This document shows, one piece after another, positions 1 through 64,000 of a stretch of 64,000 nucleotides of DNA. The translations under genes were made by a program, and so were the position numbers. Each line of letters begins with the position of its first letter. Positions within the stretch are counted from its first letter, which is position 1. Location: IMG/VR virus record IMGVR_UViG_3300009165_000006. One strand, 5' to 3'. The notes below the pieces were generated by a model, which was not told the DNA's origin, did not search any database, and was given only the letters and a program-made list of their open reading frames with translations. The DNA comes from a virus.

Positions 1-1572
1 AAGATCAACTTCAGGAAGGGCAGGATTCGACGGTCTTACACAGCTCTCTATGCGAAGAGGGACTCTCGTAGGGTTAGGCAAGGTAAGCTAGCTCTACCCT
101 CTTACCGTCATCACATGATGCGATTGAACAGTAATGCCGAGAGTGCCATCCTGGCAGTGATTTTCTTCGGTAAGGATTGGGTAGTGTTCGATCTTCGGGG
201 TCTACTTCGAAACGTTCGATGGCGTAACTTGTTTGTTGATGGGTCAACCCCCAGCACCTTGCTCGGCATGTTCGGGGATCCAGTGATTGACCCCAAGCGT
301 GGAGTTGTGGCCTTCTGCTACAAGGAGCAGATAGTCCCAGTTGTTTCGAAGTCGATCACGAAGATGGTCAAAGCACCGGAGTTATTGAACAAGCTCTACC
401 TAAAAAGTGAGGATCCCTTAGTTCTAGTGGCTATAGATCTAGGTCAAACTAACCCTGTGGGGGTTGGAGTCTATCGAGTGATGAATGCTAGCCTCGACTA
501 TGAGGTTGTTACTCGGTTCGCCTTGGAGTCGGAACTACTCCGTGAAATTGAGTCCTACCGACAGAGAACGAATGCATTCGAGGCTCAGATCAGAGCTGAG
601 ACTTTTGATGCAATGACTTCAGAAGAACAAGAGGAGATTACCCGGGTTAGGGCGTTCTCAGCATCGAAGGCGAAGGAGAATGTGTGCCATCGATTCGGAA
701 TGCCTGTTGATGCCGTGGATTGGGCTACAATGGGATCAAATACCATTCACATAGCCAAATGGGTGATGCGTCACGGTGACCCAAGTTTAGTTGAGGTGCT
801 CGAGTACAGAAAAGACAACGAGATCAAGCTAGATAAGAATGGGGTACCCAAGAAAGTCAAGTTGACGGACAAGAGGATTGCCAACCTGACCAGTATTAGA
901 TTGAGGTTCTCCCAAGAGACCAGCAAGCATTACAACGATACGATGTGGGAGCTGAGACGTAAGCATCCGGTCTACCAGAAGTTGTCCAAGAGCAAGGCAG
1001 ACTTCTCTCGTCGAGTGGTGAACTCCATTATTAGGAGGGTCAATCACCTAGTTCCACGAGCGAGGATTGTATTTATCATCGAGGATCTGAAGAACCTCGG
1101 CAAAGTGTTTCATGGAAGTGGAAAACGCGAGCTCGGTTGGGATTCCTACTTTGAACCAAAGAGTGAAAACCGATGGTTCATCCAGGTGCTTCATAAGGCT
1201 TTCAGCGAGACTGGTAAGCATAAGGGGTACTACATCATAGAGTGTTGGCCAAACTGGACTAGCTGCACATGCCCTAAGTGCAGTTGCTGTGACTCTGAGA
1301 ATCGCCATGGTGAGGTATTCCGGTGCTTAGCCTGCGGATATACTTGCAATACGGATTTTGGTACAGCCCCAGACAACCTAGTCAAAATTGCTACTACAGG
1401 TAAGGGTCTGCCCGGGCCGAAAAAGAGATGCAAAGGGTCCAGTAAGGGGAAAAACCCTAAGATCGCTCGATCGAGCGAAACCGGTGTATCTGTTACCGAA
1501 TCAGGTGCACCAAAGGTCAAAAAGAGTAGCCCAACTCAAACGAGTCAGAGCTCCTCGCAATCTGCGCCCTAA
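1..1572 (+). CDS. Cas12/TnpB-family RuvC nuclease, candidate type V CRISPR effector (5' end lies outside window)
   Basis: Frame is open from nt 1 (no stop before the first ATG at 115), so >=523 aa. RuvC-I VLVAIDLG (D at nt 436-438), RuvC-II IVFIIEDLKNL (E at 1081-1083), CPKC...CLAC zinc finger, RuvC-III-like CNTDFGTAPDNLVKIA (D at 1354-1356). About 215-aa helical insertion between RuvC-I and RuvC-II. Lys-rich C-terminal tail. CRISPR array starts 33 nt downstream. Confidence 0.75.
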   Translation, partial: KINFRKGRIRRSYTALYAKRDSRRVRQGKLALPSYRHHMMRLNSNAESAILAVIFFGKDWVVFDLRGLLRNVRWRNLFVDGSTPSTLLGMFGDPVIDPKRGVVAFCYKEQIVPVVSKSITKMVKAPELLNKLYLKSEDPLVLVAIDLGQTNPVGVGVYRVMNASLDYEVVTRFALESELLREIESYRQRTNAFEAQIRAETFDAMTSEEQEEITRVRAFSASKAKENVCHRFGMPVDAVDWATMGSNTIHIAKWVMRHGDPSLVEVLEYRKDNEIKLDKNGVPKKVKLTDKRIANLTSIRLRFSQETSKHYNDTMWELRRKHPVYQKLSKSKADFSRRVVNSIIRRVNHLVPRARIVFIIEDLKNLGKVFHGSGKRELGWDSYFEPKSENRWFIQVLHKAFSETGKHKGYYIIECWPNWTSCTCPKCSCCDSENRHGEVFRCLACGYTCNTDFGTAPDNLVKIATTGKGLPGPKKRCKGSSKGKNPKIARSSETGVSVTESGAPKVKKSSPTQTSQSSSQSAP

Positions 1573-1604
1573 GTCACCTAGATCATTGATAACTCCAGGA
1601 GCTA

Positions 1605-1936
1605 GGATCCAATCCTTTTTGATTGCCCAATTCGTTGGGACTACCCCAAAAAGATCCACGAGGCCCGAGTGATCGACGGATCCAATCCTTTTTGATTGCC
1701 CAATTCGTTGGGACGATGACACTCTGGGTTCCCCAAGCCGGCCACGTTTTCCAAGGATCCAATCCTTTTTGATTGCCCAATTCGTTGGGACTAGGCACCT
1801 TCGGAGAGGTTCGACTGGGCAGCCTTGGATCCAATCCTTTTTGATTGCCCAATTCGTTGGGACATATCGCTTTGTCGGACGCTGAGTTCGAGATGATTAG
1901 GGATCCAACCCTTTTGATTGCCCAATTCGTTGGGAC
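1605..1936 (+). CRISPR. CRISPR array: 5 repeats (4 x 37 nt GGATCCAATCCTTTTTGATTGCCCAATTCGTTGGGAC plus a degenerate 36-nt terminal copy), 4 spacers (36, 40, 35, 37 nt)
   Basis: Repeats at 1605-1641, 1678-1714, 1755-1791, 1827-1863, 1901-1936. The first four are identical; the last has T->C and one fewer T. Spacers are unique and 35-40 nt. The 3' half of the repeat forms a CCCAA/UUCG/UUGGG hairpin. The degenerate repeat is distal to the nuclease gene, so transcription probably runs left to right. Confidence 0.9.
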
Positions 1937-2452
1937 CAGTCTTATTCCTCCTACGAGCATTACACGGTCCTCGAGAACGTGGCCCTCGGTCTGAGGTACC
2001 GAGGGATCCCAAAGAAAGAACGAGAAGCCAAAGCCATGGAGATGATCGTCAAGGTCGGTCTCGAGGGGCATGAGCACAAGTTCGCCAAGTACCCGGACCT
2101 CTCAGGCGGGCAACTCCAACGTGTAGCCATTGCTCGAAGCATCGCCTACGACAGCCGGATCCTCCTAATGGACGAACCCTTTGGAGCCCTTGACCTCGAG
2201 ACTCGTAGCCAGATGCAGGAGATGATCGCTCAATTGTGGTTGAGCATCACCCCTACCATCATCATGGTGACCCATGACATTTCGGAGGCGGTCTACTTGG
2301 GTGATACCATCTATGTGATGGGTAGAAACCCTGGAAACCTCAAGAGGAGTTTCATCTCGCCTTTGCCTCTTGAGCGGAACAAAAGTATGAAACGTAGCCC
2401 TGAATTCACTCGAACTGTTCAAGATATCGAAGACTACATGTCCTCGATATGA
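1937..2452 (+). pseudogene. 5'-truncated ABC transporter ATP-binding protein fragment (NitT/TauT-like: LSGGQ signature, Walker B ILLMDEPFGALD, H-loop VTHD); no Walker A
   Basis: The frame of ORF 1979-2452 is open back to 1937, immediately after the last CRISPR repeat (EHYTVLENVALGL...). N-terminal Walker A and Q-loop are absent. Confidence 0.8.
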
Positions 2453-2464
2453 CTCTTTGCTCAC
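2402..2464. repeat. copy A of a diverged direct repeat (3' end of the ABC-ATPase gene)
   Basis: gaattcactcgaactgttcaagatatcgaagactacatgtcctcgatatgactctttgctcac; about 80% identical to 3212-3274. Confidence 0.7.
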
Positions 2465-2484
2465 CGAGGAAACGGCAAGACGAT

Positions 2485-3015
2485 TCAGACTTTCCTTCTC
2501 AAGTATTCAATTCGCTCTTGCGTTTTTTGGAGCTCTTCAGGTGAGTACATGTCGAGGTTGACTCTGAGATTGGTTTCGAGAGCTTCCAACTCTCTGCGAG
2601 CCTGGTATTTGGCTTCCGCGGCACGACTTCTGGGTTTAATCAGATACTGGATTTTCCCTTTTAGCTTACGCTTAGCTACGATAGTACCGATAGGGGTTTC
2701 GGTACCAATAGGGATAGATCTAAGAGTAAACGTGGGTCCGAAGTCACTATCGAAACCATGTCCCTCGATTTTGGCGTTTTCCTCTTGGATGAAGCATCCA
2801 TCTTTCCAAGGTTTGTCTGCCTCATCCTTTGGGATCCGCTCTGGTTTGCCAGGTCTACCGCTCTTTGAGAAGTACTGAACCTCTACGGTAGAGTCCAGGT
2901 AGCGCTGTTTAACCTTTTGCGCTTCAGCGTGTTTGTAATCCGACTCCCACTGCTGGTAAACCTTTTTGAGGTTTACCGGGCCTTTTTGGAGTGGACCGGC
3001 TTCGATGGAGATCAA
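2485..3015 (-). CDS. hypothetical protein (176 aa), lies between the direct-repeat copies
   Basis: ORF track; no recognisable motif. Confidence 0.4.
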   Translation of the reverse strand: MISIEAGPLQKGPVNLKKVYQQWESDYKHAEAQKVKQRYLDSTVEVQYFSKSGRPGKPERIPKDEADKPWKDGCFIQEENAKIEGHGFDSDFGPTFTLRSIPIGTETPIGTIVAKRKLKGKIQYLIKPRSRAAEAKYQARRELEALETNLRVNLDMYSPEELQKTQERIEYLRRKV

Positions 3016-3211
3016 TCTTTGGATGCTTCCTGGGGCACCCTGTCCGAACTTCCCGTTATCATCAAACTCTGTATTCTCTAACTCCTATGAAAGTGGTCCA
3101 GTACTCACCTTGAGATGGGAGTGACTTAGCCTTGTCGACCAGAGCTTGGATAACTTCGCTTTTCACCTCCTAGTTGTAGTATAAGAACAAAAACTAGGTA
3201 CGTTCAAGGGC

Positions 3212-3274
3212 GAATTCACTCAAACTGTTCAAACCATCGAGGACTATGTGTCCTCGATGTAGTCCTTTGTTCAC
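3212..3274. repeat. copy B of the diverged direct repeat (non-coding remnant of the ABC-ATPase 3' end)
   Basis: gaattcactcaaactgttcaaaccatcgaggactatgtgtcctcgatgtagtcctttgttcac. Together with copy A it flanks minus-strand ORF 2485-3015. Confidence 0.7.
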
Positions 3275-3360
3275 ACATCGGAACGTTATCGAGAGCCACA
3301 GATCTTCAATCCAACTTTCAGTATGCCCCTTAGGCAAATTCTACTTATAATTGTTTCCGT

Positions 3361-4029
3361 TTGTCCTACTTAGAGGGACGGACACACTATAAGTCTAGAA
3401 AGGAAAGTATGGGACTAGCTCATTTGAACATTTGGGTCCGGAATCGAAACTGTGACCTACTAACCGATATGTGGCGTACTGATTTGGTCATTCAAGCCTG
3501 TACCGGCACGTACCTGGTTGACATTTGGCCGGAGATCTTAAGCCAATTGCAGACTCGGTATCCTACTTACACGATACTGAGTCACTTCTACCAAGGGGCT
3601 CAACGGATCATGATGATGCCGCCGTCAGGGACCTTCTTCAATCACATTGAGGTTGATATCCCTCCTGGCTGTTACAAGGTGTGGACTCGTTGCTGTCACG
3701 GACAGAACGAGGAGACCTCAGTTCAGTTGATCTCTCCACGATGCGGGGAGGAAGCTTGCGTGAATCTGTTGCTGCCGTCTCTCAAGGTATGTGCCCAACA
3801 GATTGTGCACCCGCTCATCGACCATATCGCTGTTCAGGGGGCCTTCCCGGCGGTGGCTGATAGGCTCGTCATTCTGAAAGGGGTGATGTACGCAGGGGAC
3901 ATTGGTCGAGCCCTTTTGCTTGAGCAGTTGCAGTACCGCTTGTCTGAGGCTGTGGCGAAGGGAGACACGGCTCTGCAGGCTCGTGTCAATGCCGTGATAG
4001 CTCTTGCCGATCAGCTTCCAGCTTGCTGA
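3361..4029 (+). CDS. hypothetical protein (222 aa)
   Basis: ORF track; no motif recognised. Confidence 0.35.
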   Translation: MSYLEGRTHYKSRKESMGLAHLNIWVRNRNCDLLTDMWRTDLVIQACTGTYLVDIWPEILSQLQTRYPTYTILSHFYQGAQRIMMMPPSGTFFNHIEVDIPPGCYKVWTRCCHGQNEETSVQLISPRCGEEACVNLLLPSLKVCAQQIVHPLIDHIAVQGAFPAVADRLVILKGVMYAGDIGRALLLEQLQYRLSEAVAKGDTALQARVNAVIALADQLPAC

Positions 4030-4281
4030 TAGTTTGCATCGGAATGTTGAAGGGGTCCCTCTGAGTGGGGTCCCCTTCGCATTTAACACGCTGGCTGTAC
4101 AGTGGTTCGGGACGATATCTCGGGGACTGCGAAGGAGCTACGGGAGTCAGCGGCATCATCTTTGAGCGAGTAGCCTCGATCTCGATCTCGACTGGTCATT
4201 GACTTTACCAGGTCAGAGAAAGCGTGCTACGGTGCGAAGACGTCAAGGGCCGAATATCCTGAACTCACCCTGTAAAACATC

Positions 4282-4569
4282 ATGATCGAAGTACATATTG
4301 ACTTAAACTTATTCGAGATCACTCGAACAGAGGGGGTTCCAGACAACCCTCACGAAAATATCTACTTGGAATTGATCTCTATCCTCTGGAGTGTCAAGGA
4401 ACAAGCTTCAAACTCCTTGGTACTTTTAGCCCTCGGCTCTTACCTGACTCAGAAGTACCCATCAATCCCATGGAAGGTCGTAGCCTTCGTTGACAATGTT
4501 GAGGTGAGTCGACTCGAGTTCCAAAGCTTGGATGAGAGTGCTCCAATCTCCCGCCTAAGATCCGGTTAG
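4282..4569 (+). CDS. hypothetical protein (95 aa)
   Basis: ORF track; followed by a hairpin at 4571-4598. Confidence 0.3.
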   Translation: MIEVHIDLNLFEITRTEGVPDNPHENIYLELISILWSVKEQASNSLVLLALGSYLTQKYPSIPWKVVAFVDNVEVSRLEFQSLDESAPISRLRSG

Positions 4570-4599
4570 GTCTAAACAGATCGGTGTATTTAGACCACT

Positions 4600-5082
4600 A
4601 TGCCAGAAAGTACCATTCCAACTCTCGCAGTACTCGAAGTTGTGGGTTTTGACCAATTCCGTGAGGTAGTAGCCGTCAAGGAATCAGGTTCAAATCGAGT
4701 AAAGTACCTCACCGCTGTGAGTGGTTCTCAGAAGTCATTCGTCGATGTTAGGACTAAGAATGGTCAGATCTTTCGACTTCCAGTAGATCAAGATAGCTAT
4801 GAAGCTATCTGCGAGGATACAATGTCCAACAAAGGTAGTCGTCAAATCAAGAACGTATCTGGGCACCCGCTTCCTAGCTCCTATGCGCGAGATCGAGCTA
4901 AGGAGTATCAAGAGAGGTATGGGTCTCTTGATTCTATCGACTTCAAACGAGCGTGGGCTGAGGCTCAGATGCTCGACTCCACACTACCCCCGAACCCTCC
5001 CAAATATGTCCCTGAGGAAGCTCAGAAGGCCATCACTCTACTGGCTCGGAGAATTCTCAAACTCGAATCGGAGTGGTCATGA
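4600..5082 (+). CDS. hypothetical protein (160 aa)
   Basis: ORF track. Confidence 0.4.
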   Translation: MPESTIPTLAVLEVVGFDQFREVVAVKESGSNRVKYLTAVSGSQKSFVDVRTKNGQIFRLPVDQDSYEAICEDTMSNKGSRQIKNVSGHPLPSSYARDRAKEYQERYGSLDSIDFKRAWAEAQMLDSTLPPNPPKYVPEEAQKAITLLARRILKLESEWS

Positions 5083-5127
5083 TAGAGACTGCGTGTACTT
5101 GAATGCCAAGTTTGGCCCAGGAAATTC

Positions 5128-5553
5128 ATGCTCCTCTCAAGCCCCCAACGTTTGACTTGGATTTACCTCGTGTTCCAGGATACTCCACCAACATGTGGGG
5201 AGTACGTCGACCCAAAGGGAATCCACTGGCATGTTCGAAACGTGATCCGGGAGCCTGGAGTTGTCCTGCGAGAACCAGCCCCACCGGCATGGTATGTCGA
5301 GATAGCTGCGGACCACCCAGCTTACCAGCTCGAACCCGGATGGGAGCTCCGAAGGTTCTTTAGGCCCGACGAGATTGCTCTTCACCGAGAGCACCTGACG
5401 AACAGCATTCGAAGGATGAGGATCCCAGGATTCGAGTTCGTTGGAGTCTCAGAGGATGAACTCACTCTCGTGGCCAACTTTCAAGGAGTCACTAAGGCTT
5501 CAGGAGTCCCTGATGAGATCGATGGAATGCCGGTTACCATCAATTTCAGGTGA
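5128..5553 (+). CDS. hypothetical protein (141 aa)
   Basis: ORF track. Confidence 0.35.
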   Translation: MLLSSPQRLTWIYLVFQDTPPTCGEYVDPKGIHWHVRNVIREPGVVLREPAPPAWYVEIAADHPAYQLEPGWELRRFFRPDEIALHREHLTNSIRRMRIPGFEFVGVSEDELTLVANFQGVTKASGVPDEIDGMPVTINFR

Positions 5554-5557
5554 AATC

Positions 5558-5797
5558 ATGAGCTGCAAGTACGAGATAACCATCCTACACCCCAAGTATC
5601 GTGATGATGTAATGGTGTGGAACACAGTATTTAGGTCCGATACATTAACATTGACTGTTCTCAAGCGAAAGATTGATATTGCTCATGAGCTTGGTTTACC
5701 GACGACTGCAGCATATAGTAAAGGTAGTCTAGGTACTGGGAAAATCGTTGAGATGTTTGGTGAGCCTCAGTTCTTCGAGGTGGTAAAGGTTTCCTAG
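5558..5797 (+). CDS. hypothetical protein (79 aa; MSCKYEITILHPKYRDD...)
   Basis: ATG 4 nt after the stop of the upstream ORF; C-terminal part of track ORF 5441-5797. Confidence 0.3.
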   Translation: MSCKYEITILHPKYRDDVMVWNTVFRSDTLTLTVLKRKIDIAHELGLPTTAAYSKGSLGTGKIVEMFGEPQFFEVVKVS

Positions 5798-5825
5798 GTT
5801 ATACAAGCGTCCGGATCTGTCAGCT

Positions 5826-6221
5826 CTACGGTAATACGCTCTGGGGGACTTTAGAGGTATCGTTACGCACCTCCCAGGATACCTCTCCCTCGTCTAACCA
5901 CTTGTAGAAGACCTGGCCTCTTCCGACTTGGTTTCGAACAAGATTTGGCTCACCAAGGTGCACCAAGGCCAAGCAATCATCGGGTACCCCTCTGGACATA
6001 TAGATCTTGGCTCCACGGAAGGTTCCCATGAATCCGATCTTCAGCGAAGCAGGATTCGATTCGGACTCAATCGTGTAGATGTCTCTTCCCCATTTGCGGA
6101 TGTCAGCATATGTACAAGGAGACACCCAGACGTATTCAATCTCAGGAGTTAGCATTCCTCCGAGGATATCAGGAGTTAGCACGTAGGCTCGTTTGACTTC
6201 TTCTCTTTCGATGATGACCAT
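5826..6221 (-). CDS. hypothetical protein (131 aa)
   Basis: ORF track. Confidence 0.35.
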   Translation of the reverse strand: MVIIEREEVKRAYVLTPDILGGMLTPEIEYVWVSPCTYADIRKWGRDIYTIESESNPASLKIGFMGTFRGAKIYMSRGVPDDCLALVHLGEPNLVRNQVGRGQVFYKWLDEGEVSWEVRNDTSKVPQSVLP

Positions 6222-6273
6222 AAGTAGTACCTACACTGATTCAGATGACCCGTTCACAATAATGGCAAGGGCA

Positions 6274-6870
6274 TCACTTCCGTTCTCCAGGTTGACCACA
6301 GACTAAGCACTCATCGGGACATCGATCCTCATCATGATTGTACAAACAACTTCGAGTTGGACTCTTGACGCACTTATGAGTGCCTTCAACTAAGACTGTA
6401 CCTTCAGGCAAACCAAGCTGCTCAGCAGCATACTTCATCAAGTCCGCGTGTACAGATTCGTACCTCGAGAGGGCTTCTTTGAAGTTCTCCCAGGTTCTCC
6501 GACTCTCCCAGTAGACCTCAGGGAGCCGAGATTCTCCCCCCAAGAGGTCGATGGCATAGAGGATCTCTCGGCGAACTCTCTTGTTGATCCTAAGGTTCTG
6601 GCAATCTATTTCGTCCAAAGCCTCAATCAGTGCAGCCTCAGTAGCCCCTACAGGTTTTCTCCCGAGTCGGACAACGGGTATCCCTTTGTCAGCAAAGACT
6701 TTGGCCACGTCCTCACTGATGGTGAATGAGCGGATGACTCGTGGGGCTCCCTCAGGGTACTCTGCACGAAGGCGCCAGTTGGTCTCTTGATTCGGGACTG
6801 GTGGGATGAGGTAGATCATAAAAGTAGGCTGAGTGCTCAATAACCCTTGGCACCAGAGAGCATACACCAA
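6274..6870 (-). CDS. hypothetical protein (198 aa)
   Basis: ORF track. Confidence 0.35.
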   Translation of the reverse strand: MVYALWCQGLLSTQPTFMIYLIPPVPNQETNWRLRAEYPEGAPRVIRSFTISEDVAKVFADKGIPVVRLGRKPVGATEAALIEALDEIDCQNLRINKRVRREILYAIDLLGGESRLPEVYWESRRTWENFKEALSRYESVHADLMKYAAEQLGLPEGTVLVEGTHKCVKSPTRSCLYNHDEDRCPDECLVCGQPGERK

Positions 6871-7297
6871 GAACTTGCTGTTTCCTAGTCATTCAAGTAC
6901 ATTCCGGGGCATGCCAGAATTCAGTGCCGGAGATATTGTTCGAGTAGTCCGTCAGCCAGAGCACCTGATTGTTCAGGTCGTGGGTAAAGTCGGGTTCCTT
7001 ACTAGCTTGACCGCAACCCATGCTGAGTTTACAGGTTTGAATTTAGATGGGTCCTACTCAGGGGGCATTACAACCCAACTTGATTGCCTGGAGCCTGAGA
7101 CCTCCCCTCAGTGGGTTGAAGCCAAAAGGCTTCGAGATGAGGCTTTCAAAAAGACCATAGCCGAGAGTATAGCTCGTGCTGAAAGATACAATGCCAGGAT
7201 GTTCGAACTGTCGGTCAAGTACGGAATCTCGGTGGAGCATGTGAAGGCATTGTTTTCTGACCTAACGTACCTCAATCGTCAGGGTTGGTGGCCGTAA
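6833..7297 (+). CDS. hypothetical protein (154 aa)
   Basis: ORF track. Confidence 0.35.
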   Translation: MLNNPWHQRAYTKNLLFPSHSSTFRGMPEFSAGDIVRVVRQPEHLIVQVVGKVGFLTSLTATHAEFTGLNLDGSYSGGITTQLDCLEPETSPQWVEAKRLRDEAFKKTIAESIARAERYNARMFELSVKYGISVEHVKALFSDLTYLNRQGWWP

Positions 7298-7392
7298 GTT
7301 CAGATTTTCAGTTGAACATCAGACCGCTTGTACGTAATAGGAGTTGGCCTGACCAGGTTTTGAGCAAAGCTCAGTCATTCGAGGAGAAGAGT

Positions 7393-7737
7393 ATGAGGAA
7401 TCGAGTATCGCGTGGGTTTACCGTTATAGAGGTGATCATCTGCGTGGCTCTGCTTGGGGTTTTCGCGGTCTTAATTGGGATGCAAGTCATCACGTGGTCA
7501 TCATCTCAGGGCTTGGCCGAAGAAGAAGCCCGAAACTACGCCGCGAAGATGGATAGGACTCTCAAGGGCGTCTCCTGTATGAACCGTGACATAGACGGGG
7601 ATGGTTACGTCTCGTGTACTCTCAACGTGGTCGAGAAAGACGGCTCCCTCTCCCGGGTTCCGATCGAATGCGCGGCCAAATGGACCTACAACAACGAAGG
7701 TTGCAAGGAAGCCTTCGTGAATGTGCTACGAAAGTAA
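7393..7737 (+). CDS. type IV pilin / pseudopilin-like protein with prepilin-type N-terminal signal
   Basis: MRNRVSRG|FTVIEVIICVALLGVFAVLIG: basic leader, G-1/F+1/E+5 prepilin-peptidase site, hydrophobic helix. GAGGAG SD 3 nt upstream of ATG 7393. Confidence 0.75.
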   Translation: MRNRVSRGFTVIEVIICVALLGVFAVLIGMQVITWSSSQGLAEEEARNYAAKMDRTLKGVSCMNRDIDGDGYVSCTLNVVEKDGSLSRVPIECAAKWTYNNEGCKEAFVNVLRK

Positions 7738-7740
7738 CCC

Positions 7741-8190
7741 ATGGTCGTCAAGTTGGGTTCGGAAAGTGGGTTTGACCTCATCCAAGTACCGGTTTCACGT
7801 CTTTCTGAGATGTGTGACGTTACTCACGGGATAACCCCATGGGGTTATCCGATAAACCCCGAAGAGATTCGGGAAGCTGTAAGTGCCGGTCGAGTAGCGC
7901 CTAAACCCAGAAGGGGATTCCCCGGGTGGCCTACAGAGAGGAAGCGGCAGTATCACATCAAACGCGTGGCCTACTTGGTAATGAACGGATGGTATGATCC
8001 GATTGAGATCGACGTAGGGGTACCAAGCCTGAATTGTTACATTGACTGGCCTATCGTGGACGGAAATCACAGGTTCTATGCGTCTATCGTCCGAGAAGAT
8101 CCTTTCATTCTAGCGGTAATCAGCGGTGAGCTTGACTATGCTGAGGAGGTTCTTGGAGTTAAGTCAAGGGCGACATTGTCGCCCTTGTAG
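7741..8190 (+). CDS. hypothetical protein with possible ParB/Srx-fold motif (IVDGNHRFYA)
   Basis: ORF track; motif resemblance only. Confidence 0.3.
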   Translation: MVVKLGSESGFDLIQVPVSRLSEMCDVTHGITPWGYPINPEEIREAVSAGRVAPKPRRGFPGWPTERKRQYHIKRVAYLVMNGWYDPIEIDVGVPSLNCYIDWPIVDGNHRFYASIVREDPFILAVISGELDYAEEVLGVKSRATLSPL

Positions 8191-8252
8191 GTCCCTCATG
8201 CTCTAGGACGGTCGGACTTAAGTTCAAACTTCGATATTTATTGGCATCCCAG

Positions 8253-8287
8253 TTGAGTTTTGAGTAGGCTTACGCGTAATACTGGGC
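8253..8287 (+). promoter_or_regulatory. conserved promoter-like element TTGAG-N15-CGCGTAATA-N6-ATG
   Basis: Only plus-strand instance of the recurring motif; directly precedes ATG 8288. Confidence 0.5.
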
Positions 8288-9223
8288 ATGGCAAGCAACA
8301 TCAACTACAAGCAACTTCGGGATGGCACGTGGGGAGTTCAGGGGCGCAATCTTGTGACAGGCCGGACCGTGACGGTCACGAAGAAATCTGGTGAGACCAA
8401 GCAAGAAATAGTGGGAGAGATTGTTTGGAAAGGTACTGACGGCTTCTGCTACGCTAGAATTGCCGAACAGGGTGTTTCCTCTAAGTCTTCGACCCGTAGC
8501 AGCTCTACTCGAGGTAGTTCTACTCGTACCACTTCTACCCGGCGAAGCAGCCGGAAAAGCGGTAAGAAAGAGGGCGCCCAAGAGGGCAAATACTCATCAT
8601 CCCGCGAGGGCGATACGGGGGACGAGATCGGGAGAGTCTGCTTCCTCCGTGCGGGTGGAAACCGCATTCCAGTTGTTGTAGTGGGGTGGCAGACGGGCTA
8701 CTGTAGTGAAGATGGTCTCTCCTTTGGGTTACCAATGGATGATGGGTACTACACGGTTTCGTATTACAGAGACGCAACCGAGGAAGAGGCTACTGCACTT
8801 GCCTCCAAGGAAGCTGCTGCGAAGGCTGCGAAGGACTCAGCGGCCCAACAGGCCAAGGATGCTCGGATGGCAGCGGAGACGGCTGCTCGGGCACCTCTCG
8901 CAGGCCTTACGCGAAGTGATAGCTTGAGCACCCCTGCAGGTACCAAGACCTCGGTTGGTACCTACAAGAGTGAGCACGGGTGGGACATTAGCATCACCCG
9001 GGTCGAGATGGGTGATGCTAATGTGGTCTACATCGAGAGTGCCTACGGCTTCGACGACAGCCGAGAGTACCTCTGGGGCACTCCCGAGGTTCTTGCCACC
9101 CTCTACGAAGCCAGACTTGCTGAGCGTTCAATCAGCAAAGAAGAGGCTCAAGAGTACTTGTCCAAGTACTCGGGTTGCTATGGAGCAGACATCTACAAGT
9201 ACGTAGTCGCGCGAGGTGAGTGA
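8288..9223 (+). CDS. hypothetical protein (311 aa) with Ser/Thr/Arg-rich low-complexity segment
   Basis: ORF track; SSKSSTRSSSTRGSSTRTTSTRRSSRK run; promoter-like motif upstream. Confidence 0.45.
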   Translation: MASNINYKQLRDGTWGVQGRNLVTGRTVTVTKKSGETKQEIVGEIVWKGTDGFCYARIAEQGVSSKSSTRSSSTRGSSTRTTSTRRSSRKSGKKEGAQEGKYSSSREGDTGDEIGRVCFLRAGGNRIPVVVVGWQTGYCSEDGLSFGLPMDDGYYTVSYYRDATEEEATALASKEAAAKAAKDSAAQQAKDARMAAETAARAPLAGLTRSDSLSTPAGTKTSVGTYKSEHGWDISITRVEMGDANVVYIESAYGFDDSREYLWGTPEVLATLYEARLAERSISKEEAQEYLSKYSGCYGADIYKYVVARGE

Positions 9224-9275
9224 GAAGCTGCTCGATGCCTTGACTCCGCCCAGCACAACGGTGTAGCTGACTTCC

Positions 9276-9740
9276 ATGAAATCCACTGATCTTCTGAAGT
9301 TGGCTTGGAGCAAGATCGATCGACCTCATTCGATGTGTCCTGACATCGAGATTGGCTACGTTCGACGGGTGCTGGGTGAGGTAATGGCGGCCGAGATCAA
9401 GGACCGCGAGATCCTCGCCGAGGAATCCTATCGGTGGGTTTTTGGTCAACTCCTCGTGAGCCCCATGTCCCAGAGTAGTTTGGAGGATGATTGGTACGAG
9501 ACCAATCGAGTGTATCGGGAATGCATTCAACCACCCAACGACAATTACGAGGACGAGGGGTATCAGAAGGCCCTCAGCGACCAGTTCGAGGCTGAGGATC
9601 GGGAGAAGGAGCAACGGGCTGAGGAGGTCTCTGAAGCCCTCAGGTACCTCCTCACACGTGGACTAGTGGGTAGAGATCACGAAAGATACTTCGGCGATCC
9701 GGCAGCCTACCAGATGATGGTCAAGATGTCCTCGGTGTAG
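9276..9740 (+). CDS. hypothetical protein (154 aa)
   Basis: ORF track. Confidence 0.35.
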   Translation: MKSTDLLKLAWSKIDRPHSMCPDIEIGYVRRVLGEVMAAEIKDREILAEESYRWVFGQLLVSPMSQSSLEDDWYETNRVYRECIQPPNDNYEDEGYQKALSDQFEAEDREKEQRAEEVSEALRYLLTRGLVGRDHERYFGDPAAYQMMVKMSSV

Positions 9741-9750
9741 CTAACTCGAT

Positions 9751-10338
9751 ATGAAGACCTATCGAGTTGAGTTATCTTCAGATGAAGGGCCTATTCGAAT
9801 TGAGTTACTAATTCGAGATTCGAATTCTACCCTTGAGCCACCTATCAGGAGATGCTTGATACTGAAGGCAAATGGGGTACCCGCATTGGAATACTGTGAC
9901 CAATTACAAGCTGGGGAGCAGCCCAACAGTTTTCGAGTGTTACTTACCCCTAACCCCATCGACTTGACTATGACCGTCGAGGACGAGGTGCTTGAATCCC
10001 AGGACCCCGTTGTCATAGATGGGCTTTATGGTAGGCGTGCGAGAATTAGTGGGGGAATACCTGCTGTTAGAAGAACTCGTGAGGAGTTTCTGGCCTCAAT
10101 GAGCGACGAGTATCGAGAGGCATACCTTACTAAAATTGCACAGAAAAGAGCTCAATATGTAAACCTTGAGGGTCAGTCCCTTTATCGAGTTAACTTAAAC
10201 GAGCTATGGTCCATTCCGGAAGGGATTCCAAGACCCCTTGACTCAAAGTTATTATTGGTTGCTCCGGCTGAGCTACCTCCAGTTGAAGATGGGCCTATCG
10301 TAGTCGAATTTGAATCATGGGAGGGTTCCGATGATTAA
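9751..10338 (+). CDS. hypothetical protein (195 aa)
   Basis: ORF track. Confidence 0.4.
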   Translation: MKTYRVELSSDEGPIRIELLIRDSNSTLEPPIRRCLILKANGVPALEYCDQLQAGEQPNSFRVLLTPNPIDLTMTVEDEVLESQDPVVIDGLYGRRARISGGIPAVRRTREEFLASMSDEYREAYLTKIAQKRAQYVNLEGQSLYRVNLNELWSIPEGIPRPLDSKLLLVAPAELPPVEDGPIVVEFESWEGSDD

Positions 10339-10445
10339 CGGACAAGGCACGGGACTACGCCCCGAAACAGGGCCAATGTGTTTCGAAAGCGATTGGCGTG
10401 GAGTGTTCATCCGCGGGGACAACGCCTTTGGTGTAGCAAATACCC

Positions 10446-10661
10446 ATGGCAAAAGAAGCTTCCTCTGAATCCCTTGGGCACGGCAAAGTAGTCAGGGCGT
10501 CGGACAAGGCCCTGCAGATTGAGCTATCCGACATTGGTGAGACCAAGTGGATCCCACGTTCTATTATCCATGACGACTCCGAAGTCTACGATGATGGCGA
10601 GAACAAGGAGGGGGAAGTAGTGGTCAAGCAATGGTGGGCTGTGCAGGAAGGATTGGTCTGA
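10446..10661 (+). CDS. hypothetical protein (71 aa)
   Basis: ORF track. Confidence 0.3.
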   Translation: MAKEASSESLGHGKVVRASDKALQIELSDIGETKWIPRSIIHDDSEVYDDGENKEGEVVVKQWWAVQEGLV

Positions 10662-10699
10662 TGTTGACTATTACCTTCGTGCAGGTGTAGGTTTTTGCT

Positions 10700-10933
10700 A
10701 TGGCTACGCACGAAGAAGAACTCAGGAAGATCGTCGACAACATCGAACTACTCGAGGCCGAGCAAGAGTCCAACACTGAGGAGATGCAGCGAATCGTCCC
10801 TTTGGAGGGCCGTGACAAACGCTTGACGTACCTCAACAAGAGGAATGTGCACATCGAGAACGGCCTCAAGGAATTACACGAGAAGCGTAAGAGCAAGATC
10901 GAAGTTATCGAATGGGAACATCGAACTGGTTAA
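10700..10933 (+). CDS. small coiled-coil protein (77 aa)
   Basis: ORF track; charged heptad-like sequence. Confidence 0.3.
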   Translation: MATHEEELRKIVDNIELLEAEQESNTEEMQRIVPLEGRDKRLTYLNKRNVHIENGLKELHEKRKSKIEVIEWEHRTG

Positions 10934-11448
10934 GTAACAGACCACCCGCGCTCGAGCGATCGTAGAACCCGGCGAACAGCCCGATCGGCTCCGACAAATT
11001 GGTCCGATCGGAACTTGAGGTTCGGGTGAAGTTCGTGCTCTGAGGTGAAGAACGGATTGCTCGCCCCATCCTGGAAGTACTCAGCGAACCACTCGGTGGT
11101 ATAGCTGTAAGAAAGGGTGGCTCGGTAAGGTGGTATCGAGTATTCCCATGTGTTGTCGGGCTTCAAGTCCCGGGCGATGGCCTTCGGTCTCATGGATCCT
11201 CAACAACCCAAGCTAGAATCTCAGAGGCTGAGATGAAAGAAAATAGTTGACTCTCTGTCTCTAGCAGAACTTTTGGCTTTCCAGTAGAGGCTACTGAACA
11301 GAAACCTAGGGTGTAGACGTCCCATAGGGTACCTAGTTTGCTGATCGTGCCACAGTATGTTCTACAGTGACATTCGCTCTCTTTCCCTTGGACATTAACT
11401 AACGTTGCCATGTGTTGCCCTGACTTCGATGGTTTTGTCTCACTTAGC

Positions 11449-11916
11449 TCACGTTTCTACATGAAACCTACGAAGGCCTATGACGAACGTCATACCGCAC
11501 CCCATTTTTCTACCTTGCTCGTACCAACACCCATTCTTTCGAAGAGTTATGATTCTGACCTCACCCTTCGCATCCCGAATGGCCTCGAGCCCCCCATCCT
11601 TTTCTGAGTGAACGACCAGATCTTGTTGAATGATGAGGGTCTTGTAGCTCAAGAATCTAATGATCGTGTACGGATAGTAATCCGTACCCCAATGGAAGGT
11701 CACCCCCATGCCTATTGCCGGCTCTGGGGTCTGTTTTGCCCACTGTGCCACCAAATCGAGAACGGATGTTTCGGTGTTTGGGCTGTCAATTTCTCCAGGC
11801 CCCCTAAGGTAGAGGCGAATTCCATCCAAACTAACCCAACTCACTTTGGTCATCCGTCCATCAACGTTACAATAGACGGTACCTTCGGAGTCGATTGATA
11901 GGCTTTCTGTTGCCAT
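11449..11916 (-). CDS. hypothetical protein (155 aa)
   Basis: ORF track. Confidence 0.35.
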   Translation of the reverse strand: MATESLSIDSEGTVYCNVDGRMTKVSWVSLDGIRLYLRGPGEIDSPNTETSVLDLVAQWAKQTPEPAIGMGVTFHWGTDYYPYTIIRFLSYKTLIIQQDLVVHSEKDGGLEAIRDAKGEVRIITLRKNGCWYEQGRKMGCGMTFVIGLRRFHVET

Positions 11917-11952
11917 ATCGAATATTGCATGCCAAAGGTGGCGAAATCAACC

Positions 11953-12312
11953 CTAAAATGGCTCGGCAGTGGTTAAAATGATGATGCCTTCCAGCACCTG
12001 AGCCTCGGTGAGCTCCCAATCAACTTCTCGAGGGAGTCCAGCGATAACAGCTACCTTGAACTTCTGGTAGACCTCCAGGGCTTTCTCGTCGTCCCTTAGG
12101 ACGTCTGCGCAGATAGCCAGGGCGAGCTGGGCAGGCCCGCTTCCGGAATAGCCACACTCGAAACCGATCGAATGGTTCCGAAGATCGGAGCGTGGATCGA
12201 TCTTGTTTTCGACCTCACCAATTCGGACGAAAACTGACAGGATATCATCCTCATCACGTTCCCCTATGTAGACTTTCATGAGGTTAACCCCCCCTCCACT
12301 TGCAGGTTTCAT
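11953..12312 (-). CDS. hypothetical protein (119 aa)
   Basis: ORF track; preceded by the conserved promoter-like motif. Confidence 0.45.
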   Translation of the reverse strand: MKPASGGGVNLMKVYIGERDEDDILSVFVRIGEVENKIDPRSDLRNHSIGFECGYSGSGPAQLALAICADVLRDDEKALEVYQKFKVAVIAGLPREVDWELTEAQVLEGIIILTTAEPF

Positions 12313-12346
12313 ACTCTGTATTACGCACTAGTCACGACAATCTCAA
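12313..12346 (-). promoter_or_regulatory. promoter-like element TTGAG-N14-TGCGTAATA-N6-ATG (minus strand)
   Basis: Plus strand reads cat-actctg-tattacgca-N14-ctcaa. Confidence 0.5.
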
Positions 12347-12426
12347 TGACTTTTCAAGCTGCCAGTGCTTTTTTGTTGACTGCTAGGGTGATTCGAGTGC
12401 AATGAGGTGAAATCAGGCAGGTTTCT

Positions 12427-13404
12427 ATGGGCTCATTCAATCAAGTTTGCATGCTTTCTGGGATCCCAATCACCTATCGGGATCCGGTACGGGCTATCCT
12501 CGTGACGGAGCATCCCCGGGCTACCCTTGGTACCGCTGCGCGTGGTTACTCCTCGAAATACATCCCGAGGACCTTTCCAATTCGTGGTACTTACAACGAT
12601 TACGGGTCGTTAGAGAACGTCCCAGACGACGTATTCAAGCGTCTGTGGGTCAAGGGATTGCAGGATGACCTAATCGAGCTTTCGCAAGGTGCGAACCCAA
12701 GAGATGAAGCTGTCACGAAAGACTTGGACTTCGATGACTTGTGGGTGGCTATTTTGCAAGAAAGGCTACTAGTTCCTGGTCACGTTTCGAGGGGAATTGG
12801 CTTTTGTGAGCCGATGCCCTTGGAGGTTGTAGACCATCCGGTTGTTTCGCGACATATACGGAACGTTCGCGTTCAAGTAGCTATGATCCGCGAGGATGTC
12901 TGGCAGTCCATCATGGCTACCCCTCTCAAAACCAGGGCTTTCTTCGAGCTACCTGAGACGTTGGAAGCTCTTCAAGGGGCGGTTCAAGCTTACTGGGGGG
13001 AGTGCTCCACCCTGTTGAACAAGCCCATTAGCAAGTTTGACAAGCAGTTACTTCGAAACACTATTCGTTGTATCCAGCTAGAAGGACCCGTGGCGAACCT
13101 GCCAAGTTATACACTTCGAGACGAATGGGTCTTCGGACTCGGATCGCATTGGCTCATGGCTCTCGAGGGCGAGATTCAAACCCAGGAGTTGAACGACTTC
13201 TACCAAGGCGTAGCCGAGATGGTCTGGTTCATCTGGGTCAACTCCTATCGCAATCGAGAAGGAAGTCTTTGGAAACCCTCCTACGCAGGTGGTGAGGATC
13301 TTCCTTGGAATGACCATCTCCGGTTCCATAAAGACATGGTGCGGATTCTCGAAGGTTTGATTGCCAAGGACAAGGAAGAATACGAAGAATCATGCACACC
13401 ATAA
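12427..13404 (+). CDS. hypothetical protein (325 aa)
   Basis: ORF track. Confidence 0.45.
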   Translation: MGSFNQVCMLSGIPITYRDPVRAILVTEHPRATLGTAARGYSSKYIPRTFPIRGTYNDYGSLENVPDDVFKRLWVKGLQDDLIELSQGANPRDEAVTKDLDFDDLWVAILQERLLVPGHVSRGIGFCEPMPLEVVDHPVVSRHIRNVRVQVAMIREDVWQSIMATPLKTRAFFELPETLEALQGAVQAYWGECSTLLNKPISKFDKQLLRNTIRCIQLEGPVANLPSYTLRDEWVFGLGSHWLMALEGEIQTQELNDFYQGVAEMVWFIWVNSYRNREGSLWKPSYAGGEDLPWNDHLRFHKDMVRILEGLIAKDKEEYEESCTP

Positions 13405-13736
13405 GTCTTGAGCAGGCGCTATCCATATGGTCGGAACTTGAGCAAGCGTATCACAGGCCTGAGACTCATCGTACTATCGAGCTCTACCTGTACCGATTGG
13501 TTACCGGGTCCCCTTCTGCTTATCGAGTTGAACTCATAGAAAGTCCAGGACCTATCGGCGATAACGTTCGGGAAATCTACCGAAAGGCAAATCGAGCTCT
13601 CTATGCTCTATTGAAGCACTTCTGTGACATCAGAGAGGCCTCAATCACTGTGGAGGGCCAAGAGCTTGGACCTTGGTTGGCTGATTCCCTTCAATGTCAC
13701 AGAGTCCAAGTCACTGTGAATCCAAGAAGAAAGTGA
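13392..13736 (+). CDS. hypothetical protein (114 aa)
   Basis: ORF track. Confidence 0.35.
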   Translation: MHTISLEQALSIWSELEQAYHRPETHRTIELYLYRLVTGSPSAYRVELIESPGPIGDNVREIYRKANRALYALLKHFCDIREASITVEGQELGPWLADSLQCHRVQVTVNPRRK

Positions 13737-13960
13737 TGACTAATAAGCCCGTGATCCAGGTTTCTCACGCTGATCTCGAACGATGGGATGATGGACCTTA
13801 CAAGTCCAAGTGCCCAACCTGCAAGGATGGGATCCTCATGATCTGCCGCGATTCATCTACGTTCAAGCTACAACGTCGAGATCGATGCATCAGTTGTGGT
13901 CAACAATTCAACTACACGGACGCGGAGATCAATGGAGAACGGTTCGAGGGGGACAAGTAA
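13694..13960 (+). CDS. small zinc-ribbon protein (CPTC...CISC)
   Basis: ORF track; two CxxC pairs. Confidence 0.35.
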   Translation: MSQSPSHCESKKKVMTNKPVIQVSHADLERWDDGPYKSKCPTCKDGILMICRDSSTFKLQRRDRCISCGQQFNYTDAEINGERFEGDK

Positions 13961-14104
13961 GCACAAGTAGGTTCTCTGCGGCATTCTGGTTACAAGAACT
14001 CTTGCGGATACTCGCTTGACACGTTGCCTAGATCCTGCTCTCCTTCTTGGTGACTCAATTGTTGAGTTCTAGCCTAGAAGGAATTCGGGGCGGGAAGGAA
14101 CACC

Positions 14105-15250
14105 ATGAAACCTACAGTAGCAGTTATCTCCTTAGTTCTCCAAGCCACAGCCCTAACAGCCTATGCACATCCGGCTTGTCACGGACAGTTACAGGGGGCC
14201 ATCAACACTCCGGCAGATGATTCCGTACATTGCCCGACGGTATGTGATCCGACTGGATGCCAATGTGATCCCACTCAGCTCTCCCCCTATAGCCTCGAGT
14301 GGTGGTACTGGACGGGCCACCTGAAGACACTGAGTGGTCGCAAGTTTGGGTTCTCGAACATCGTCTACACGGGGATCGACCTCGTCACCTACCTTCCACT
14401 CACATGGTCGGACAGTACGGTGGCCGACCTTCGTAACGGCACGTTCAACTATGGTGGACGAGAAGCTATTCTCGGGTTGCCGACGAAGGTCCCCAACGGA
14501 TTCGAGTTCACTTTCCCTCACTCGCAGGTCTTTGGGGGTAATGGAACTGATGCGATCCACTCAGTGATCGTCGACCAAACCTCGGGCAAGCGGTACGAAG
14601 TGGATCTGGCGATTCACTCGGTGAAAAAGCCGGTTCAACAGCGTGCCGATGGACTCGTTTACTACTATTCCCGCGAGCAAATGCTTGCAGTCGGAGCCAT
14701 CGTTATCGATGGGATACCCCAGATCGTAACGGGAACCGTCTGGTTCGACCATCAGTTTGGGGATCAACGAGACGCTTACCAGAATGTCACCACGTGGCAG
14801 TGGTTCGGGATCCAACTCTCGGGCAACCGGCAGCTCGTCCTCTACGACGTCCAGGTGAACGAGAACGAGACTCGCCCCGAGTACGCCTCCGGAGTCATCG
14901 AAGGGACCTTCACGGATCCCAACTGCGGAGTCACTCACCTGACCCGGAACGACTTCACCATCACGCCCCTTGGTAGCTGGCAGTCGGCTTGGATGCCCCC
15001 AGGCTGGGGTGACTTCCAGTGCATCTACCCGATGGGGTGGAGCATCCAAGTCCCCAGCAAGGGGATTGACATCACCGTGGATCCCTACTTCGATGCCCAG
15101 GAGATCATCGCCCCCTTGCCGGCTCCTGAAGGCACATTGACCGTTGGTGACCGGTATTGGGAAGGGGATGCCGCGGTGACGGGTAGCGATACCGGTGAGG
15201 CCTTCGTGGAACTCACCGGCTTCTGCCCATTTGCCCCAGGATCTAACTAG
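14105..15250 (+). CDS. secreted protein with N-terminal signal peptide; possible CrtC/AttH-like lipocalin-fold hydrolase
   Basis: MKPTVAVISLVLQATALTAYA signal. LEWWYWTGHL resembles the EWWY motif of CrtC/AttH family. GGAAGGA SD upstream. Local GC is higher than the surroundings. Confidence 0.45.
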   Translation: MKPTVAVISLVLQATALTAYAHPACHGQLQGAINTPADDSVHCPTVCDPTGCQCDPTQLSPYSLEWWYWTGHLKTLSGRKFGFSNIVYTGIDLVTYLPLTWSDSTVADLRNGTFNYGGREAILGLPTKVPNGFEFTFPHSQVFGGNGTDAIHSVIVDQTSGKRYEVDLAIHSVKKPVQQRADGLVYYYSREQMLAVGAIVIDGIPQIVTGTVWFDHQFGDQRDAYQNVTTWQWFGIQLSGNRQLVLYDVQVNENETRPEYASGVIEGTFTDPNCGVTHLTRNDFTITPLGSWQSAWMPPGWGDFQCIYPMGWSIQVPSKGIDITVDPYFDAQEIIAPLPAPEGTLTVGDRYWEGDAAVTGSDTGEAFVELTGFCPFAPGSN

Positions 15251-15255
15251 TTTGG

Positions 15256-15519
15256 TCAGGTCACGGTACCTGCAATTTCTTTCTTGGCTACAGCTTGCAG
15301 GTACCGTATGACCAACCAATCGTCGACAACGTCCCCTGCTCTTAAGTATTGGGGGGCATCGGGTGGCACGTACTTAGTAAGTTCATCCTTGAAATTTTCA
15401 AGTTCCTCGGGTGTGAGGCCTTGTTTGGTTAGGTCAAAATCATTGTACCCATGAAGACAGAATTCACTAGCTGCATCATTCAGGATAGTCACTAAAACTT
15501 TCAATTGAGCACGATTCAT
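15256..15519 (-). CDS. hypothetical protein (87 aa)
   Basis: ORF track. Confidence 0.3.
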   Translation of the reverse strand: MNRAQLKVLVTILNDAASEFCLHGYNDFDLTKQGLTPEELENFKDELTKYVPPDAPQYLRAGDVVDDWLVIRYLQAVAKKEIAGTVT

Positions 15520-15705
15520 TCCCCGGTGTACACCAGTTCATGCACTTTTGTGGAGACCTATTTCACGATCTGCCGTTTTATTTGGTGACGGCGTTGCCGT
15601 TCTTAGGTACTCTCGTCGCCTGGTGTCGATCCATGGTCAAAAGGCTTCGTGTGGATAGAAGACGATGACTGAGGCTCTTAGGCGAGGCAGAGGTTAAGCT
15701 CACGG

Positions 15706-16167
15706 TCAGCTCTTCATGAAATTCGCTGGGCTATCTTTCCGGACTCGATGCTTGATCTCGTCCCGCACCTTGCATCCCTCGGCTGACTTCGTAGGCTCAA
15801 GTGGGGTAGCAGGGGCTCCACAGTTCTTGCACTTGCCGCCCTTCACATAGAGCGGGTTGTGACAGTAGTGGCACTTCGGCCTTCTCTTCGGCGTGTGCTT
15901 CATAACTACCACCGGACATCCTCCGGGAGCCTCCCATAGGCCAGCTCACAGGCTTCCTCGTACTTCGTAGCCCGCTCAACCTCACCTTCGAGCCGGAGGC
16001 TCATGGCACACGACTTGTTGATGGCGTAGCAAGCTAGCGTCTCCATGATCCGGCGAGCGCCCTTCCGCTTCCCAGTGACAACGACGGCTTCCTTCTGGGT
16101 GGCGATGTGCCACCCAGAAGTCTCGGAGTTCTTCCCGGCTCATTGCGTCGAAGTTTGGGATTTCCAT
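15706..16167 (-). pseudogene. degenerate, frame-disrupted paralog of the 17357-17811 zinc-ribbon gene module
   Basis: Three consecutive ORFs in three frames (16167-15982, 15985-15797, 15912-15706) are collinear with the intact copy. It has the same N-terminus (MEIPNFDAMSREELRDFW) and the same C-terminal CHYCHNPLY...CKNCGAPATP zinc ribbon. Confidence 0.5.
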
Positions 16168-16201
16168 GCCTTCTATTACGCACCACCAGCAGAGAATTCA
16201 A
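16168..16201 (-). promoter_or_regulatory. promoter-like element TTGAA-N14-TGCGTAATA-N6-ATG (minus strand)
   Basis: Plus strand reads cat-gccttc-tattacgca-N14-ttcaa. Confidence 0.5.
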
Positions 16202-16598
16202 CTGAATCTTTGCTACCCACCTCTCCCCATGGTATCATCTGGCTATGGATACTCGACGAAAAGACCACATCCAAAGAGGAGGTCGTGTATTCCTTCCCCT
16301 TTGGCGTATGAGACAGATTAAGTTCGAAGAGGCTGTACTCAATTCGATAGCCAAGCGCGAGGGATTGACTGGTAGTCTTCATCACATGGATTGCCGGTGC
16401 GGCTCTATCTACTGCAAGGCGACGCCCTACCTCTCCACGACTAAAGACGCTCGACCCGAAGGATGCACTGAGGAGCCCAAGATGCGGAGCGGTTTCCAGC
16501 CCGGTCGACCTAAGTACTAGGAGTCAAGAGAACGACAAGCGAGTGTTCAATACTGAGGACAAGCAAGTAATCCCCCTCCATCTTTTGTGCTCTGATCT

Positions 16599-17345
16599 AT
16601 GCCTCAGCTAACAATTGAACAGCAAATCCGATATGAGCGTCACGTTAGGCTGCCTGAAGTCAAGGAAGCTGGGCAGATCAAACTGCTTCAGAGCAAGGTC
16701 CTGCTCATAGGGGCGGGCGGGTTAGGATCCCCAGTAGCGCTCTACTTAGCCGCCGCAGGGGTCGGTACCTTGGGGGTCGTGGACTTTGATTCGGTTAGCC
16801 TCTCGAACCTCCAGAGGCAGATCATCCACTCCACCGTCGGAAAACTCAAGGTCCCAAGTGTCACAGAGGCGGTGACCCGGTTGACCCCTGACGTATCCAC
16901 CGTTGAGTATGTCGGTCGCGTGGATGCCTCGACCATAGATCAGATCTTCGAGATTGGTTGGCACGTGGTCATTGACGCCGTGGATAACCTGGAAACTCGG
17001 TACCTCATCAACGAAGCTTGCGTAAAACGTAAGCTCCCATGGATCCACGGGGCCGTTTTCTCGTATGAGGGTCAAGTGACAACCTTCACCCGGGGCGGCC
17101 CCTGCTATCGATGCCTCTATCCAGATGTGCCCCCCAAAGGGGCTGACAAGCCCGGTGGCGTCCTTGGAGTTGTCCCAGGCGTGATAGGTACTATCCAAGC
17201 AACAGAGGCGCTCAAGGTCATCCTGGGGCTCGGACAGACGTTGGAAGGGACGATGCTCAACTACAACGCTCTCTACATGTCCTTCGACCGAATGCCGCTT
17301 GGAGCTCGCAACCCAAACTGCTCAGTTTGCTCGATGACTTACTGA
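16599..17345 (+). CDS. ThiF/MoeB-family E1-like adenylyltransferase
   Basis: LLIGAGGLGSPVALYLAAAGVG (GxGxxG), DFDSVSLSNLQRQ, and C-terminal CYRC...CSVC zinc motif. About 248 aa, MoeB-like size. Confidence 0.85.
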   Translation: MPQLTIEQQIRYERHVRLPEVKEAGQIKLLQSKVLLIGAGGLGSPVALYLAAAGVGTLGVVDFDSVSLSNLQRQIIHSTVGKLKVPSVTEAVTRLTPDVSTVEYVGRVDASTIDQIFEIGWHVVIDAVDNLETRYLINEACVKRKLPWIHGAVFSYEGQVTTFTRGGPCYRCLYPDVPPKGADKPGGVLGVVPGVIGTIQATEALKVILGLGQTLEGTMLNYNALYMSFDRMPLGARNPNCSVCSMTY

Positions 17346-17356
17346 GCATAGGTTCA

Positions 17357-17811
17357 TCACTTGAAAAACATGGCTGGTGTGTCCCGACGAAGAGGGTGCT
17401 TGATTTCGTCCTGCACCTTGGGATCTTCAGTGGGCTTCAGCGGGTCAAGTGGAGTAGCGGGGGCACCACAGTTCGTGCACTTGCCATCGCTCAAGTAAAG
17501 CGGACGGTGGCAGTAGTAGCACTTGGGGCGGCCCGTAAGATTACCTACCACCGGACGTCCTCCGGGAGCTTCTCGTACTGGATCTCGCAAGCCTGCTCAT
17601 AGGTCAGGGCAGGTTCAATCTGGCCTTCGAGACGAAGGCCGATAGTACACGATTTGTTGATGGCGTAGCAGGCTAGACTCTCCATGACCTTGCGAGCGTC
17701 TTTCCGGTCACCAAGGAAGAGGCCGGCCTCTTCCTTGGTGGTAACGTGCCACTTCGACCAAAAAGCTCGAAGCTCGTCTTGAGTCATGGCCTCGAGGTTT
17801 GTGAGTTCCAT
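17357..17811 (-). CDS. zinc-ribbon protein, apparently split by a frame change (17811-17545 N-terminal domain; 17590-17357 CYYCHRPLY...CTNCGAPATP ribbon)
   Basis: The two ORFs overlap by 46 nt in different frames. A paralogous module lies at 15706-16167. Promoter-like motif upstream. Confidence 0.5.
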
Positions 17812-17845
17812 ACGTTCTATTACGCACGATTGGGGTGAAACTCAA
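17812..17845 (-). promoter_or_regulatory. promoter-like element TTGAG-N14-TGCGTAATA-N6-ATG (minus strand)
   Basis: Plus strand reads cat-acgttc-tattacgca-N14-ctcaa. Confidence 0.5.
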
Positions 17846-17887
17846 CAAGCAATTGTCTGATTCCTAGGATTGGTGTAGGGTTGAAGC

Positions 17888-18202
17888 ATGGAATGTATTG
17901 ACCAGTCAACTTTGAACTCTGAACCAGATCTCGGAACTATCGCGCAGTTGAATCACGAGGGGGATACGACGTACACGTGGGACAAAACGAATGAAAACGA
18001 GTGCCGGGCCGCCGAGGCACACTTCAACCTGTTGAAGTCGAAAGGATTTCTCACCTTTAAGGTGAAACGTAGTAGACGTAAAAGTCCGGAAGAAGCATTT
18101 GATCCGAAAGCAGGCAAGTACGTCTACGTGGCCCCCGAAATAGCGACCACCCTTGACCCCAAGGCGGACTACGTAGTGACACCACAGATGCGAGGCGGGT
18201 GA
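17888..18202 (+). CDS. hypothetical protein (104 aa)
   Basis: ORF track. Confidence 0.3.
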   Translation: MECIDQSTLNSEPDLGTIAQLNHEGDTTYTWDKTNENECRAAEAHFNLLKSKGFLTFKVKRSRRKSPEEAFDPKAGKYVYVAPEIATTLDPKADYVVTPQMRGG

Positions 18203-18554
18203 TGGGTAGTAGAACTACCCAGTGGATTCCTGAATCAGAACTTAGCCTTAGCAGGAGATAACTTGTGCATCTCCTCGTAGGCGTTCTTGATCCAGGTGAG
18301 ATCCCCATTTATGAGTTAGAAGGGGCAGAGCATAGCTATCAGTGGGATGGGGCCTCCAATTTTGCCAATGGAGGAATCTGGGACATCAGGCCCTTAACAG
18401 TCAACCATAGAGTCATAATCAGCTTAGGGCTTGATGAACCACTGACCGTTCTCGTTGCCCAACTTTCAGATCGCCTTCAAGCGTTACCTCAACCACTGGA
18501 TGGTTCCTTGATTCTGTCTATCAGGTCCGTCTATTCTGTTGATGGGGTTACTAA

Positions 18555-19220
18555 TTGGGAATCAGGTCCAGATCAGCATGGGATCTGGATCGTGGGGGTT
18601 TGGCCTTTGTAGAACGAGCCTACACGGGCATAGATCTCGATGGGCAAGATCCAAGCTATTTGATTGAGCAGACGTGCTTGCTTATCGCCGGCAAGGATTA
18701 CGATAGAAACATACCTAGACTTGAAGCTTGGAGGGTTCGTCTCGAAGAAGAAAGGCGCGAGAGGAAAGCCAAGCGTGATAGTGTTGAAGCAAAAGCTCGA
18801 GCTATCCTAATGGCCCATCTCGATGAAACCCAAGTGTCTGAGTTCGAATCCTCTGGATCCTTCCACGTCCTTGGTGCCGATGGTTACACCTATCTCATCA
18901 CCTCCAGGGAACAACACAATGTGTTTCGAATCGAGGAGGGACGTCGAACCTTCGAGTACTGCATCGTGACAAGGGATTTCGTACCCCTTCAGGATCAGAT
19001 GCTGACTCAAATGCTTCTCTTGACGACCCATCCTGCGATGTTTCATCAAATCGCGAACACCTGGGAAATTAGAGAAGATGGGACCCGCATCCGCATAGCA
19101 GGGCGACTAGTTGACGTTCTTGAGAACCCAGCCGCCCAAGTCGGCTGGGTTCTCAAATCTCCTTACCGGCAAGTATCTCTCTGTACATCGGGCCTAGCAC
19201 TTTTGAGACACTCCCCTTGA
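18555..19220 (+). CDS. hypothetical protein (221 aa; start uncertain)
   Basis: ORF track; overlaps ORF 18265-18612. Confidence 0.3.
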   Translation: MGIRSRSAWDLDRGGLAFVERAYTGIDLDGQDPSYLIEQTCLLIAGKDYDRNIPRLEAWRVRLEEERRERKAKRDSVEAKARAILMAHLDETQVSEFESSGSFHVLGADGYTYLITSREQHNVFRIEEGRRTFEYCIVTRDFVPLQDQMLTQMLLLTTHPAMFHQIANTWEIREDGTRIRIAGRLVDVLENPAAQVGWVLKSPYRQVSLCTSGLALLRHSP

Positions 19221-20094
19221 TGCTCTGCTCGGTAGCCCCGAGTTCGGTCATCTCCCGTTGGCAATCCTTGGCCAGGTCTGCGCAAACCGTGGTCAAGATC
19301 AATGGCATGTCCTTCATGGTATGGGTTAATTCAACCCCTCGGTCGTTAAGGCGTCCGACGGCGTTGATGACTCGCCCCTTCGTGACGTACTTGACGATGA
19401 AGTCATCAATCGGAGAAGGACCCCTTGGAGTTTTCTCTTTGGCGGCGGATGCAACTTCAGCGAACTTGGCGCATTTATGCTTACAGATTAGCCAGTTTCC
19501 AAACACGTTTCGGAGAAGAGGATTCGATCGGATGACCACCCCCTCAGCGATGTTGTCATCCCCAAAACCATTGATCTTCCCAACCGTGCTGGGTTTTTCT
19601 AAGAGCGCATCGAAGTTTGCCTGAGTCGGCTCCCCTCGCCACACCTCGGGTATTACAGGTAGCTCCATCTTGGAGCAAAGCTCGATGAACAGGTCGTAGG
19701 TGACAAAGTTCTTGGCCACCATGATGTCGAAGGCTCTGAAAAGAGGCTCCTGACCACTTGAGTATTGAACTCCCTTGGTTTTGATGCCGGGACCGTGAGC
19801 TTCACCAAAAACGGTGACTTCAGAGAACCCGTAGGACTTGATGACCTCCATCATCCTTGTTAGAAGGTCCTTCTGGGCTTTGAACTTGTTAAGCATGCTC
19901 CCGAGCGGGAAGTTCTGCCCAAGTTGATATTCGACGTCACGTGAACCATAACCAATCTCTTCGATGCTTTTCATCCCGAGTGGGAAAAAGAGACGAAAAT
20001 TCGAACCGTGGATTTTCTCGAGGGCAACTACTTCCCTGACAGAAAAGATCTCTGGGCAGTCGGAGAGTTGAACGATTGAAGGGTACTTTTCCAT
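19153..20094 (-). CDS. Rnl2-family RNA ligase (ATP-dependent nucleotidyltransferase)
   Basis: Motif I EKIHGSN (lysine adenylylation site, cf. KIHGTN of T4 Rnl2), motif III VTVFGEAHG, motif IV AEGVVIRS, motif V WLICKHKCAKF. 313 aa. Confidence 0.75.
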   Translation of the reverse strand: MEKYPSIVQLSDCPEIFSVREVVALEKIHGSNFRLFFPLGMKSIEEIGYGSRDVEYQLGQNFPLGSMLNKFKAQKDLLTRMMEVIKSYGFSEVTVFGEAHGPGIKTKGVQYSSGQEPLFRAFDIMVAKNFVTYDLFIELCSKMELPVIPEVWRGEPTQANFDALLEKPSTVGKINGFGDDNIAEGVVIRSNPLLRNVFGNWLICKHKCAKFAEVASAAKEKTPRGPSPIDDFIVKYVTKGRVINAVGRLNDRGVELTHTMKDMPLILTTVCADLAKDCQREMTELGATEQSIKGSVSKVLGPMYREILAGKEI

Positions 20095-20193
20095 TGGATC
20101 CTGTATAAATCCACGGATAGGTACTCCAATCCCTTGGCCAAGTCAACATAATGTTGACTTTCTTGATATACCCTGACACCTTGGACTACTACT

Positions 20194-20529
20194 ATGTCAA
20201 AAGACGAATGTCCGGCTGAGGATAGACTGATAATAGGTCCAGATCTTGGGGATGGGTCGCATTCGTGCGTGAGGCATACTCCAGATCACAAGATCCACGT
20301 GGGTAGAGTCCAACCTTTGAGAGATGGGCAATCGATCATTGGGGACCAAGAGATTCTGATGGTGAAGTACGATTCCCAGCAAGGAGACTTTTTGGTACGA
20401 ACTGTATACAATCCTCGTCATCAAGGAGAAGAGTCCAACACCTCGAAGGGCCCAGCCAAGGTCACCAGCGACGCTTATCGAGCCGGCTACGACCGTATCT
20501 TCGGCAAGACTTCGATCGGAACAGCTTGA
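20194..20529 (+). CDS. hypothetical protein (111 aa)
   Basis: ORF track. Confidence 0.3.
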   Translation: MSKDECPAEDRLIIGPDLGDGSHSCVRHTPDHKIHVGRVQPLRDGQSIIGDQEILMVKYDSQQGDFLVRTVYNPRHQGEESNTSKGPAKVTSDAYRAGYDRIFGKTSIGTA

Positions 20530-20595
20530 TGAGCTGGTTCGGTGTAATCACCGATAGTGTCTCAGGAGTTCAAAAACCCCAATGGGTTTGATCGG

Positions 20596-20640
20596 TTTGA
20601 TCAACTTTGACTAGCTTTGGAGTCAACTGCTACTACCCTG
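20596..20640. repeat. copy of a ~45-nt element shared with the region upstream of tnpB (46707-46748)
   Basis: GATCAACTTTGACTAGCTTTGGAGTCAACTGCT versus GATCAACTTTGATCAGGTTTGGAGTCAACTGCT (3 mismatches in 33 nt), with similar flanks. Confidence 0.6.
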
Positions 20641-20665
20641 ATCGATACAAGCGAGAACCCATGAT

Positions 20666-20869
20666 ATGACTTTCTCCGAAGCCCTTGTTCACCTCAAAGC
20701 TGGTCGACAGATTAAGCGCAAGGGGAGTGTTGTTTGGCTGCATATCGACAAGTACGGGCACATCCGGGAATTGGACTTTGCCTTTGGATTTCCAGACTCC
20801 ACACTCTGGGTACCAACCGAAGAGGACATCTTAGCCGAGGACTGGGAAATGCGCGAAGTTACCAGCTAA
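20666..20869 (+). CDS. hypothetical protein (67 aa)
   Basis: ORF track. Confidence 0.3.
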   Translation: MTFSEALVHLKAGRQIKRKGSVVWLHIDKYGHIRELDFAFGFPDSTLWVPTEEDILAEDWEMREVTS

Positions 20870-20931
20870 ATAGCTCATTGACACATAGTACTTAAATTAA
20901 CACTACCCTCAATTTACACAAAAGGTATCGT

Positions 20932-21561
20932 ATGTTCTTCTGGTTCGGATTGGCCCCTTGGATCTGGGGGTTTGAATTTGTACTGTTTGTAGGGCTTATT
21001 GTGCTAGTCGAATTCGAGTTCTACAAGTGGTCCACCGCAACCCTCATAGGAGCTCTCGTACTGAGTCACTTCCTGCATGCGTTCTCAGTAGTGGATCTAG
21101 TAAGGCATAACCCTGGAACCTCCTTTATCGTAGTCCTGAGCTATTTCCCTGCGGGCACCATATGGGCAACCTTCAAGTGGTTCTTGTTCCTCTATCGGTT
21201 CAAGGACGCCAGGATGGATGCCTTGGATGAGTTCCATGATATTCAGGAAGCGGCTCGAGCTCGAATCGCTTCGGGTGCTGTCTACACAATGGATGAGGAG
21301 TTGGTCAATAAGACGGATTACCAGTATTTGCGTAGCCAATACTTCAAGAAGACCAACCTTTCGAAGATCCCACGTGTCCGTGACTACAAGAGGAAGGTTA
21401 TCGGTTGGATTGCGTTCTGCGTGTTTTCGATAGTTGGCACTATCTTCCACGACCTGGTTCGTAGGATCGCACTCTGGATCTACAATCGAGTCAGCAGTTT
21501 CCTTCAGTGGATGTCAAATCGGATTATCTCCGAGGTGGAAGAAATACCTGAAAAGACCTAG
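20932..21561 (+). CDS. integral membrane protein (209 aa)
   Basis: Several hydrophobic helices (FFWFGLAPWIWGFEFVLFVGLIVLV; IGWIAFCVFSIVGTIF). Confidence 0.45.
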   Translation: MFFWFGLAPWIWGFEFVLFVGLIVLVEFEFYKWSTATLIGALVLSHFLHAFSVVDLVRHNPGTSFIVVLSYFPAGTIWATFKWFLFLYRFKDARMDALDEFHDIQEAARARIASGAVYTMDEELVNKTDYQYLRSQYFKKTNLSKIPRVRDYKRKVIGWIAFCVFSIVGTIFHDLVRRIALWIYNRVSSFLQWMSNRIISEVEEIPEKT

Positions 21562-22451
21562 TGAACCAAGGTTCGCTCGAAGGCCTCGTTGTTGAGCACA
21601 ATCATGATGGAGGGTGGATCCGGAGCGTTCGCTTGACGAGTTGACTCATCGTACTCGTGGCAACCCCACTCACCCTTCTCCATGTAAGGTTGAACTCTTA
21701 CCCATGTTCCGATACTTGGATCAATGGCTGCAGCAGCCGCTATTGTGTCGTGAAGGGCCTTCCCCTCTGGGCGCTTTTTGAAGTAAAAAGCCATCCCTTC
21801 CTTGATGAGGTCAAGCCCAGCATGGGCTCCGGAAGGGATTCTCTCATTGACCATAGGACCCCAGAAGACACCGTGACAAACGTTCTTGGAAACCATCCGT
21901 CGAGTCCAGATAGGTGAGTTTTTACCCAGTAAACCGAGGGCTGCTTTCGAGTCGCCCCCAAGGTTGAAGGTCGGACAGGTGAGCTTGCCGGCGAACTTGG
22001 GTAGCCGGTGTTCGGGTGGGACGATGTTGTCTCCGGCGAAGCCACCCTGGCAAGTCCACGTACGGAAAAACGGCCACACCTCACTGCTAGCCTTCCAGAT
22101 GTTGGTGAGGGCCGCTCCAGTGATTAGGTGGGTGGTTGGAAAGTCCAGTAGTACCTGCTTAATGACCTCAGTGGCGCTTCCCTGGGGCTGACAGGGGGAG
22201 ATCTTCCCAAGCCAATCATAGTGGAACTGGGACACCTTAGAAGTTTGCTTCTTGAGGCTCCCAATTCCGATAGGCACGTCCGTCCGCCCAAGACGATCGA
22301 GGACATGACGAACTATCCCGACCTGGTCGAAACCTCCTGGATGGATCGTAGCCCCAACGAGTTTGGCTCGGGGATGAGTAGCAAGGAGCGCTAGAGTGAA
22401 CACGTCATCTGGGTCACTCGTTTCCATGTCGAACAGATATTCTTGAGTCAC
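21558..22451 (-). CDS. nucleoside hydrolase-like protein (IU-NH/RihA fold candidate)
   Basis: N-terminal DMETSDPDDVFTLALL resembles the DxDxxxDD aspartate cluster of nucleoside hydrolases. GTG start. Divergent from the ADP-ribosylglycohydrolase gene. Confidence 0.4.
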   Translation of the reverse strand: MTQEYLFDMETSDPDDVFTLALLATHPRAKLVGATIHPGGFDQVGIVRHVLDRLGRTDVPIGIGSLKKQTSKVSQFHYDWLGKISPCQPQGSATEVIKQVLLDFPTTHLITGAALTNIWKASSEVWPFFRTWTCQGGFAGDNIVPPEHRLPKFAGKLTCPTFNLGGDSKAALGLLGKNSPIWTRRMVSKNVCHGVFWGPMVNERIPSGAHAGLDLIKEGMAFYFKKRPEGKALHDTIAAAAAIDPSIGTWVRVQPYMEKGEWGCHEYDESTRQANAPDPPSIMIVLNNEAFERTLVH

Positions 22452-22514
22452 TTGAAATCAATCTCAGGTTATAGGAGTGGCTGCCACCTAAATTTCGATG
22501 GTGTATCAGCTACC

Positions 22515-23456
22515 ATGCCCTCTTCGTTGAGTAAAGCCCAAGCTTGTCTGCTGTGTCATGTGGTCGGAGACTCCCTTGGGAGCCTCGTAGAGTTCGAGTC
22601 CGAGGAGACCATCCTTCAGGAGCACCAAGGAGAAAAAGTGCGCTACCTCGCTGATGGGGGCACCTGGGAGACCTTGGCGGGGCAAGGCACAGACGATTCC
22701 GAAATGGCCATCACCCTAGCTAGGACTCTCATTCACCATGGTTTTTACAGCTCAACCATTATGCGGAGTATGTATTGCTATTGGCTCAATAGCCAACCAT
22801 TTGACGTTGGCAGGACCACTCAAAATGGACTCCTGGATATGCCTGACTTCCACAGCCAAGCCAATGGGGCTTTGATGCGTGTCGCCCCCTTGGGGATCTT
22901 TGGAGCGAAGAAGAAGGACTGGAGAAAGACCATGATCTGGGCGATGGAGGATGCCCTTATTACGCACCCAAATCAAATATGCTTACAAATCAATGCACTT
23001 TATGTATCGATGATCGATCAAGCAATCGGAAGTGATGCAAGCCCAGATCAACTCTACGGTGCGCTGGCCGCAACAGCAGTGGATATGGAAGCCCATCCAG
23101 TTATCCTCGAAGCTATCGACCGAGCTAGAACTGCCCCACCGGAAAACTACATGGTGAATATGGGTTGGGTTGTCCTCGCTTTCCAGAATGCGCTCTATCA
23201 ACTACTACACGCCCCGTCATTGACTGAAGGAATTGTCGATACCGTCAATCGCGGAGGTGATACCGATACCAACGGAGCAATTGCCGGTGCTCTGCTTGGG
23301 GCTGTTTACGGGATGGAGCAAGTCCCCAAGGATTGGATCGATGGAGTAACCCAATGTTGCCCATCGGTGACCAACCCCTACTCTAGAAAGCCACGTACAG
23401 GCTTCTTTTGGACTAATGATGTGCTAGAAGTAGCCAAAAAACTACTTGATAGTTGA
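22515..23456 (+). CDS. ADP-ribosylglycohydrolase (DraG/ARH family)
   Basis: GDSLG, GQGTDDSEM, GALMRVAPLG and GGDTDTNGAIAGALLGA motifs. In-frame ATG within track ORF 22443-23456. Confidence 0.8.
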   Translation: MPSSLSKAQACLLCHVVGDSLGSLVEFESEETILQEHQGEKVRYLADGGTWETLAGQGTDDSEMAITLARTLIHHGFYSSTIMRSMYCYWLNSQPFDVGRTTQNGLLDMPDFHSQANGALMRVAPLGIFGAKKKDWRKTMIWAMEDALITHPNQICLQINALYVSMIDQAIGSDASPDQLYGALAATAVDMEAHPVILEAIDRARTAPPENYMVNMGWVVLAFQNALYQLLHAPSLTEGIVDTVNRGGDTDTNGAIAGALLGAVYGMEQVPKDWIDGVTQCCPSVTNPYSRKPRTGFFWTNDVLEVAKKLLDS

Positions 23457-23488
23457 CACCTGCGCTACTTTAGGGCAAGCATCCGCCC

Positions 23489-23941
23489 ATGAGTGAACAA
23501 ACCCCTGGTAGAGACGAGAAAGGCCTTACGATATCCGGAAGGACGATGCTCCGGATACTCTTGGAGTTTGCGAGGTTACTCGCAGCTTCGAGAAAAGTCG
23601 GAAGTAAGATGACTTATGAGGTTCTCCAGACTCCAACCATTCTCGTTGAGATTCGGACCCTCCTGTGGATTGCATCTGGGATGGCCAAGAGATTGGGTTC
23701 GCTTGTGGAGGTAGAAGACTACTTGGCCGAGCATGCTGAGGAAGACGAGAGGACTGTTTTAGCTGGAACTACTGAACTAGAGAAGACCTTGATAGCGGAA
23801 GCTCTGGCGCGTAGCGGGGTTCCAAGATGCCCCAAGTGTCACGAACCTACCTGCCCAATGTGTAGGGAGTGTCACTCTTGTGAAAAGCGAGAGTCGCACT
23901 CTAGCCCTTTCGATTTCTCAGGTGGTGGAGCGGCTAACTAA
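23489..23941 (+). CDS. hypothetical protein with C-terminal Cys-rich zinc-finger-like tail (CPKCHEPTCPMCRECHSCE)
   Basis: ORF track. Confidence 0.35.
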   Translation: MSEQTPGRDEKGLTISGRTMLRILLEFARLLAASRKVGSKMTYEVLQTPTILVEIRTLLWIASGMAKRLGSLVEVEDYLAEHAEEDERTVLAGTTELEKTLIAEALARSGVPRCPKCHEPTCPMCRECHSCEKRESHSSPFDFSGGGAAN

Positions 23942-23948
23942 TGTTGAT

Positions 23949-24221
23949 ATGGAGGCTACGAAGATGATCCGTGCAGTAGGTACTCAGAAAGACGGGCGTA
24001 AGTTACTGATCCTTGGGGTTGATGCGATCAACCTCGAGAACTTGAAGGCCAAGAATGCCATTCTCGTCCGAGGAACTCAGTTCGGTATTAATCTGCCAGT
24101 GGACGTATTGATCATGTATGGGGACACCTTGGAGGAGGTAGCGGAAGACCTTCGTAAGAGTGGGGTTGGATCCATTCCAACCCCACTACCAGATCCCGTA
24201 GAAGGAGGTTCCAATGTCTGA
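23949..24221 (+). CDS. hypothetical protein (about 90 aa)
   Basis: In-frame ATG within ORF 23880-24221. Confidence 0.3.
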   Translation: MEATKMIRAVGTQKDGRKLLILGVDAINLENLKAKNAILVRGTQFGINLPVDVLIMYGDTLEEVAEDLRKSGVGSIPTPLPDPVEGGSNV

Positions 24222-24516
24222 AGTCCGAGCTGTCACCTATGTCTCATTCGCTATCCCTAGAAGAAACCTAGGGGTGCTCATTTTAGAGGGGGAGCTGAAC
24301 GTATCTGAGGCAATCCTTGAAGCTAACCGTCTCAAGTTGAACCCTGGTGGAGAAGTAATCGCGGTCTCATGCAAAGAGACCGATACGGATGTACCAAAGG
24401 AACTCTTTGAAGCCATGTGGAACAATCGGAACCGTCTCATCCCTGAGGTAGAAGCTCGAATTCTATTTGAAGCAGCTTCAATCAGAGATTGGGATGGGAC
24501 TGCGGTTCAATCTTGA
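24214..24516 (+). CDS. hypothetical protein (100 aa)
   Basis: ORF track. Confidence 0.3.
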   Translation: MSEVRAVTYVSFAIPRRNLGVLILEGELNVSEAILEANRLKLNPGGEVIAVSCKETDTDVPKELFEAMWNNRNRLIPEVEARILFEAASIRDWDGTAVQS

Positions 24517-24801
24517 GTACGTTATCCGGAAGAAGAAATATCGTGGCTGATGATCAAAATCTAGTGCAGTGGTCGAATGCTGATCCCCGAGACACCATTT
24601 ACAAGCGAGCTAACATCATCATTTTGAGACCCAATACCCAAGGTCAATTCGGCAATGAAGTAGGTGAGGGTTGGGTTGAAACTAAAGAAGGATACCACAT
24701 TCATACAACATTTGAGGACCACCGACATATCAGTGCGGACGATAAGTGGGATCCCATATGGTGGTGGGTTAGGGGCCCCATGCAACCGTAGTTGGTAGGT
24801 T

Positions 24802-25092
24802 TTGTCATCCAGCTTCCACTTTGTAATCGGTGTAATTTTCAGAATGAACAAAGAAAAGTACGGGTCCCCAGCTGAGGAACAAGCTACCAAGATCCTCGCA
24901 GGCATAAAGATCATTCAGAAGTATTACGCCAAGGTCTCACTGATAGGACTGGATAAGGGAGTGTTCGTCGGTCCCTGCTACGGCCCCAAGGACGCCCCGT
25001 ATCTAGATGCGGACGTGAAGGAGCTTCAGTCCCTAGGATGGAGTTGGAGTCAAGAACAAGGCGCCTGGGAGTTCTATACAGGTCATGGCTAA
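24802..25092 (+). CDS. hypothetical protein (96 aa)
   Basis: ORF track. Confidence 0.3.
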   Translation: MSSSFHFVIGVIFRMNKEKYGSPAEEQATKILAGIKIIQKYYAKVSLIGLDKGVFVGPCYGPKDAPYLDADVKELQSLGWSWSQEQGAWEFYTGHG

Positions 25093-25441
25093 CGAATCGA
25101 ACCTATTCACGTTTGCCGCTAATTGTGGCTACGAGGTGTGTAAGGTTACACTAACCTCTTTTGGTCCCAACCCCAATCGGATCCGCCAGTACCTTCGTCA
25201 ACGATTCGTCTACACTCTAGCCGAAGTCCTTCGAGTTCGACCACCAGTCCCATTGCTAGAGACCATCTTTTGCGAGGAGGTTCAGCTGATTAAGAATGAG
25301 CTCGAATCCCGTGGTGCGAGAACCAAACTAGATTACGGGTGCAAATCTGCAAGTGAGGATTACCCTAAGGTTAGAATTTCACTCTTCGAATCCATTCCCA
25401 ACCCAACTACCCAAACCTGTAGGGGGTCCAATGGAGGCTAA
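25085..25441 (+). CDS. hypothetical protein (118 aa)
   Basis: ORF track. Confidence 0.3.
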   Translation: MANESNLFTFAANCGYEVCKVTLTSFGPNPNRIRQYLRQRFVYTLAEVLRVRPPVPLLETIFCEEVQLIKNELESRGARTKLDYGCKSASEDYPKVRISLFESIPNPTTQTCRGSNGG

Positions 25442-25446
25442 TTTCA

Positions 25447-26094
25447 GTGCCAAGCACGTGTAACTTTCTTATGAATGGCGTTACTAGGTGTAAAATGAAG
25501 AAACCGTCCTGGCTTCGTTGGATCGATGTTGTTACCTTTGGTGGTCTTACGGCCGTCTCTTCTTCAGCGTTCTTCTACGCTCTTACGCACAAGATCGAGA
25601 CCCCTCATGCTACTGAAGGACTGTGTCTGCTTGGTACTGTAGCTCTATGCTTTGGTTTGATCTGGCTCCGTTTTACCCTACTCTACAAAAAGTGGTGGGA
25701 TGCCTTCACTTGGTACCCAGAATATGGATTCATGATCAACCCTGGGAAGTACAAGCTCCCTGATTCCAAGGAGCTGAACAGGCTCGTCAAGAAGACCATC
25801 GACGCTTGGTCACCCTACCACCCAACAGCTTACTTCATTGTTCGATCTGAGGTCAACTGGGTTTGGTTTGAGGAAGGTCTCAACATTAGGGTTCGAGACG
25901 TTGTTGGAAAGCTCTGCAAAGGGTACACTGTGCCCTTTAGTCACTTGATGGGGGTTGACTACGATACCCCGAATGACGTGCTAGAGCTGACAGCCTTTGA
26001 GCATGAGCTAGGCCATGTTATCAGGGGAAATGCCACTGGCATTTGGGACGAAGATGAACACCACAAGTTCATGCGTGAGCACGGACTCAAGTAA
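25447..26094 (+). CDS. membrane-anchored putative zinc metallopeptidase (HExxH)
   Basis: N-terminal TM helices; FEHELGHVIRG motif. Confidence 0.4.
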   Translation: MPSTCNFLMNGVTRCKMKKPSWLRWIDVVTFGGLTAVSSSAFFYALTHKIETPHATEGLCLLGTVALCFGLIWLRFTLLYKKWWDAFTWYPEYGFMINPGKYKLPDSKELNRLVKKTIDAWSPYHPTAYFIVRSEVNWVWFEEGLNIRVRDVVGKLCKGYTVPFSHLMGVDYDTPNDVLELTAFEHELGHVIRGNATGIWDEDEHHKFMREHGLK

Positions 26095-26264
26095 TTTACA
26101 TTCAGACCAGTGTGTGAGCTTCGTAAGCACCATCATGGAACAAGTTGAACGTGAATACTCAGCCCGATTAGGTATTTGTTTGGAACTTCTCCGCAAGATC
26201 AACCAAGCTCGAAGACTTGGGGAATGGGACTTAGCTGAGAACTTGCTGAGAAAGTTGCGTCGAG

Positions 26265-26819
26265 TTGAAGGCAAAGTGTGAGGGTATCGGGGGCTACATG
26301 AAGATCGATACCAAGTTATGGACCTTGAATCAAAGTAGCGGTCCAGTGCTCTTGGTTTGTATTGAGGGCGCTGAGACTTTCTTACTTCGAGACAATGGTG
26401 AGTTAGGGCATCAGGTTGGGAGTAAGATTAAGTGGTATTTCAATAACCGGTTGTCATCAACTCAGGCACTACTTGAGGTAAGGCTTGTTCTTGTACCAGT
26501 ACCTAGGCTAACCCTCTTCGGTGGTCAATTTACAACTAATGAATGGGTTGGGTGGCAAGCTCGGAAGCTAATACAGTTTGCTCAAGAGATGAAAGGATCT
26601 TCGATTGCTGGCACTTTGCACCTGATAGATCTCTGGTCTGAAATCCAGGATGGAATGCCACGAAGGGATCTGGCCCTGCTGTTCTCGTCCTCCAAGTTCG
26701 ATACCTCGGCGCTAACTCCGATACCAGAGTACTGCGGTTGGACTGGAATCTTCAATAGCGATGGAAAAGAAGAGAGCCTTCCTCGAAAGAACCGGTACTC
26801 TAGACCATGGGTTATCTGA
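26265..26819 (+). CDS. hypothetical protein (184 aa)
   Basis: ORF track. Confidence 0.35.
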   Translation: MKAKCEGIGGYMKIDTKLWTLNQSSGPVLLVCIEGAETFLLRDNGELGHQVGSKIKWYFNNRLSSTQALLEVRLVLVPVPRLTLFGGQFTTNEWVGWQARKLIQFAQEMKGSSIAGTLHLIDLWSEIQDGMPRRDLALLFSSSKFDTSALTPIPEYCGWTGIFNSDGKEESLPRKNRYSRPWVI

Positions 26820-26898
26820 CCCTCTAGCCGAATTACTAGTCCTCGAACTAATTGGTTGAGAATGTAGAAGCCTGTGCGTAGTACATCGACATAAGTCT

Positions 26899-27291
26899 AT
26901 GCCGATACCTATCCACCAAGAATCAGATCCTGAGATTCCTCGAAACTCGGACCTGGAACGGTGCTGCATCTGCCGAGAACGAACGTCTTGGTGGACTTCC
27001 CTTCCAGACCGTAAACCCGGAGAGCAGGTGGCGATCTGCCCTCATTGTGCATCTCGAGGAAATCCCGAGGACGTCCCCTCGAAGTTGGTTTGGTGCCGGC
27101 GAGAAGACATCGCGTACCACCCGACTTTTGGTGACATCAGTCAAGGTCACGACCGAGAATACCCACCCGCGCCAATAGTTCAACCAGAGGCCAAGAATGA
27201 CCTACTACAGCGACCCAGTCAAAGACAGCGAAGCCCAAAGCATCGTAACTCAAATTCAGGCTCGACTCGCCGAAGTCGGACTCAAGTCTGA
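26899..27291 (+). CDS. hypothetical Cys-containing protein (CCICRERTSWW...CPHC)
   Basis: ORF track. Confidence 0.3.
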   Translation: MPIPIHQESDPEIPRNSDLERCCICRERTSWWTSLPDRKPGEQVAICPHCASRGNPEDVPSKLVWCRREDIAYHPTFGDISQGHDREYPPAPIVQPEAKNDLLQRPSQRQRSPKHRNSNSGSTRRSRTQV

Positions 27292-27997
27292 GATTACCAC
27301 CAACTGGTATCACTATCAGTTAACGGTAAAAGAGCCTCAAGATTACGTAGCATTTCAGGTTTTGGAGGGCGGACTTGAGAGTTTGGAGGGCGGACTTGAC
27401 CGCAAACTAATTGTGGTCTTTAGTACCATTAGGCTAAGTAATGACGGGGAGACCTTATACCATGGGGTCAACCTCAGAGAAGACCTGGAGAACTTCCATG
27501 AGAAGATATTCGATGAAGCCAAGCGCCAGAACGATTGGGTTAAGCAGAAGATACAACGGGAAGTTGAGAGCGCCGAAGCAATCCAAAGTTGCAATCGGAT
27601 CCTTCAACAACTAAAAAACGACTTCCCAACCTATGCCAAGTCCATATTGATTGGGCTGTCGTCTCCTGAGGGGCCTAAGTTCAGCTTGGGGCTCCACGGA
27701 CTTACGGAAGATCGGATCCGTCAAATTCTAAACCTGATCGGGTCACCTTCGATGTACGCAATAATTGGAATTTACTCTGATAAACCTACCATTTGGGGTA
27801 TCGGAGGCACTCCAGATGAGGCCCTAGCTGATGCTCAGAGTAACGGCTTCCAGATATCCAACTGGAGCATCATCCCAATCACCGACGATCAAGTTCGAAT
27901 GATCACCAAGAAGGGGGCCGAGGGTACGGATCCTAGAGCCATTGGAATCGAGCTAGCTGAAAAAGATTGGTTGAACTTAGGATACCGTCGCGCGTAA
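27197..27997 (+). CDS. hypothetical protein (266 aa)
   Basis: ORF track; contains an in-frame 18-nt tandem duplication (LEGGLESLEGGLD). Confidence 0.4.
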   Translation: MTYYSDPVKDSEAQSIVTQIQARLAEVGLKSEITTNWYHYQLTVKEPQDYVAFQVLEGGLESLEGGLDRKLIVVFSTIRLSNDGETLYHGVNLREDLENFHEKIFDEAKRQNDWVKQKIQREVESAEAIQSCNRILQQLKNDFPTYAKSILIGLSSPEGPKFSLGLHGLTEDRIRQILNLIGSPSMYAIIGIYSDKPTIWGIGGTPDEALADAQSNGFQISNWSIIPITDDQVRMITKKGAEGTDPRAIGIELAEKDWLNLGYRRA

Positions 27998-38222: not shown

Positions 38223-38792
38223 TCAGATCACCGGGCTACGCTTGTAGCGGCTTGGGATGGTCGTTCGGTCTTTTTTCATGGGCTCCTTCTTCCTCGAAGA
38301 TGAAGGTTCCGGTTCAGACCGTCCTCGCACCCGTTCGACAACAACCTCAAGCCTCTCTCTGATAGGCTCCGTCAGGATGGCGTCAATCAGAGTTCTTCGC
38401 TGAGGGAGATTCAATTCAGTGAGTTCTGTGCGAACCGGCATGAGCCCGACGGACTCTGGCTCAGAATTGAAATAGATATGACCTATGGCGGGGCGAATCC
38501 TTTCCCAGGGCGTCTCTTCAATTAGGTTCTGATTCCTCCTTACTACGACCTGAATGTCATTAGGATTGAATACGACGATCCCACTCTCTATTTGGTTTCG
38601 AAGGCTATTCCAGAAGGTGGCACCCAACTCGCGAGCCAGGTCGAACGGATCCTCGAGTTCACCAGCGCTCCAGGATCGCATAACCTCATCGGTCATTGTG
38701 AATTCAGAGGAGGCTAGGTCCCCACCTTCCCCAATGACTCGAACAAGAACCTGTACCGTTGGCATAATCTTAATGAAGCTTACTTCAATCAA
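38223..38792 (-). CDS. hypothetical protein (189 aa)
   Basis: ORF track. Confidence 0.4.
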   Translation of the reverse strand: MIEVSFIKIMPTVQVLVRVIGEGGDLASSEFTMTDEVMRSWSAGELEDPFDLARELGATFWNSLRNQIESGIVVFNPNDIQVVVRRNQNLIEETPWERIRPAIGHIYFNSEPESVGLMPVRTELTELNLPQRRTLIDAILTEPIRERLEVVVERVRGRSEPEPSSSRKKEPMKKDRTTIPSRYKRSPVI

Positions 38793-39266
38793 CTTCCGGT
38801 GTAAAGACCTTCATGGATAGGCTGAGCTGATCGAGTATCGATCTATACGACGATAGACGAGTAGCGGTTCATCGATTGGGGGATGGTGTTCAGTGACCGG
38901 CATCCAGCCTTTTCTTTCGGGTTCAGGCTTCTCTTTCATGGGGGATCCTCCGGTGGCAGGGATACACCGGTTGACTTTTGGAGGTGATCCCCGGATAATG
39001 GGGGTCATTATGGTCACCATTACGAAAGAACACCTTGAGAATTGGAAGACTTCCGGCTTTATCCTAAGTGAACTTTTCCCGATGGGAGTGATGGGAGTGT
39101 TTGATGCTCCGATTTCTTCTGAAATCAAGGTTCGGATTCTCCTACGGGAGGAGATTCTTGGTAGCAGGGGTTTGATCTATGTAACGGCGAGGGCGGTACG
39201 CTGAAGGGGGAGAGATCCCGAAGGAAGAGTTAGAGAAGGCTGCTGAGGCTGCTTCTATGGCAGCCG

Positions 39267-40016
39267 TTGAAGCTGTTAGGGGGAATGCTTGGGCTTCTTC
39301 TATTGACTGCTTGGGCTGCTTCTATGGCTGCTTGGGCTAATGCTAGAGTTACTTGGGATGCTACTAATGCCTGGAATAATGCTATCACTGCTGCCCGAGC
39401 CACTGCTTGGATGGATTTTTCTAGTGAGGAGGAAGAGAAAGAAGCCCAACTCACTGATTGCCGAGAGTGGTTGCTGAGGGTTCCTGTACCAACGAATAAT
39501 GGGGGTGATATGATAGCCAATAAGAAAGAGATCATTCCGATGGGGCTTATGGGATTGTTTGAAATCCCTATCTCCCCTATTAATACCCTATTGATACTCT
39601 TACACGAGGAGGTTCTTGGGAGGAGGGGAATGGTCTATGTGGCGGCGAAGGCTGCCCGTCGGGCCTGTACGAAGACAGAATTGTCTCATTCTGATAGCCT
39701 TCGAGCTCTAGATCTATGCGACCGATACGTTGAAGGGGAAGAGATCCCGAAAGAAGAGCTAGCGAGAGCTGCTAATGTGGCTGATGTGGCGGCTCTGTCT
39801 GCTTGTGATGCTACTTGGGGGGCGGCATGGGCTACTTGTAAGGCGGTAAGGGCTGCTAATGCCGCTTCGTCTTTGTCCCCTGTCAGGACTGATGCTTGGG
39901 CCGCTGTGGAGGCAGCTGCTGTTAGAGCCACTTCTAATGAGGAAGGAGAAAGGGAAGAGGAGAGAAAGTCCCAACTCGCTGATTGTCGAGAGTGGTTGCT
40001 GAAAGGGAACACATAA
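39267..40016 (+). CDS. paralog-family protein (tail of unit 1 fused in frame to unit 2)
   Basis: ORF track. Confidence 0.45.
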   Translation: MKLLGGMLGLLLLTAWAASMAAWANARVTWDATNAWNNAITAARATAWMDFSSEEEEKEAQLTDCREWLLRVPVPTNNGGDMIANKKEIIPMGLMGLFEIPISPINTLLILLHEEVLGRRGMVYVAAKAARRACTKTELSHSDSLRALDLCDRYVEGEEIPKEELARAANVADVAALSACDATWGAAWATCKAVRAANAASSLSPVRTDAWAAVEAAAVRATSNEEGEREEERKSQLADCREWLLKGNT

Positions 40017-40028
40017 GATGAGGTCGTT

Positions 40029-40565
40029 GTGATTACAATTACGAGTGAACTTCTCGAAAGTTGGGAGGTTTCCGACTTTATCCCAAAAGAACTACTTCCG
40101 ATGGAGGTGATGAGGTTGTTCGAAGCCCCGATTCCCTCTAGGGACAAGGTTCGGGTTCTTTTACGTGAGGAAGTTCTTGGGCGGAGGGGTTTGGTCTATG
40201 TAGCGGCCAGGGCGGCACGCCGAGCCCGTACAGTGACAGGTTGGTACCATTCTGATAGTCTTCGAGCTCTAGATCTATGTGATCGGTACGCTGCTGGAGA
40301 AGATATCCAGAAAGAAGAGTTAGAGAGAGCTATTAAGGCGGCTGAGGTGGCTTCTTCTGAAGCTGCTTCTTCTTGGGCTGCTAGGGCTGCTGCTAATGCT
40401 GCTAGAGCGATTGCTGTTCCTAGGGCTGCTTGGACTGCTACTTCTAATGAAGAGATAGAGAGAAGGTCCCAACTTACTGATTGCCGAGATTGGCTTCTAA
40501 GGGGAAACCCACAAGAAAGAGCCCCCATACTCACAAGGTATCAGCGGATAATGAGGTCCTTGTGA
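40029..40565 (+). CDS. paralog-family protein, unit 3 (GTG start)
   Basis: ORF track. Confidence 0.5.
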   Translation: MITITSELLESWEVSDFIPKELLPMEVMRLFEAPIPSRDKVRVLLREEVLGRRGLVYVAARAARRARTVTGWYHSDSLRALDLCDRYAAGEDIQKEELERAIKAAEVASSEAASSWAARAAANAARAIAVPRAAWTATSNEEIERRSQLTDCRDWLLRGNPQERAPILTRYQRIMRSL

Positions 40566-41185
40566 TAACCATTACGAGTGAACTCCTTGAGAGGTGGGAA
40601 AATTCTGACCTTATCCCGAACGAACAACTCCCGATGGGGGTGATGGATGTGTTCGGAGCATCGATCCCCTCTAAGAACAAGGTTCGGCTTCTCCTACACG
40701 AGGAGGTTCTTGGGAGGAGGGGAATGGTCTATGTGGCGGCTCGGGCTGCGCGCCGGGCCTGTACGAAGACAGAAGGGTCTCATCCTGGTAGCCTTCAAGC
40801 CTTAGATCTATGCGACCGATACGCTGAGGGGGAAGAGATCCCGAAAGAAGAGCTAGAGAGCGCTTCTAATGCGGCTGACGAAGCGGCTAGGGTTGTTTCT
40901 GAGGCTGCTTCTACTTGAGCTGCTTTTGACGCTTCTGTTTCTGATGTTAGAGATGTTTGGCCAGCGAGAGCTGCTGCTTTTGCTGCTGGAGCTGCTTTGG
41001 GTACTTGGACTGTTTCTGATGCTTGGGATGCTACTACTTGGGCTTGGGATACTACTGATGGGGTTAGTGATGAAGAAAGAAACTCCCAACTCGCCGATTG
41101 CCGCGAGTGGTTGCTGAGGAATTCCCCACAAGAAAAGGCTCCAGTACTTACTCGGTACCAACGGATAATGAGGTCGCTATCCTAA
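40562..41185 (+). pseudogene. paralog-family unit 4 with in-frame TGA at 40916-40918 where the unit-3 paralog has TGG (Trp)
   Basis: GTG 40562 overlaps the unit-3 stop (GTGA). Track ORFs 40481-40918 and 40997-41185 are in the same frame, separated by the TGA. Confidence 0.45.
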
Positions 41186-41353
41186 CCGTAGGACGGGAGC
41201 ACCTTCAAGGCCAGACTCGAGCTAGTCCAGCCCAGATCAGGTTCAGTAGAGTGACCACAATGAGGCACTCAATAGCCGCTTCTTTCGGGAACTTGAGGAC
41301 GGCACAGGTCATCAAGCAGATGACCCAGGAGGTGAGGATCCTCGTGACCACGG

Positions 41354-41650
41354 TCATCCTACGAGTCTGAAGGTCTTCCAGCACCTGACGCAACCGTTGC
41401 TCTCAACGTCATCAAGCTGGTCGAGGGCATTGACCTCAACCTGGACGGCTCGGCCCAGGATAAGTTGCACGACGGATTGGACCTCAAGGATTGAGAGGTC
41501 TTGGTAGCTCGTAAGAGGCGTTCCTACCTTGACGAGGTCAGCCACGACCTCTACGCGAGTGATGTGCCAGCCCAGAGTTGGATCGTTCGGGAGCGTGTAC
41601 TGCACCCTCGCACGTTGGAAACCCTCCATCCTGACGACCTCGATGGTCAT
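41354..41650 (-). CDS. hypothetical protein (98 aa), preceded by a 14-codon mini-ORF that follows the promoter-like motif
   Basis: ORF track; the mini-ORF (ATG at 41691) ends in an ATGA overlap with this gene's start. Confidence 0.35.
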   Translation of the reverse strand: MTIEVVRMEGFQRARVQYTLPNDPTLGWHITRVEVVADLVKVGTPLTSYQDLSILEVQSVVQLILGRAVQVEVNALDQLDDVESNGCVRCWKTFRLVG

Positions 41651-41691
41651 GGGGACTCACCTATCAGGATGAGAGAGTACGTCTTTGTCAT

Positions 41692-41725
41692 ACTGGGTAT
41701 TACGCGGCAGGCTTGGATTTCTCAA
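41692..41725 (-). promoter_or_regulatory. promoter-like element TTGAG-N14-CGCGTAATA-N6-ATG (minus strand)
   Basis: Plus strand reads cat-actggg-tattacgcg-N14-ctcaa. Confidence 0.45.
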
Positions 41726-42160
41726 CCACTCTCTTGGGCACCTTGGGGGCGTTCGCGAGCCAAGCCTCAACCTTAATCCGGAAGTCAATCCAAGCCTCAG
41801 TGTTACCCAGAGTCCAATTCTCGGTAGCGTGGTCAATGGTGCGTGCCATATGGATCAGGTCGATGACCGTTGGAAGGAGGAGCTTTCTATTGAGCTTGGC
41901 TGAGATCTCCTCAGCGGGCTTCAATCGTTTTAGGCGTTTCATTCGTTACTTTTTCAGTAGCTCGGGGGGAATGTTCTCGCAGGAGACTTGGAAGGCCGAT
42001 TGATTCCATAGGCCCATGCAAATCTTTGGGGCTCGCGGATCTCGAAAGTACGTGGGTTGATTCCAAGTCGTTCTCTGCCGGTGCCCAACCCAAAGAAGCA
42101 ACGAAGTTGACCACAAGATCGCTGCTACGACCAGAGCTATGCAACCTATCTGCTTGGAAC

Positions 42161-42736
42161 TTAGAGCCATTGGTTTACCTCAGGATCCCAGTACTTCTTC
42201 GACACTGGGCATACTTTGGACACTAGCTGACGCATCTTGGTGTGGTCAACTTTATTCAGCGTTTCGATCCCTATGCAAAGAGCCGCAGTCATCACTCGAC
42301 GATGGCTGACGGCCCCAAAGGTCTGCCTCCACACGTAGTCAACCCCCTCGAGCAACCCCTGCGTGGAAGTACACTCGAGCACCAGGACGAAGTTGGAACA
42401 GATTCGACCCCTCACCTTTCGGGGCGCCCACTTCTCGATTAGCTGCTTAAGTGTACTCTGGGGCTTCCTCTTGAGTATTTGAATGCCTATAACTATCGCG
42501 GTTTTAGCCAACCTGTGTTTGGTAACGGTGCATTTGATTCTACCCTCACCCTTGTCCTTAGTTGAGGCCAAAAGTGCCATCATGATCTCAGCACTCTCTG
42601 GACTACCAACCAAGTTGAGTACCGAATTGCGACGAATTGCCAAAAGAAACCCCTCGAGATGCCAAATCCCCGAAGCAACGTAGGTTATGGCATTTGACTG
42701 TGCGAGAGGGTACACGAGCTTTTTGGCCCATGACAA
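42161..42736 (-). CDS. hypothetical protein (191 aa)
   Basis: ORF track. Confidence 0.35.
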   Translation of the reverse strand: MSWAKKLVYPLAQSNAITYVASGIWHLEGFLLAIRRNSVLNLVGSPESAEIMMALLASTKDKGEGRIKCTVTKHRLAKTAIVIGIQILKRKPQSTLKQLIEKWAPRKVRGRICSNFVLVLECTSTQGLLEGVDYVWRQTFGAVSHRRVMTAALCIGIETLNKVDHTKMRQLVSKVCPVSKKYWDPEVNQWL

Positions 42737-43265
42737 GGAAGAAATGCTAAAAAGAACGTGGATTTATCGGCGGTGCTGGGTCAAGCAGAATGAGGTGGTT
42801 GAGTTTTTAGGGGCTTTCAGCTACGAGGCTCGATTACTGCTCGAAAAACTCGTTACAATCGTTCGTTGTGCGTCCCGGATTAGGGACTTCGTTCCGACGA
42901 GGACCCGCAAGATGGGTTGTCTACCGGGCCGGTAAAAGGGCCAGGGTCACTTTTGGCATGATCTTGATGGTTTACCCCAATCAACTTCCGGTGTAAAGAC
43001 CCACATGGATAAGGCTGAGCTGATCGCAAGCTACAAGTTCGAGAAGGGTCGTCAAGTCATGGTTGAGAAGGCCCAAGAGATTCAGAAGCGAAAGCTCTCT
43101 AGTATCTGCAAAGAACTACTCGAGAAATACGGCAAAGGTCCACATGACCTTGGAGATGGGAACTCCGAAGGGTACAACATCATCCAAAAAGGCGATACTT
43201 GTTACTTGAGTCAAGTTCGAGCCAAGAAGGCTGCTTCCGGTTGAATCCTATGACCCAGGCTGGCG

Positions 43266-43637
43266 TTATGGTTTCCAACCAGCAGGTGGTTGGAAACCAG
43301 CATCCTTAGCTTTCACGGCCCAATCAGGCCATGGACGTTCAACTCCCAGCAATGCAACGTTGGCAGCATCTAGCGCTTGCTGAGCGCGTTTCTTCGAGTT
43401 GAACTCGAAGACATCCTCTTTCGGGTCAATCGCGTAGGACCTAACAGCCTTCTGTGCTATCGTGAAATCGCGATCGTAGGTTTTAAAATCCCCCAAGGGG
43501 GCATCGGCCGGATCCGATCCTTCCTCTGCTTGAGGATAGTACCATCCGATGGCATATGCATGCCTCGTTTCAAAGAGAGCAAGAACCGCGCCATCCGAGG
43601 TGGTGTACTTTGGTTGCTTAGTAGCTTGCTTTGGCAT
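43266..43637 (-). CDS. hypothetical protein (123 aa)
   Basis: ORF track; promoter-like motif upstream. Confidence 0.45.
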   Translation of the reverse strand: MPKQATKQPKYTTSDGAVLALFETRHAYAIGWYYPQAEEGSDPADAPLGDFKTYDRDFTIAQKAVRSYAIDPKEDVFEFNSKKRAQQALDAANVALLGVERPWPDWAVKAKDAGFQPPAGWKP

Positions 43638-43677
43638 ATGACGAAACCCTATTACGCACGAGATCTGGGGAACTCAA
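43638..43677 (-). promoter_or_regulatory. promoter-like element TTGAG-N14-TGCGTAATA-N12-ATG (minus strand)
   Basis: Plus strand reads cat-N12-tattacgca-N14-ctcaa. Confidence 0.45.
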
Positions 43678-43764
43678 TGAGAAAGTATACCGTTTAGCAA
43701 TGCCTACCGCTGCTTGGAGCTGGGGGCTGAACATCGTGGGATCGCTCGGTTTGGTAGGGGCTAA

Positions 43765-44484
43765 TCATCGCTCACTGCGTTGTATTAGCGGGCGAGAGCT
43801 CTCATTCCACAAGCCATCCAACCTTTGGATCTCTCGCCTGATAAGGGATACATTCTCATCGATCTCGGGCTTCAAGTACTTGAGGTACACTTCGCGTCTC
43901 TTACTGAGCCAGACCTCTTGGGCATCCTCATCATCCATGGGCCTCTTCCCGAAGGCACTCACCTCTTCTAGGATCTTGTCCCGATCAGGACCATACACCC
44001 AAAACAAAACATCCCCTTGATGGTCCACAGAGGAAGGGCCGATTCGAACACCCCATGGATCCACAGCCCAATGACGACGTCTCTTACTGAGGGACGCCTC
44101 CTGTTCTTCAGTGACTACTAGTACAGGAATGTTGTGAGCATCACAGTCATAGTTGTAGTAGGGGACCGCCTCTTGAAAGAGAACCAACTCTGAGCTGATA
44201 TCAGTTGACATCCTACTCTCTCGGTCCCCAACCTTAATCGCAATCCAACGAGTAACACTGTAGATGTAGTCTCGTTCGAATCCGAACATCCCCGATTGGT
44301 AATCAAATCCAATGGAAGTCGGACGTTTGAAGATGTCGTCGGTGGGGGGACTTGCCGATCCGTGCCATTCGTCAGGATTCTTTCCTGACACCTTGTCCCA
44401 AGACAAGAAGTTCTCCTCCATGAAACAGAAGAACTTCATCCTGAGTTTCTTATCCCCAATTGGAACGGATATTGAATAACCCAT
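43765..44484 (-). CDS. hypothetical protein (239 aa)
   Basis: ORF track. Confidence 0.4.
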   Translation of the reverse strand: MGYSISVPIGDKKLRMKFFCFMEENFLSWDKVSGKNPDEWHGSASPPTDDIFKRPTSIGFDYQSGMFGFERDYIYSVTRWIAIKVGDRESRMSTDISSELVLFQEAVPYYNYDCDAHNIPVLVVTEEQEASLSKRRRHWAVDPWGVRIGPSSVDHQGDVLFWVYGPDRDKILEEVSAFGKRPMDDEDAQEVWLSKRREVYLKYLKPEIDENVSLIRREIQRLDGLWNESSRPLIQRSER

Positions 44485-44788
44485 CGAGGCAACTACACCA
44501 GGCTTTGGTGACTCCCCTTAGGATCGTAATGGTAGCCCACTTGTACCCCTATGTTATCTACCTCTTGACCAAGATAGTAAGACAGAGTACACCTACCTAC
44601 ATGGAATCAGACCAAGCAATCCACTACCTTCTCCATACCTTGTGGACGAAGGCCGTAGGGACTGAGAACTACGACAAATCCGAGTGGAAACGCATGAGCG
44701 CCTTTATCTACGCTCACTTGGACAGAAACAAGATCTACACAAGAAGTCCCCGAAACGATCAACAAGAGGTCGAGCGAAAGCCCGTGAT

Positions 44789-45244
44789 CTAAGAGATGGG
44801 CTTGGTGTGAGTGTACCTGGGTTCAACTTCTTTGACCACCTTGTTCAAAAAGTCAGCCAAATGCTTTGCTACCTGAGCCGGAGTACCAGTTTTCCCTCGG
44901 AGTCGATACTCTCGGGGCATAGCCGATAACCTATGCTCGACCTGGACCTTACCTGTTGGTGGGGGGCTGTGTGGAGTCTCCTTTCCGAAGCCTTTGATCG
45001 AGAAGGCCATGCGGTTGTTCTCGGCTTCTGCTCCTCCGCCGGCACTCCCCACACCTTTGGGCAGATTGATGAAATTGACAAACACCGTGTCGTATCGGAC
45101 TCCAGCGAGTTTACTCACGTTGTCGAATTTAATCTGGCGGCCCTGAAGATTGAGATGGGACTCAACCATCTTGATGAACTCTTCGGATCCTCCACTCTCA
45201 GCAGCGAATCTTGTGGCAACTCTCTTGGTTAGATCTTGGGTCAT
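44789..45244 (-). CDS. hypothetical protein (151 aa)
   Basis: ORF track. Confidence 0.35.
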   Translation of the reverse strand: MTQDLTKRVATRFAAESGGSEEFIKMVESHLNLQGRQIKFDNVSKLAGVRYDTVFVNFINLPKGVGSAGGGAEAENNRMAFSIKGFGKETPHSPPPTGKVQVEHRLSAMPREYRLRGKTGTPAQVAKHLADFLNKVVKEVEPRYTHTKPIS

Positions 45245-45398
45245 ACCCTTGAACCTCGATAAGAACTATCGCACGCCTTGACTCCAGTGACGAACTGTGA
45301 ACCGCTTCAACCACTCTTACGCGCGAGCTTGTCTGAATCTCAACTAAATTGAGTATAGCCTTCCAAAAGACCGTTCTGTGAAACTTATTCAAAGTTGC

Positions 45399-46643
45399 TC
45401 ATAGGAGAACTCCGATGTTCACTTCCTGCTTCAACGAGACATGACTCGTAGGCCGAAGGGTTCTCCTTCGTTCCGCCGCTAGAGGACTCTCCACAGGCTT
45501 TTTAGCGCCGAAGGCGCCTAGGTTCCTCGGGAACTCCGAGTACCTTTCCAAATTCTTCGCCGCATTCTCATCTCGATCATGAATAGCTCCACATCCTTCA
45601 CAAACCCACTCTCTCACAGAAAGAGCCAGCTGCGGCCGTTTAAGGCCGCAGCTGGTACATATCTTCGAGGATGGGAACCATCGATCAGCTACTTCTAGCT
45701 TAGATCCATACCAAGTGGTCTTGTAGGAAAGTAGCCTCTTACTTTCAAACCACCCTTGGTCCAAGATCGACCGAGAAAGGTGAGGATTCTTACTCATTCC
45801 ACGAATACCAAGGTCTTCCACAACGATGGCTGACTTGGTTTTCGCCAGCCCCGTTGTGAACTTATGAAGGAAATCCCTTCGAACGTTTGCTACTCGTGAG
45901 TGAATCCTCGCTAATCTTTGAGCTGATTTCCTCCTATTTGACGAACCCTTACGCTTCCTCGAATGAGAGCGTTGAGCCCTTCTTAACCGACTTAACGCTT
46001 GTTTCAATGGATTCGGGGCATGTATCTTCGTACAGGCCCCGTCCGAAGAGACCGTAGCGAAAGTAAGAATCCCTAGATCTACCCCAGCTTTTGGTCCTTG
46101 GATAGGAATAGGATCCGTCACGACCTCAACGGTATTGACGGATACGAACCATCGATCTGCTACCCTCGAAATCGTAGCTGAAAGGATCTCCCCACTAATC
46201 CTGCCGTTGATCTTCTCTTTGGTTCGAATAGTCCCAAGCCTAGGGAGCTTAATATACCTAGTTTGTGGCTCAATTGAACCATAGAGACGGAAGGAATCCT
46301 TTGATTTATGCTTCTTTTTGAACTTTGGGAAGCCAACTCCTTCTGATCTTCTGGACCAGAAAGCTTTGAAAGCTTTGTCAAGATCACGAAGAGCTTCCTG
46401 AGGGGCACACTTGGAAACCTCGTACATCCAAGGGAAGTCAGGGCCCTTGCGGGCGTTGAGGTCCCGATGTTCAGCGATGGCGTTGGTGAACTTCTCCTTA
46501 CCTTCTTGGGTTCGGAAGCGTTCGATCCTCCTTTGGAGGGACCAATTCCAAGCGAAGCGAGCCGTTCCGGCATGCTTCGCCAAGAACGTCCGAACCCGAT
46601 TGTTCGGATCTAACTCGAACTTATACGCCTTCCGAAGTTCCAT
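45399..46643 (-). CDS. tnpB: TnpB (IS605 OrfB-family RNA-guided RuvC nuclease)
   Basis: N-terminal MELRKAYKFELDPNNRVRTFLAKHAGTARFAWN (OrfB HTH), RuvC-I KAGVDLGI, RuvC-II AIVVEDLGIRGM, zinc finger CTSCG...CEGCG, RuvC-III IHDRDENAAKNL. 414 aa. Confidence 0.9.
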   Translation of the reverse strand: MELRKAYKFELDPNNRVRTFLAKHAGTARFAWNWSLQRRIERFRTQEGKEKFTNAIAEHRDLNARKGPDFPWMYEVSKCAPQEALRDLDKAFKAFWSRRSEGVGFPKFKKKHKSKDSFRLYGSIEPQTRYIKLPRLGTIRTKEKINGRISGEILSATISRVADRWFVSVNTVEVVTDPIPIQGPKAGVDLGILTFATVSSDGACTKIHAPNPLKQALSRLRRAQRSHSRKRKGSSNRRKSAQRLARIHSRVANVRRDFLHKFTTGLAKTKSAIVVEDLGIRGMSKNPHLSRSILDQGWFESKRLLSYKTTWYGSKLEVADRWFPSSKICTSCGLKRPQLALSVREWVCEGCGAIHDRDENAAKNLERYSEFPRNLGAFGAKKPVESPLAAERRRTLRPTSHVSLKQEVNIGVLL

Positions 46644-46706
46644 GAAGAATGGGTATCTTACACCAAGTTCAGAAAAAGTTATCGAAATTCAAGTTTGAAT
46701 AGGGTC

Positions 46707-46748
46707 GATCAACTTTGATCAGGTTTGGAGTCAACTGCTGCGACCCTC
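46707..46748. repeat. second copy of the ~45-nt element (upstream of tnpB)
   Basis: See 20596-20640. Confidence 0.6.
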
Positions 46749-46842
46749 GGAGGAGCCCCCAGCTCCTCCAGCTCCATTTGCTCGATAGGTTTTTCAGGAT
46801 CCCGCCTCCAAACTACATGGAATCGGAGGCTAGGAGTCAGAC

Positions 46843-47340
46843 CTAGGTCCGAGCAGCCAAAGCCCGAGCGATAAACCGTCGAGCCTCGGGGTCCGAGGGA
46901 TCGAAGGCAATCGAGGCGCGTCCGGTGATTGGCACCGGGGGTTGTACGGATTTTGAACCGCCATCAATAGCAGGCTTCTTGGCGGACTTCCCCTCCGCCT
47001 TCTTGTCAGCACTCCGGAGAGTGTAAATCGTATTCGGGGTAATTACGGCTCCAAGTGCAGCTGCCTTCTCGACGATCTGCGCAGCCGAGAGCTTGGGATA
47101 CTTTCGAATAAACGCAGACTTATTGAGGGGGTTCCCCTCAACTTTCTTGGCAGCCTTGGCGGTCTTCTTGGCAGCCTTGCCAACCTTCCCCTCCGCCTTG
47201 CGCTTGTCCGCACTTCGGAGAGTCCAGATCGTTCCTGGACTTATTTCTTCCCCCAGTTTAGCCGCTTCCTCGACGACTTCTGCAGGCTTGAGGTTGGGAA
47301 ACCTGCGGATGAACTCTGATTTGTTGAATCTTTCTCCCAT
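46843..47340 (-). CDS. putative DNA-binding protein with two HeH/SAP-like repeats separated by Lys/Ala-rich histone-H1-like linkers
   Basis: Internal duplication FNKSEFIRRFPNLKPAEVVEEAAKLGEEISPGTIWTLRSADKRKAEGK / LNKSAFIRKYPKLSAAQIVEKAAALGAVITPNTIYTLRSADKKAEGK; KAAKKTAKAAKK linker. Confidence 0.4.
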   Translation of the reverse strand: MGERFNKSEFIRRFPNLKPAEVVEEAAKLGEEISPGTIWTLRSADKRKAEGKVGKAAKKTAKAAKKVEGNPLNKSAFIRKYPKLSAAQIVEKAAALGAVITPNTIYTLRSADKKAEGKSAKKPAIDGGSKSVQPPVPITGRASIAFDPSDPEARRFIARALAART

Positions 47341-47840
47341 GTGCTTATTACTTTCTAGCCATTTAGGCTGTGGCCATCAATAGTGGATCAAAGTAGATCG
47401 AGGTACAACCTGAAAAGTACGTGCAGAGCTTGACTATCGTCAAAACCTGTAACTTCAGCCATAAGGCCCGTGAGGGATCTGTATATAAAATGAGGCATTT
47501 CGACCAAGGTAGTAGATGATAACTGTATGATAGAGCTAAGAAATGAAGCTAGTAAGGCGGACTTAAGGGTAGTTCGTTGGGGCCTACTGACTGAGAATCC
47601 TTGGACTCGGCGATGCTAGTGCGTCTAATCTCGGAAGAATTGGGTTTCAAGCGACGGCAGAGTACCTACGCAGTCAAAGCAATCGAGGGCTTCGAGACGG
47701 GCAAGCGAATACGCTCCCCCAAGGATGATTGGAGTCCATTGGTTCTAGGACTAACTTGGCCAAGCACACCTACCGCAATGAACTCACCCTGTCAGACACC
47801 AAGCGTGGTTTGCGGGTCTTGCCGATGCCACGACAGCCTA

Positions 47841-47901
47841 AAAAAGCAAAAAGCCCATCCAGCTCCGCTCTGTGGGACTGGATGGGCTTTTTGCTTTTTT
47901 T
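47841..47901. terminator. strong bidirectional rho-independent terminator
   Basis: Perfect 22-bp stem AAAAAGCAAAAAGCCCATCCAG / CTGGATGGGCTTTTTGCTTTTT around a 15-nt loop, flanked by A and T runs. Lies at the 3' end of the 47904-48968 gene. Confidence 0.8.
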
Positions 47902-47903
47902 GG

Positions 47904-48968
47904 TCAACAACCCAAAGTGTCGACGATTCGGCTAATCTTCTGGACCTTGGACCGGAGCTGATCTTCGGCAGCCATTCGGGCCACGGATCGATCCTCATCG
48001 TTACCCTCGCACCACAGTTCAAGACCGTGCACGAAGATTTCGGTGTGCCACTTCCCACCTGTTTGCTTCTCGGAAAGAACAACATCCTCGTTCTGGTAGT
48101 GGCAATGAGTTGGGTTTACCGAGTGCATGGGTTGGTTCATCCATGTCGAGAACTCTGACTGTACTTTGGCTTTGCTCTTAGCGAGATCAGCATCGTCCTC
48201 ATCATCGTCATCGGACTCGTCACCCTCCTCGTCATCATCGTTCTCAGACTCATCATTCTTCCCCTCATCCTCATCAGACTCGTCGCTCATAGCTTGAAGA
48301 GCTTCTCCAAGATCTAGGGTATCATTTGAGGGGTCATCTCCGAGGATTGGGCTAATCTTCGCTTTGGTTGCTAGAGAGTACCTGCCCCTCACGGGGCAGA
48401 TGAACCGATTCTTGTGTGCCGAAAGTATATTACTTACTGAACTCCTTCGCTTGGGCATCCAACATCTCTTCTCCAGCCTAGTGCAAATCTCGCCGACGCT
48501 GAGAGTCTCAGTTCCAATGACATAGATTACCCTATCGAGTAACTTTTGAGGTTTTTCATCTTCCGACATCACAACTTCCTCCTCCACCGATACTGACACC
48601 TCTACCACAGGTGCCCGAGTATCGGAACTACTTACTGAGGTGGCGGGGCTCGTCGGGGTTAGCCCTGTCCCATTAAGCAGTTTCTTATGTTCAATCACGG
48701 CTATAGCGGTTGCCCTCCTTTCTTTCTCTTGCAACCGCCTCGCTTCAACGATTGCCAGCCTGCGGTCCGTGAACAAGCAGCTCTCGCTGGCCACGAATTC
48801 GTAATGGTCTTCAACTGAACGTACGGTCACAGGATCAGGAGGGGCATTCGTCGGCGAATGCCCTTCAGTACCAGCTTTTATGATGAAAACTGGTATGATC
48901 TGCCCCGTTCCCGCTATCCAGCGCATAGGGTGGGTAGTCATGCCCCGTGTTATTACGCATAGATGCAA
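47904..48968 (-). CDS. highly acidic protein (long D/E run); probable true ATG start near 48942, downstream of the promoter-like motif
   Basis: ESDEDEGKNDESENDDDEEGDESDDDDEDDADLAKSK segment. The track start is a TTG; an in-frame ATG follows TGCGTAATA-N9. Confidence 0.45.
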   Translation of the reverse strand: MHLCVITRGMTTHPMRWIAGTGQIIPVFIIKAGTEGHSPTNAPPDPVTVRSVEDHYEFVASESCLFTDRRLAIVEARRLQEKERRATAIAVIEHKKLLNGTGLTPTSPATSVSSSDTRAPVVEVSVSVEEEVVMSEDEKPQKLLDRVIYVIGTETLSVGEICTRLEKRCWMPKRRSSVSNILSAHKNRFICPVRGRYSLATKAKISPILGDDPSNDTLDLGEALQAMSDESDEDEGKNDESENDDDEEGDESDDDDEDDADLAKSKAKVQSEFSTWMNQPMHSVNPTHCHYQNEDVVLSEKQTGGKWHTEIFVHGLELWCEGNDEDRSVARMAAEDQLRSKVQKISRIVDTLGC

Positions 48969-48979
48969 GAAAATTCAAC
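48943..48979 (-). promoter_or_regulatory. promoter-like element TTGAA-N14-TGCGTAATA-N9-ATG (minus strand)
   Basis: Plus strand reads cat-N9-tattacgca-N14-ttcaa. Confidence 0.45.
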
Positions 48980-49055
48980 AGAAATTGTCGAGTGGTGAAA
49001 TCTCCTACCTTGTACCCAATCGTGACCAGGCGCATCCTCGGTGTAGCCCATCTGA

Positions 49056-49541
49056 ATGGCACTCCTAGACTTCGTTCTCAGTGAAAATGAGAGCTACATC
49101 AACCGATCCTACTACCATTCGCACTGCGAAGAGCACGAAGCCTCCCGAGAGGAAGTCCTTCTGTGGCGTAAAGTGAAGGAGCTGGAAGCTATCCTTCAGA
49201 GCCTCCGACCTCAGGTTGTCAATGAGCTCCTAGCGGCTATCCCTAGGGATACTGAAAAGGTGTGGGTAAATGTCAGAAGCATGGAACTCCTGAAGAAGTA
49301 CGCTGGAGACCTAATCAGACAAGAGATCCTCTCTAGTATTGACAGCACCTACCAAGAGATCTGGGGATCAATTCAGGTCCTCTCCGACTATGACGAGGAG
49401 CCGCATACCATCTGGCTCGCGGTGGACCCAAACTTACCAGATGATGGGGTCAGCACTGAGAGAGCTTCCACGTACCTGACCCCGGTAATCGAAACTCTCC
49501 GATCTGCAATTGACCATCAGCCTGTTGAGGTGGATTCATAA
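49056..49541 (+). CDS. hypothetical protein (161 aa)
   Basis: ORF track. Confidence 0.35.
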   Translation: MALLDFVLSENESYINRSYYHSHCEEHEASREEVLLWRKVKELEAILQSLRPQVVNELLAAIPRDTEKVWVNVRSMELLKKYAGDLIRQEILSSIDSTYQEIWGSIQVLSDYDEEPHTIWLAVDPNLPDDGVSTERASTYLTPVIETLRSAIDHQPVEVDS

Positions 49542-49805
49542 TTACAGTGATATTGCTCCCTTTAAAGCTCTCCAGGAAATCACTGCCCACTATGATCCTC
49601 TTCACCTCATATTGAAAGACCTTCGCCCTCAACAGGAATAGTCGAAGCTCGTTCAAGTTACTGAAGCAAGGTAGGTAGTAGCGACCTGGTGTAGTCGATT
49701 GAATGTAGATCGGCGACCCGTTTGCCCAAGGGAGTAATGCCCCGGAGAGGCTACCTCGCACTGATTTAGGTCCTTCAGTCACGCAGCAGCACCCTAGCAC
49801 CAATT

Positions 49806-50108
49806 ATGGATACAACGCAAATCCTAAAAGTATCGGAGAGATACAGATCAATATTTCAGCTTGCAGGAGCTACTCCTCGAAAGTGGGATACCTCTCTGAA
49901 CACTTGTCCAGGAAACCTCTGCGCTTATGATCACTGCTTTTGGATGTGCGAGGAGATTCGGAAGATGATACCAGCGAATCCGGAAAAGGCTGTTCGTTGG
50001 TTGTGCTTCGTTCAGGGCATCCTCTGGGTTTCTGGAAAATCTAGTATCGATTCTATGCGGGAGGATAATCGACTCATCCTCGGTAGTCAAGCCGACTGCC
50101 GAGGATGA
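49806..50108 (+). CDS. hypothetical protein (100 aa)
   Basis: ORF track. Confidence 0.3.
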   Translation: MDTTQILKVSERYRSIFQLAGATPRKWDTSLNTCPGNLCAYDHCFWMCEEIRKMIPANPEKAVRWLCFVQGILWVSGKSSIDSMREDNRLILGSQADCRG

Positions 50109-50291
50109 GGGGGCGCATGACCCCGAAGTGGCTCAGCGTCGCTCATCACTTCGACTCCGACACAGTCCGTTCAAGGCGGTTAGCAGCCTCTGAGAGGTCT
50201 CCGTTAATGAGTTGGGCACCCGCCACGCTTCTTCACTACACCAAACTCAAACACGATTCTGGTGTAGTGTACTGCGACGAATGAGGTGTGA

Positions 50292-51218
50292 GTGCTAGCA
50301 ACAAGAAAATGCGCATTCGACTCATGCGAGATAGAGTTCGAACCAACACATCCATACCAACAATACTGCTGTACTAGGTGCAAGGAGCGCGCTCGTTGGC
50401 ATCGTTCAGAACAGATTGAAAAATCCAAGAAACGCAGCCAAAAGTGGTACTCCGATCCGGAAAATAAGCTCAACCACAGGGTAGCTCGAAGGGGTAGACG
50501 CATGTCAGTAAAAACTGGTAGAGGTGAATGGGAGATGCCAGCCCCAATGATCGAATACCTACCGGGCGGATGCGTCCCGATTGCTATTGAGTGTGGGTAT
50601 AAGTTCGAACATTGGCAACTTGCATCACTTCACGGAATGATGAGTACGATCACTGGACCTCACTCAGCCAACAACCCAGTATTTACACTGTTTCCGTGGC
50701 ACATAGGGTGCGGATGGGCCGCGTACATTCGAGATATTGAGTTAGCCAGATCGATTGCCATGCGTACACACGTGGTCAACTTCAATGACCGTGAGCAGGA
50801 ACTCGCTCTAGGATGGCTCGTACGTGTCAAAGCACCACAGATCAAGCCAGGTGCTTGGAAACTTCGAATCACAACTATTACACCTGTGTGTTGTCGCGCA
50901 ACTGGAGGGACTTATTACATGGCTCCAACTGCGAACAACATCAAAGGGACTCTTGAGGTAAACGTTGCACGAAGGCTTGGAATAAAGACTGAGAAACACG
51001 ACGTTCAGGTCAGATTGCTTGACTCAAAAGCCTTCTTAGACAAGCTTCGACTATCTGGCAATGGCAGCAAGCTTGGTGACATTTGTGGGTGGTCTGGAAG
51101 CATCGACATTGAAGTGAATGCGCTTGGTAGGCTTCTGCTTGAATGTGCCGCCCTCGGCATGGGATTGGGAGGCAAGTTGGCGTTTGGATTTGGGCGAATC
51201 AAGGTAGAGACAATATGA
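50292..51218 (+). CDS. RAMP-like protein with C-terminal glycine-rich loop (Cas6-like candidate); N-terminal Cys cluster
   Basis: Extreme C-terminus ALGMGLGGKLAFGFGRIKVETI fits the RAMP G-rich loop GhGxxxxxGhG. N-terminal CAFDSC...CCTRC. GTG start; its TGA stop overlaps the next ATG (ATGA). Confidence 0.4.
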   Translation: MLATRKCAFDSCEIEFEPTHPYQQYCCTRCKERARWHRSEQIEKSKKRSQKWYSDPENKLNHRVARRGRRMSVKTGRGEWEMPAPMIEYLPGGCVPIAIECGYKFEHWQLASLHGMMSTITGPHSANNPVFTLFPWHIGCGWAAYIRDIELARSIAMRTHVVNFNDREQELALGWLVRVKAPQIKPGAWKLRITTITPVCCRATGGTYYMAPTANNIKGTLEVNVARRLGIKTEKHDVQVRLLDSKAFLDKLRLSGNGSKLGDICGWSGSIDIEVNALGRLLLECAALGMGLGGKLAFGFGRIKVETI

Positions 51219-52387
51219 GGCCCTCGCCAAGTCAGCTGCTTCACAAAGCAATAGGAAGCCCGCGGGTTGACGGGTGCTCGGAGGCAAACGGTCTTTGCTA
51301 CGTTTGCGCAGGTCCTGTAGTTCGAGGAAAACCCGTTGTCGACTGGTGTACTTCAAGTTACACAGATCAGAATCGTGCGCGTTGTCCTGCAGCAATTTAC
51401 GTCTGTGAGGCATGTTGCATGCTTGCTGCACGTACTTTTCCAGTCCCTGGGCGCCCGCCAGGACAGTGTTCGGTTTGCGAGGGAACCGGAACTGTGAAAA
51501 AGATTCCTCCCAAGGGCAAAGGAAAGGCGTCCAAGATCGGAGACGCTTGCCCTAAGTGTGGTGGTACGGGCGAAGCGTCGTTCGGTGGCAACTTCCGCAA
51601 TTACAGCCACCTATATGAGGAGGGGTGGGATTCACCGTCACTTCCGGATGGAACCGTGATCCCAGGCTACCTGAACGCATCAAAGGGAGAAAAACCGATC
51701 GTGCTTAACTTCCTAAGGCGTGACCACCACGGCATGTGGTTCGCTGCAATCGCAGACAGTGGACAGAAGCATGTGGTGCATCATACACCACCGAACCTGC
51801 TCGGTCCAGGCGGAACGGTGCTGTTCGAGGAGACGCTTGTTAGCATCCCACCAGGTCTCTCGCTGGTAGACGAAATGACAGCACTTCTCACCGCTGGAGC
51901 AACAAAGGAAGAGATTCTCATCGGAGAATATAGCCAGTTCACATGGCTGCGCTTGGAGACAGCAATCCGTGAATTTGAGGGTCGTAACGCGAAGCGGCGG
52001 CATACTGGGTGGTTTCGTTTGGCGCTATGGCTATCTCAACGAGATGAGGCAGCAGTAGCTATAAGGATTGAAGCCGAGAAGGCAGCAGAGAAAGAACGTA
52101 AGGCACGGACCAAACAGAGAACCAAGGAGACTCAAAGTGTTGAAACAGGAAGAAAGAAAGCATCTCGAAACACTTCTTGTCGAGATGCTGTTATCGATCC
52201 GAGACCGGTATGTGAAGGACAAAGGGGGGAAGGTAAAGCCGGACTACCTCGAACAGATCCAAAACCGAGCCAGAACAAGTGCAGAAATGTCACCGACCAT
52301 CAATCGGTGGGTGAACGAGCTTCAAATAGACCTACAAATGCAGAGCATCGACACGTGGGGCAGCTCAGCCTCTTCAACGCTCCTTGA
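51215..52387 (+). CDS. cysteine-rich protein with CxxCxGxG zinc-finger repeats (possible large-subunit analogue); 3' end uncertain
   Basis: CYVCAGPV, CSVCEGTG and CPKCGGTG repeats. C-terminal ~100 codons are low complexity and overlap the next gene in another frame. Confidence 0.4.
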   Translation: MRPSPSQLLHKAIGSPRVDGCSEANGLCYVCAGPVVRGKPVVDWCTSSYTDQNRARCPAAIYVCEACCMLAARTFPVPGRPPGQCSVCEGTGTVKKIPPKGKGKASKIGDACPKCGGTGEASFGGNFRNYSHLYEEGWDSPSLPDGTVIPGYLNASKGEKPIVLNFLRRDHHGMWFAAIADSGQKHVVHHTPPNLLGPGGTVLFEETLVSIPPGLSLVDEMTALLTAGATKEEILIGEYSQFTWLRLETAIREFEGRNAKRRHTGWFRLALWLSQRDEAAVAIRIEAEKAAEKERKARTKQRTKETQSVETGRKKASRNTSCRDAVIDPRPVCEGQRGEGKAGLPRTDPKPSQNKCRNVTDHQSVGERASNRPTNAEHRHVGQLSLFNAP

Positions 52388-52607
52388 TCTAGTAAGCTTC
52401 TGCGACGAACACTCGTGCCACAGAGAAGCGAAAATGATGGTAATTCGCGATGGTGCGTTCTTGTTTGCATTGCTCCGCAAACAGATCGAACTTCGCAAAG
52501 AAGAACGGGAGCGAGAGAAGCAGGAGCGAATCCTTGGGAAACTTACCAAGGAAGACATGTTGGCAGCAGCAGAAGAGAATGGATTGTTAGTTGAGGAAAC
52601 GGCATAA
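52137..52607 (+). CDS. small alpha-helical protein (~156 aa; Cas11-like small-subunit candidate) starting at GTG inside the 3' part of the upstream gene
   Basis: AAGGAG SD 7 nt upstream of GTG 52137. Sequence is helical and charged. Its TAA stop overlaps the next ATG (TAATG). Confidence 0.4.
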   Translation: MLKQEERKHLETLLVEMLLSIRDRYVKDKGGKVKPDYLEQIQNRARTSAEMSPTINRWVNELQIDLQMQSIDTWGSSASSTLLDLVSFCDEHSCHREAKMMVIRDGAFLFALLRKQIELRKEEREREKQERILGKLTKEDMLAAAEENGLLVEETA

Positions 52608-53590
52608 TGGAGACAACTCGATACATTTCGGTGGTCAGGGCAGTTCAACCGATCGCGCATCACAAGGGTAGTATCGGAAATCACGCAACGATCATGCGTG
52701 CAGCTGTAAGGCTTCCTGGCGGAGAGATCGCAGACGTGCCAGAGGGCACTGGTAACGCAGTTAGAAATCGATTACGCCGAGCTGCCGCGATCTGTTCATT
52801 GGACGCAGCTGGAATTCTGGGGGATCCCCAACTCGAACGTGGAGCGATGCGGCTGCTGTTCAACGGCGGAATGCTCACTGGAAAGGGTGATGGGACCACG
52901 ATCAACATCGATCGATGGCGCGAGCTTGTGACGCTATTCCCGTTTCTTGGGATCCTTGGGGGTTGCATCGACAATCGTACCCAAGGCGGACAACTCAATG
53001 TTGACGCACTGAAGCTCATCTGCGAGGAAAACATGCACTCGCTAAATCCATGGACGCGACAGTGGCTCAAGGATAACAATGAAGGGATCTGCGAAAGCTC
53101 CTACCTACTTGAGAAAGTTCAACGGGTGAATATGGACCCGGAGATCCTTCCCGAGAACCTGAAACTGCTTTCGGAGGGTGCGAGGTTACAAGTCTATAAC
53201 AAGCTACTAGCACAGGGTAAAGCTCACGAGGAGGGGAACGCGATCGAGGCCGCAAAAGTCAAGAGCGACATGATGCCGCATACGTTCGAGCGAATCATTC
53301 GCGGGTCATTGTTTCAACTGTCGTTCTTGTTGAGGTCTTATAACGAGCTTGAGCGAGACGCTTTCGAGTACGCCTACTCCTGCCTATTGAACAACTTCCG
53401 TTTCGGAGGAAAACAAGCATCAGAACACGGGGAACTCGAATTCCTTGCGGGTGCCAGGGTTCACTTCAAACAATACACAGGAGAGCTCGACATCGGTGAG
53501 CGAAAAGGAACCGGTGATCTGTTCCGAGCGCACGTTACCGATCACAAGGAACAGCTGGTGAACTGGTTACGGCACGAGGTAGCAGCGTGA
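52607..53590 (+). CDS. Cas7-like backbone protein candidate (327 aa)
   Basis: Operon position between the small-subunit-like and Cas5-like genes. Gly-rich segments LLFNGGMLTGKGDGTT and FRFGGKQASEHGE. N-terminal VP.GTGNAVRNRLRR resembles the RAMP S.KG..R motif. Weak. Confidence 0.3.
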   Translation: METTRYISVVRAVQPIAHHKGSIGNHATIMRAAVRLPGGEIADVPEGTGNAVRNRLRRAAAICSLDAAGILGDPQLERGAMRLLFNGGMLTGKGDGTTINIDRWRELVTLFPFLGILGGCIDNRTQGGQLNVDALKLICEENMHSLNPWTRQWLKDNNEGICESSYLLEKVQRVNMDPEILPENLKLLSEGARLQVYNKLLAQGKAHEEGNAIEAAKVKSDMMPHTFERIIRGSLFQLSFLLRSYNELERDAFEYAYSCLLNNFRFGGKQASEHGELEFLAGARVHFKQYTGELDIGERKGTGDLFRAHVTDHKEQLVNWLRHEVAA

Positions 53591-54240
53591 ACTACGAGCC
53601 AATCAAGGTCAGCTGCAAGCTTGCCGAGGGGTTCGTAATGCGAACCCCTACCGTGTTGGATTCACTATTGGCCGCAGTGATAGCAATGCGTGAGCAGTTG
53701 CCTACTCCGATATCCGAGGACGAAATCAAAGAGATCCCAGTACCCATTGACGAAGCTGCTGGGATTCGACTGTGCTCATCGGCCATGTTTGAGATAGAGG
53801 AGACATTCGGCTCATTTCGAACACGACGCCCACCAATCGAAGAATACTGCCACTTTGGAAAGCGTGGTGGTTCCGTATCGATTGCTAGTGGCCCCGACAA
53901 GCTCTATATGATGGAGTATGACTACCAGTTCGCAGTTGACGACAAAGTGACATGGTTTGCATTGGGAGACATTGTCAGTGTACACAACTTACTGACGGAT
54001 GTATTCTACCTCGGCAAACATCGCTCAATCGGCAAAGGGCGGATCATTGAAGGCTCATGGAAGGTTGAAAGCTGTAAACCCTGGGGTGAAGGGTTTCCGG
54101 TGGTTCATAACGGCACTCCGAAGCGTCCCTTGCCGTTAGGTTGGCCTGGCGTGGCCACGACAACCAGGACCGGTTACGCAACGTTACGACCCCCCTATTG
54201 GATGTACTCTCGTGAGGAAGCCTGCTTCCTCCCAGGATAG
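53587..54240 (+). CDS. RAMP-like protein with glycine-rich loop (Cas5-like candidate, 217 aa)
   Basis: FYLGKHRSIGKGRI loop. GTG start overlapping the upstream stop (GTGA). GAGGT SD. Confidence 0.35.
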   Translation: MNYEPIKVSCKLAEGFVMRTPTVLDSLLAAVIAMREQLPTPISEDEIKEIPVPIDEAAGIRLCSSAMFEIEETFGSFRTRRPPIEEYCHFGKRGGSVSIASGPDKLYMMEYDYQFAVDDKVTWFALGDIVSVHNLLTDVFYLGKHRSIGKGRIIEGSWKVESCKPWGEGFPVVHNGTPKRPLPLGWPGVATTTRTGYATLRPPYWMYSREEACFLPG

Positions 54241-55701
54241 ATGAAAGCTCTAGCTTGCACGCTCGACACATGGGATGCCTTCGCAAGGGCCACCGGAAGA
54301 ACTGAGACCACCGGTCTCACGTTTCCCCTACGAATACTCGAGATTATCGGAAAGCCCTACGGACTAGAGCTCGAATACGCGAACAAACTGAACCGCCATG
54401 ACGCAGTGTTCATAGCGGTTCACGACTTTAGTTCGATGCTGTCCCTTGGAAAGGCGATGCAGAAGCTGAAATTGCCGCTACTTGCCAAAGACCGCGACCG
54501 AAGTCACCCGCTCGTATGGATGGGCGGACAAGGTACACGCAATCCGCTACCTATTGCCGATATTGCTGACTTGATAGTGCTTGGGGATGCAGAGCTCTCG
54601 CTGCCTCAATTACTCCAAATATGGGAGCGAAATGGGAACAGTAGAGAGTTCCTGGTGGGAGCGTCTACTGTCTCTGGGGTATTCGTTCCTTCGATCCACA
54701 ACGAAAATGAGGTGACCCTGAAAATGGGTTGGTCACCGGATATACGAACTTCACTTCAAAGCAGAAGCCTACCAATGGAACAGCATGCCAGAATCGAGCT
54801 CTCGCGTGGATGCAAGAGCAAGTGCTCATTCTGCGGACTCGGATGGATGGGTCCAGTTCGACATAACACCTTGGACGACGTACGGGATGCTATCCGAGGA
54901 GTGCCTTCGGTCCACCTGCAGGCTTGCGATGCCGAAGCTTACCCGGACATCGTTCGGTTGCGTGAGTGGATGCGCGAGAGAGGAATCAAAGACACCGGGT
55001 GTACCTCACGTCTCGATTCTAATTACGATGCTAGGAGCGAATTTCTATTCGACAAGTTGTTCAATTTCGGAATCGAGGCTGTGACCGAGCGTGTCCGCCG
55101 CAAAATCGGCAAGGCCAGACTAACGAACGACTTCATCGTTGAGGCTATGTGCGGGCTATACGAGAGACAGAAAACGCGGAAGGGTGAAGCCTGTGAGAAG
55201 ACCAATTGGCACATGATCTCTGGACTTCCGGGGGAGTTGGTATCTGAAACCGCGGAACTGGCGCAGACAATCCGAAGGCTCGATGCGACAATGCTGGAAC
55301 GGAGAATCACCGGGCAGCTAACGATCCGATGGCAACCGTTACTACCCTGTCCTGGGACACCACTGCAGTGGTGTCCCATTGGGCCGGATTGCGAGCCGTG
55401 GAGTAAGGCCTTGGCCAGAAACATCCGCAAAACGTACTGTCTGAAGCTAGAACATGGTTCCGGGAGACAGGAACGAAAGCACGCCCTGACCTGTATACTG
55501 ATGCGGTCAGGGCGTGTGGGGGCAAAGCTGATCGCACTTGAGTCAAAGTCTGCGGTTACCCCAGTTGCCGCGGTCGAGCTTACCGGGACGACTACCGGTA
55601 AGCTCGACCTTAGTGGTCCGCTTCCATGGGATTTCGTGCATGGTTACTACCCGCGAGGGGTGCTCGAAAAGGCCTACAAAAAGACCATACAATGCACGTA
55701 G
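54241..55701 (+). CDS. B12-binding-domain radical SAM enzyme
   Basis: IELSRGCKSKCSFCG contains the CxxxCxxC cluster in the RGC..C.FC context typical of cobalamin-dependent rSAM enzymes. N-terminal B12-binding-like region (IAVHDFSS...LVWMGGQGT). ATG immediately after the upstream TAG. Confidence 0.65.
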   Translation: MKALACTLDTWDAFARATGRTETTGLTFPLRILEIIGKPYGLELEYANKLNRHDAVFIAVHDFSSMLSLGKAMQKLKLPLLAKDRDRSHPLVWMGGQGTRNPLPIADIADLIVLGDAELSLPQLLQIWERNGNSREFLVGASTVSGVFVPSIHNENEVTLKMGWSPDIRTSLQSRSLPMEQHARIELSRGCKSKCSFCGLGWMGPVRHNTLDDVRDAIRGVPSVHLQACDAEAYPDIVRLREWMRERGIKDTGCTSRLDSNYDARSEFLFDKLFNFGIEAVTERVRRKIGKARLTNDFIVEAMCGLYERQKTRKGEACEKTNWHMISGLPGELVSETAELAQTIRRLDATMLERRITGQLTIRWQPLLPCPGTPLQWCPIGPDCEPWSKALARNIRKTYCLKLEHGSGRQERKHALTCILMRSGRVGAKLIALESKSAVTPVAAVELTGTTTGKLDLSGPLPWDFVHGYYPRGVLEKAYKKTIQCT

Positions 55702-55715
55702 ACTGGAACGAGGAA

Positions 55716-55958
55716 TCAGTTAGATCGTTTTGGCGGAAGAAGCTCGTGAAAAACGAATCCATCCGTAGACTCTGTAAGAAACAGACGCATCCCCGGCTTC
55801 AATTCCGGGTACTTCGCCACATCCTCAGCGGTAATAGTGAACTTGAAAATCGTATCATCCACTTCGTCTGCCATACCCTTTTGGGCGCGTTCCCAAAAGT
55901 CAAGAACAAACTTGGGCTCTCCTTGAAACTTGTCAGTCAATCGATCTCCATTCAGCAT
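55716..55958 (-). CDS. hypothetical protein (80 aa)
   Basis: ORF track; promoter-like motif upstream. Confidence 0.35.
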   Translation of the reverse strand: MLNGDRLTDKFQGEPKFVLDFWERAQKGMADEVDDTIFKFTITAEDVAKYPELKPGMRLFLTESTDGFVFHELLPPKRSN

Positions 55959-55992
55959 ACCCTCTATTACGCATGAAGAACCAATAACTAAA
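55959..55992 (-). promoter_or_regulatory. promoter-like element TGCGTAATA-N6-ATG (minus strand; weak -35)
   Basis: Plus strand reads cat-accctc-tattacgca. Confidence 0.4.
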
Positions 55993-56025
55993 CCAAGAAT
56001 CCGAATTTTGGTGTATTAGCACCCC

Positions 56026-56481
56026 ATGGAATACTCAATTCTGGTTGAAGGTGGGTCTATCACATTGGACGAAAAGGTGGATTGTCGAAAGATTATCGAC
56101 GGTTGCATCTACTTAGGCCTTCTCGCCAATTCCAAAAGTGAAGTCAAAACCGAGTCAAAACCCATCTACCTGAAGGTCAGTGCGTACTACTTCCTCAACC
56201 TTGGGTGCCTCGTCATGCTTCGAAACATCAAAGACGACACCGTCCTCGAACACCGATCTGCCATCATCGCTTGGCAGGGTGGTCTCGTAACGCACATGGA
56301 GGTGGACCGTTTCTTGGCCCAGTCCATTCATTGGTCTGCTGTTCGGATAAGAGATGCGGACTTCCTTGGCGGGAGGTTCGCCAAGGGCTACTTCGAACCA
56401 GCATCATCTCTCGCCGAAATCTTCAACCCATCTGAGCCCAGGGTGCCCACTCCAATGAGCGCGGCTCCGGTTCCTAGTTGA
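56026..56481 (+). CDS. hypothetical protein (151 aa)
   Basis: ORF track. Confidence 0.35.
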   Translation: MEYSILVEGGSITLDEKVDCRKIIDGCIYLGLLANSKSEVKTESKPIYLKVSAYYFLNLGCLVMLRNIKDDTVLEHRSAIIAWQGGLVTHMEVDRFLAQSIHWSAVRIRDADFLGGRFAKGYFEPASSLAEIFNPSEPRVPTPMSAAPVPS

Positions 56482-56790
56482 GGATTGACATAGTATTGAA
56501 GCTTGAGCACTGTTCCGCATTGTATGGAACCCAAGAAACTCCGGCAATACGGTAAGGTAATTAACTTCAACCCTATTATAATGGGCTACCCAATCCGTTC
56601 GGTTGCTCCTGCCAAGGGACTTCGTTCAGGTCCCCACCGGGATGGGGACCTGAACAGTGCTCTAGCTATACAGTCTCCTCAGGCACCTCCAACTTCAATG
56701 GTACGAGTAAGTCGATACCAAAGGGTCTTGAATCGGGGGAAATGGTTAATCTAGTGACATCAGAACCGAGAGCAGTGAACGGGACAACCC

Positions 56791-57069
56791 ATGAGTCAGC
56801 GTAGGTTGGAAGTAAAGGTCCTCCCCGCGAATGGGTCAAGTCCTGAGGTTGTCGAGATCCCACTAGACAATCCGTCAGCCAGCAAGCTCAACTTGTTCGT
56901 CTTTCGACGCCCGACCTCTATGGGCGAACGGGACATCGAAGAGCTCGTTCAGATCTCAACTCAGGTATCTGGGCATCCAGGTGCTGCGATAATTCTCGGA
57001 GAAGAAGACAAGTTTGAAGTGTATGAAGTAGAGATCCCAACCCGGTACGAAAGAAAGCCGGTCATCTAG
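56791..57069 (+). CDS. hypothetical protein (92 aa)
   Basis: ORF track. Confidence 0.3.
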   Translation: MSQRRLEVKVLPANGSSPEVVEIPLDNPSASKLNLFVFRRPTSMGERDIEELVQISTQVSGHPGAAIILGEEDKFEVYEVEIPTRYERKPVI

Positions 57070-57088
57070 TTTCGGTGTACTTGATTGA

Positions 57089-57727
57089 ATGCGACCGCGC
57101 TACGGAGATTGGGTGCAAACCCTGACAGGACATAGATTCTATGTCCTAGACCCAGAACCAGAGGACATACAAATCGCAGATATCTCTGGTTCCTTGGGGA
57201 AAATCTGCCGATTCAACGGGCACCCCCGAATCCCATACTATGTCGGCCAACATTGTGTCTTGGGCTCTCACGTTGTCGAGGAGCAGACTCACAACTTGAT
57301 CCTAGCCTTGGCGTTTCTCCTTCATGACTCGGGAGAAGCCTATTTGATGGACATGGTCCGTCCGTTGAAAGTGATGCCTGAGTTGGAAGCCTACCGTTTG
57401 GCTTCCAAGAGACTGGATAGGGTGATCGAGAAGCGGTTCAACTTACCAGAGGGGATCCTGGACCACCAAGTCATCAAGGAAACGGACAATCGAATGCTCT
57501 TCACTGAGAAGAGAGACCTGCTCGTTGCTCTTCAGTGGGATCAATCAGCCCAACCTTACGACTTCAAGATCAAACCTTGGAGCTGGCAGAAAGCTCAGAA
57601 GAGGTACTTGTTTCGATATCACGAGTTGTGCCTAAGGCTTGATGGTTATCCAGAGATGGCTACCAAAGCACTCTCCTTGACTCGATTGCTACCAGTTGTC
57701 GGCAAGTTCTCGACTAGAGAACGGTAG
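57089..57727 (+). CDS. HD-domain phosphohydrolase, YfbR-like 5'-deoxynucleotidase family
   Basis: GQHCVLGSHVV (His) and LAFLLHDSGEAYLMDMVRPLK (HD...E..D...P.K) parallel YfbR HSLQVAMVAH / [21 protein letters not shown]. Confidence 0.6.
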   Translation: MRPRYGDWVQTLTGHRFYVLDPEPEDIQIADISGSLGKICRFNGHPRIPYYVGQHCVLGSHVVEEQTHNLILALAFLLHDSGEAYLMDMVRPLKVMPELEAYRLASKRLDRVIEKRFNLPEGILDHQVIKETDNRMLFTEKRDLLVALQWDQSAQPYDFKIKPWSWQKAQKRYLFRYHELCLRLDGYPEMATKALSLTRLLPVVGKFSTRER

Positions 57728-58088
57728 CCACTCCATCGTCCACAGGATGATCACTTAGCACCAGCTTGATGGTGGAGACCAGCTCGGTCAAGTGAAAGGG
57801 CTTGGACAGAAAGTAAGGAAAACCCTCAAGATCCGGCCATCCTGAGACCACGATGAACCTGTCCTTCAGCTGGAGGTCTTTATCGACGAGCCATTGATAC
57901 AATTCCGTTGCTGTACCGGCACCCAACTTGAAGTCAGCCACGATTACTTCGACTAATCCCGTAGCTATGATACGCTTAGCCCCCTCTACGGAGTCAGTCT
58001 CCTCAACAATGTAGTTTTCGGCTTTCAGAAAAGTCCGTATCAGCTTCCTGAGAGCAGACTCATCCTCCACCAGCAAAACGCGGTTCAT
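57714..58088 (-). CDS. stand-alone response-regulator receiver (CheY-like REC) domain protein
   Basis: VLLVEDE acidic pocket, VIVADFKLG phospho-acceptor Asp, VVSGW, SKPF lysine motif. 124 aa. Confidence 0.75.
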   Translation of the reverse strand: MNRVLLVEDESALRKLIRTFLKAENYIVEETDSVEGAKRIIATGLVEVIVADFKLGAGTATELYQWLVDKDLQLKDRFIVVSGWPDLEGFPYFLSKPFHLTELVSTIKLVLSDHPVDDGVATVL

Positions 58089-58122
58089 TCCTTACCTATT
58101 CAAAAGTAGAATCCTACGTGCC

Positions 58123-59478
58123 ATGAAAGTCCCTGAAAGAGTCCGTTTTATCTGCAGTATCTTGAATCAAGCAGGCTTTGAAGCCTGGGTTGTTGGTGGC
58201 GCAGTGCGCGACTCTATACTTGGCCGAGAAGCTCACGACTTCGATGTGGCCACTAATGCTCTCCCTGATAGAGTCGTCAGGCTGTTCAGTCGTGTCATTG
58301 AGACCGGTATCCAACATGGAACGGTCACGGTCATGATTGAAAACGAGGGCTTCGAGGTCACCACCTTCCGTGGTGAAGGTACCTACTCGGATGGGCGCCA
58401 CCCAGATAGTGTCAGGTTCTTGGACTCTATCATCGAGGACTTGGCTCGTCGAGACTTCACAATGAATGCGGTCGCGTACGACCCCTTGACAGGGAAGTTC
58501 TGTGACCCCTTCGGTGGGGTGCAGGATATCGAATGCATGCTCATCCGAGCTGTAGGATCTCCTGAAGAAAGATTCCAAGAAGACGGCTTGAGAGTCATGC
58601 GAGCTATTCGTTTCATGAGTACTCTGGGATTCTCCATTGAACCACGTACTCTCGAAGGTATGGCGAAGATTGATTCCCTAGCCTCCCTAGCCAAGGTCAG
58701 CGTTGAACGGGTCAGGGACGAGCTCTTTAGGATCATGGGCTCGAAAGCACCCTCTCGTTCAATGAATGCCATAGTTCATACCGGAGTCTTGGACGTGATC
58801 CTACTAGAGATGCGCCCGATGGTTGGGTGTACTCAAAATCGGTACCATTCCTACGACGTTTGGACCCACACGATGGTTACTCTCGACCATTGTCCGGATG
58901 ACAACCCTATCCTCAGGTTTGGGGCTCTCTTTCACGATATCGCAAAGCCCGAGGTGAAAGGGGTTCACCCAGTCCATGGGGATGCCACTTTCTACGATCA
59001 TGAGCTGGTGGGGGCAAAGAAGACCGATGAGATCTTGACTCGGTTGAGGTTCTCAACCGAAGATCGGGAGAAGATTGTTCACTTGGTTGAGCACCACTTC
59101 ATCCGGTACGAACACGAGTGGTCGAATTCAGCGCTTCGTCGTTGGGTTCGGAAGGTTGGATTGGAGAGCGTCCCCACTTTCTGCACTCTCGCCCGGGCGG
59201 ACATCGCCGGGAAAGGGCCTATAGCCACAGTTGAATCCGAGAATTCAGTCATTGATGACCTGGAGAATCGGGTATCCAGACTGCAATTGACCGAAGTGAT
59301 CCCAACGTCAATCAAGGTGCTTGCCATCGACGGGAACGACGTGATGGCTCACTTGGGTATAGGACCAGGCCCTAGGATAGGAAGAGTGCTAGAAAGCCTT
59401 CTAGACGCCGTAACGGAGGACCCAGAACTCAACACCCGGGAGAAGCTCTTGGAGCTTGCCAGGGAAGTTCAAGTGTGA
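58123..59478 (+). CDS. cca: CCA-adding tRNA nucleotidyltransferase (class II) with HD domain
   Basis: WVVGGAVRDSILGREAHDFDVAT (GGxVRD...DxD), RDFTMNA, and HD domain HSYDVWTHT...LFHDIAKP. 451 aa. Confidence 0.85.
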   Translation: MKVPERVRFICSILNQAGFEAWVVGGAVRDSILGREAHDFDVATNALPDRVVRLFSRVIETGIQHGTVTVMIENEGFEVTTFRGEGTYSDGRHPDSVRFLDSIIEDLARRDFTMNAVAYDPLTGKFCDPFGGVQDIECMLIRAVGSPEERFQEDGLRVMRAIRFMSTLGFSIEPRTLEGMAKIDSLASLAKVSVERVRDELFRIMGSKAPSRSMNAIVHTGVLDVILLEMRPMVGCTQNRYHSYDVWTHTMVTLDHCPDDNPILRFGALFHDIAKPEVKGVHPVHGDATFYDHELVGAKKTDEILTRLRFSTEDREKIVHLVEHHFIRYEHEWSNSALRRWVRKVGLESVPTFCTLARADIAGKGPIATVESENSVIDDLENRVSRLQLTEVIPTSIKVLAIDGNDVMAHLGIGPGPRIGRVLESLLDAVTEDPELNTREKLLELAREVQV

Positions 59479-59656
59479 GAAAAAGTGCAAAACGAGATGC
59501 TACTAGTACTCGGCTTGTCCTTCTTGGCTATACTCGTAATAACCACGGTCATCATCACGCTAATCGTGGTCAACCTCCGTGACTGAAAAAACCGCGGATA
59601 CAGCTGAAAGAGCTGCAGGCCGAAACGAAATCAGTGTGAACAGTTCGTATGTAGCC

Positions 59657-59697
59657 TTAAAAAGCGAGACCCCAAGTCGGAGGAAATGGGGTCTCGC
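59657..59697 (-). terminator. rho-independent terminator for the minus-strand gene 59766-60089
   Basis: 11-bp perfect stem GCGAGACCCCA/TGGGGTCTCGC with a 12-nt loop, followed on the minus strand by TTTTT. Confidence 0.65.
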
Positions 59698-59765
59698 CGA
59701 AGAACGGCATCAAATGGCAATTTACGATGAGCAACAATACATCATTGATCCCCAATAAAAGGATT

Positions 59766-60089
59766 CTACATTTCTCGGGGGCACGGGATCCCAGTTGCCA
59801 TTCTACCCGCTAGGTACTCTCTTTCGGCTTCTTCTACCTCTTCTGGCAAAAGCTCTCCCCCAAAAGTACTGTTCATGATGTCCTTGACTTTCATGTCTTC
59901 TGGGAGCAAGTCCTCAAGACAGAACAGTCCCTTAGTGGCTTCTCCGTTGTCGCCTTCGATATTGGACTCAACAAACAGATGCGGGTAGCCCTCGTTGTCA
60001 ATAACGAGTTGCCACTTGCCACTCTTGGGACGAATTACGCCTTGTGCCTGAGGATCACGGTCATAACGACCGACGATTATGTCTTCCAC
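59766..60089 (-). CDS. hypothetical protein (107 aa)
   Basis: ORF track. Confidence 0.35.
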   Translation of the reverse strand: MEDIIVGRYDRDPQAQGVIRPKSGKWQLVIDNEGYPHLFVESNIEGDNGEATKGLFCLEDLLPEDMKVKDIMNSTFGGELLPEEVEEAEREYLAGRMATGIPCPREM

Positions 60090-60180
60090 GTCAATACCCT
60101 TTCGAGCTCCTCACGGAGCGGTTAGGGCCAGTGGTCATCCCCCATTGGCTCCCCAAGCCTAAGACACCAAGAACGGGAGG

Positions 60181-62007
60181 TCAAGAAAATTCTTGCAGGT
60201 ACCTTTGAGCCACTAAAGTCACGAGGTCGTCCATCGACGAGAAGACGGATCTGAAGGATTCAAGCTGATCTCGATCCATGTCCATCTCCAACACGTAGTG
60301 AGTGAAAGCTTCAGCGAAAGCCTCATCTATATTGGCTCCCCCATACTCGGAAACTGGGGCGACAGGGCGAGTATCCTCTCTGAATCTTCGATCCCAATCC
60401 TCTACGACTCTCTTCCCCTTAGTATTCTCGTACTCGTTGGTTGCCTCAACCGCAATCGTCACATAATGGTGCGCAGCCTTAACCGTACGATTGATCAAAT
60501 CTAGCGTCTTGTCTAGCCACTTACCTCGCTCGACTCGGAACACTTGATTGAAGTCAGTTCCATCTGGGTACTTGTTCACAGTGCTATTCAAGACTTCACT
60601 CATATTCGCACAAGTGGTGTGCACCTCAGCAACCAGATCTAAGACATCTAGTAGGGCTTTCCTGACTGTCTGATTAACTGGCGAGTCAGCGCTTGAAGAA
60701 TGAACCGCTGTGATCATTTCATTCTTGAAATCCCAGGCCGTATCGTTGATTGGTCGGGAGAAAGCATCCAAGATCTTCATGTACCAACGAAGCTTTGACT
60801 TGCGGAATAGTTCCAACTTCTGCTTGATAGGCTCGGCTACACTGTCAATCTTAGCCTGAGCTGCTTGTACCTTCTCTTCTGGGATTGTGTAGGTTGGGAT
60901 GTCACTCTCTGAAGGGCGAATTGCGGTTGGTCTTACCTTTATCAGACTGTTGAATTTGGCTCTCTGAGTTGAGGTCATCTGTTTGAACCAATAGCGATGA
61001 CCGAGTTCATGAACTAGAAGCTTCACAATAAACTTACCAGGCTTCGAGTAGCAGTTGATGGTATCTGGTCCGATTCGGTAATCCCCACCGGTCTCACCTG
61101 ATAGTGAGTTAGGATTTACTCCTCCACAATTATGGCACCTAACAAAGAACGTGCCATACCAAGCTTTCCCGAACCCCTTGGTTTTCATTCTCGTGTGAGC
61201 TTCGTCTATGTATTTGACATAATCCTCGGTGTCCATCTCAGTTACGGTTGAATCGTCAATGACGACCTTCATCCTGTACATGTCAAATTCACGAAAGATA
61301 TTACTATTCTGAACCGCTTGCTCAGTGTAGTTGGACTTCAGTACTTCACAGACCCAATCGAACCACTTGATGGGGTTGAAGTTGTCGATCCTAATTCGCT
61401 TGACGGTCTTGAGTGCTTCACGCTTGAACCCAACAGCAGCTAGAAAGGCGGTGACAACCCTGAAGTTCCGATCAATATCAGCGTCCACTAGAGCTTTAAT
61501 TTGGGTTGGAGTAGCCTTATTGATGGTTTGTTGCACGAGGCGCTCTATGGCAGCCTCATCAATGACCCAACCCCAAGTAAAAAACCCCCCAAAGGTTTTT
61601 GTTGTACTTGCAATCTTTTCTCGGATCTCTACGGCTGCCCGCCATGTTAGGTACTGTGTTGGATCACTAATGTCAACGTAATTTCCGTACCTTCCAACTG
61701 CGTCTAACGATTCCGTGATTACCTCCAGTTTGTCCTGGGCTTCCTTAACCCTACGATGAACAGACTCTAGGGCTGGTTCGAATGTAACCATGCTCTTGAA
61801 GTCTTTTTCAAATTTCGTTAGGAAACCCCCAACCTTGTCATCCAACAAGTGAGCCCACCACTTAGATTGATGGCCTTCAATTGGGGTCTTCAAGATAGCT
61901 ACGAGTTCCGCCCTCTTCGCTTTGAACCACTTGTCTGGGATGAAAGTAGCAACAATCCCTCTCTGGAAGCGGGCAGCTACTCGAAGGATGATAAGATCTT
62001 CTCGCAT
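60181..62007 (-). CDS. large hypothetical protein with HExxH zinc-metallopeptidase motif (608 aa)
   Basis: KLLVHELGHRYWF; CHNCGG upstream of the motif. Confidence 0.45.
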   Translation of the reverse strand: MREDLIILRVAARFQRGIVATFIPDKWFKAKRAELVAILKTPIEGHQSKWWAHLLDDKVGGFLTKFEKDFKSMVTFEPALESVHRRVKEAQDKLEVITESLDAVGRYGNYVDISDPTQYLTWRAAVEIREKIASTTKTFGGFFTWGWVIDEAAIERLVQQTINKATPTQIKALVDADIDRNFRVVTAFLAAVGFKREALKTVKRIRIDNFNPIKWFDWVCEVLKSNYTEQAVQNSNIFREFDMYRMKVVIDDSTVTEMDTEDYVKYIDEAHTRMKTKGFGKAWYGTFFVRCHNCGGVNPNSLSGETGGDYRIGPDTINCYSKPGKFIVKLLVHELGHRYWFKQMTSTQRAKFNSLIKVRPTAIRPSESDIPTYTIPEEKVQAAQAKIDSVAEPIKQKLELFRKSKLRWYMKILDAFSRPINDTAWDFKNEMITAVHSSSADSPVNQTVRKALLDVLDLVAEVHTTCANMSEVLNSTVNKYPDGTDFNQVFRVERGKWLDKTLDLINRTVKAAHHYVTIAVEATNEYENTKGKRVVEDWDRRFREDTRPVAPVSEYGGANIDEAFAEAFTHYVLEMDMDRDQLESFRSVFSSMDDLVTLVAQRYLQEFS

Positions 62008-62058
62008 CTTACGTAAGCGGGCCCAACAAGAGAAAACCGCTCGGTGTACTAACCCTTT

Positions 62059-62430
62059 GTGAAACCAGGTGATAATCTCGACGGGCCAGTACCTTACGTA
62101 GTGTGTGCGACTCTCAATGACTTGGACCAGTTTGTTACGATCCCCAAGTTCATTGTCGATGGGGTAGTCAAAGCTTCTGGGTTGACACCATGGTGGCCCC
62201 TAGGAGTGTTCGTCATCTTCACGGATGAGGGGGCTACTGTCTGCGTCTACGGGCATGACGAGAATCTGGTCTTCGGCTTCAGACGCAACACCATCCCTCT
62301 TAGCGACGATGAGTCCAAGAATCCACCGATCGGAGAAGCTGTTCTGAAAATGTGGAAGGAACTCCGGAGCACACCTGAGTCCGTCCTATCGGAAAACCTC
62401 AACAAATTGAGGTCCAAAAGTGACACATGA
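62059..62430 (+). CDS. hypothetical protein (123 aa)
   Basis: ORF track. Confidence 0.3.
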   Translation: MKPGDNLDGPVPYVVCATLNDLDQFVTIPKFIVDGVVKASGLTPWWPLGVFVIFTDEGATVCVYGHDENLVFGFRRNTIPLSDDESKNPPIGEAVLKMWKELRSTPESVLSENLNKLRSKSDT

Positions 62431-63038
62431 TCACCTTCGACGATATCACACCTCTACCATTAGCCGGCCAGTACTGGGCAAATTTACTCGAATTATCTCT
62501 CATGCGAGTAATAGAGGGATACCCAAATCCGCTTGCATACGCATTCACACAATGGTGTCTAGGTCAAGAATCCGAAACTCTGTACAGTTTTATCCCACCA
62601 TTAAATAGGGAGTTTAAGCTACTGCGCTGGTCCTACCCCTACAGTGATGAGCGAATCTCCAATGATCTGGGATACAAGTTCAAATCTCGCATGGGCGACA
62701 TTCTAGAGCTCTCATCTGGGCTCCTAGCATTTGTCGTGATAGTTGATGAGGCAGTCTTTCTCTACACGGATGAGCAATTGCCTCTTGCAATTGACTATGT
62801 TGAACCGTCAGTTTACACTGTAGTTCAACGGGGTCCTGGTCCTCTTGAGGCCGCACCTCCCCCAAAGAAACCCCCCTACCTCAATCGTTACGAGAGAGTC
62901 CTCAATGCGATGTCCAATCGATCGATGCCACGACCTGAGGATCCTCTACGAAAAACAGACTTACCGTTCTATGACTCTCAGAATCATAGAACGGTTTTCA
63001 CAAACGCCAACCTAGTAGGGAGATGGCGACACCTCTAG
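62427..63038 (+). CDS. hypothetical protein (203 aa)
   Basis: ORF track; ATGA overlap with the upstream ORF. Confidence 0.35.
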   Translation: MITFDDITPLPLAGQYWANLLELSLMRVIEGYPNPLAYAFTQWCLGQESETLYSFIPPLNREFKLLRWSYPYSDERISNDLGYKFKSRMGDILELSSGLLAFVVIVDEAVFLYTDEQLPLAIDYVEPSVYTVVQRGPGPLEAAPPPKKPPYLNRYERVLNAMSNRSMPRPEDPLRKTDLPFYDSQNHRTVFTNANLVGRWRHL

Positions 63039-63092
63039 TTAAGCCCTTTACAAGAAGGCCTACCTTGCTCAAAAGACGGGAAATCGAGTGCT

Positions 63093-63518
63093 TCAGCTAG
63101 AGGTCTTGGTTGGTAGCTTGATGTCGAAGTGATCGAGTAGTGCTTGGGACATTTCTTTCAGCTCTCGCACACAGGCATGCAAGCACTTCAACTCATTAGC
63201 GACGGAGTTGCTCTCATTCTCGTGTACTGCTGCAGACCCCTCGAAACGAGATATGGCAGTGTCCAATTTAGCCTGAACAATGCCCAATTGCTCGTGTACT
63301 TGCTGTTGCGACTCGTGAACTTCCTCGACTTTCTTGCCGTACCATACAGCTTGGACCAAAGCCGATTCTCCGATATCACTCAGGGTCAACAAACCTTGGG
63401 TGATGGTCTCCGGATCCAAGGGGTTTTCGTTGAATCGGTCTCTCCATTCCCGTAGGCTCGAGAGCACTACTACTTCCGATTGCACTCTTTCACTAGATCT
63501 CGTTTGATTTTCACCCAT
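63093..63518 (-). CDS. coiled-coil protein (141 aa)
   Basis: ORF track. Confidence 0.3.
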   Translation of the reverse strand: MGENQTRSSERVQSEVVVLSSLREWRDRFNENPLDPETITQGLLTLSDIGESALVQAVWYGKKVEEVHESQQQVHEQLGIVQAKLDTAISRFEGSAAVHENESNSVANELKCLHACVRELKEMSQALLDHFDIKLPTKTSS

Positions 63519-63618
63519 TGGACTAACTCCAGAAGCTTTTACCTAAGCTAGGGGAACCCATCAGGCATTTAATCACTAGACTTATAATCGCTAAGACCCC
63601 CTGAGCCCCAAAAAGCTC

Positions 63619-63897
63619 TTAAACTGGAATGCAGCAACAATTGGAGGTTTGGAGGGGTTGAGGTAGTACAAGCACCGATTCAAAAACTATCCTTGTGTGA
63701 TACCCAGCAGGCAAACCAAGTATGGGGGTAAGGTCCTTGGGGAAGACCCCTAGAGAGATAGTTCGGTAAGCAGGCTCTACAGTCCACCCAATACTGTCAG
63801 AGTACCAAAGAGCGGCGCCAGGCCCCTCCGCTACCAGGCTGACATAGTGACCGCTTCTCGGAGTTCCCATAACTAAGACTTCCAAAAGGACTTCCAA
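63619..63897 (-). CDS. hypothetical protein (92 aa)
   Basis: ORF track. Confidence 0.25.
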   Translation of the reverse strand: MEVLLEVLVMGTPRSGHYVSLVAEGPGAALWYSDSIGWTVEPAYRTISLGVFPKDLTPILGLPAGYHTRIVFESVLVLPQPLQTSNCCCIPV

Positions 63898-64000
63898 CGG
63901 TGTAGTTAGGCCCCATGATCAGAGAAACGCTAACTAGCGTGGAAAGGCTCAGAATCCTCACCGGTCCAATGTTCTCCGACAAGACGGAAACGTTGATTCA

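Follow-up and report, generated by a model that had tools for sequence, protein, structure and literature searches.

Type IV CRISPR-Cas systems of subtype IV-B form a nuclease-free complex whose Csf2/Cas11 filament binds RNA, and they carry a nearly invariant CysH-like enzyme that has been proposed to modify nucleic acids (PMC8175902; PMC7038947). Cas6 is normally absent from subtype IV-B, with 12 exceptions recorded (PMC7038947). Subtypes IV-A and IV-D combine the Csf complex with a DinG or RecD helicase, Cas6/Csf5, and an array. The cassette described here, carried by a large phage, lies in a window of 64 kb (the whole stretch of viral DNA that was analysed) and differs from IV-A and IV-D in having Cas11 and an accessory radical-SAM enzyme and in lacking a helicase and an array. 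It shares with the IV-B system of the Mycobacterium sp. JS623 plasmid (PDB 7JHY) the genes csf1-cas11-csf2-csf3 in identical order, the lack of helicase, nuclease, adaptation genes, and adjacent array, and residence on a mobile element; an unannotated IV-B cassette in Skermania phage SPI1 provides a further comparison. It departs from subtype IV-B in two gene positions: a zinc-ribbon-Cas6 gene is present, and a radical-SAM enzyme stands in place of the CysH-like enzyme. The features are as follows:

50292-51218, + strand: cas6-like gene (308 aa; Cas6 double-RRM, G-rich loop GLGGKLAFGFG at the end)
51215-52387, + strand: csf1, Cas8-like large subunit (390 aa; PADLOC typeIV_Cas8/Csf1, 1.4e-13)
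52137-52607, + strand: cas11, small subunit (156 aa from the most likely start, GTG 52137; frame open from 52068)
52361-52375, + strand: QLSLF codons, candidate beta-sliding-clamp-binding motif (3 residues from the Csf1 C-terminus)
52607-53590, + strand: csf2, type IV Cas7 backbone subunit (327 aa; PADLOC typeIV_Cas7, 9e-33)
53587-54240, + strand: csf3, type IV Cas5 subunit (217 aa, G-rich loop LGKHRSIGKG; PADLOC typeIV_Cas5 Csf3_0_IV, 1.3e-29)
54241-55701, + strand: CRISPR-associated radical-SAM enzyme (486 aa; PF19864 and PF04055)

An ORF check of 50292-55701 recovered all six genes on the + strand exactly where the original prediction had placed them. The motifs it had quoted are likewise all present: GLGGKLAFGFG at the C-terminus of the first product, CSVCEGTG and CPKCGGTG in the second, LGKHRSIGKG in the fifth, and RGCKSKCSFCG in the sixth. 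Translational coupling, proposed for all six genes, holds at four junctions: ATGA between cas6 and csf1 (51215-51218), TAATG between cas11 and csf2 (52605-52609), GTGA between csf2 and csf3 (53587-53590), and TAG-ATG between csf3 and the radical-SAM gene (54238-54243), where the radical-SAM start codon abuts the csf3 stop codon. The csf1/cas11 junction is more than a simple coupling, with a long out-of-frame overlap; csf1, csf2, and csf3 belong to one contiguous, translationally coupled block. Dozens of metagenomic contigs, independent of one another and with proteins 29-98% identical, share this gene order, a recurrence indicating that the arrangement is not due to chance. The related loci reside on phage-like elements (DUF3799, SSB, DnaB, lysins, IMG/VR contigs).

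The Cas assignments, originally drawn from short motifs, were each upheld by profile or PDB matches. The protein in the large-subunit position is Csf1: the PADLOC match covers aa 6-279, a match to NCBIfam cas8u_csf1 falls under the family cutoff (4e-5), and the core (approximately aa 1-280) contains two CxxCxGxG zinc knuckles. The Cas7-like candidate is Csf2, which also matches PADLOC Csf2_0_IV (3.5e-31), has the IV-B Csf2 chain 7jhy_e as its top PDB sequence match (5e-6), and matches NCBIfam cas7_csf2 under the cutoff. The Cas5-like candidate is Csf3, with a match to NCBIfam cas5_csf3 (9e-8) and homologues annotated PF27782 Csf3. The Csf2 signature, together with Csf3 and Csf1, places the cassette in type IV. 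The small helical protein in the cas11 place is indeed a Cas11: a profile of its 18 homologues matches PDB 7jhy_h, the chain named "Csf4 (Cas11)" in the IV-B structure, with an E-value of 5.2e-6. A cas11-like gene between csf1 and csf2 is a criterion of subtype IV-B, and Csf2 and Cas11 are both nearest to the IV-B 7JHY chains. The IV-B-like architecture that had been proposed is largely borne out by the four effector genes, their order, and the lack of a helicase and of an adjacent array, the wider lack of a linked array applying to the 64-kb window; the Cas6 gene is the part that is atypical for IV-B.

The first gene, predicted to be Cas6-like, encodes an N-terminal segment (approximately aa 1-70) comprising a four-cysteine zinc ribbon and helices, followed by a Cas6 double-RRM domain (approximately aa 85-308). 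The two ferredoxin/RRM domains and the C-terminal GhGxxxxxGhG loop are those that define the Cas6 family, and two conserved histidines, H114 and H124, are candidates for the catalytic residues. Most related loci have no Cas6; in its stead they carry an uncharacterised domain of approximately 78 aa.

That the first product truly has the Cas6 fold, with its G-loop and conserved His residues, bears on a conventional reading of the locus, in which crRNA-guided type IV interference operates in trans: Cas6 would process array transcripts of phage or host origin, the Csf complex would bind matching competitor DNA, and the radical-SAM enzyme would damage or block the target. For type IV systems, the use in trans of both arrays and the machinery for adaptation is known (PMC7038947), IV-B and type V systems have been documented together on one plasmid (PMC12669027), and this genome contains a type V-like array. 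However, that array, at 1605-1936, the window's sole CRISPR-like array and 48 kb from the cassette as the original prediction had noted, directly adjoins its own Cas12-like gene. In its repeat, only 2 nt separate the hairpin from the 3′ end, a layout shared with Cas12-type repeats and unlike that of typical Cas6 substrates, a hairpin plus an 8-nt handle. Its spacers have zero matches to the related loci. Approximately 40 related loci have no array within 8-10 kb, and Cas6 is missing from most relatives. Among selected neighbouring ORFs (of 83 large ORFs in the window), no DinG/RecD helicase, HD-Cas10, or adaptation module was found in or beside the cassette, in agreement with the prediction that adaptation genes and an adjacent array are absent. 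We regard interference in trans as unlikely.

Csf1 carries a C-terminal extension of approximately 110 aa, the coding region of which overlaps the beginning of cas11 in a different reading frame. The most likely cas11 start, judged from an AAGGAG Shine-Dalgarno sequence 7 nt upstream of GTG 52137, gives a gene that overlaps the final 251 nt of csf1 in a different frame. An exhaustive phmmer search gave 295 Csf1 representatives. Full-length csf1 ORFs are retained in relatives, and both frames are open in every relative with a tail. At or near the C-terminus of the otherwise poorly conserved tail, QLSLF or close variants (QLDLF, QLALF, QLGLF, QLGLPGF, and others) are present in 15 of 20 distinct locus Csf1 proteins, as compared to a mean of 0.04 of 20 in shuffled tails; a clamp-type motif is present in 84 of 150 Csf1 representatives. 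The motif codons overlap a semi-conserved Cas11 loop (SSxC), and a share of the motif's conservation could come from the overlapping cas11 frame. The tail is wholly absent from Csf1 of L003, L010, L015, and phage SPI1.

The bacterial clamp-binding consensus is QL[S/D]LF or QxxLF, with QLSLPL a tight binder (PMC12309361), and Csf1 QLSLF fits this consensus for an accessible peptide. A short C-terminal QLxLF or QLxLPxF motif on a flexible tail is a feature of Tn7 TnsE, IS transposases, Hda, and translesion polymerases, and the interaction of a transposase with the clamp is described in PMC4549789. The candidate motif of Csf1 is unlike these in being on a CRISPR large subunit; in the literature searched, we found no report of a clamp-binding motif on a CRISPR large subunit. 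As compared to other IV-B systems, the long tail, the clamp-type motif, and the overprinting on cas11 set this Csf1 apart, SPI1 and L003 being tailless. We infer that the tail may tether the complex to the beta sliding clamp of the host.

The radical-SAM gene is linked to csf genes across the related loci. In 24 of the 25 distinct loci that are informative, csf3 lies at most 700 nt from it, nearly always co-oriented, across 29-98% identity; one locus, L038, has the radical-SAM gene and no csf genes. The position occupied is specific: the radical-SAM gene is directly 3′ of csf3 in L002, L007, and L009, whereas a CysH/PAPS-reductase gene is directly 3′ of csf3 in L001, the P0022 contig, and L008, so the claim that the radical-SAM enzyme takes a CysH-like slot is confirmed by close relatives with a CysH-like gene at exactly that position. 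In a Csf2 tree, radical-SAM-type and CysH-type cassettes interleave, with CysH-type cassettes nested in radical-SAM-type clades, indicating that the two enzymes have swapped in one slot. Sister loci at 42-52% Csf2 identity keep CysH, and no CysH-like ORF is present anywhere in the 64-kb window. In this cassette, a dedicated radical-SAM enzyme has taken the place of the IV-B CysH-like accessory. The literature searched yielded no description of a radical-SAM-type IV-B variant, and the swap offers a new handle on what the puzzling IV-B systems do.

The conserved linkage effectively refutes the reading in which the radical-SAM enzyme is an unrelated RiPP or metabolic neighbour and the operon-like layout is coincidental. 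The csf-less locus L038 and weak matches to RiPP and other radical-SAM NCBIfam families (E-values of 1e-4 to 1e-2) speak for that reading; the abutting start and stop codons, the lack of recognised precursor-peptide or RiPP genes, and the fact that neither GenBank phages nor PLSDB plasmids yielded the family outside a csf context speak against it. The family is discrete, comprising approximately 50 clusters, from metagenomes only, at 29-98% identity, and is separated by an E-value gap of approximately 1e-80 to approximately 1e-25 from cellular TIGR03960-type enzymes. Membership in TIGR03960, itself an uncharacterised family, was rejected (67.6 bits, far under the cutoff of 462.3; cellular members 20-29% identical), and a DUF2344 fusion is lacking.

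The radical-SAM enzyme comprises an N-terminal Rossmann/B12-binding-like domain followed by a radical-SAM core, whose cluster motif reads C191-x3-C195-x2-C198; the CxxxCxxC [4Fe-4S] motif and partial TIM-barrel core are those that define the superfamily. There is no PDB match by sequence. By fold, the nearest proteins are the B12-dependent radical-SAM methylases MgmA, CysS, TsrM, and TokK and the methylthiotransferases MiaB (acting on RNA) and RimO (acting on protein), and the fold also groups with AprD4. No B12-binding role is known for the N-terminal domains of RimO, MiaB, and AprD4. The proposed cobalamin-type radical-SAM enzyme is therefore upheld as to radical SAM (PF19864 and PF04055), with B12 use putative in view of the grouping with RimO, MiaB, and AprD4. 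Sequence similarity to MgmA, CysS, TsrM, TokK, and TIGR03960 is very low, and the family differs from these in occurring, L038 excepted, solely in csf cassettes. The only invariant cysteines in the family are the radical-SAM cluster triad, which argues against a methylthiotransferase; MiaB/RimO identity was rejected on the lack of the three conserved N-terminal auxiliary-cluster cysteines, a C-terminal region that is helical and not a TRAM domain, and a TIGR00089 match of only E 0.024.

The enzyme's substrate may be considered from the slot that it shares with CysH. Enzymes of the PP-loop ATPase-like and radical-SAM classes recur together in nucleic-acid base modification. The occupation of one slot by either class thus counts against a reading in which the radical-SAM enzyme, like the sister CysH, acts off nucleic acid, modifying a protein (for example one of the Csf subunits, the clamp, or a protein of host defence) or making a small molecule or nucleotide, with Csf as a sensor or regulator. 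The scaffold, a filament that binds RNA and has a putative tether to the clamp, counts against it as well, as does the embedding of DNA methyltransferases in some cassettes. In its favour, no TRAM or other nucleic-acid-binding domain is recognised in the enzyme, and a signalling role for IV-B CysH was suggested by Shmakov et al. (bioRxiv 10.1101/270033). We consider a non-nucleic-acid substrate quite unlikely.

The reading that we favour, and to which we give about an even chance, is that the locus is a phage-borne, array-less, IV-B-like effector module with a clamp-tethered RNA-protein scaffold, in which the radical-SAM enzyme replaces CysH as a nucleic-acid-modifying output. By homology to the solved IV-B complex, Csf2, Cas11, Csf3, and Csf1 would assemble on RNA into a Cascade/Csm-like filament, and the Cas6 domain may bind or process RNA of the filament. 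The disordered Csf1 tail would, through its QLSLF end, attach the complex to the host's beta sliding clamp and hence to replicating DNA. The radical-SAM enzyme would serve as a catalytic output other than a nuclease, as would CysH in the sister cassettes, covalently modifying bound or neighbouring nucleic acid, with radical methylation as the likeliest chemistry. The role is probably in conflict between mobile elements or in protection of phage DNA, rather than in classical adaptive immunity. Against the favoured reading stand the top structural match, MgmA, which has a protein and not a nucleic acid as substrate, the csf-less locus L038, the tailless Csf1 relatives, and the Cas6 gene together with the type V-like array 48 kb away. 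A more specific proposal, which we advance tentatively and hold to be doubtful on balance, is an "epigenetic writer" scaffolded on RNA and possibly guided by it: a clamp-riding Csf ribonucleoprotein on which the radical-SAM enzyme (or, in sister cassettes, the CysH-like PP-loop enzyme) marks nascent DNA or bound RNA. If true, a biochemical output for subtype IV-B would finally be assigned, and this would be the first CRISPR-derived system with a radical enzyme as effector, as compared to a nuclease, helicase, transposase, or signalling module.

The RNA-binding scaffold is also compatible with a guide-RNA sponge or anti-CRISPR, in which the complex soaks up host crRNAs or small RNAs and the radical-SAM enzyme inactivates them chemically. 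The small RNAs that the IV-B complex binds are heterogeneous (PMC8175902), this module is carried by a phage and lacks an array, and the hypothesis has been raised before, by authors who deemed it unlikely as too complex (PMC7038947). A sponge would leave unexplained the clamp-binding-type tail and the embedded DNA methylases, and we consider it highly improbable. The DNA methyltransferase genes are inside or beside the cassettes in L013 and L003; the csf-less locus L038, judged by an N-terminal motif alone, apparently also has one.

Six consecutive ORFs occupy positions 50292-55701 on the plus strand and contain every peptide motif quoted in the original prediction. The junctions between them are those predicted: ATGA at 51215-51218, TAATG at 52605-52609, GTGA at 53587-53590, and TAG-ATG at 54238-54243. 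The first ORF is a cas6-like gene; the five that follow are:

51215-52387, + strand, Csf1 (PADLOC, 1.4e-13)
52137-52607, + strand, Cas11 (chain 7jhy_h of the solved type IV-B complex, PDB 7JHY, E 5.2e-6)
52607-53590, + strand, Csf2 (PADLOC, 9e-33; chain 7jhy_e)
53587-54240, + strand, Csf3 (PADLOC, 1.3e-29)
54241-55701, + strand, radical-SAM enzyme, rSAM (PF19864, 3e-18; PF04055, 1.4e-8)

Csf1, Csf2, and Csf3 are recognised directly by PADLOC profiles; NCBIfam type IV models also match them, with scores under the trusted cutoffs, indicating a divergent lineage. Cas11 as a single sequence has no match in profile searches or in a PDB sequence search, and its match to the IV-B Cas11 chain was obtained with a family profile of 18 homologues. 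For Csf2, the same entry supplies the top PDB match, its IV-B Csf2; the only match of Csf3 to the PDB by sequence is to IV-A Csf3, at E about 1. These profile and PDB matches uphold the predicted RAMP-like cassette as a type IV effector module, Cas11 included. Judged by sequence, its core corresponds to subtype IV-B, and we regard the cassette as almost certainly a genuine IV-B-like module. The small third gene is present as predicted; it is not a simple ORF after the csf1 stop but instead overlaps csf1 out of frame. Specifically, the cas11 frame is open from 52068, and its best start, GTG at 52137 with AAGGAG 7 nt upstream, yields a 156-aa product whose gene overlaps the final 251 nt of csf1. 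A scan for promoters and terminators around the cassette gave a site count not above that of shuffled sequence.

Subtype IV-B has no array, nuclease, or helicase, and has a near-universal CysH-like partner without known role (PMC8175902, PMC7038947). The cassette core agrees with this definition in all but the hallmark CysH gene, and the cassette has Cas6, a rare exception in that subtype. No CysH-like ORF is present anywhere in the window. Among the loci fetched for comparison (L001-L045 and the P0022 contig), a PAPS-reductase/CysH gene lies directly 3' of csf3 in L001 (52% Csf2 identity) and the P0022 contig, and after csf3, at the cut end of the locus, in L008; the same slot holds rSAM in L002 (78% Csf2 identity), L005 (98%), L007 (47-49%), and L009. 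The prediction that rSAM occupies the CysH-like ancillary slot is thereby borne out. In a neighbour-joining Csf2 tree, which is crude and sampled with a bias towards rSAM loci, the CysH-type L001 and L008 are nested within rSAM-type clades, indicating repeated exchange. Relatives of the window's Csf2 are scarce (30 clusters); scanning IMG/VR for close relatives with Csf2 as a lone query gave none that was confirmed, whereas alignment-based rSAM scans succeeded. A canonical IV-B cassette, csf1-cas11-csf2-csf3-cysH, is present in a cultured actinophage, Skermania phage SPI1 (L044, KR011061.1, Orf40-Orf44, 32609-36242), where each of the five products is annotated as no more than a hypothetical protein and CysH has an SGGKDS PP-loop. 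The exchange of rSAM and CysH in one slot narrows the possible roles of the partner and suggests a covalent modification that both enzyme classes could perform or contribute to.

A search of rSAM against 5.8 billion proteins revealed a family of about 50 clusters (roughly 490 aa; 35-98% identity, E < 1e-80), followed by a sharp gap, with cellular TIGR03960-type enzymes next at E about 1e-25. The cassette enzymes define a family without any characterised member, and the family was not found in GenBank phage records, PLSDB plasmids, or PHROGs. Genomic contexts were collected by exact look-up and by family-alignment scans of viral, genome, and metagenome collections and were annotated with iteratively built HMMs, yielding 30 distinct groups at ≤95% identity, 25 of them with flanking DNA sufficient to judge. 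In 24 of the 25, csf3 lies ≤700 nt from rSAM, usually together with csf2, cas11, and csf1, and the linkage holds down to 29-30% rSAM identity (L039). Some 25 distinct metagenomic lineages, at the least, carry the rSAM-type cassette. The exception among judgeable loci, L038, has rSAM without csf genes, preceded by a small conserved-domain protein, followed by an HNH gene, and near an apparent C5 DNA methyltransferase (4478-6289, - strand), judged solely by its N-terminal FFSGVGA motif. A coincidental neighbourhood of rSAM and the csf genes would accommodate L038 and is made very unlikely by the 24 linked groups; we consider it highly probable that rSAM is a functional partner of the csf module. 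Directly after rSAM, a conserved ~120-aa protein (…WTQKSTHPQTAxDGA…KVPDSPEQEEWIRKKR), whose start codon overlaps the rSAM stop, is present in L002 (13093-13464), L009 (11416-11784), and L041 (463-822) and is missing from the window; there, rSAM is followed by an 80-aa ORF on the minus strand (55716-55958).

By sequence, rSAM has no match in the PDB. Three cluster cysteines, C191, C195, and C198, are invariant, and the fold neighbours are radical-SAM enzymes with an N-terminal Rossmann-type domain, several of them cobalamin-dependent methylases.

Fold comparison of rSAM (enzyme, score)
MgmA, 22.1
RimO, 19.3
CysS, 18.6
MiaB, 17.9
AprD4, 17.5
TsrM, 17.0
TokK, 13.5

A methylthiotransferase reading is countered by the finding that no other cysteine is invariant and by a helical C-terminus, and the predicted B12 dependence stays plausible. 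Both this reading and that of a RiPP maturase were rejected, on genomic context and missing auxiliary-cluster cysteines.

In the window clade, Csf1 runs about 110 residues beyond its profile match, in a poorly conserved tail rich in R, A, E, and K and ending GQLSLFNAP:

52051-52387, + strand, csf1 tail, overlapping the 5' portion of cas11 (52137-52607) in another frame
52361-52375, + strand, QLSLF codons in csf1, bacterial sliding-clamp-binding consensus
Csf1 tail peptide carrying QLSLF: HRHVGQLSLFNAP

The usual clamp-binding pentapeptide of bacteria is QL[S/D]LF (QxxLF in its looser form), and QLSLPL is a hexapeptide that binds tightly (PMC12309361). Csf1 relatives end in QLSLF, QLSIF, QLCLF, QLDLF, QLALF, QLGLF, QLDMF, QTSLF, QRSLF, QLGLPGF, or QIRLPGF. 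In particular, Q..[LM]F or Q..LP.F occurs within the last 40 residues in 15 of the 20 distinct Csf1s from our loci (shuffled tails of the same 20: mean 0.04, maximum 1). An exhaustive phmmer search over 1.84 billion representatives gave 295 Csf1 relatives, and among the best 150 of these the motif lies within the last 45 residues in 84, often at the very end. Tail-less Csf1s (L003/L004, L010, L015, and SPI1, the last differing in this from the window Csf1) stop directly after a conserved 'LWLSQR(D/E)E', with cas11 starting within a few codons, so that the tail resembles a read-through extension superimposed on cas11. The clamp-motif codons overlie a semi-conserved 'SSxC' loop of Cas11, and the two frames constrain each other. 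We judge the chance that the tail binds the clamp to be even or slightly better. In the literature searched, no paper connecting the sliding clamp with Csf1 or IV-B was found; the conserved motif supplies a concrete hypothesis, that IV-B-like complexes act at replication forks.

The cas6-like protein has a predicted four-Cys zinc ribbon and helices in its first ~70 residues, and its matches include further Cas6 and Csf5 chains. The Cas6 domain is confined to the window, L005, L006, L007, L009, and L025. Almost every other related locus, none with Cas6, contains a ~78-aa domain (consensus GRxFxTPHAVxRYxER...AHxVK...WRGPKPxRLRL...LVTVL) that stands on its own or is joined to the same zinc ribbon and is found upstream of csf1, in the interval from csf3 to rSAM, or downstream of rSAM:

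L001, 8506-8736
L002, 8353-8598
L013, 9464-9784
L038, 7653-7961
also L008, L011, L016, L020, L021, L024, L027, L029, and L032-L036

This 'VTVL' domain has no match in Pfam, PHROG, or PDB-profile searches. Its mutual exclusivity with Cas6 suggests an equivalent role, perhaps in RNA binding or processing, and hence an unrecognised RNA-handling component. Zinc ribbon and ~78-aa domain form one ORF in L002, L024, and L027; in the CysH-type L001 (8228-8760) and L008 (3340-3899) they lie in different, overlapping frames upstream of csf1, an arrangement that may reflect a programmed frameshift or errors of assembly.

As predicted, the sole CRISPR-like array in the 64-kb window belongs to a distant Cas12-like locus:

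115-1572, + strand, Cas12-like ORF, 485 aa, weak Cas12f/TNB matches
1605-1936, CRISPR array, 5 repeats of 37 nt (GGATCCAATCCTTTTTGATTGCCCAATTCGTTGGGAC), spacers of 35-40 nt

Motifs AIDLG, IIEDL, and NTDFG are candidate RuvC catalytic sites, and the ORF may be N-terminally incomplete, since RuvC-I lies near residue 108. The repeat's 3' end presumably resembles those of Cas12j/CasPhi; an exact search of IMG/VR with the repeat gave no match. Directly after the array, 1979-2452 (+ strand) matches PADLOC 'mad3', a methylation-associated defence component (7e-21). Guidance of the module by crRNAs from arrays in trans, a less likely reading, would give Cas6 a substrate; the array spacers gave only 12-13-nt chance matches to the fetched loci, and scanning every locus for arrays and mini-arrays gave only coding repeats and one two-copy repeat. 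Across the whole window, searches for Rfam families and for tRNA genes (the latter with ARAGORN) gave nothing; no known RNA gene explains the presence of Cas6. The two-copy repeat, a 25-nt exact direct repeat in L009 (19927-19951 and 19999-20023; AGAATCAATAGCCACTGGAGGCTTC; copies 72 nt apart) about 8.5 kb downstream of rSAM, may be a mini-array or a chance occurrence.

In the IV-B complex, which lacks a nuclease, Csf2 forms a filament on RNA with Cas11 intertwined, and adenylation is the predicted activity of the CysH-like partner (PMC8175902); for their part, Pinilla-Redondo et al. proposed roles in epigenetics or related to restriction-modification (PMC7038947). We propose that the RNA-protein scaffold would bring a modifying enzyme, rSAM here and CysH elsewhere, to nucleic acid, and that in this lineage the module would be tethered to replicating DNA via the beta clamp. 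Methyltransferase genes accompany some cassettes: an N6_N4_Mtase (29.6 bits) between csf3 and rSAM in L013 (7381-8001), and another DNA methyltransferase gene inside or next to the cassette in L003 (11897-12991), with DpdA and two PAPS-reductase genes in the vicinity. An RNA sponge, an unlikely reading, would suit a nuclease-free filament on RNA and would leave the clamp-type tail and the embedded DNA methylases to be explained; an rSAM acting on a protein or small molecule, also less likely, would suit an enzyme in which no nucleic-acid-binding domain was recognised and would leave the RNA-bound scaffold to be explained. We place nucleic-acid modification as the module's output a little short of an even chance.

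The radical-SAM partner is unmentioned in the 2025 CRISPR-Cas classification update (PMC12669027), a deep-clustering survey (PMC10910872), the type IV survey (PMC7038947), and a CRISPR-linked-gene survey (10.1101/270033), and our search, which missed many subscription papers, found no earlier account of type IV CRISPR with radical SAM. Array-anchored discovery pipelines would miss these loci, which have no arrays. IV-B is the least understood CRISPR-Cas subtype, and rSAM, the clamp motif, and the Cas6 alternation make the question experimentally approachable.

The window and its relatives, which include IMG/VR viral contigs and 67-120-kb contigs, look like large phages; phage-type genes in the relatives encode DUF3799 exonuclease, SSB, DnaB, and lysins. 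Further genes in the window are:

19153-20094, - strand, RNA ligase
22443-23456, + strand, ADP-ribosylglycohydrolase
58123-59478, + strand, CCA-adding tRNA nucleotidyltransferase

In L001 and in L045, a sister contig 98-99% identical to the window, synteny between the cassette and the CCA-adding enzyme is kept. A TnpB/IS605-OrfB element lies at 45371-46748 (- strand) in the window and at a different site in L045 (3767-5141), where it interrupts the counterpart of window positions about 49242-49379, within ORF 49056-49541 and about 1 kb 5' of cas6; the element copies share only 92% identity, and positions 20591-20639 of the window hold the end of a related element. At 39194-41187, coding sequence contains a ~530-560-nt unit in four diverged tandem copies (60-78% identity), which suggests a large repeat-containing protein.

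Follow-up and report, generated by a model that had tools for sequence, protein, structure and literature searches.

Introduction

Subtype IV-B CRISPR-Cas systems, such as that of Mycobacterium sp. JS623 (7JHY; PMC7937560), are canonically carried by actinobacterial plasmids. Their genes stand in the order csf1-cas11-csf2-csf3-accessory enzyme, and neither a nuclease, nor a helicase, nor an adjacent CRISPR array is present. In the Mycobacterium complex, Cas7 and Cas11 form a filament on RNA (7JHY; PMC7937560). A CysH-like gene is a nearly invariant partner of IV-B, and Cas6 occurs in only 12 IV-B loci (PMC7038947). The CysH-like gene has been seen as the probable key to the function of the subtype, for which DNA modification or epigenetic silencing has been raised (PMC7038947, PMC8175902, PMC7937560). 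This function still “remains to be characterized” (PMC11656645).

The locus described here lies in a 64,000-nucleotide stretch of viral DNA (the window; Table 1). It has in common with IV-B the gene order, the lack of a nuclease, a helicase and an adjacent CRISPR array, and carriage on a mobile element. In contrast, a radical SAM enzyme (rSAM) is encoded where IV-B has the CysH-like gene, there is a Cas6-like gene, the 3' end of csf1 is overlapped by cas11, and the carriers are phages, including a huge phage that encodes CasPhi. The searchable literature, which covers subscription journals only in part, contains no mention of a radical SAM partner of type IV CRISPR; this includes the 2023 survey of rare systems and the 2025 classification. 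Type IV-B CRISPR-Cas with a radical SAM accessory enzyme is a rare, phage-borne and apparently undescribed variant.

Table 1. Positions of the features discussed in the text.
Feature	Position	Strand	Remarks
CasPhi-type CRISPR array	1605-1936		five repeats, 37-nt repeat; 48 kb from csf operon
Cas6-like protein, 308 aa	50292-51218	+	N-terminal Cys-rich, K/R-rich zinc-ribbon-like region; C-terminal Cas6 RAMP domain
Csf1 (type IV large subunit, Cas8-like)	51143-52387	+	PADLOC typeIV_Cas8 Csf1_0_IV 2e-13
Predicted Cas11-like small subunit, ~156 aa	52137-52607	+	ORF open from 52068; transitive homology
Csf2 (type IV Cas7 backbone subunit), 327 aa	52607-53590	+	PADLOC typeIV_Cas7 9e-33, 3.5e-31
Csf3 (type IV Cas5), 217 aa	53587-54240	+	PADLOC typeIV_Cas5 Csf3_0_IV 1.3e-29
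Radical SAM enzyme (rSAM), 486 aa	54241-55701	+	last gene of csf operon
rSAM N-terminal Rossmann-like, B12-binding-domain-like domain	54367-54690	+	residues 43-150; conserved VWxGGQGxxNPxP, VxGDAExxLP
rSAM CX3CX2C [4Fe-4S]/SAM cluster motif	54811-54834	+	C191, C195, C198

A huge phage encoding CasPhi

The window starts inside a CasPhi/Cas12j gene, as ORF 1-1572 has no upstream stop and matches CasPhi-2 (2.2e-91) over residues 293-756. The gene is followed by a CRISPR array whose repeat, GGATCCAATCCTTTTTGATTGCCCAATTCGTTGGGAC, has no exact match in IMG/VR. Three of its spacers (the fourth precedes the diverged last repeat) match neither the window nor any of the 44 loci compared. CasPhi has been described in huge phages (PMC7162821). 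Four relatives of rSAM are present in IMG/VR, and others have endolysin-type and phage-type neighbours. Thus, the sequence-only reading was correct in placing the enzyme on a mobile element, which is a CasPhi-encoding huge phage with relatives in IMG/VR. An rSAM that is 98% identical is encoded on a metagenomic contig of 120 kb (Ga0654620_0000002). Among deposited phage genomes, none shows DNA similarity to positions 50000-56000, and at the protein level there are just three weak partial matches (24-29% identity).

The csf operon

The genes upstream of rSAM had been described from sequence as RAMP-like. The RAMP assignment stands, and the genes can be named more exactly: they encode Cas6-like, Csf1, putative Cas11, Csf2/Cas7 and Csf3/Cas5 proteins, and form a type IV-B-like CRISPR-Cas effector operon. 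The Cas6-like protein ends in a glycine-rich loop, GGKLAFGFGRIKVE, that is typical of Cas6. Its residues ~186-305 match seven Cas6 models of PADLOC, among them Cas6b (2.9e-5), the NCBIfam model cas_cas6 scores 0.0095, and a sequence search of the PDB gave no match. Homologues are the first gene of the operon in loci L001, L003, L008 and L020.

Csf1 is conserved in 15 loci and also matches NCBIfam cas8u_csf1 (5.6e-5), under the cut-off. The start that JGI assigns to a near-identical csf1 homologue corresponds to position 51215. Csf1 is conserved up to about residue 330-350; beyond this the ORF has an unconserved 3' tail, which cas11 overlaps by ~250 nt in the +1 frame. The whole of the protein encoded by this overlapping ORF is conserved in distant loci, and gene callers elsewhere give homologues of 155-156 aa. 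It has no direct match to a Cas11 profile, and is homologous to a 121-aa protein in the cas11 slot of locus L042 (phmmer 1.5e-8, HMM 8e-36). That protein in turn matches PADLOC typeIV_Cas11 (1.8e-7), as does the homologue in locus L044 (7.6e-4). An AlphaFold2 model of the window protein is all-helical and of low confidence (pLDDT 58.8). The assignment of the protein as the Cas11 small subunit is by transitive homology to the L042 and L044 slot proteins.

For Csf2, the best sequence match in the PDB is the type IV-B Csf2 of 7JHY (5.3e-6), and the Pfam family Csf3 is on record for homologues of Csf3. The type IV core of csf1, csf2 and csf3 is thus present, with NCBIfam scores below the equivalog cut-offs that mark its proteins as divergent members. 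The csf3 start and the csf2 stop share 4 nt, the TAG of csf3 abuts the ATG of rSAM, and a convergent ORF on the minus strand lies after the rSAM stop. rSAM is the co-transcribed, translationally coupled last gene of the cas6-like/csf1/cas11/csf2/csf3 operon.

Within the operon, Pfam and PADLOC revealed no helicase, nuclease or HD subunit. No source of guide RNA was detected between positions 40000 and 64000 by TRF, repeat finders, a mini-array scan or Rfam. A cysH-like gene was not found in the operon, where the gene after csf3 is rSAM. By comparison of its sequences, the module is classified as type IV-B-like, from which it departs in the presence of a Cas6-like gene and in the missing cysH-like gene.

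The radical SAM enzyme

ORF 54241-55701 is real and intact, and its assignment as a radical SAM enzyme is confirmed. The sequence R-G-C191-K-S-K-C195-S-F-C198-G is a canonical CX3CX2C motif, residues 185-342 match Pfam Radical_SAM (PF04055, E 1.4e-8, 35.6 bits against a cut-off of 29.5 bits), and residues 43-150 match Radical_SAM_N2 (PF19864, E 3.2e-18, over the gathering cut-off). Twenty-six members of the family, 35-77% identical to the window protein, were aligned; the three cysteines occur in every one of them, and no other cysteine is invariant. Radical_SAM_N2 is likewise present in every member. Other invariant or near-invariant motifs are HLQA[G/C]DAE (residues 225-232), G277-x-E279, WH..GLPGE (323-332), WQPxxPxPGTPxQW (364-377) and PWDF (462-465).

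An AlphaFold2 model built on the family alignment reached a pLDDT of 90.3 and a pTM of 0.90, and its partial TIM barrel can be overlaid on numerous radical SAM structures. In the model, HLQA[G/C]DAE comes after beta2 and WHMISGLPGE after beta5, with G277-x-E279 on beta4. The sequence-only reading had named a lack of SAM-binding motifs as a point that would speak against it; equivalents of the GGE, ribose and GxIxGxxE motifs, assigned by their position in the model, are in place. On the combined evidence of the cluster motif and of SAM-binding motifs located in the predicted structure, the window protein belongs to the radical SAM superfamily. The family's proteins have a basic pI (8.4-9.05) and share 17 conserved K/R columns. 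Pfam recognised no domain, TRAM for instance, that would bind RNA or DNA.

Structural neighbours and the question of cobalamin

The enzyme had also been described as cobalamin-type. An N-terminal fold resembling a B12-binding domain is indeed present, but use of cobalamin is not established, since the Pfam B12-binding family (PF02310) matches none of the 26 members. In structure comparison, the fit of the N-terminal domain to B12 domains is hardly better than its fit to CheY-like receiver domains. The best Foldseek match of the rSAM model is AprD4, which has the same architecture and which, to our knowledge, is cobalamin-independent despite this B12-type architecture. The class B radical SAM methyltransferases MgmA, CysS, TsrM, TokK and OxsB have just 14-18% identity to the window rSAM, which differs from them in having no Pfam B12-binding match.

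The closest solved structures include the protein-modifying enzymes MgmA and RimO, the small-molecule enzymes CysS, TsrM, AprD4 and TokK, and the RNA-modifying enzyme MiaB. Neighbours with protein or small-molecule substrates reach scores as good as that of MiaB. Since these structures span protein, small-molecule and RNA enzymes, the fold gives no pointer to nucleic acid. Identity with the MiaB/RimO methylthiotransferases was excluded, as rSAM has neither TRAM nor the N-terminal cysteine triad for an auxiliary [4Fe-4S] cluster. UPF0004 and TRAM gave no Pfam match, and across the 26 members no cysteine beyond those of CX3CX2C is conserved. Among the viral structures in BFVD there is no close analogue of rSAM (TM-score <=0.50, identity <=16%).

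Origin of the family and conservation of the rSAM-csf pairing

Against TIGR03960, a hypothetical equivalog of NCBIfam, rSAM scores 67.6 bits, compared with a curated cut-off of 462.3, and the best stretch covers residues 45-154. The rSAM family profile aligns to TIGR03960-like proteins across residues ~50-488, and the three-part architecture is the same in both. At E < 1e-30 the profile matches 438 library proteins, and the TIGR03960 type accounts for most among the matches listed. Judged from these alignments, the phage rSAMs form a divergent offshoot of the TIGR03960/Radical_SAM_N2 family, whose members are uncharacterised. They are rare: about 50 clusters among 5.8 billion (~49 relatives at E < 1e-80), each of which comes from a metagenome or a metagenome-assembled genome. 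A sharp gap sets the phage clade off, with E < 1e-80 inside and the next matches at 1e-25 or worse.

The two nearest cellular relatives looked up lie directly downstream of ftsZ in division/cell-wall clusters, so that the parent family TIGR03960 looks to be a housekeeping one. Literature searches, incomplete for subscription journals, found no relevant paper on TIGR03960 or DUF2344. TIGR03960 relatives are often fused or adjacent to DUF2344 (TIGR03936), whereas DUF2344 is never present on the phage rSAMs, and the window rSAM lies among csf genes, not among housekeeping genes linked to ftsZ. DUF2344 was also considered as a RAMP or Cas6-like partner, which would explain the pairing with Csf. 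This idea was dropped, as five fusion proteins gave no PADLOC match.

A total of 39 rSAM loci were gathered and scanned with the window proteins and then with HMMs. In 23 of the 24 informative distinct loci, csf genes are found beside rSAM, in a family that has diverged to ~35% identity. The coupling to neighbouring RAMP genes suggested earlier is thus both real and conserved. The common order is csf1-cas11-csf2-csf3-(small protein)-rSAM, and in two loci the arrangement is convergent. It could be argued that rSAM is an independent auxiliary or housekeeping-type copy of a cellular TIGR03960 function, placed beside csf by chance or for shared expression. The ftsZ-linked position of the nearest non-phage relatives and the long homology to TIGR03960-like proteins are in line with this, but the persistent csf adjacency, convergent arrangements included, together with the sharp separation of the phage clade, the score far under the TIGR03960 cut-off and the constant absence of DUF2344, make it very improbable. 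Because of the synteny in particular, we regard this explanation as close to refuted.

The sole exception to csf adjacency is locus L006 (with its duplicates L007 and L033), in which rSAM is accompanied by a conserved ~90-aa protein. It is surrounded by genes for C5, MT-A70 and N6/N4 DNA methylases, HNH and ScoMcrA_N. A 227-aa CxxCxGxG zinc-finger protein encoded upstream of rSAM in this locus was considered as a remnant of Csf1. The relationship is unsupported, since only short Cys-Gly motifs are common to the two.

The divergence of rSAM correlates with that of Csf2 (Mantel r 0.45, reached by 2 of 2000 permutations), but this is far looser than the correlation between Csf2 and Csf3 (r 0.94). 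The difference indicates that the accessory gene has to some degree been shuffled among operons. Taken with the one csf-less lineage, the loose tracking of Csf2 suggests that rSAM can work outside the complex. These observations would also fit an enzyme whose product is a diffusible small molecule or a modified nucleotide, such as a viperin-type chain terminator, a signal or a toxic metabolite. The Csf complex might then be a sensor or regulator, or merely share its regulation with rSAM. Loose co-divergence is what a swappable effector module would give, rSAM does occur without csf genes in L006, and the structural neighbours CysS, TsrM, TokK, AprD4 and OxsB act on small molecules. We consider a product of this kind unlikely.

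An exchangeable slot after csf3

Relatives of Csf2 with 36-52% identity, some of them in similar phage backbones, are accompanied by a CysH-like gene, whose product has the PAPS-reductase fold, or by a DNA methyltransferase and PAPS reductases. For example, locus P0121 reads cas11-csf2-csf3-PAPS_reduct. In locus L044, csf1-cas11-csf2-csf3 is followed by a gene for a 243-aa BrxP/QueC-like PP-loop (CysH-like) protein and rSAM is absent; its Csf2 is 52% identical to that of the window and the phage backbone is similar (DUF3799, CCA-adding enzyme). Locus L042 reads csf1-cas11-csf2-csf3-small protein-N6_N4 methyltransferase-GNAT-two PAPS reductases, with DpdA and a DNA methylase as neighbours of the operon. 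CysH-like or methyltransferase genes are thus found in or just after the post-csf3 position of related operons, which indicates an exchangeable slot of which rSAM is one occupant. We conclude that rSAM is very probably the accessory enzyme of a IV-B-like variant in which it occupies the CysH slot. The term “cargo gene”, used of it in the sequence-only reading, understates this role.

The same comparison bears on the possibility that rSAM is a maturase, which would modify a Csf subunit or a phage or host protein by side-chain C-methylation or methylthiolation and so tune or activate the complex. Neither the CysH-like PP-loop enzymes nor the DNA methyltransferase with which rSAM alternates is a protein maturase. 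Furthermore, rSAM is kept in the csf-less locus L006, and the auxiliary-cluster cysteines that RimO requires are missing. A maturase function is therefore improbable.

A possible function in nucleic-acid modification

The alternation of rSAM with CysH-like and DNA-methyltransferase genes makes modification of a target or guide the most plausible reading. The likeliest function of rSAM would be to modify, by radical chemistry, nucleic acid that the Csf ribonucleoprotein holds or targets. Two further observations hint in the same direction: the DNA-modification context of the csf-less rSAM, and the basic character of the protein. As a whole, the reading of rSAM as a IV-B-like accessory enzyme in the CysH slot that modifies the nucleic acid bound or targeted by this ribonucleoprotein has, in our estimate, about an even chance of being right.

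Such a system might work as follows. The Csf proteins would assemble on RNA into a Cas7/Cas11 filament like that of the Mycobacterium IV-B complex, and rSAM would be recruited to it, probably through Csf3 or Csf1. Its 5'-deoxyadenosyl radical would then covalently modify the bound RNA, or a base-paired target that may be RNA or DNA. Should cobalamin be bound, C-methylation would be the most plausible chemistry. The phage might benefit from the silencing, marking or neutralisation of host or competitor nucleic acids, for example the guide RNAs of host defence. With neither a nuclease nor a helicase in the system, these outcomes are favoured over cleavage.

A broader proposal, which we put forward tentatively and hold to be possible though doubtful, is that phage IV-B-like Csf complexes are RNA-scaffolded or RNA-guided modifying machines with an interchangeable catalytic module (rSAM, CysH-like PP-loop enzyme or methyltransferase). 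Where rSAM is that module, a carbon-centred modification would be installed on specific RNA or DNA, the Csf filament delivering the enzyme to, for example, host-defence guide RNAs or the genome of a competitor.

Implications for subtype IV-B

The function of IV-B has been open since the subtype was defined. A CysH slot whose occupant can be swapped narrows the hypotheses towards covalent modification, and rSAM provides a second enzyme, beside the CysH-like partner, with which IV-B function can be tested. Radical SAM chemistry joins the enzymes that have been recruited by CRISPR-Cas modules. A single huge phage carries two very different CRISPR-derived systems: CasPhi with its array, and a type IV-B-like module with rSAM. 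If the proposed modification of nucleic acid is true, the latter would be the first CRISPR-type effector that acts by radical chemistry and not by cleavage, helicase action or signalling.

CasPhi, a CRISPR array and a possible mini-array

The CasPhi (Cas12j) reading frame is already open at the first position of the window, with no stop upstream, and matches residues 293-756 of CasPhi-2 (7lys; 2.2e-91). The sole CRISPR array of the window lies 3' of this gene, and consists of five copies of a 37-nt repeat, GGATCCAATCCTTTTTGATTGCCCAATTCGTTGGGAC, separated by spacers of 35-40 nt. Three of the array spacers found no match in the window or the 44 loci compared with it, and a search of IMG/VR with the repeat gave no exact match. 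In principle, the array could also supply the type IV module, which contains a Cas6-like gene and is located at a distance of 48 kb. In L001, a Cas6-containing relative, there is a possible mini-array ~8.5 kb downstream of the radical SAM (rSAM) gene, comprising two 35-nt repeats spaced 72 nt. These repeats are unrelated to that of the window array, and the pair could be a chance match.

Overlapping and small genes of the csf operons

The 3' tail of the csf1 ORF is not conserved and is overlapped for ~250-320 nt by the cas11 ORF, in the +1 frame. This arrangement is also found in related loci (L001, L008, L009, L014, L015, L019, L022, L023 and L044), and is seen again down to loci of ~40% identity. 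It could result from internal initiation of cas11, or from a frameshift generating a Csf1-Cas11 fusion. Several gene callers overlooked cas11 or shortened it to 57 aa.

Many of the related loci encode a conserved small protein of ~90 aa with the motif F.T.HA..RY.ER...WRGPKPRRLR..V...LVTV, for which searches of Pfam and PADLOC returned no match. In addition to the loci listed in the table, it is present in L014, L015, L016, L018, L019, L022, L024, L027 and L031; it is absent from the window. Its gene lies between csf3 and the rSAM gene in the clade of 37-41% identity, and opens the operon in L044, which lacks the rSAM. In L016, L019 and L022, the ORF also encodes a zinc-ribbon, K/R-rich region with a match to the N-terminal part of the window's Cas6-like protein; thus, judging from this similarity, the small protein may substitute for Cas6.

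The type IV-B-like operon of L042/L043 (contig SRR29078207_2776) is also devoid of an rSAM gene. Here, csf3 is followed by genes for the ~90-aa protein, an N6/N4 methyltransferase, a GNAT acetyltransferase, a 289-aa protein of unknown function, and two members of the PAPS reductase family. Upstream, the operon is flanked by genes for a C5 DNA methylase and for DpdA, whose family is associated with 7-deazaguanine modification of DNA.

Features of the window and related loci
Feature	Sequence	Coordinates	Strand	Match
CasPhi ORF	window	1-1572	+	
CRISPR array	window	1605-1936	+	
ThiF-family E1-like protein	window	16599-17345		2.2e-72
RNA ligase	window	19153-20094	-	
Nucleoside hydrolase	window	21558-22451	-	
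ADP-ribosylglycohydrolase	window	22443-23456		
850-aa protein	window	30749-33301	+	major-vault-protein shoulder domain (weak), 3.1e-9
TnpB/IS605 OrfB-type protein, 414 aa	window	45399-46643	-	PHROG transposase, 9.5e-107
354-aa protein	window	47904-48968	-	
csf1/cas11 overlap	window	52068-52387		
CCA-adding enzyme with HD domain	window	58123-59478		
~90-aa protein	L004	2619-2885		
~90-aa protein	L006	9653-9961		
~90-aa protein	L042	8616-8900		
~90-aa protein	L044	6266-6763		
Possible mini-array	L001	19923-20029		
rSAM relative	L040	3307-4845		
rSAM relative	L041	6001-7641		

Other genes in the window

The TnpB-type gene precedes the type IV operon by ~3.6 kb, and a near-identical gene in the related locus L003 is annotated as both OrfB_IS605 and Cas12f1-like_TNB. 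RNA- and nucleotide-related accessory genes occupy 16599-23456 and 58123-59478. Loci L003 and L044 also encode a CCA-adding enzyme, close to their csf operons. A long stretch of the 354-aa protein is repetitive and rich in Asp and Glu; TRF gives a period of 33 at 48197-48281.

Cellular relatives of the radical SAM enzyme

The closest relatives of the phage rSAM among cellular proteins, in L040 and L041, belong to the Radical_SAM_N2 family and lack DUF2344. Each gene immediately follows ftsZ, and the one in L041 is part of a complete mur/ddl/ftsQ/ftsA/ftsZ cluster. This position suggests that the enzymes have an unrecognised housekeeping function connected with cell division.
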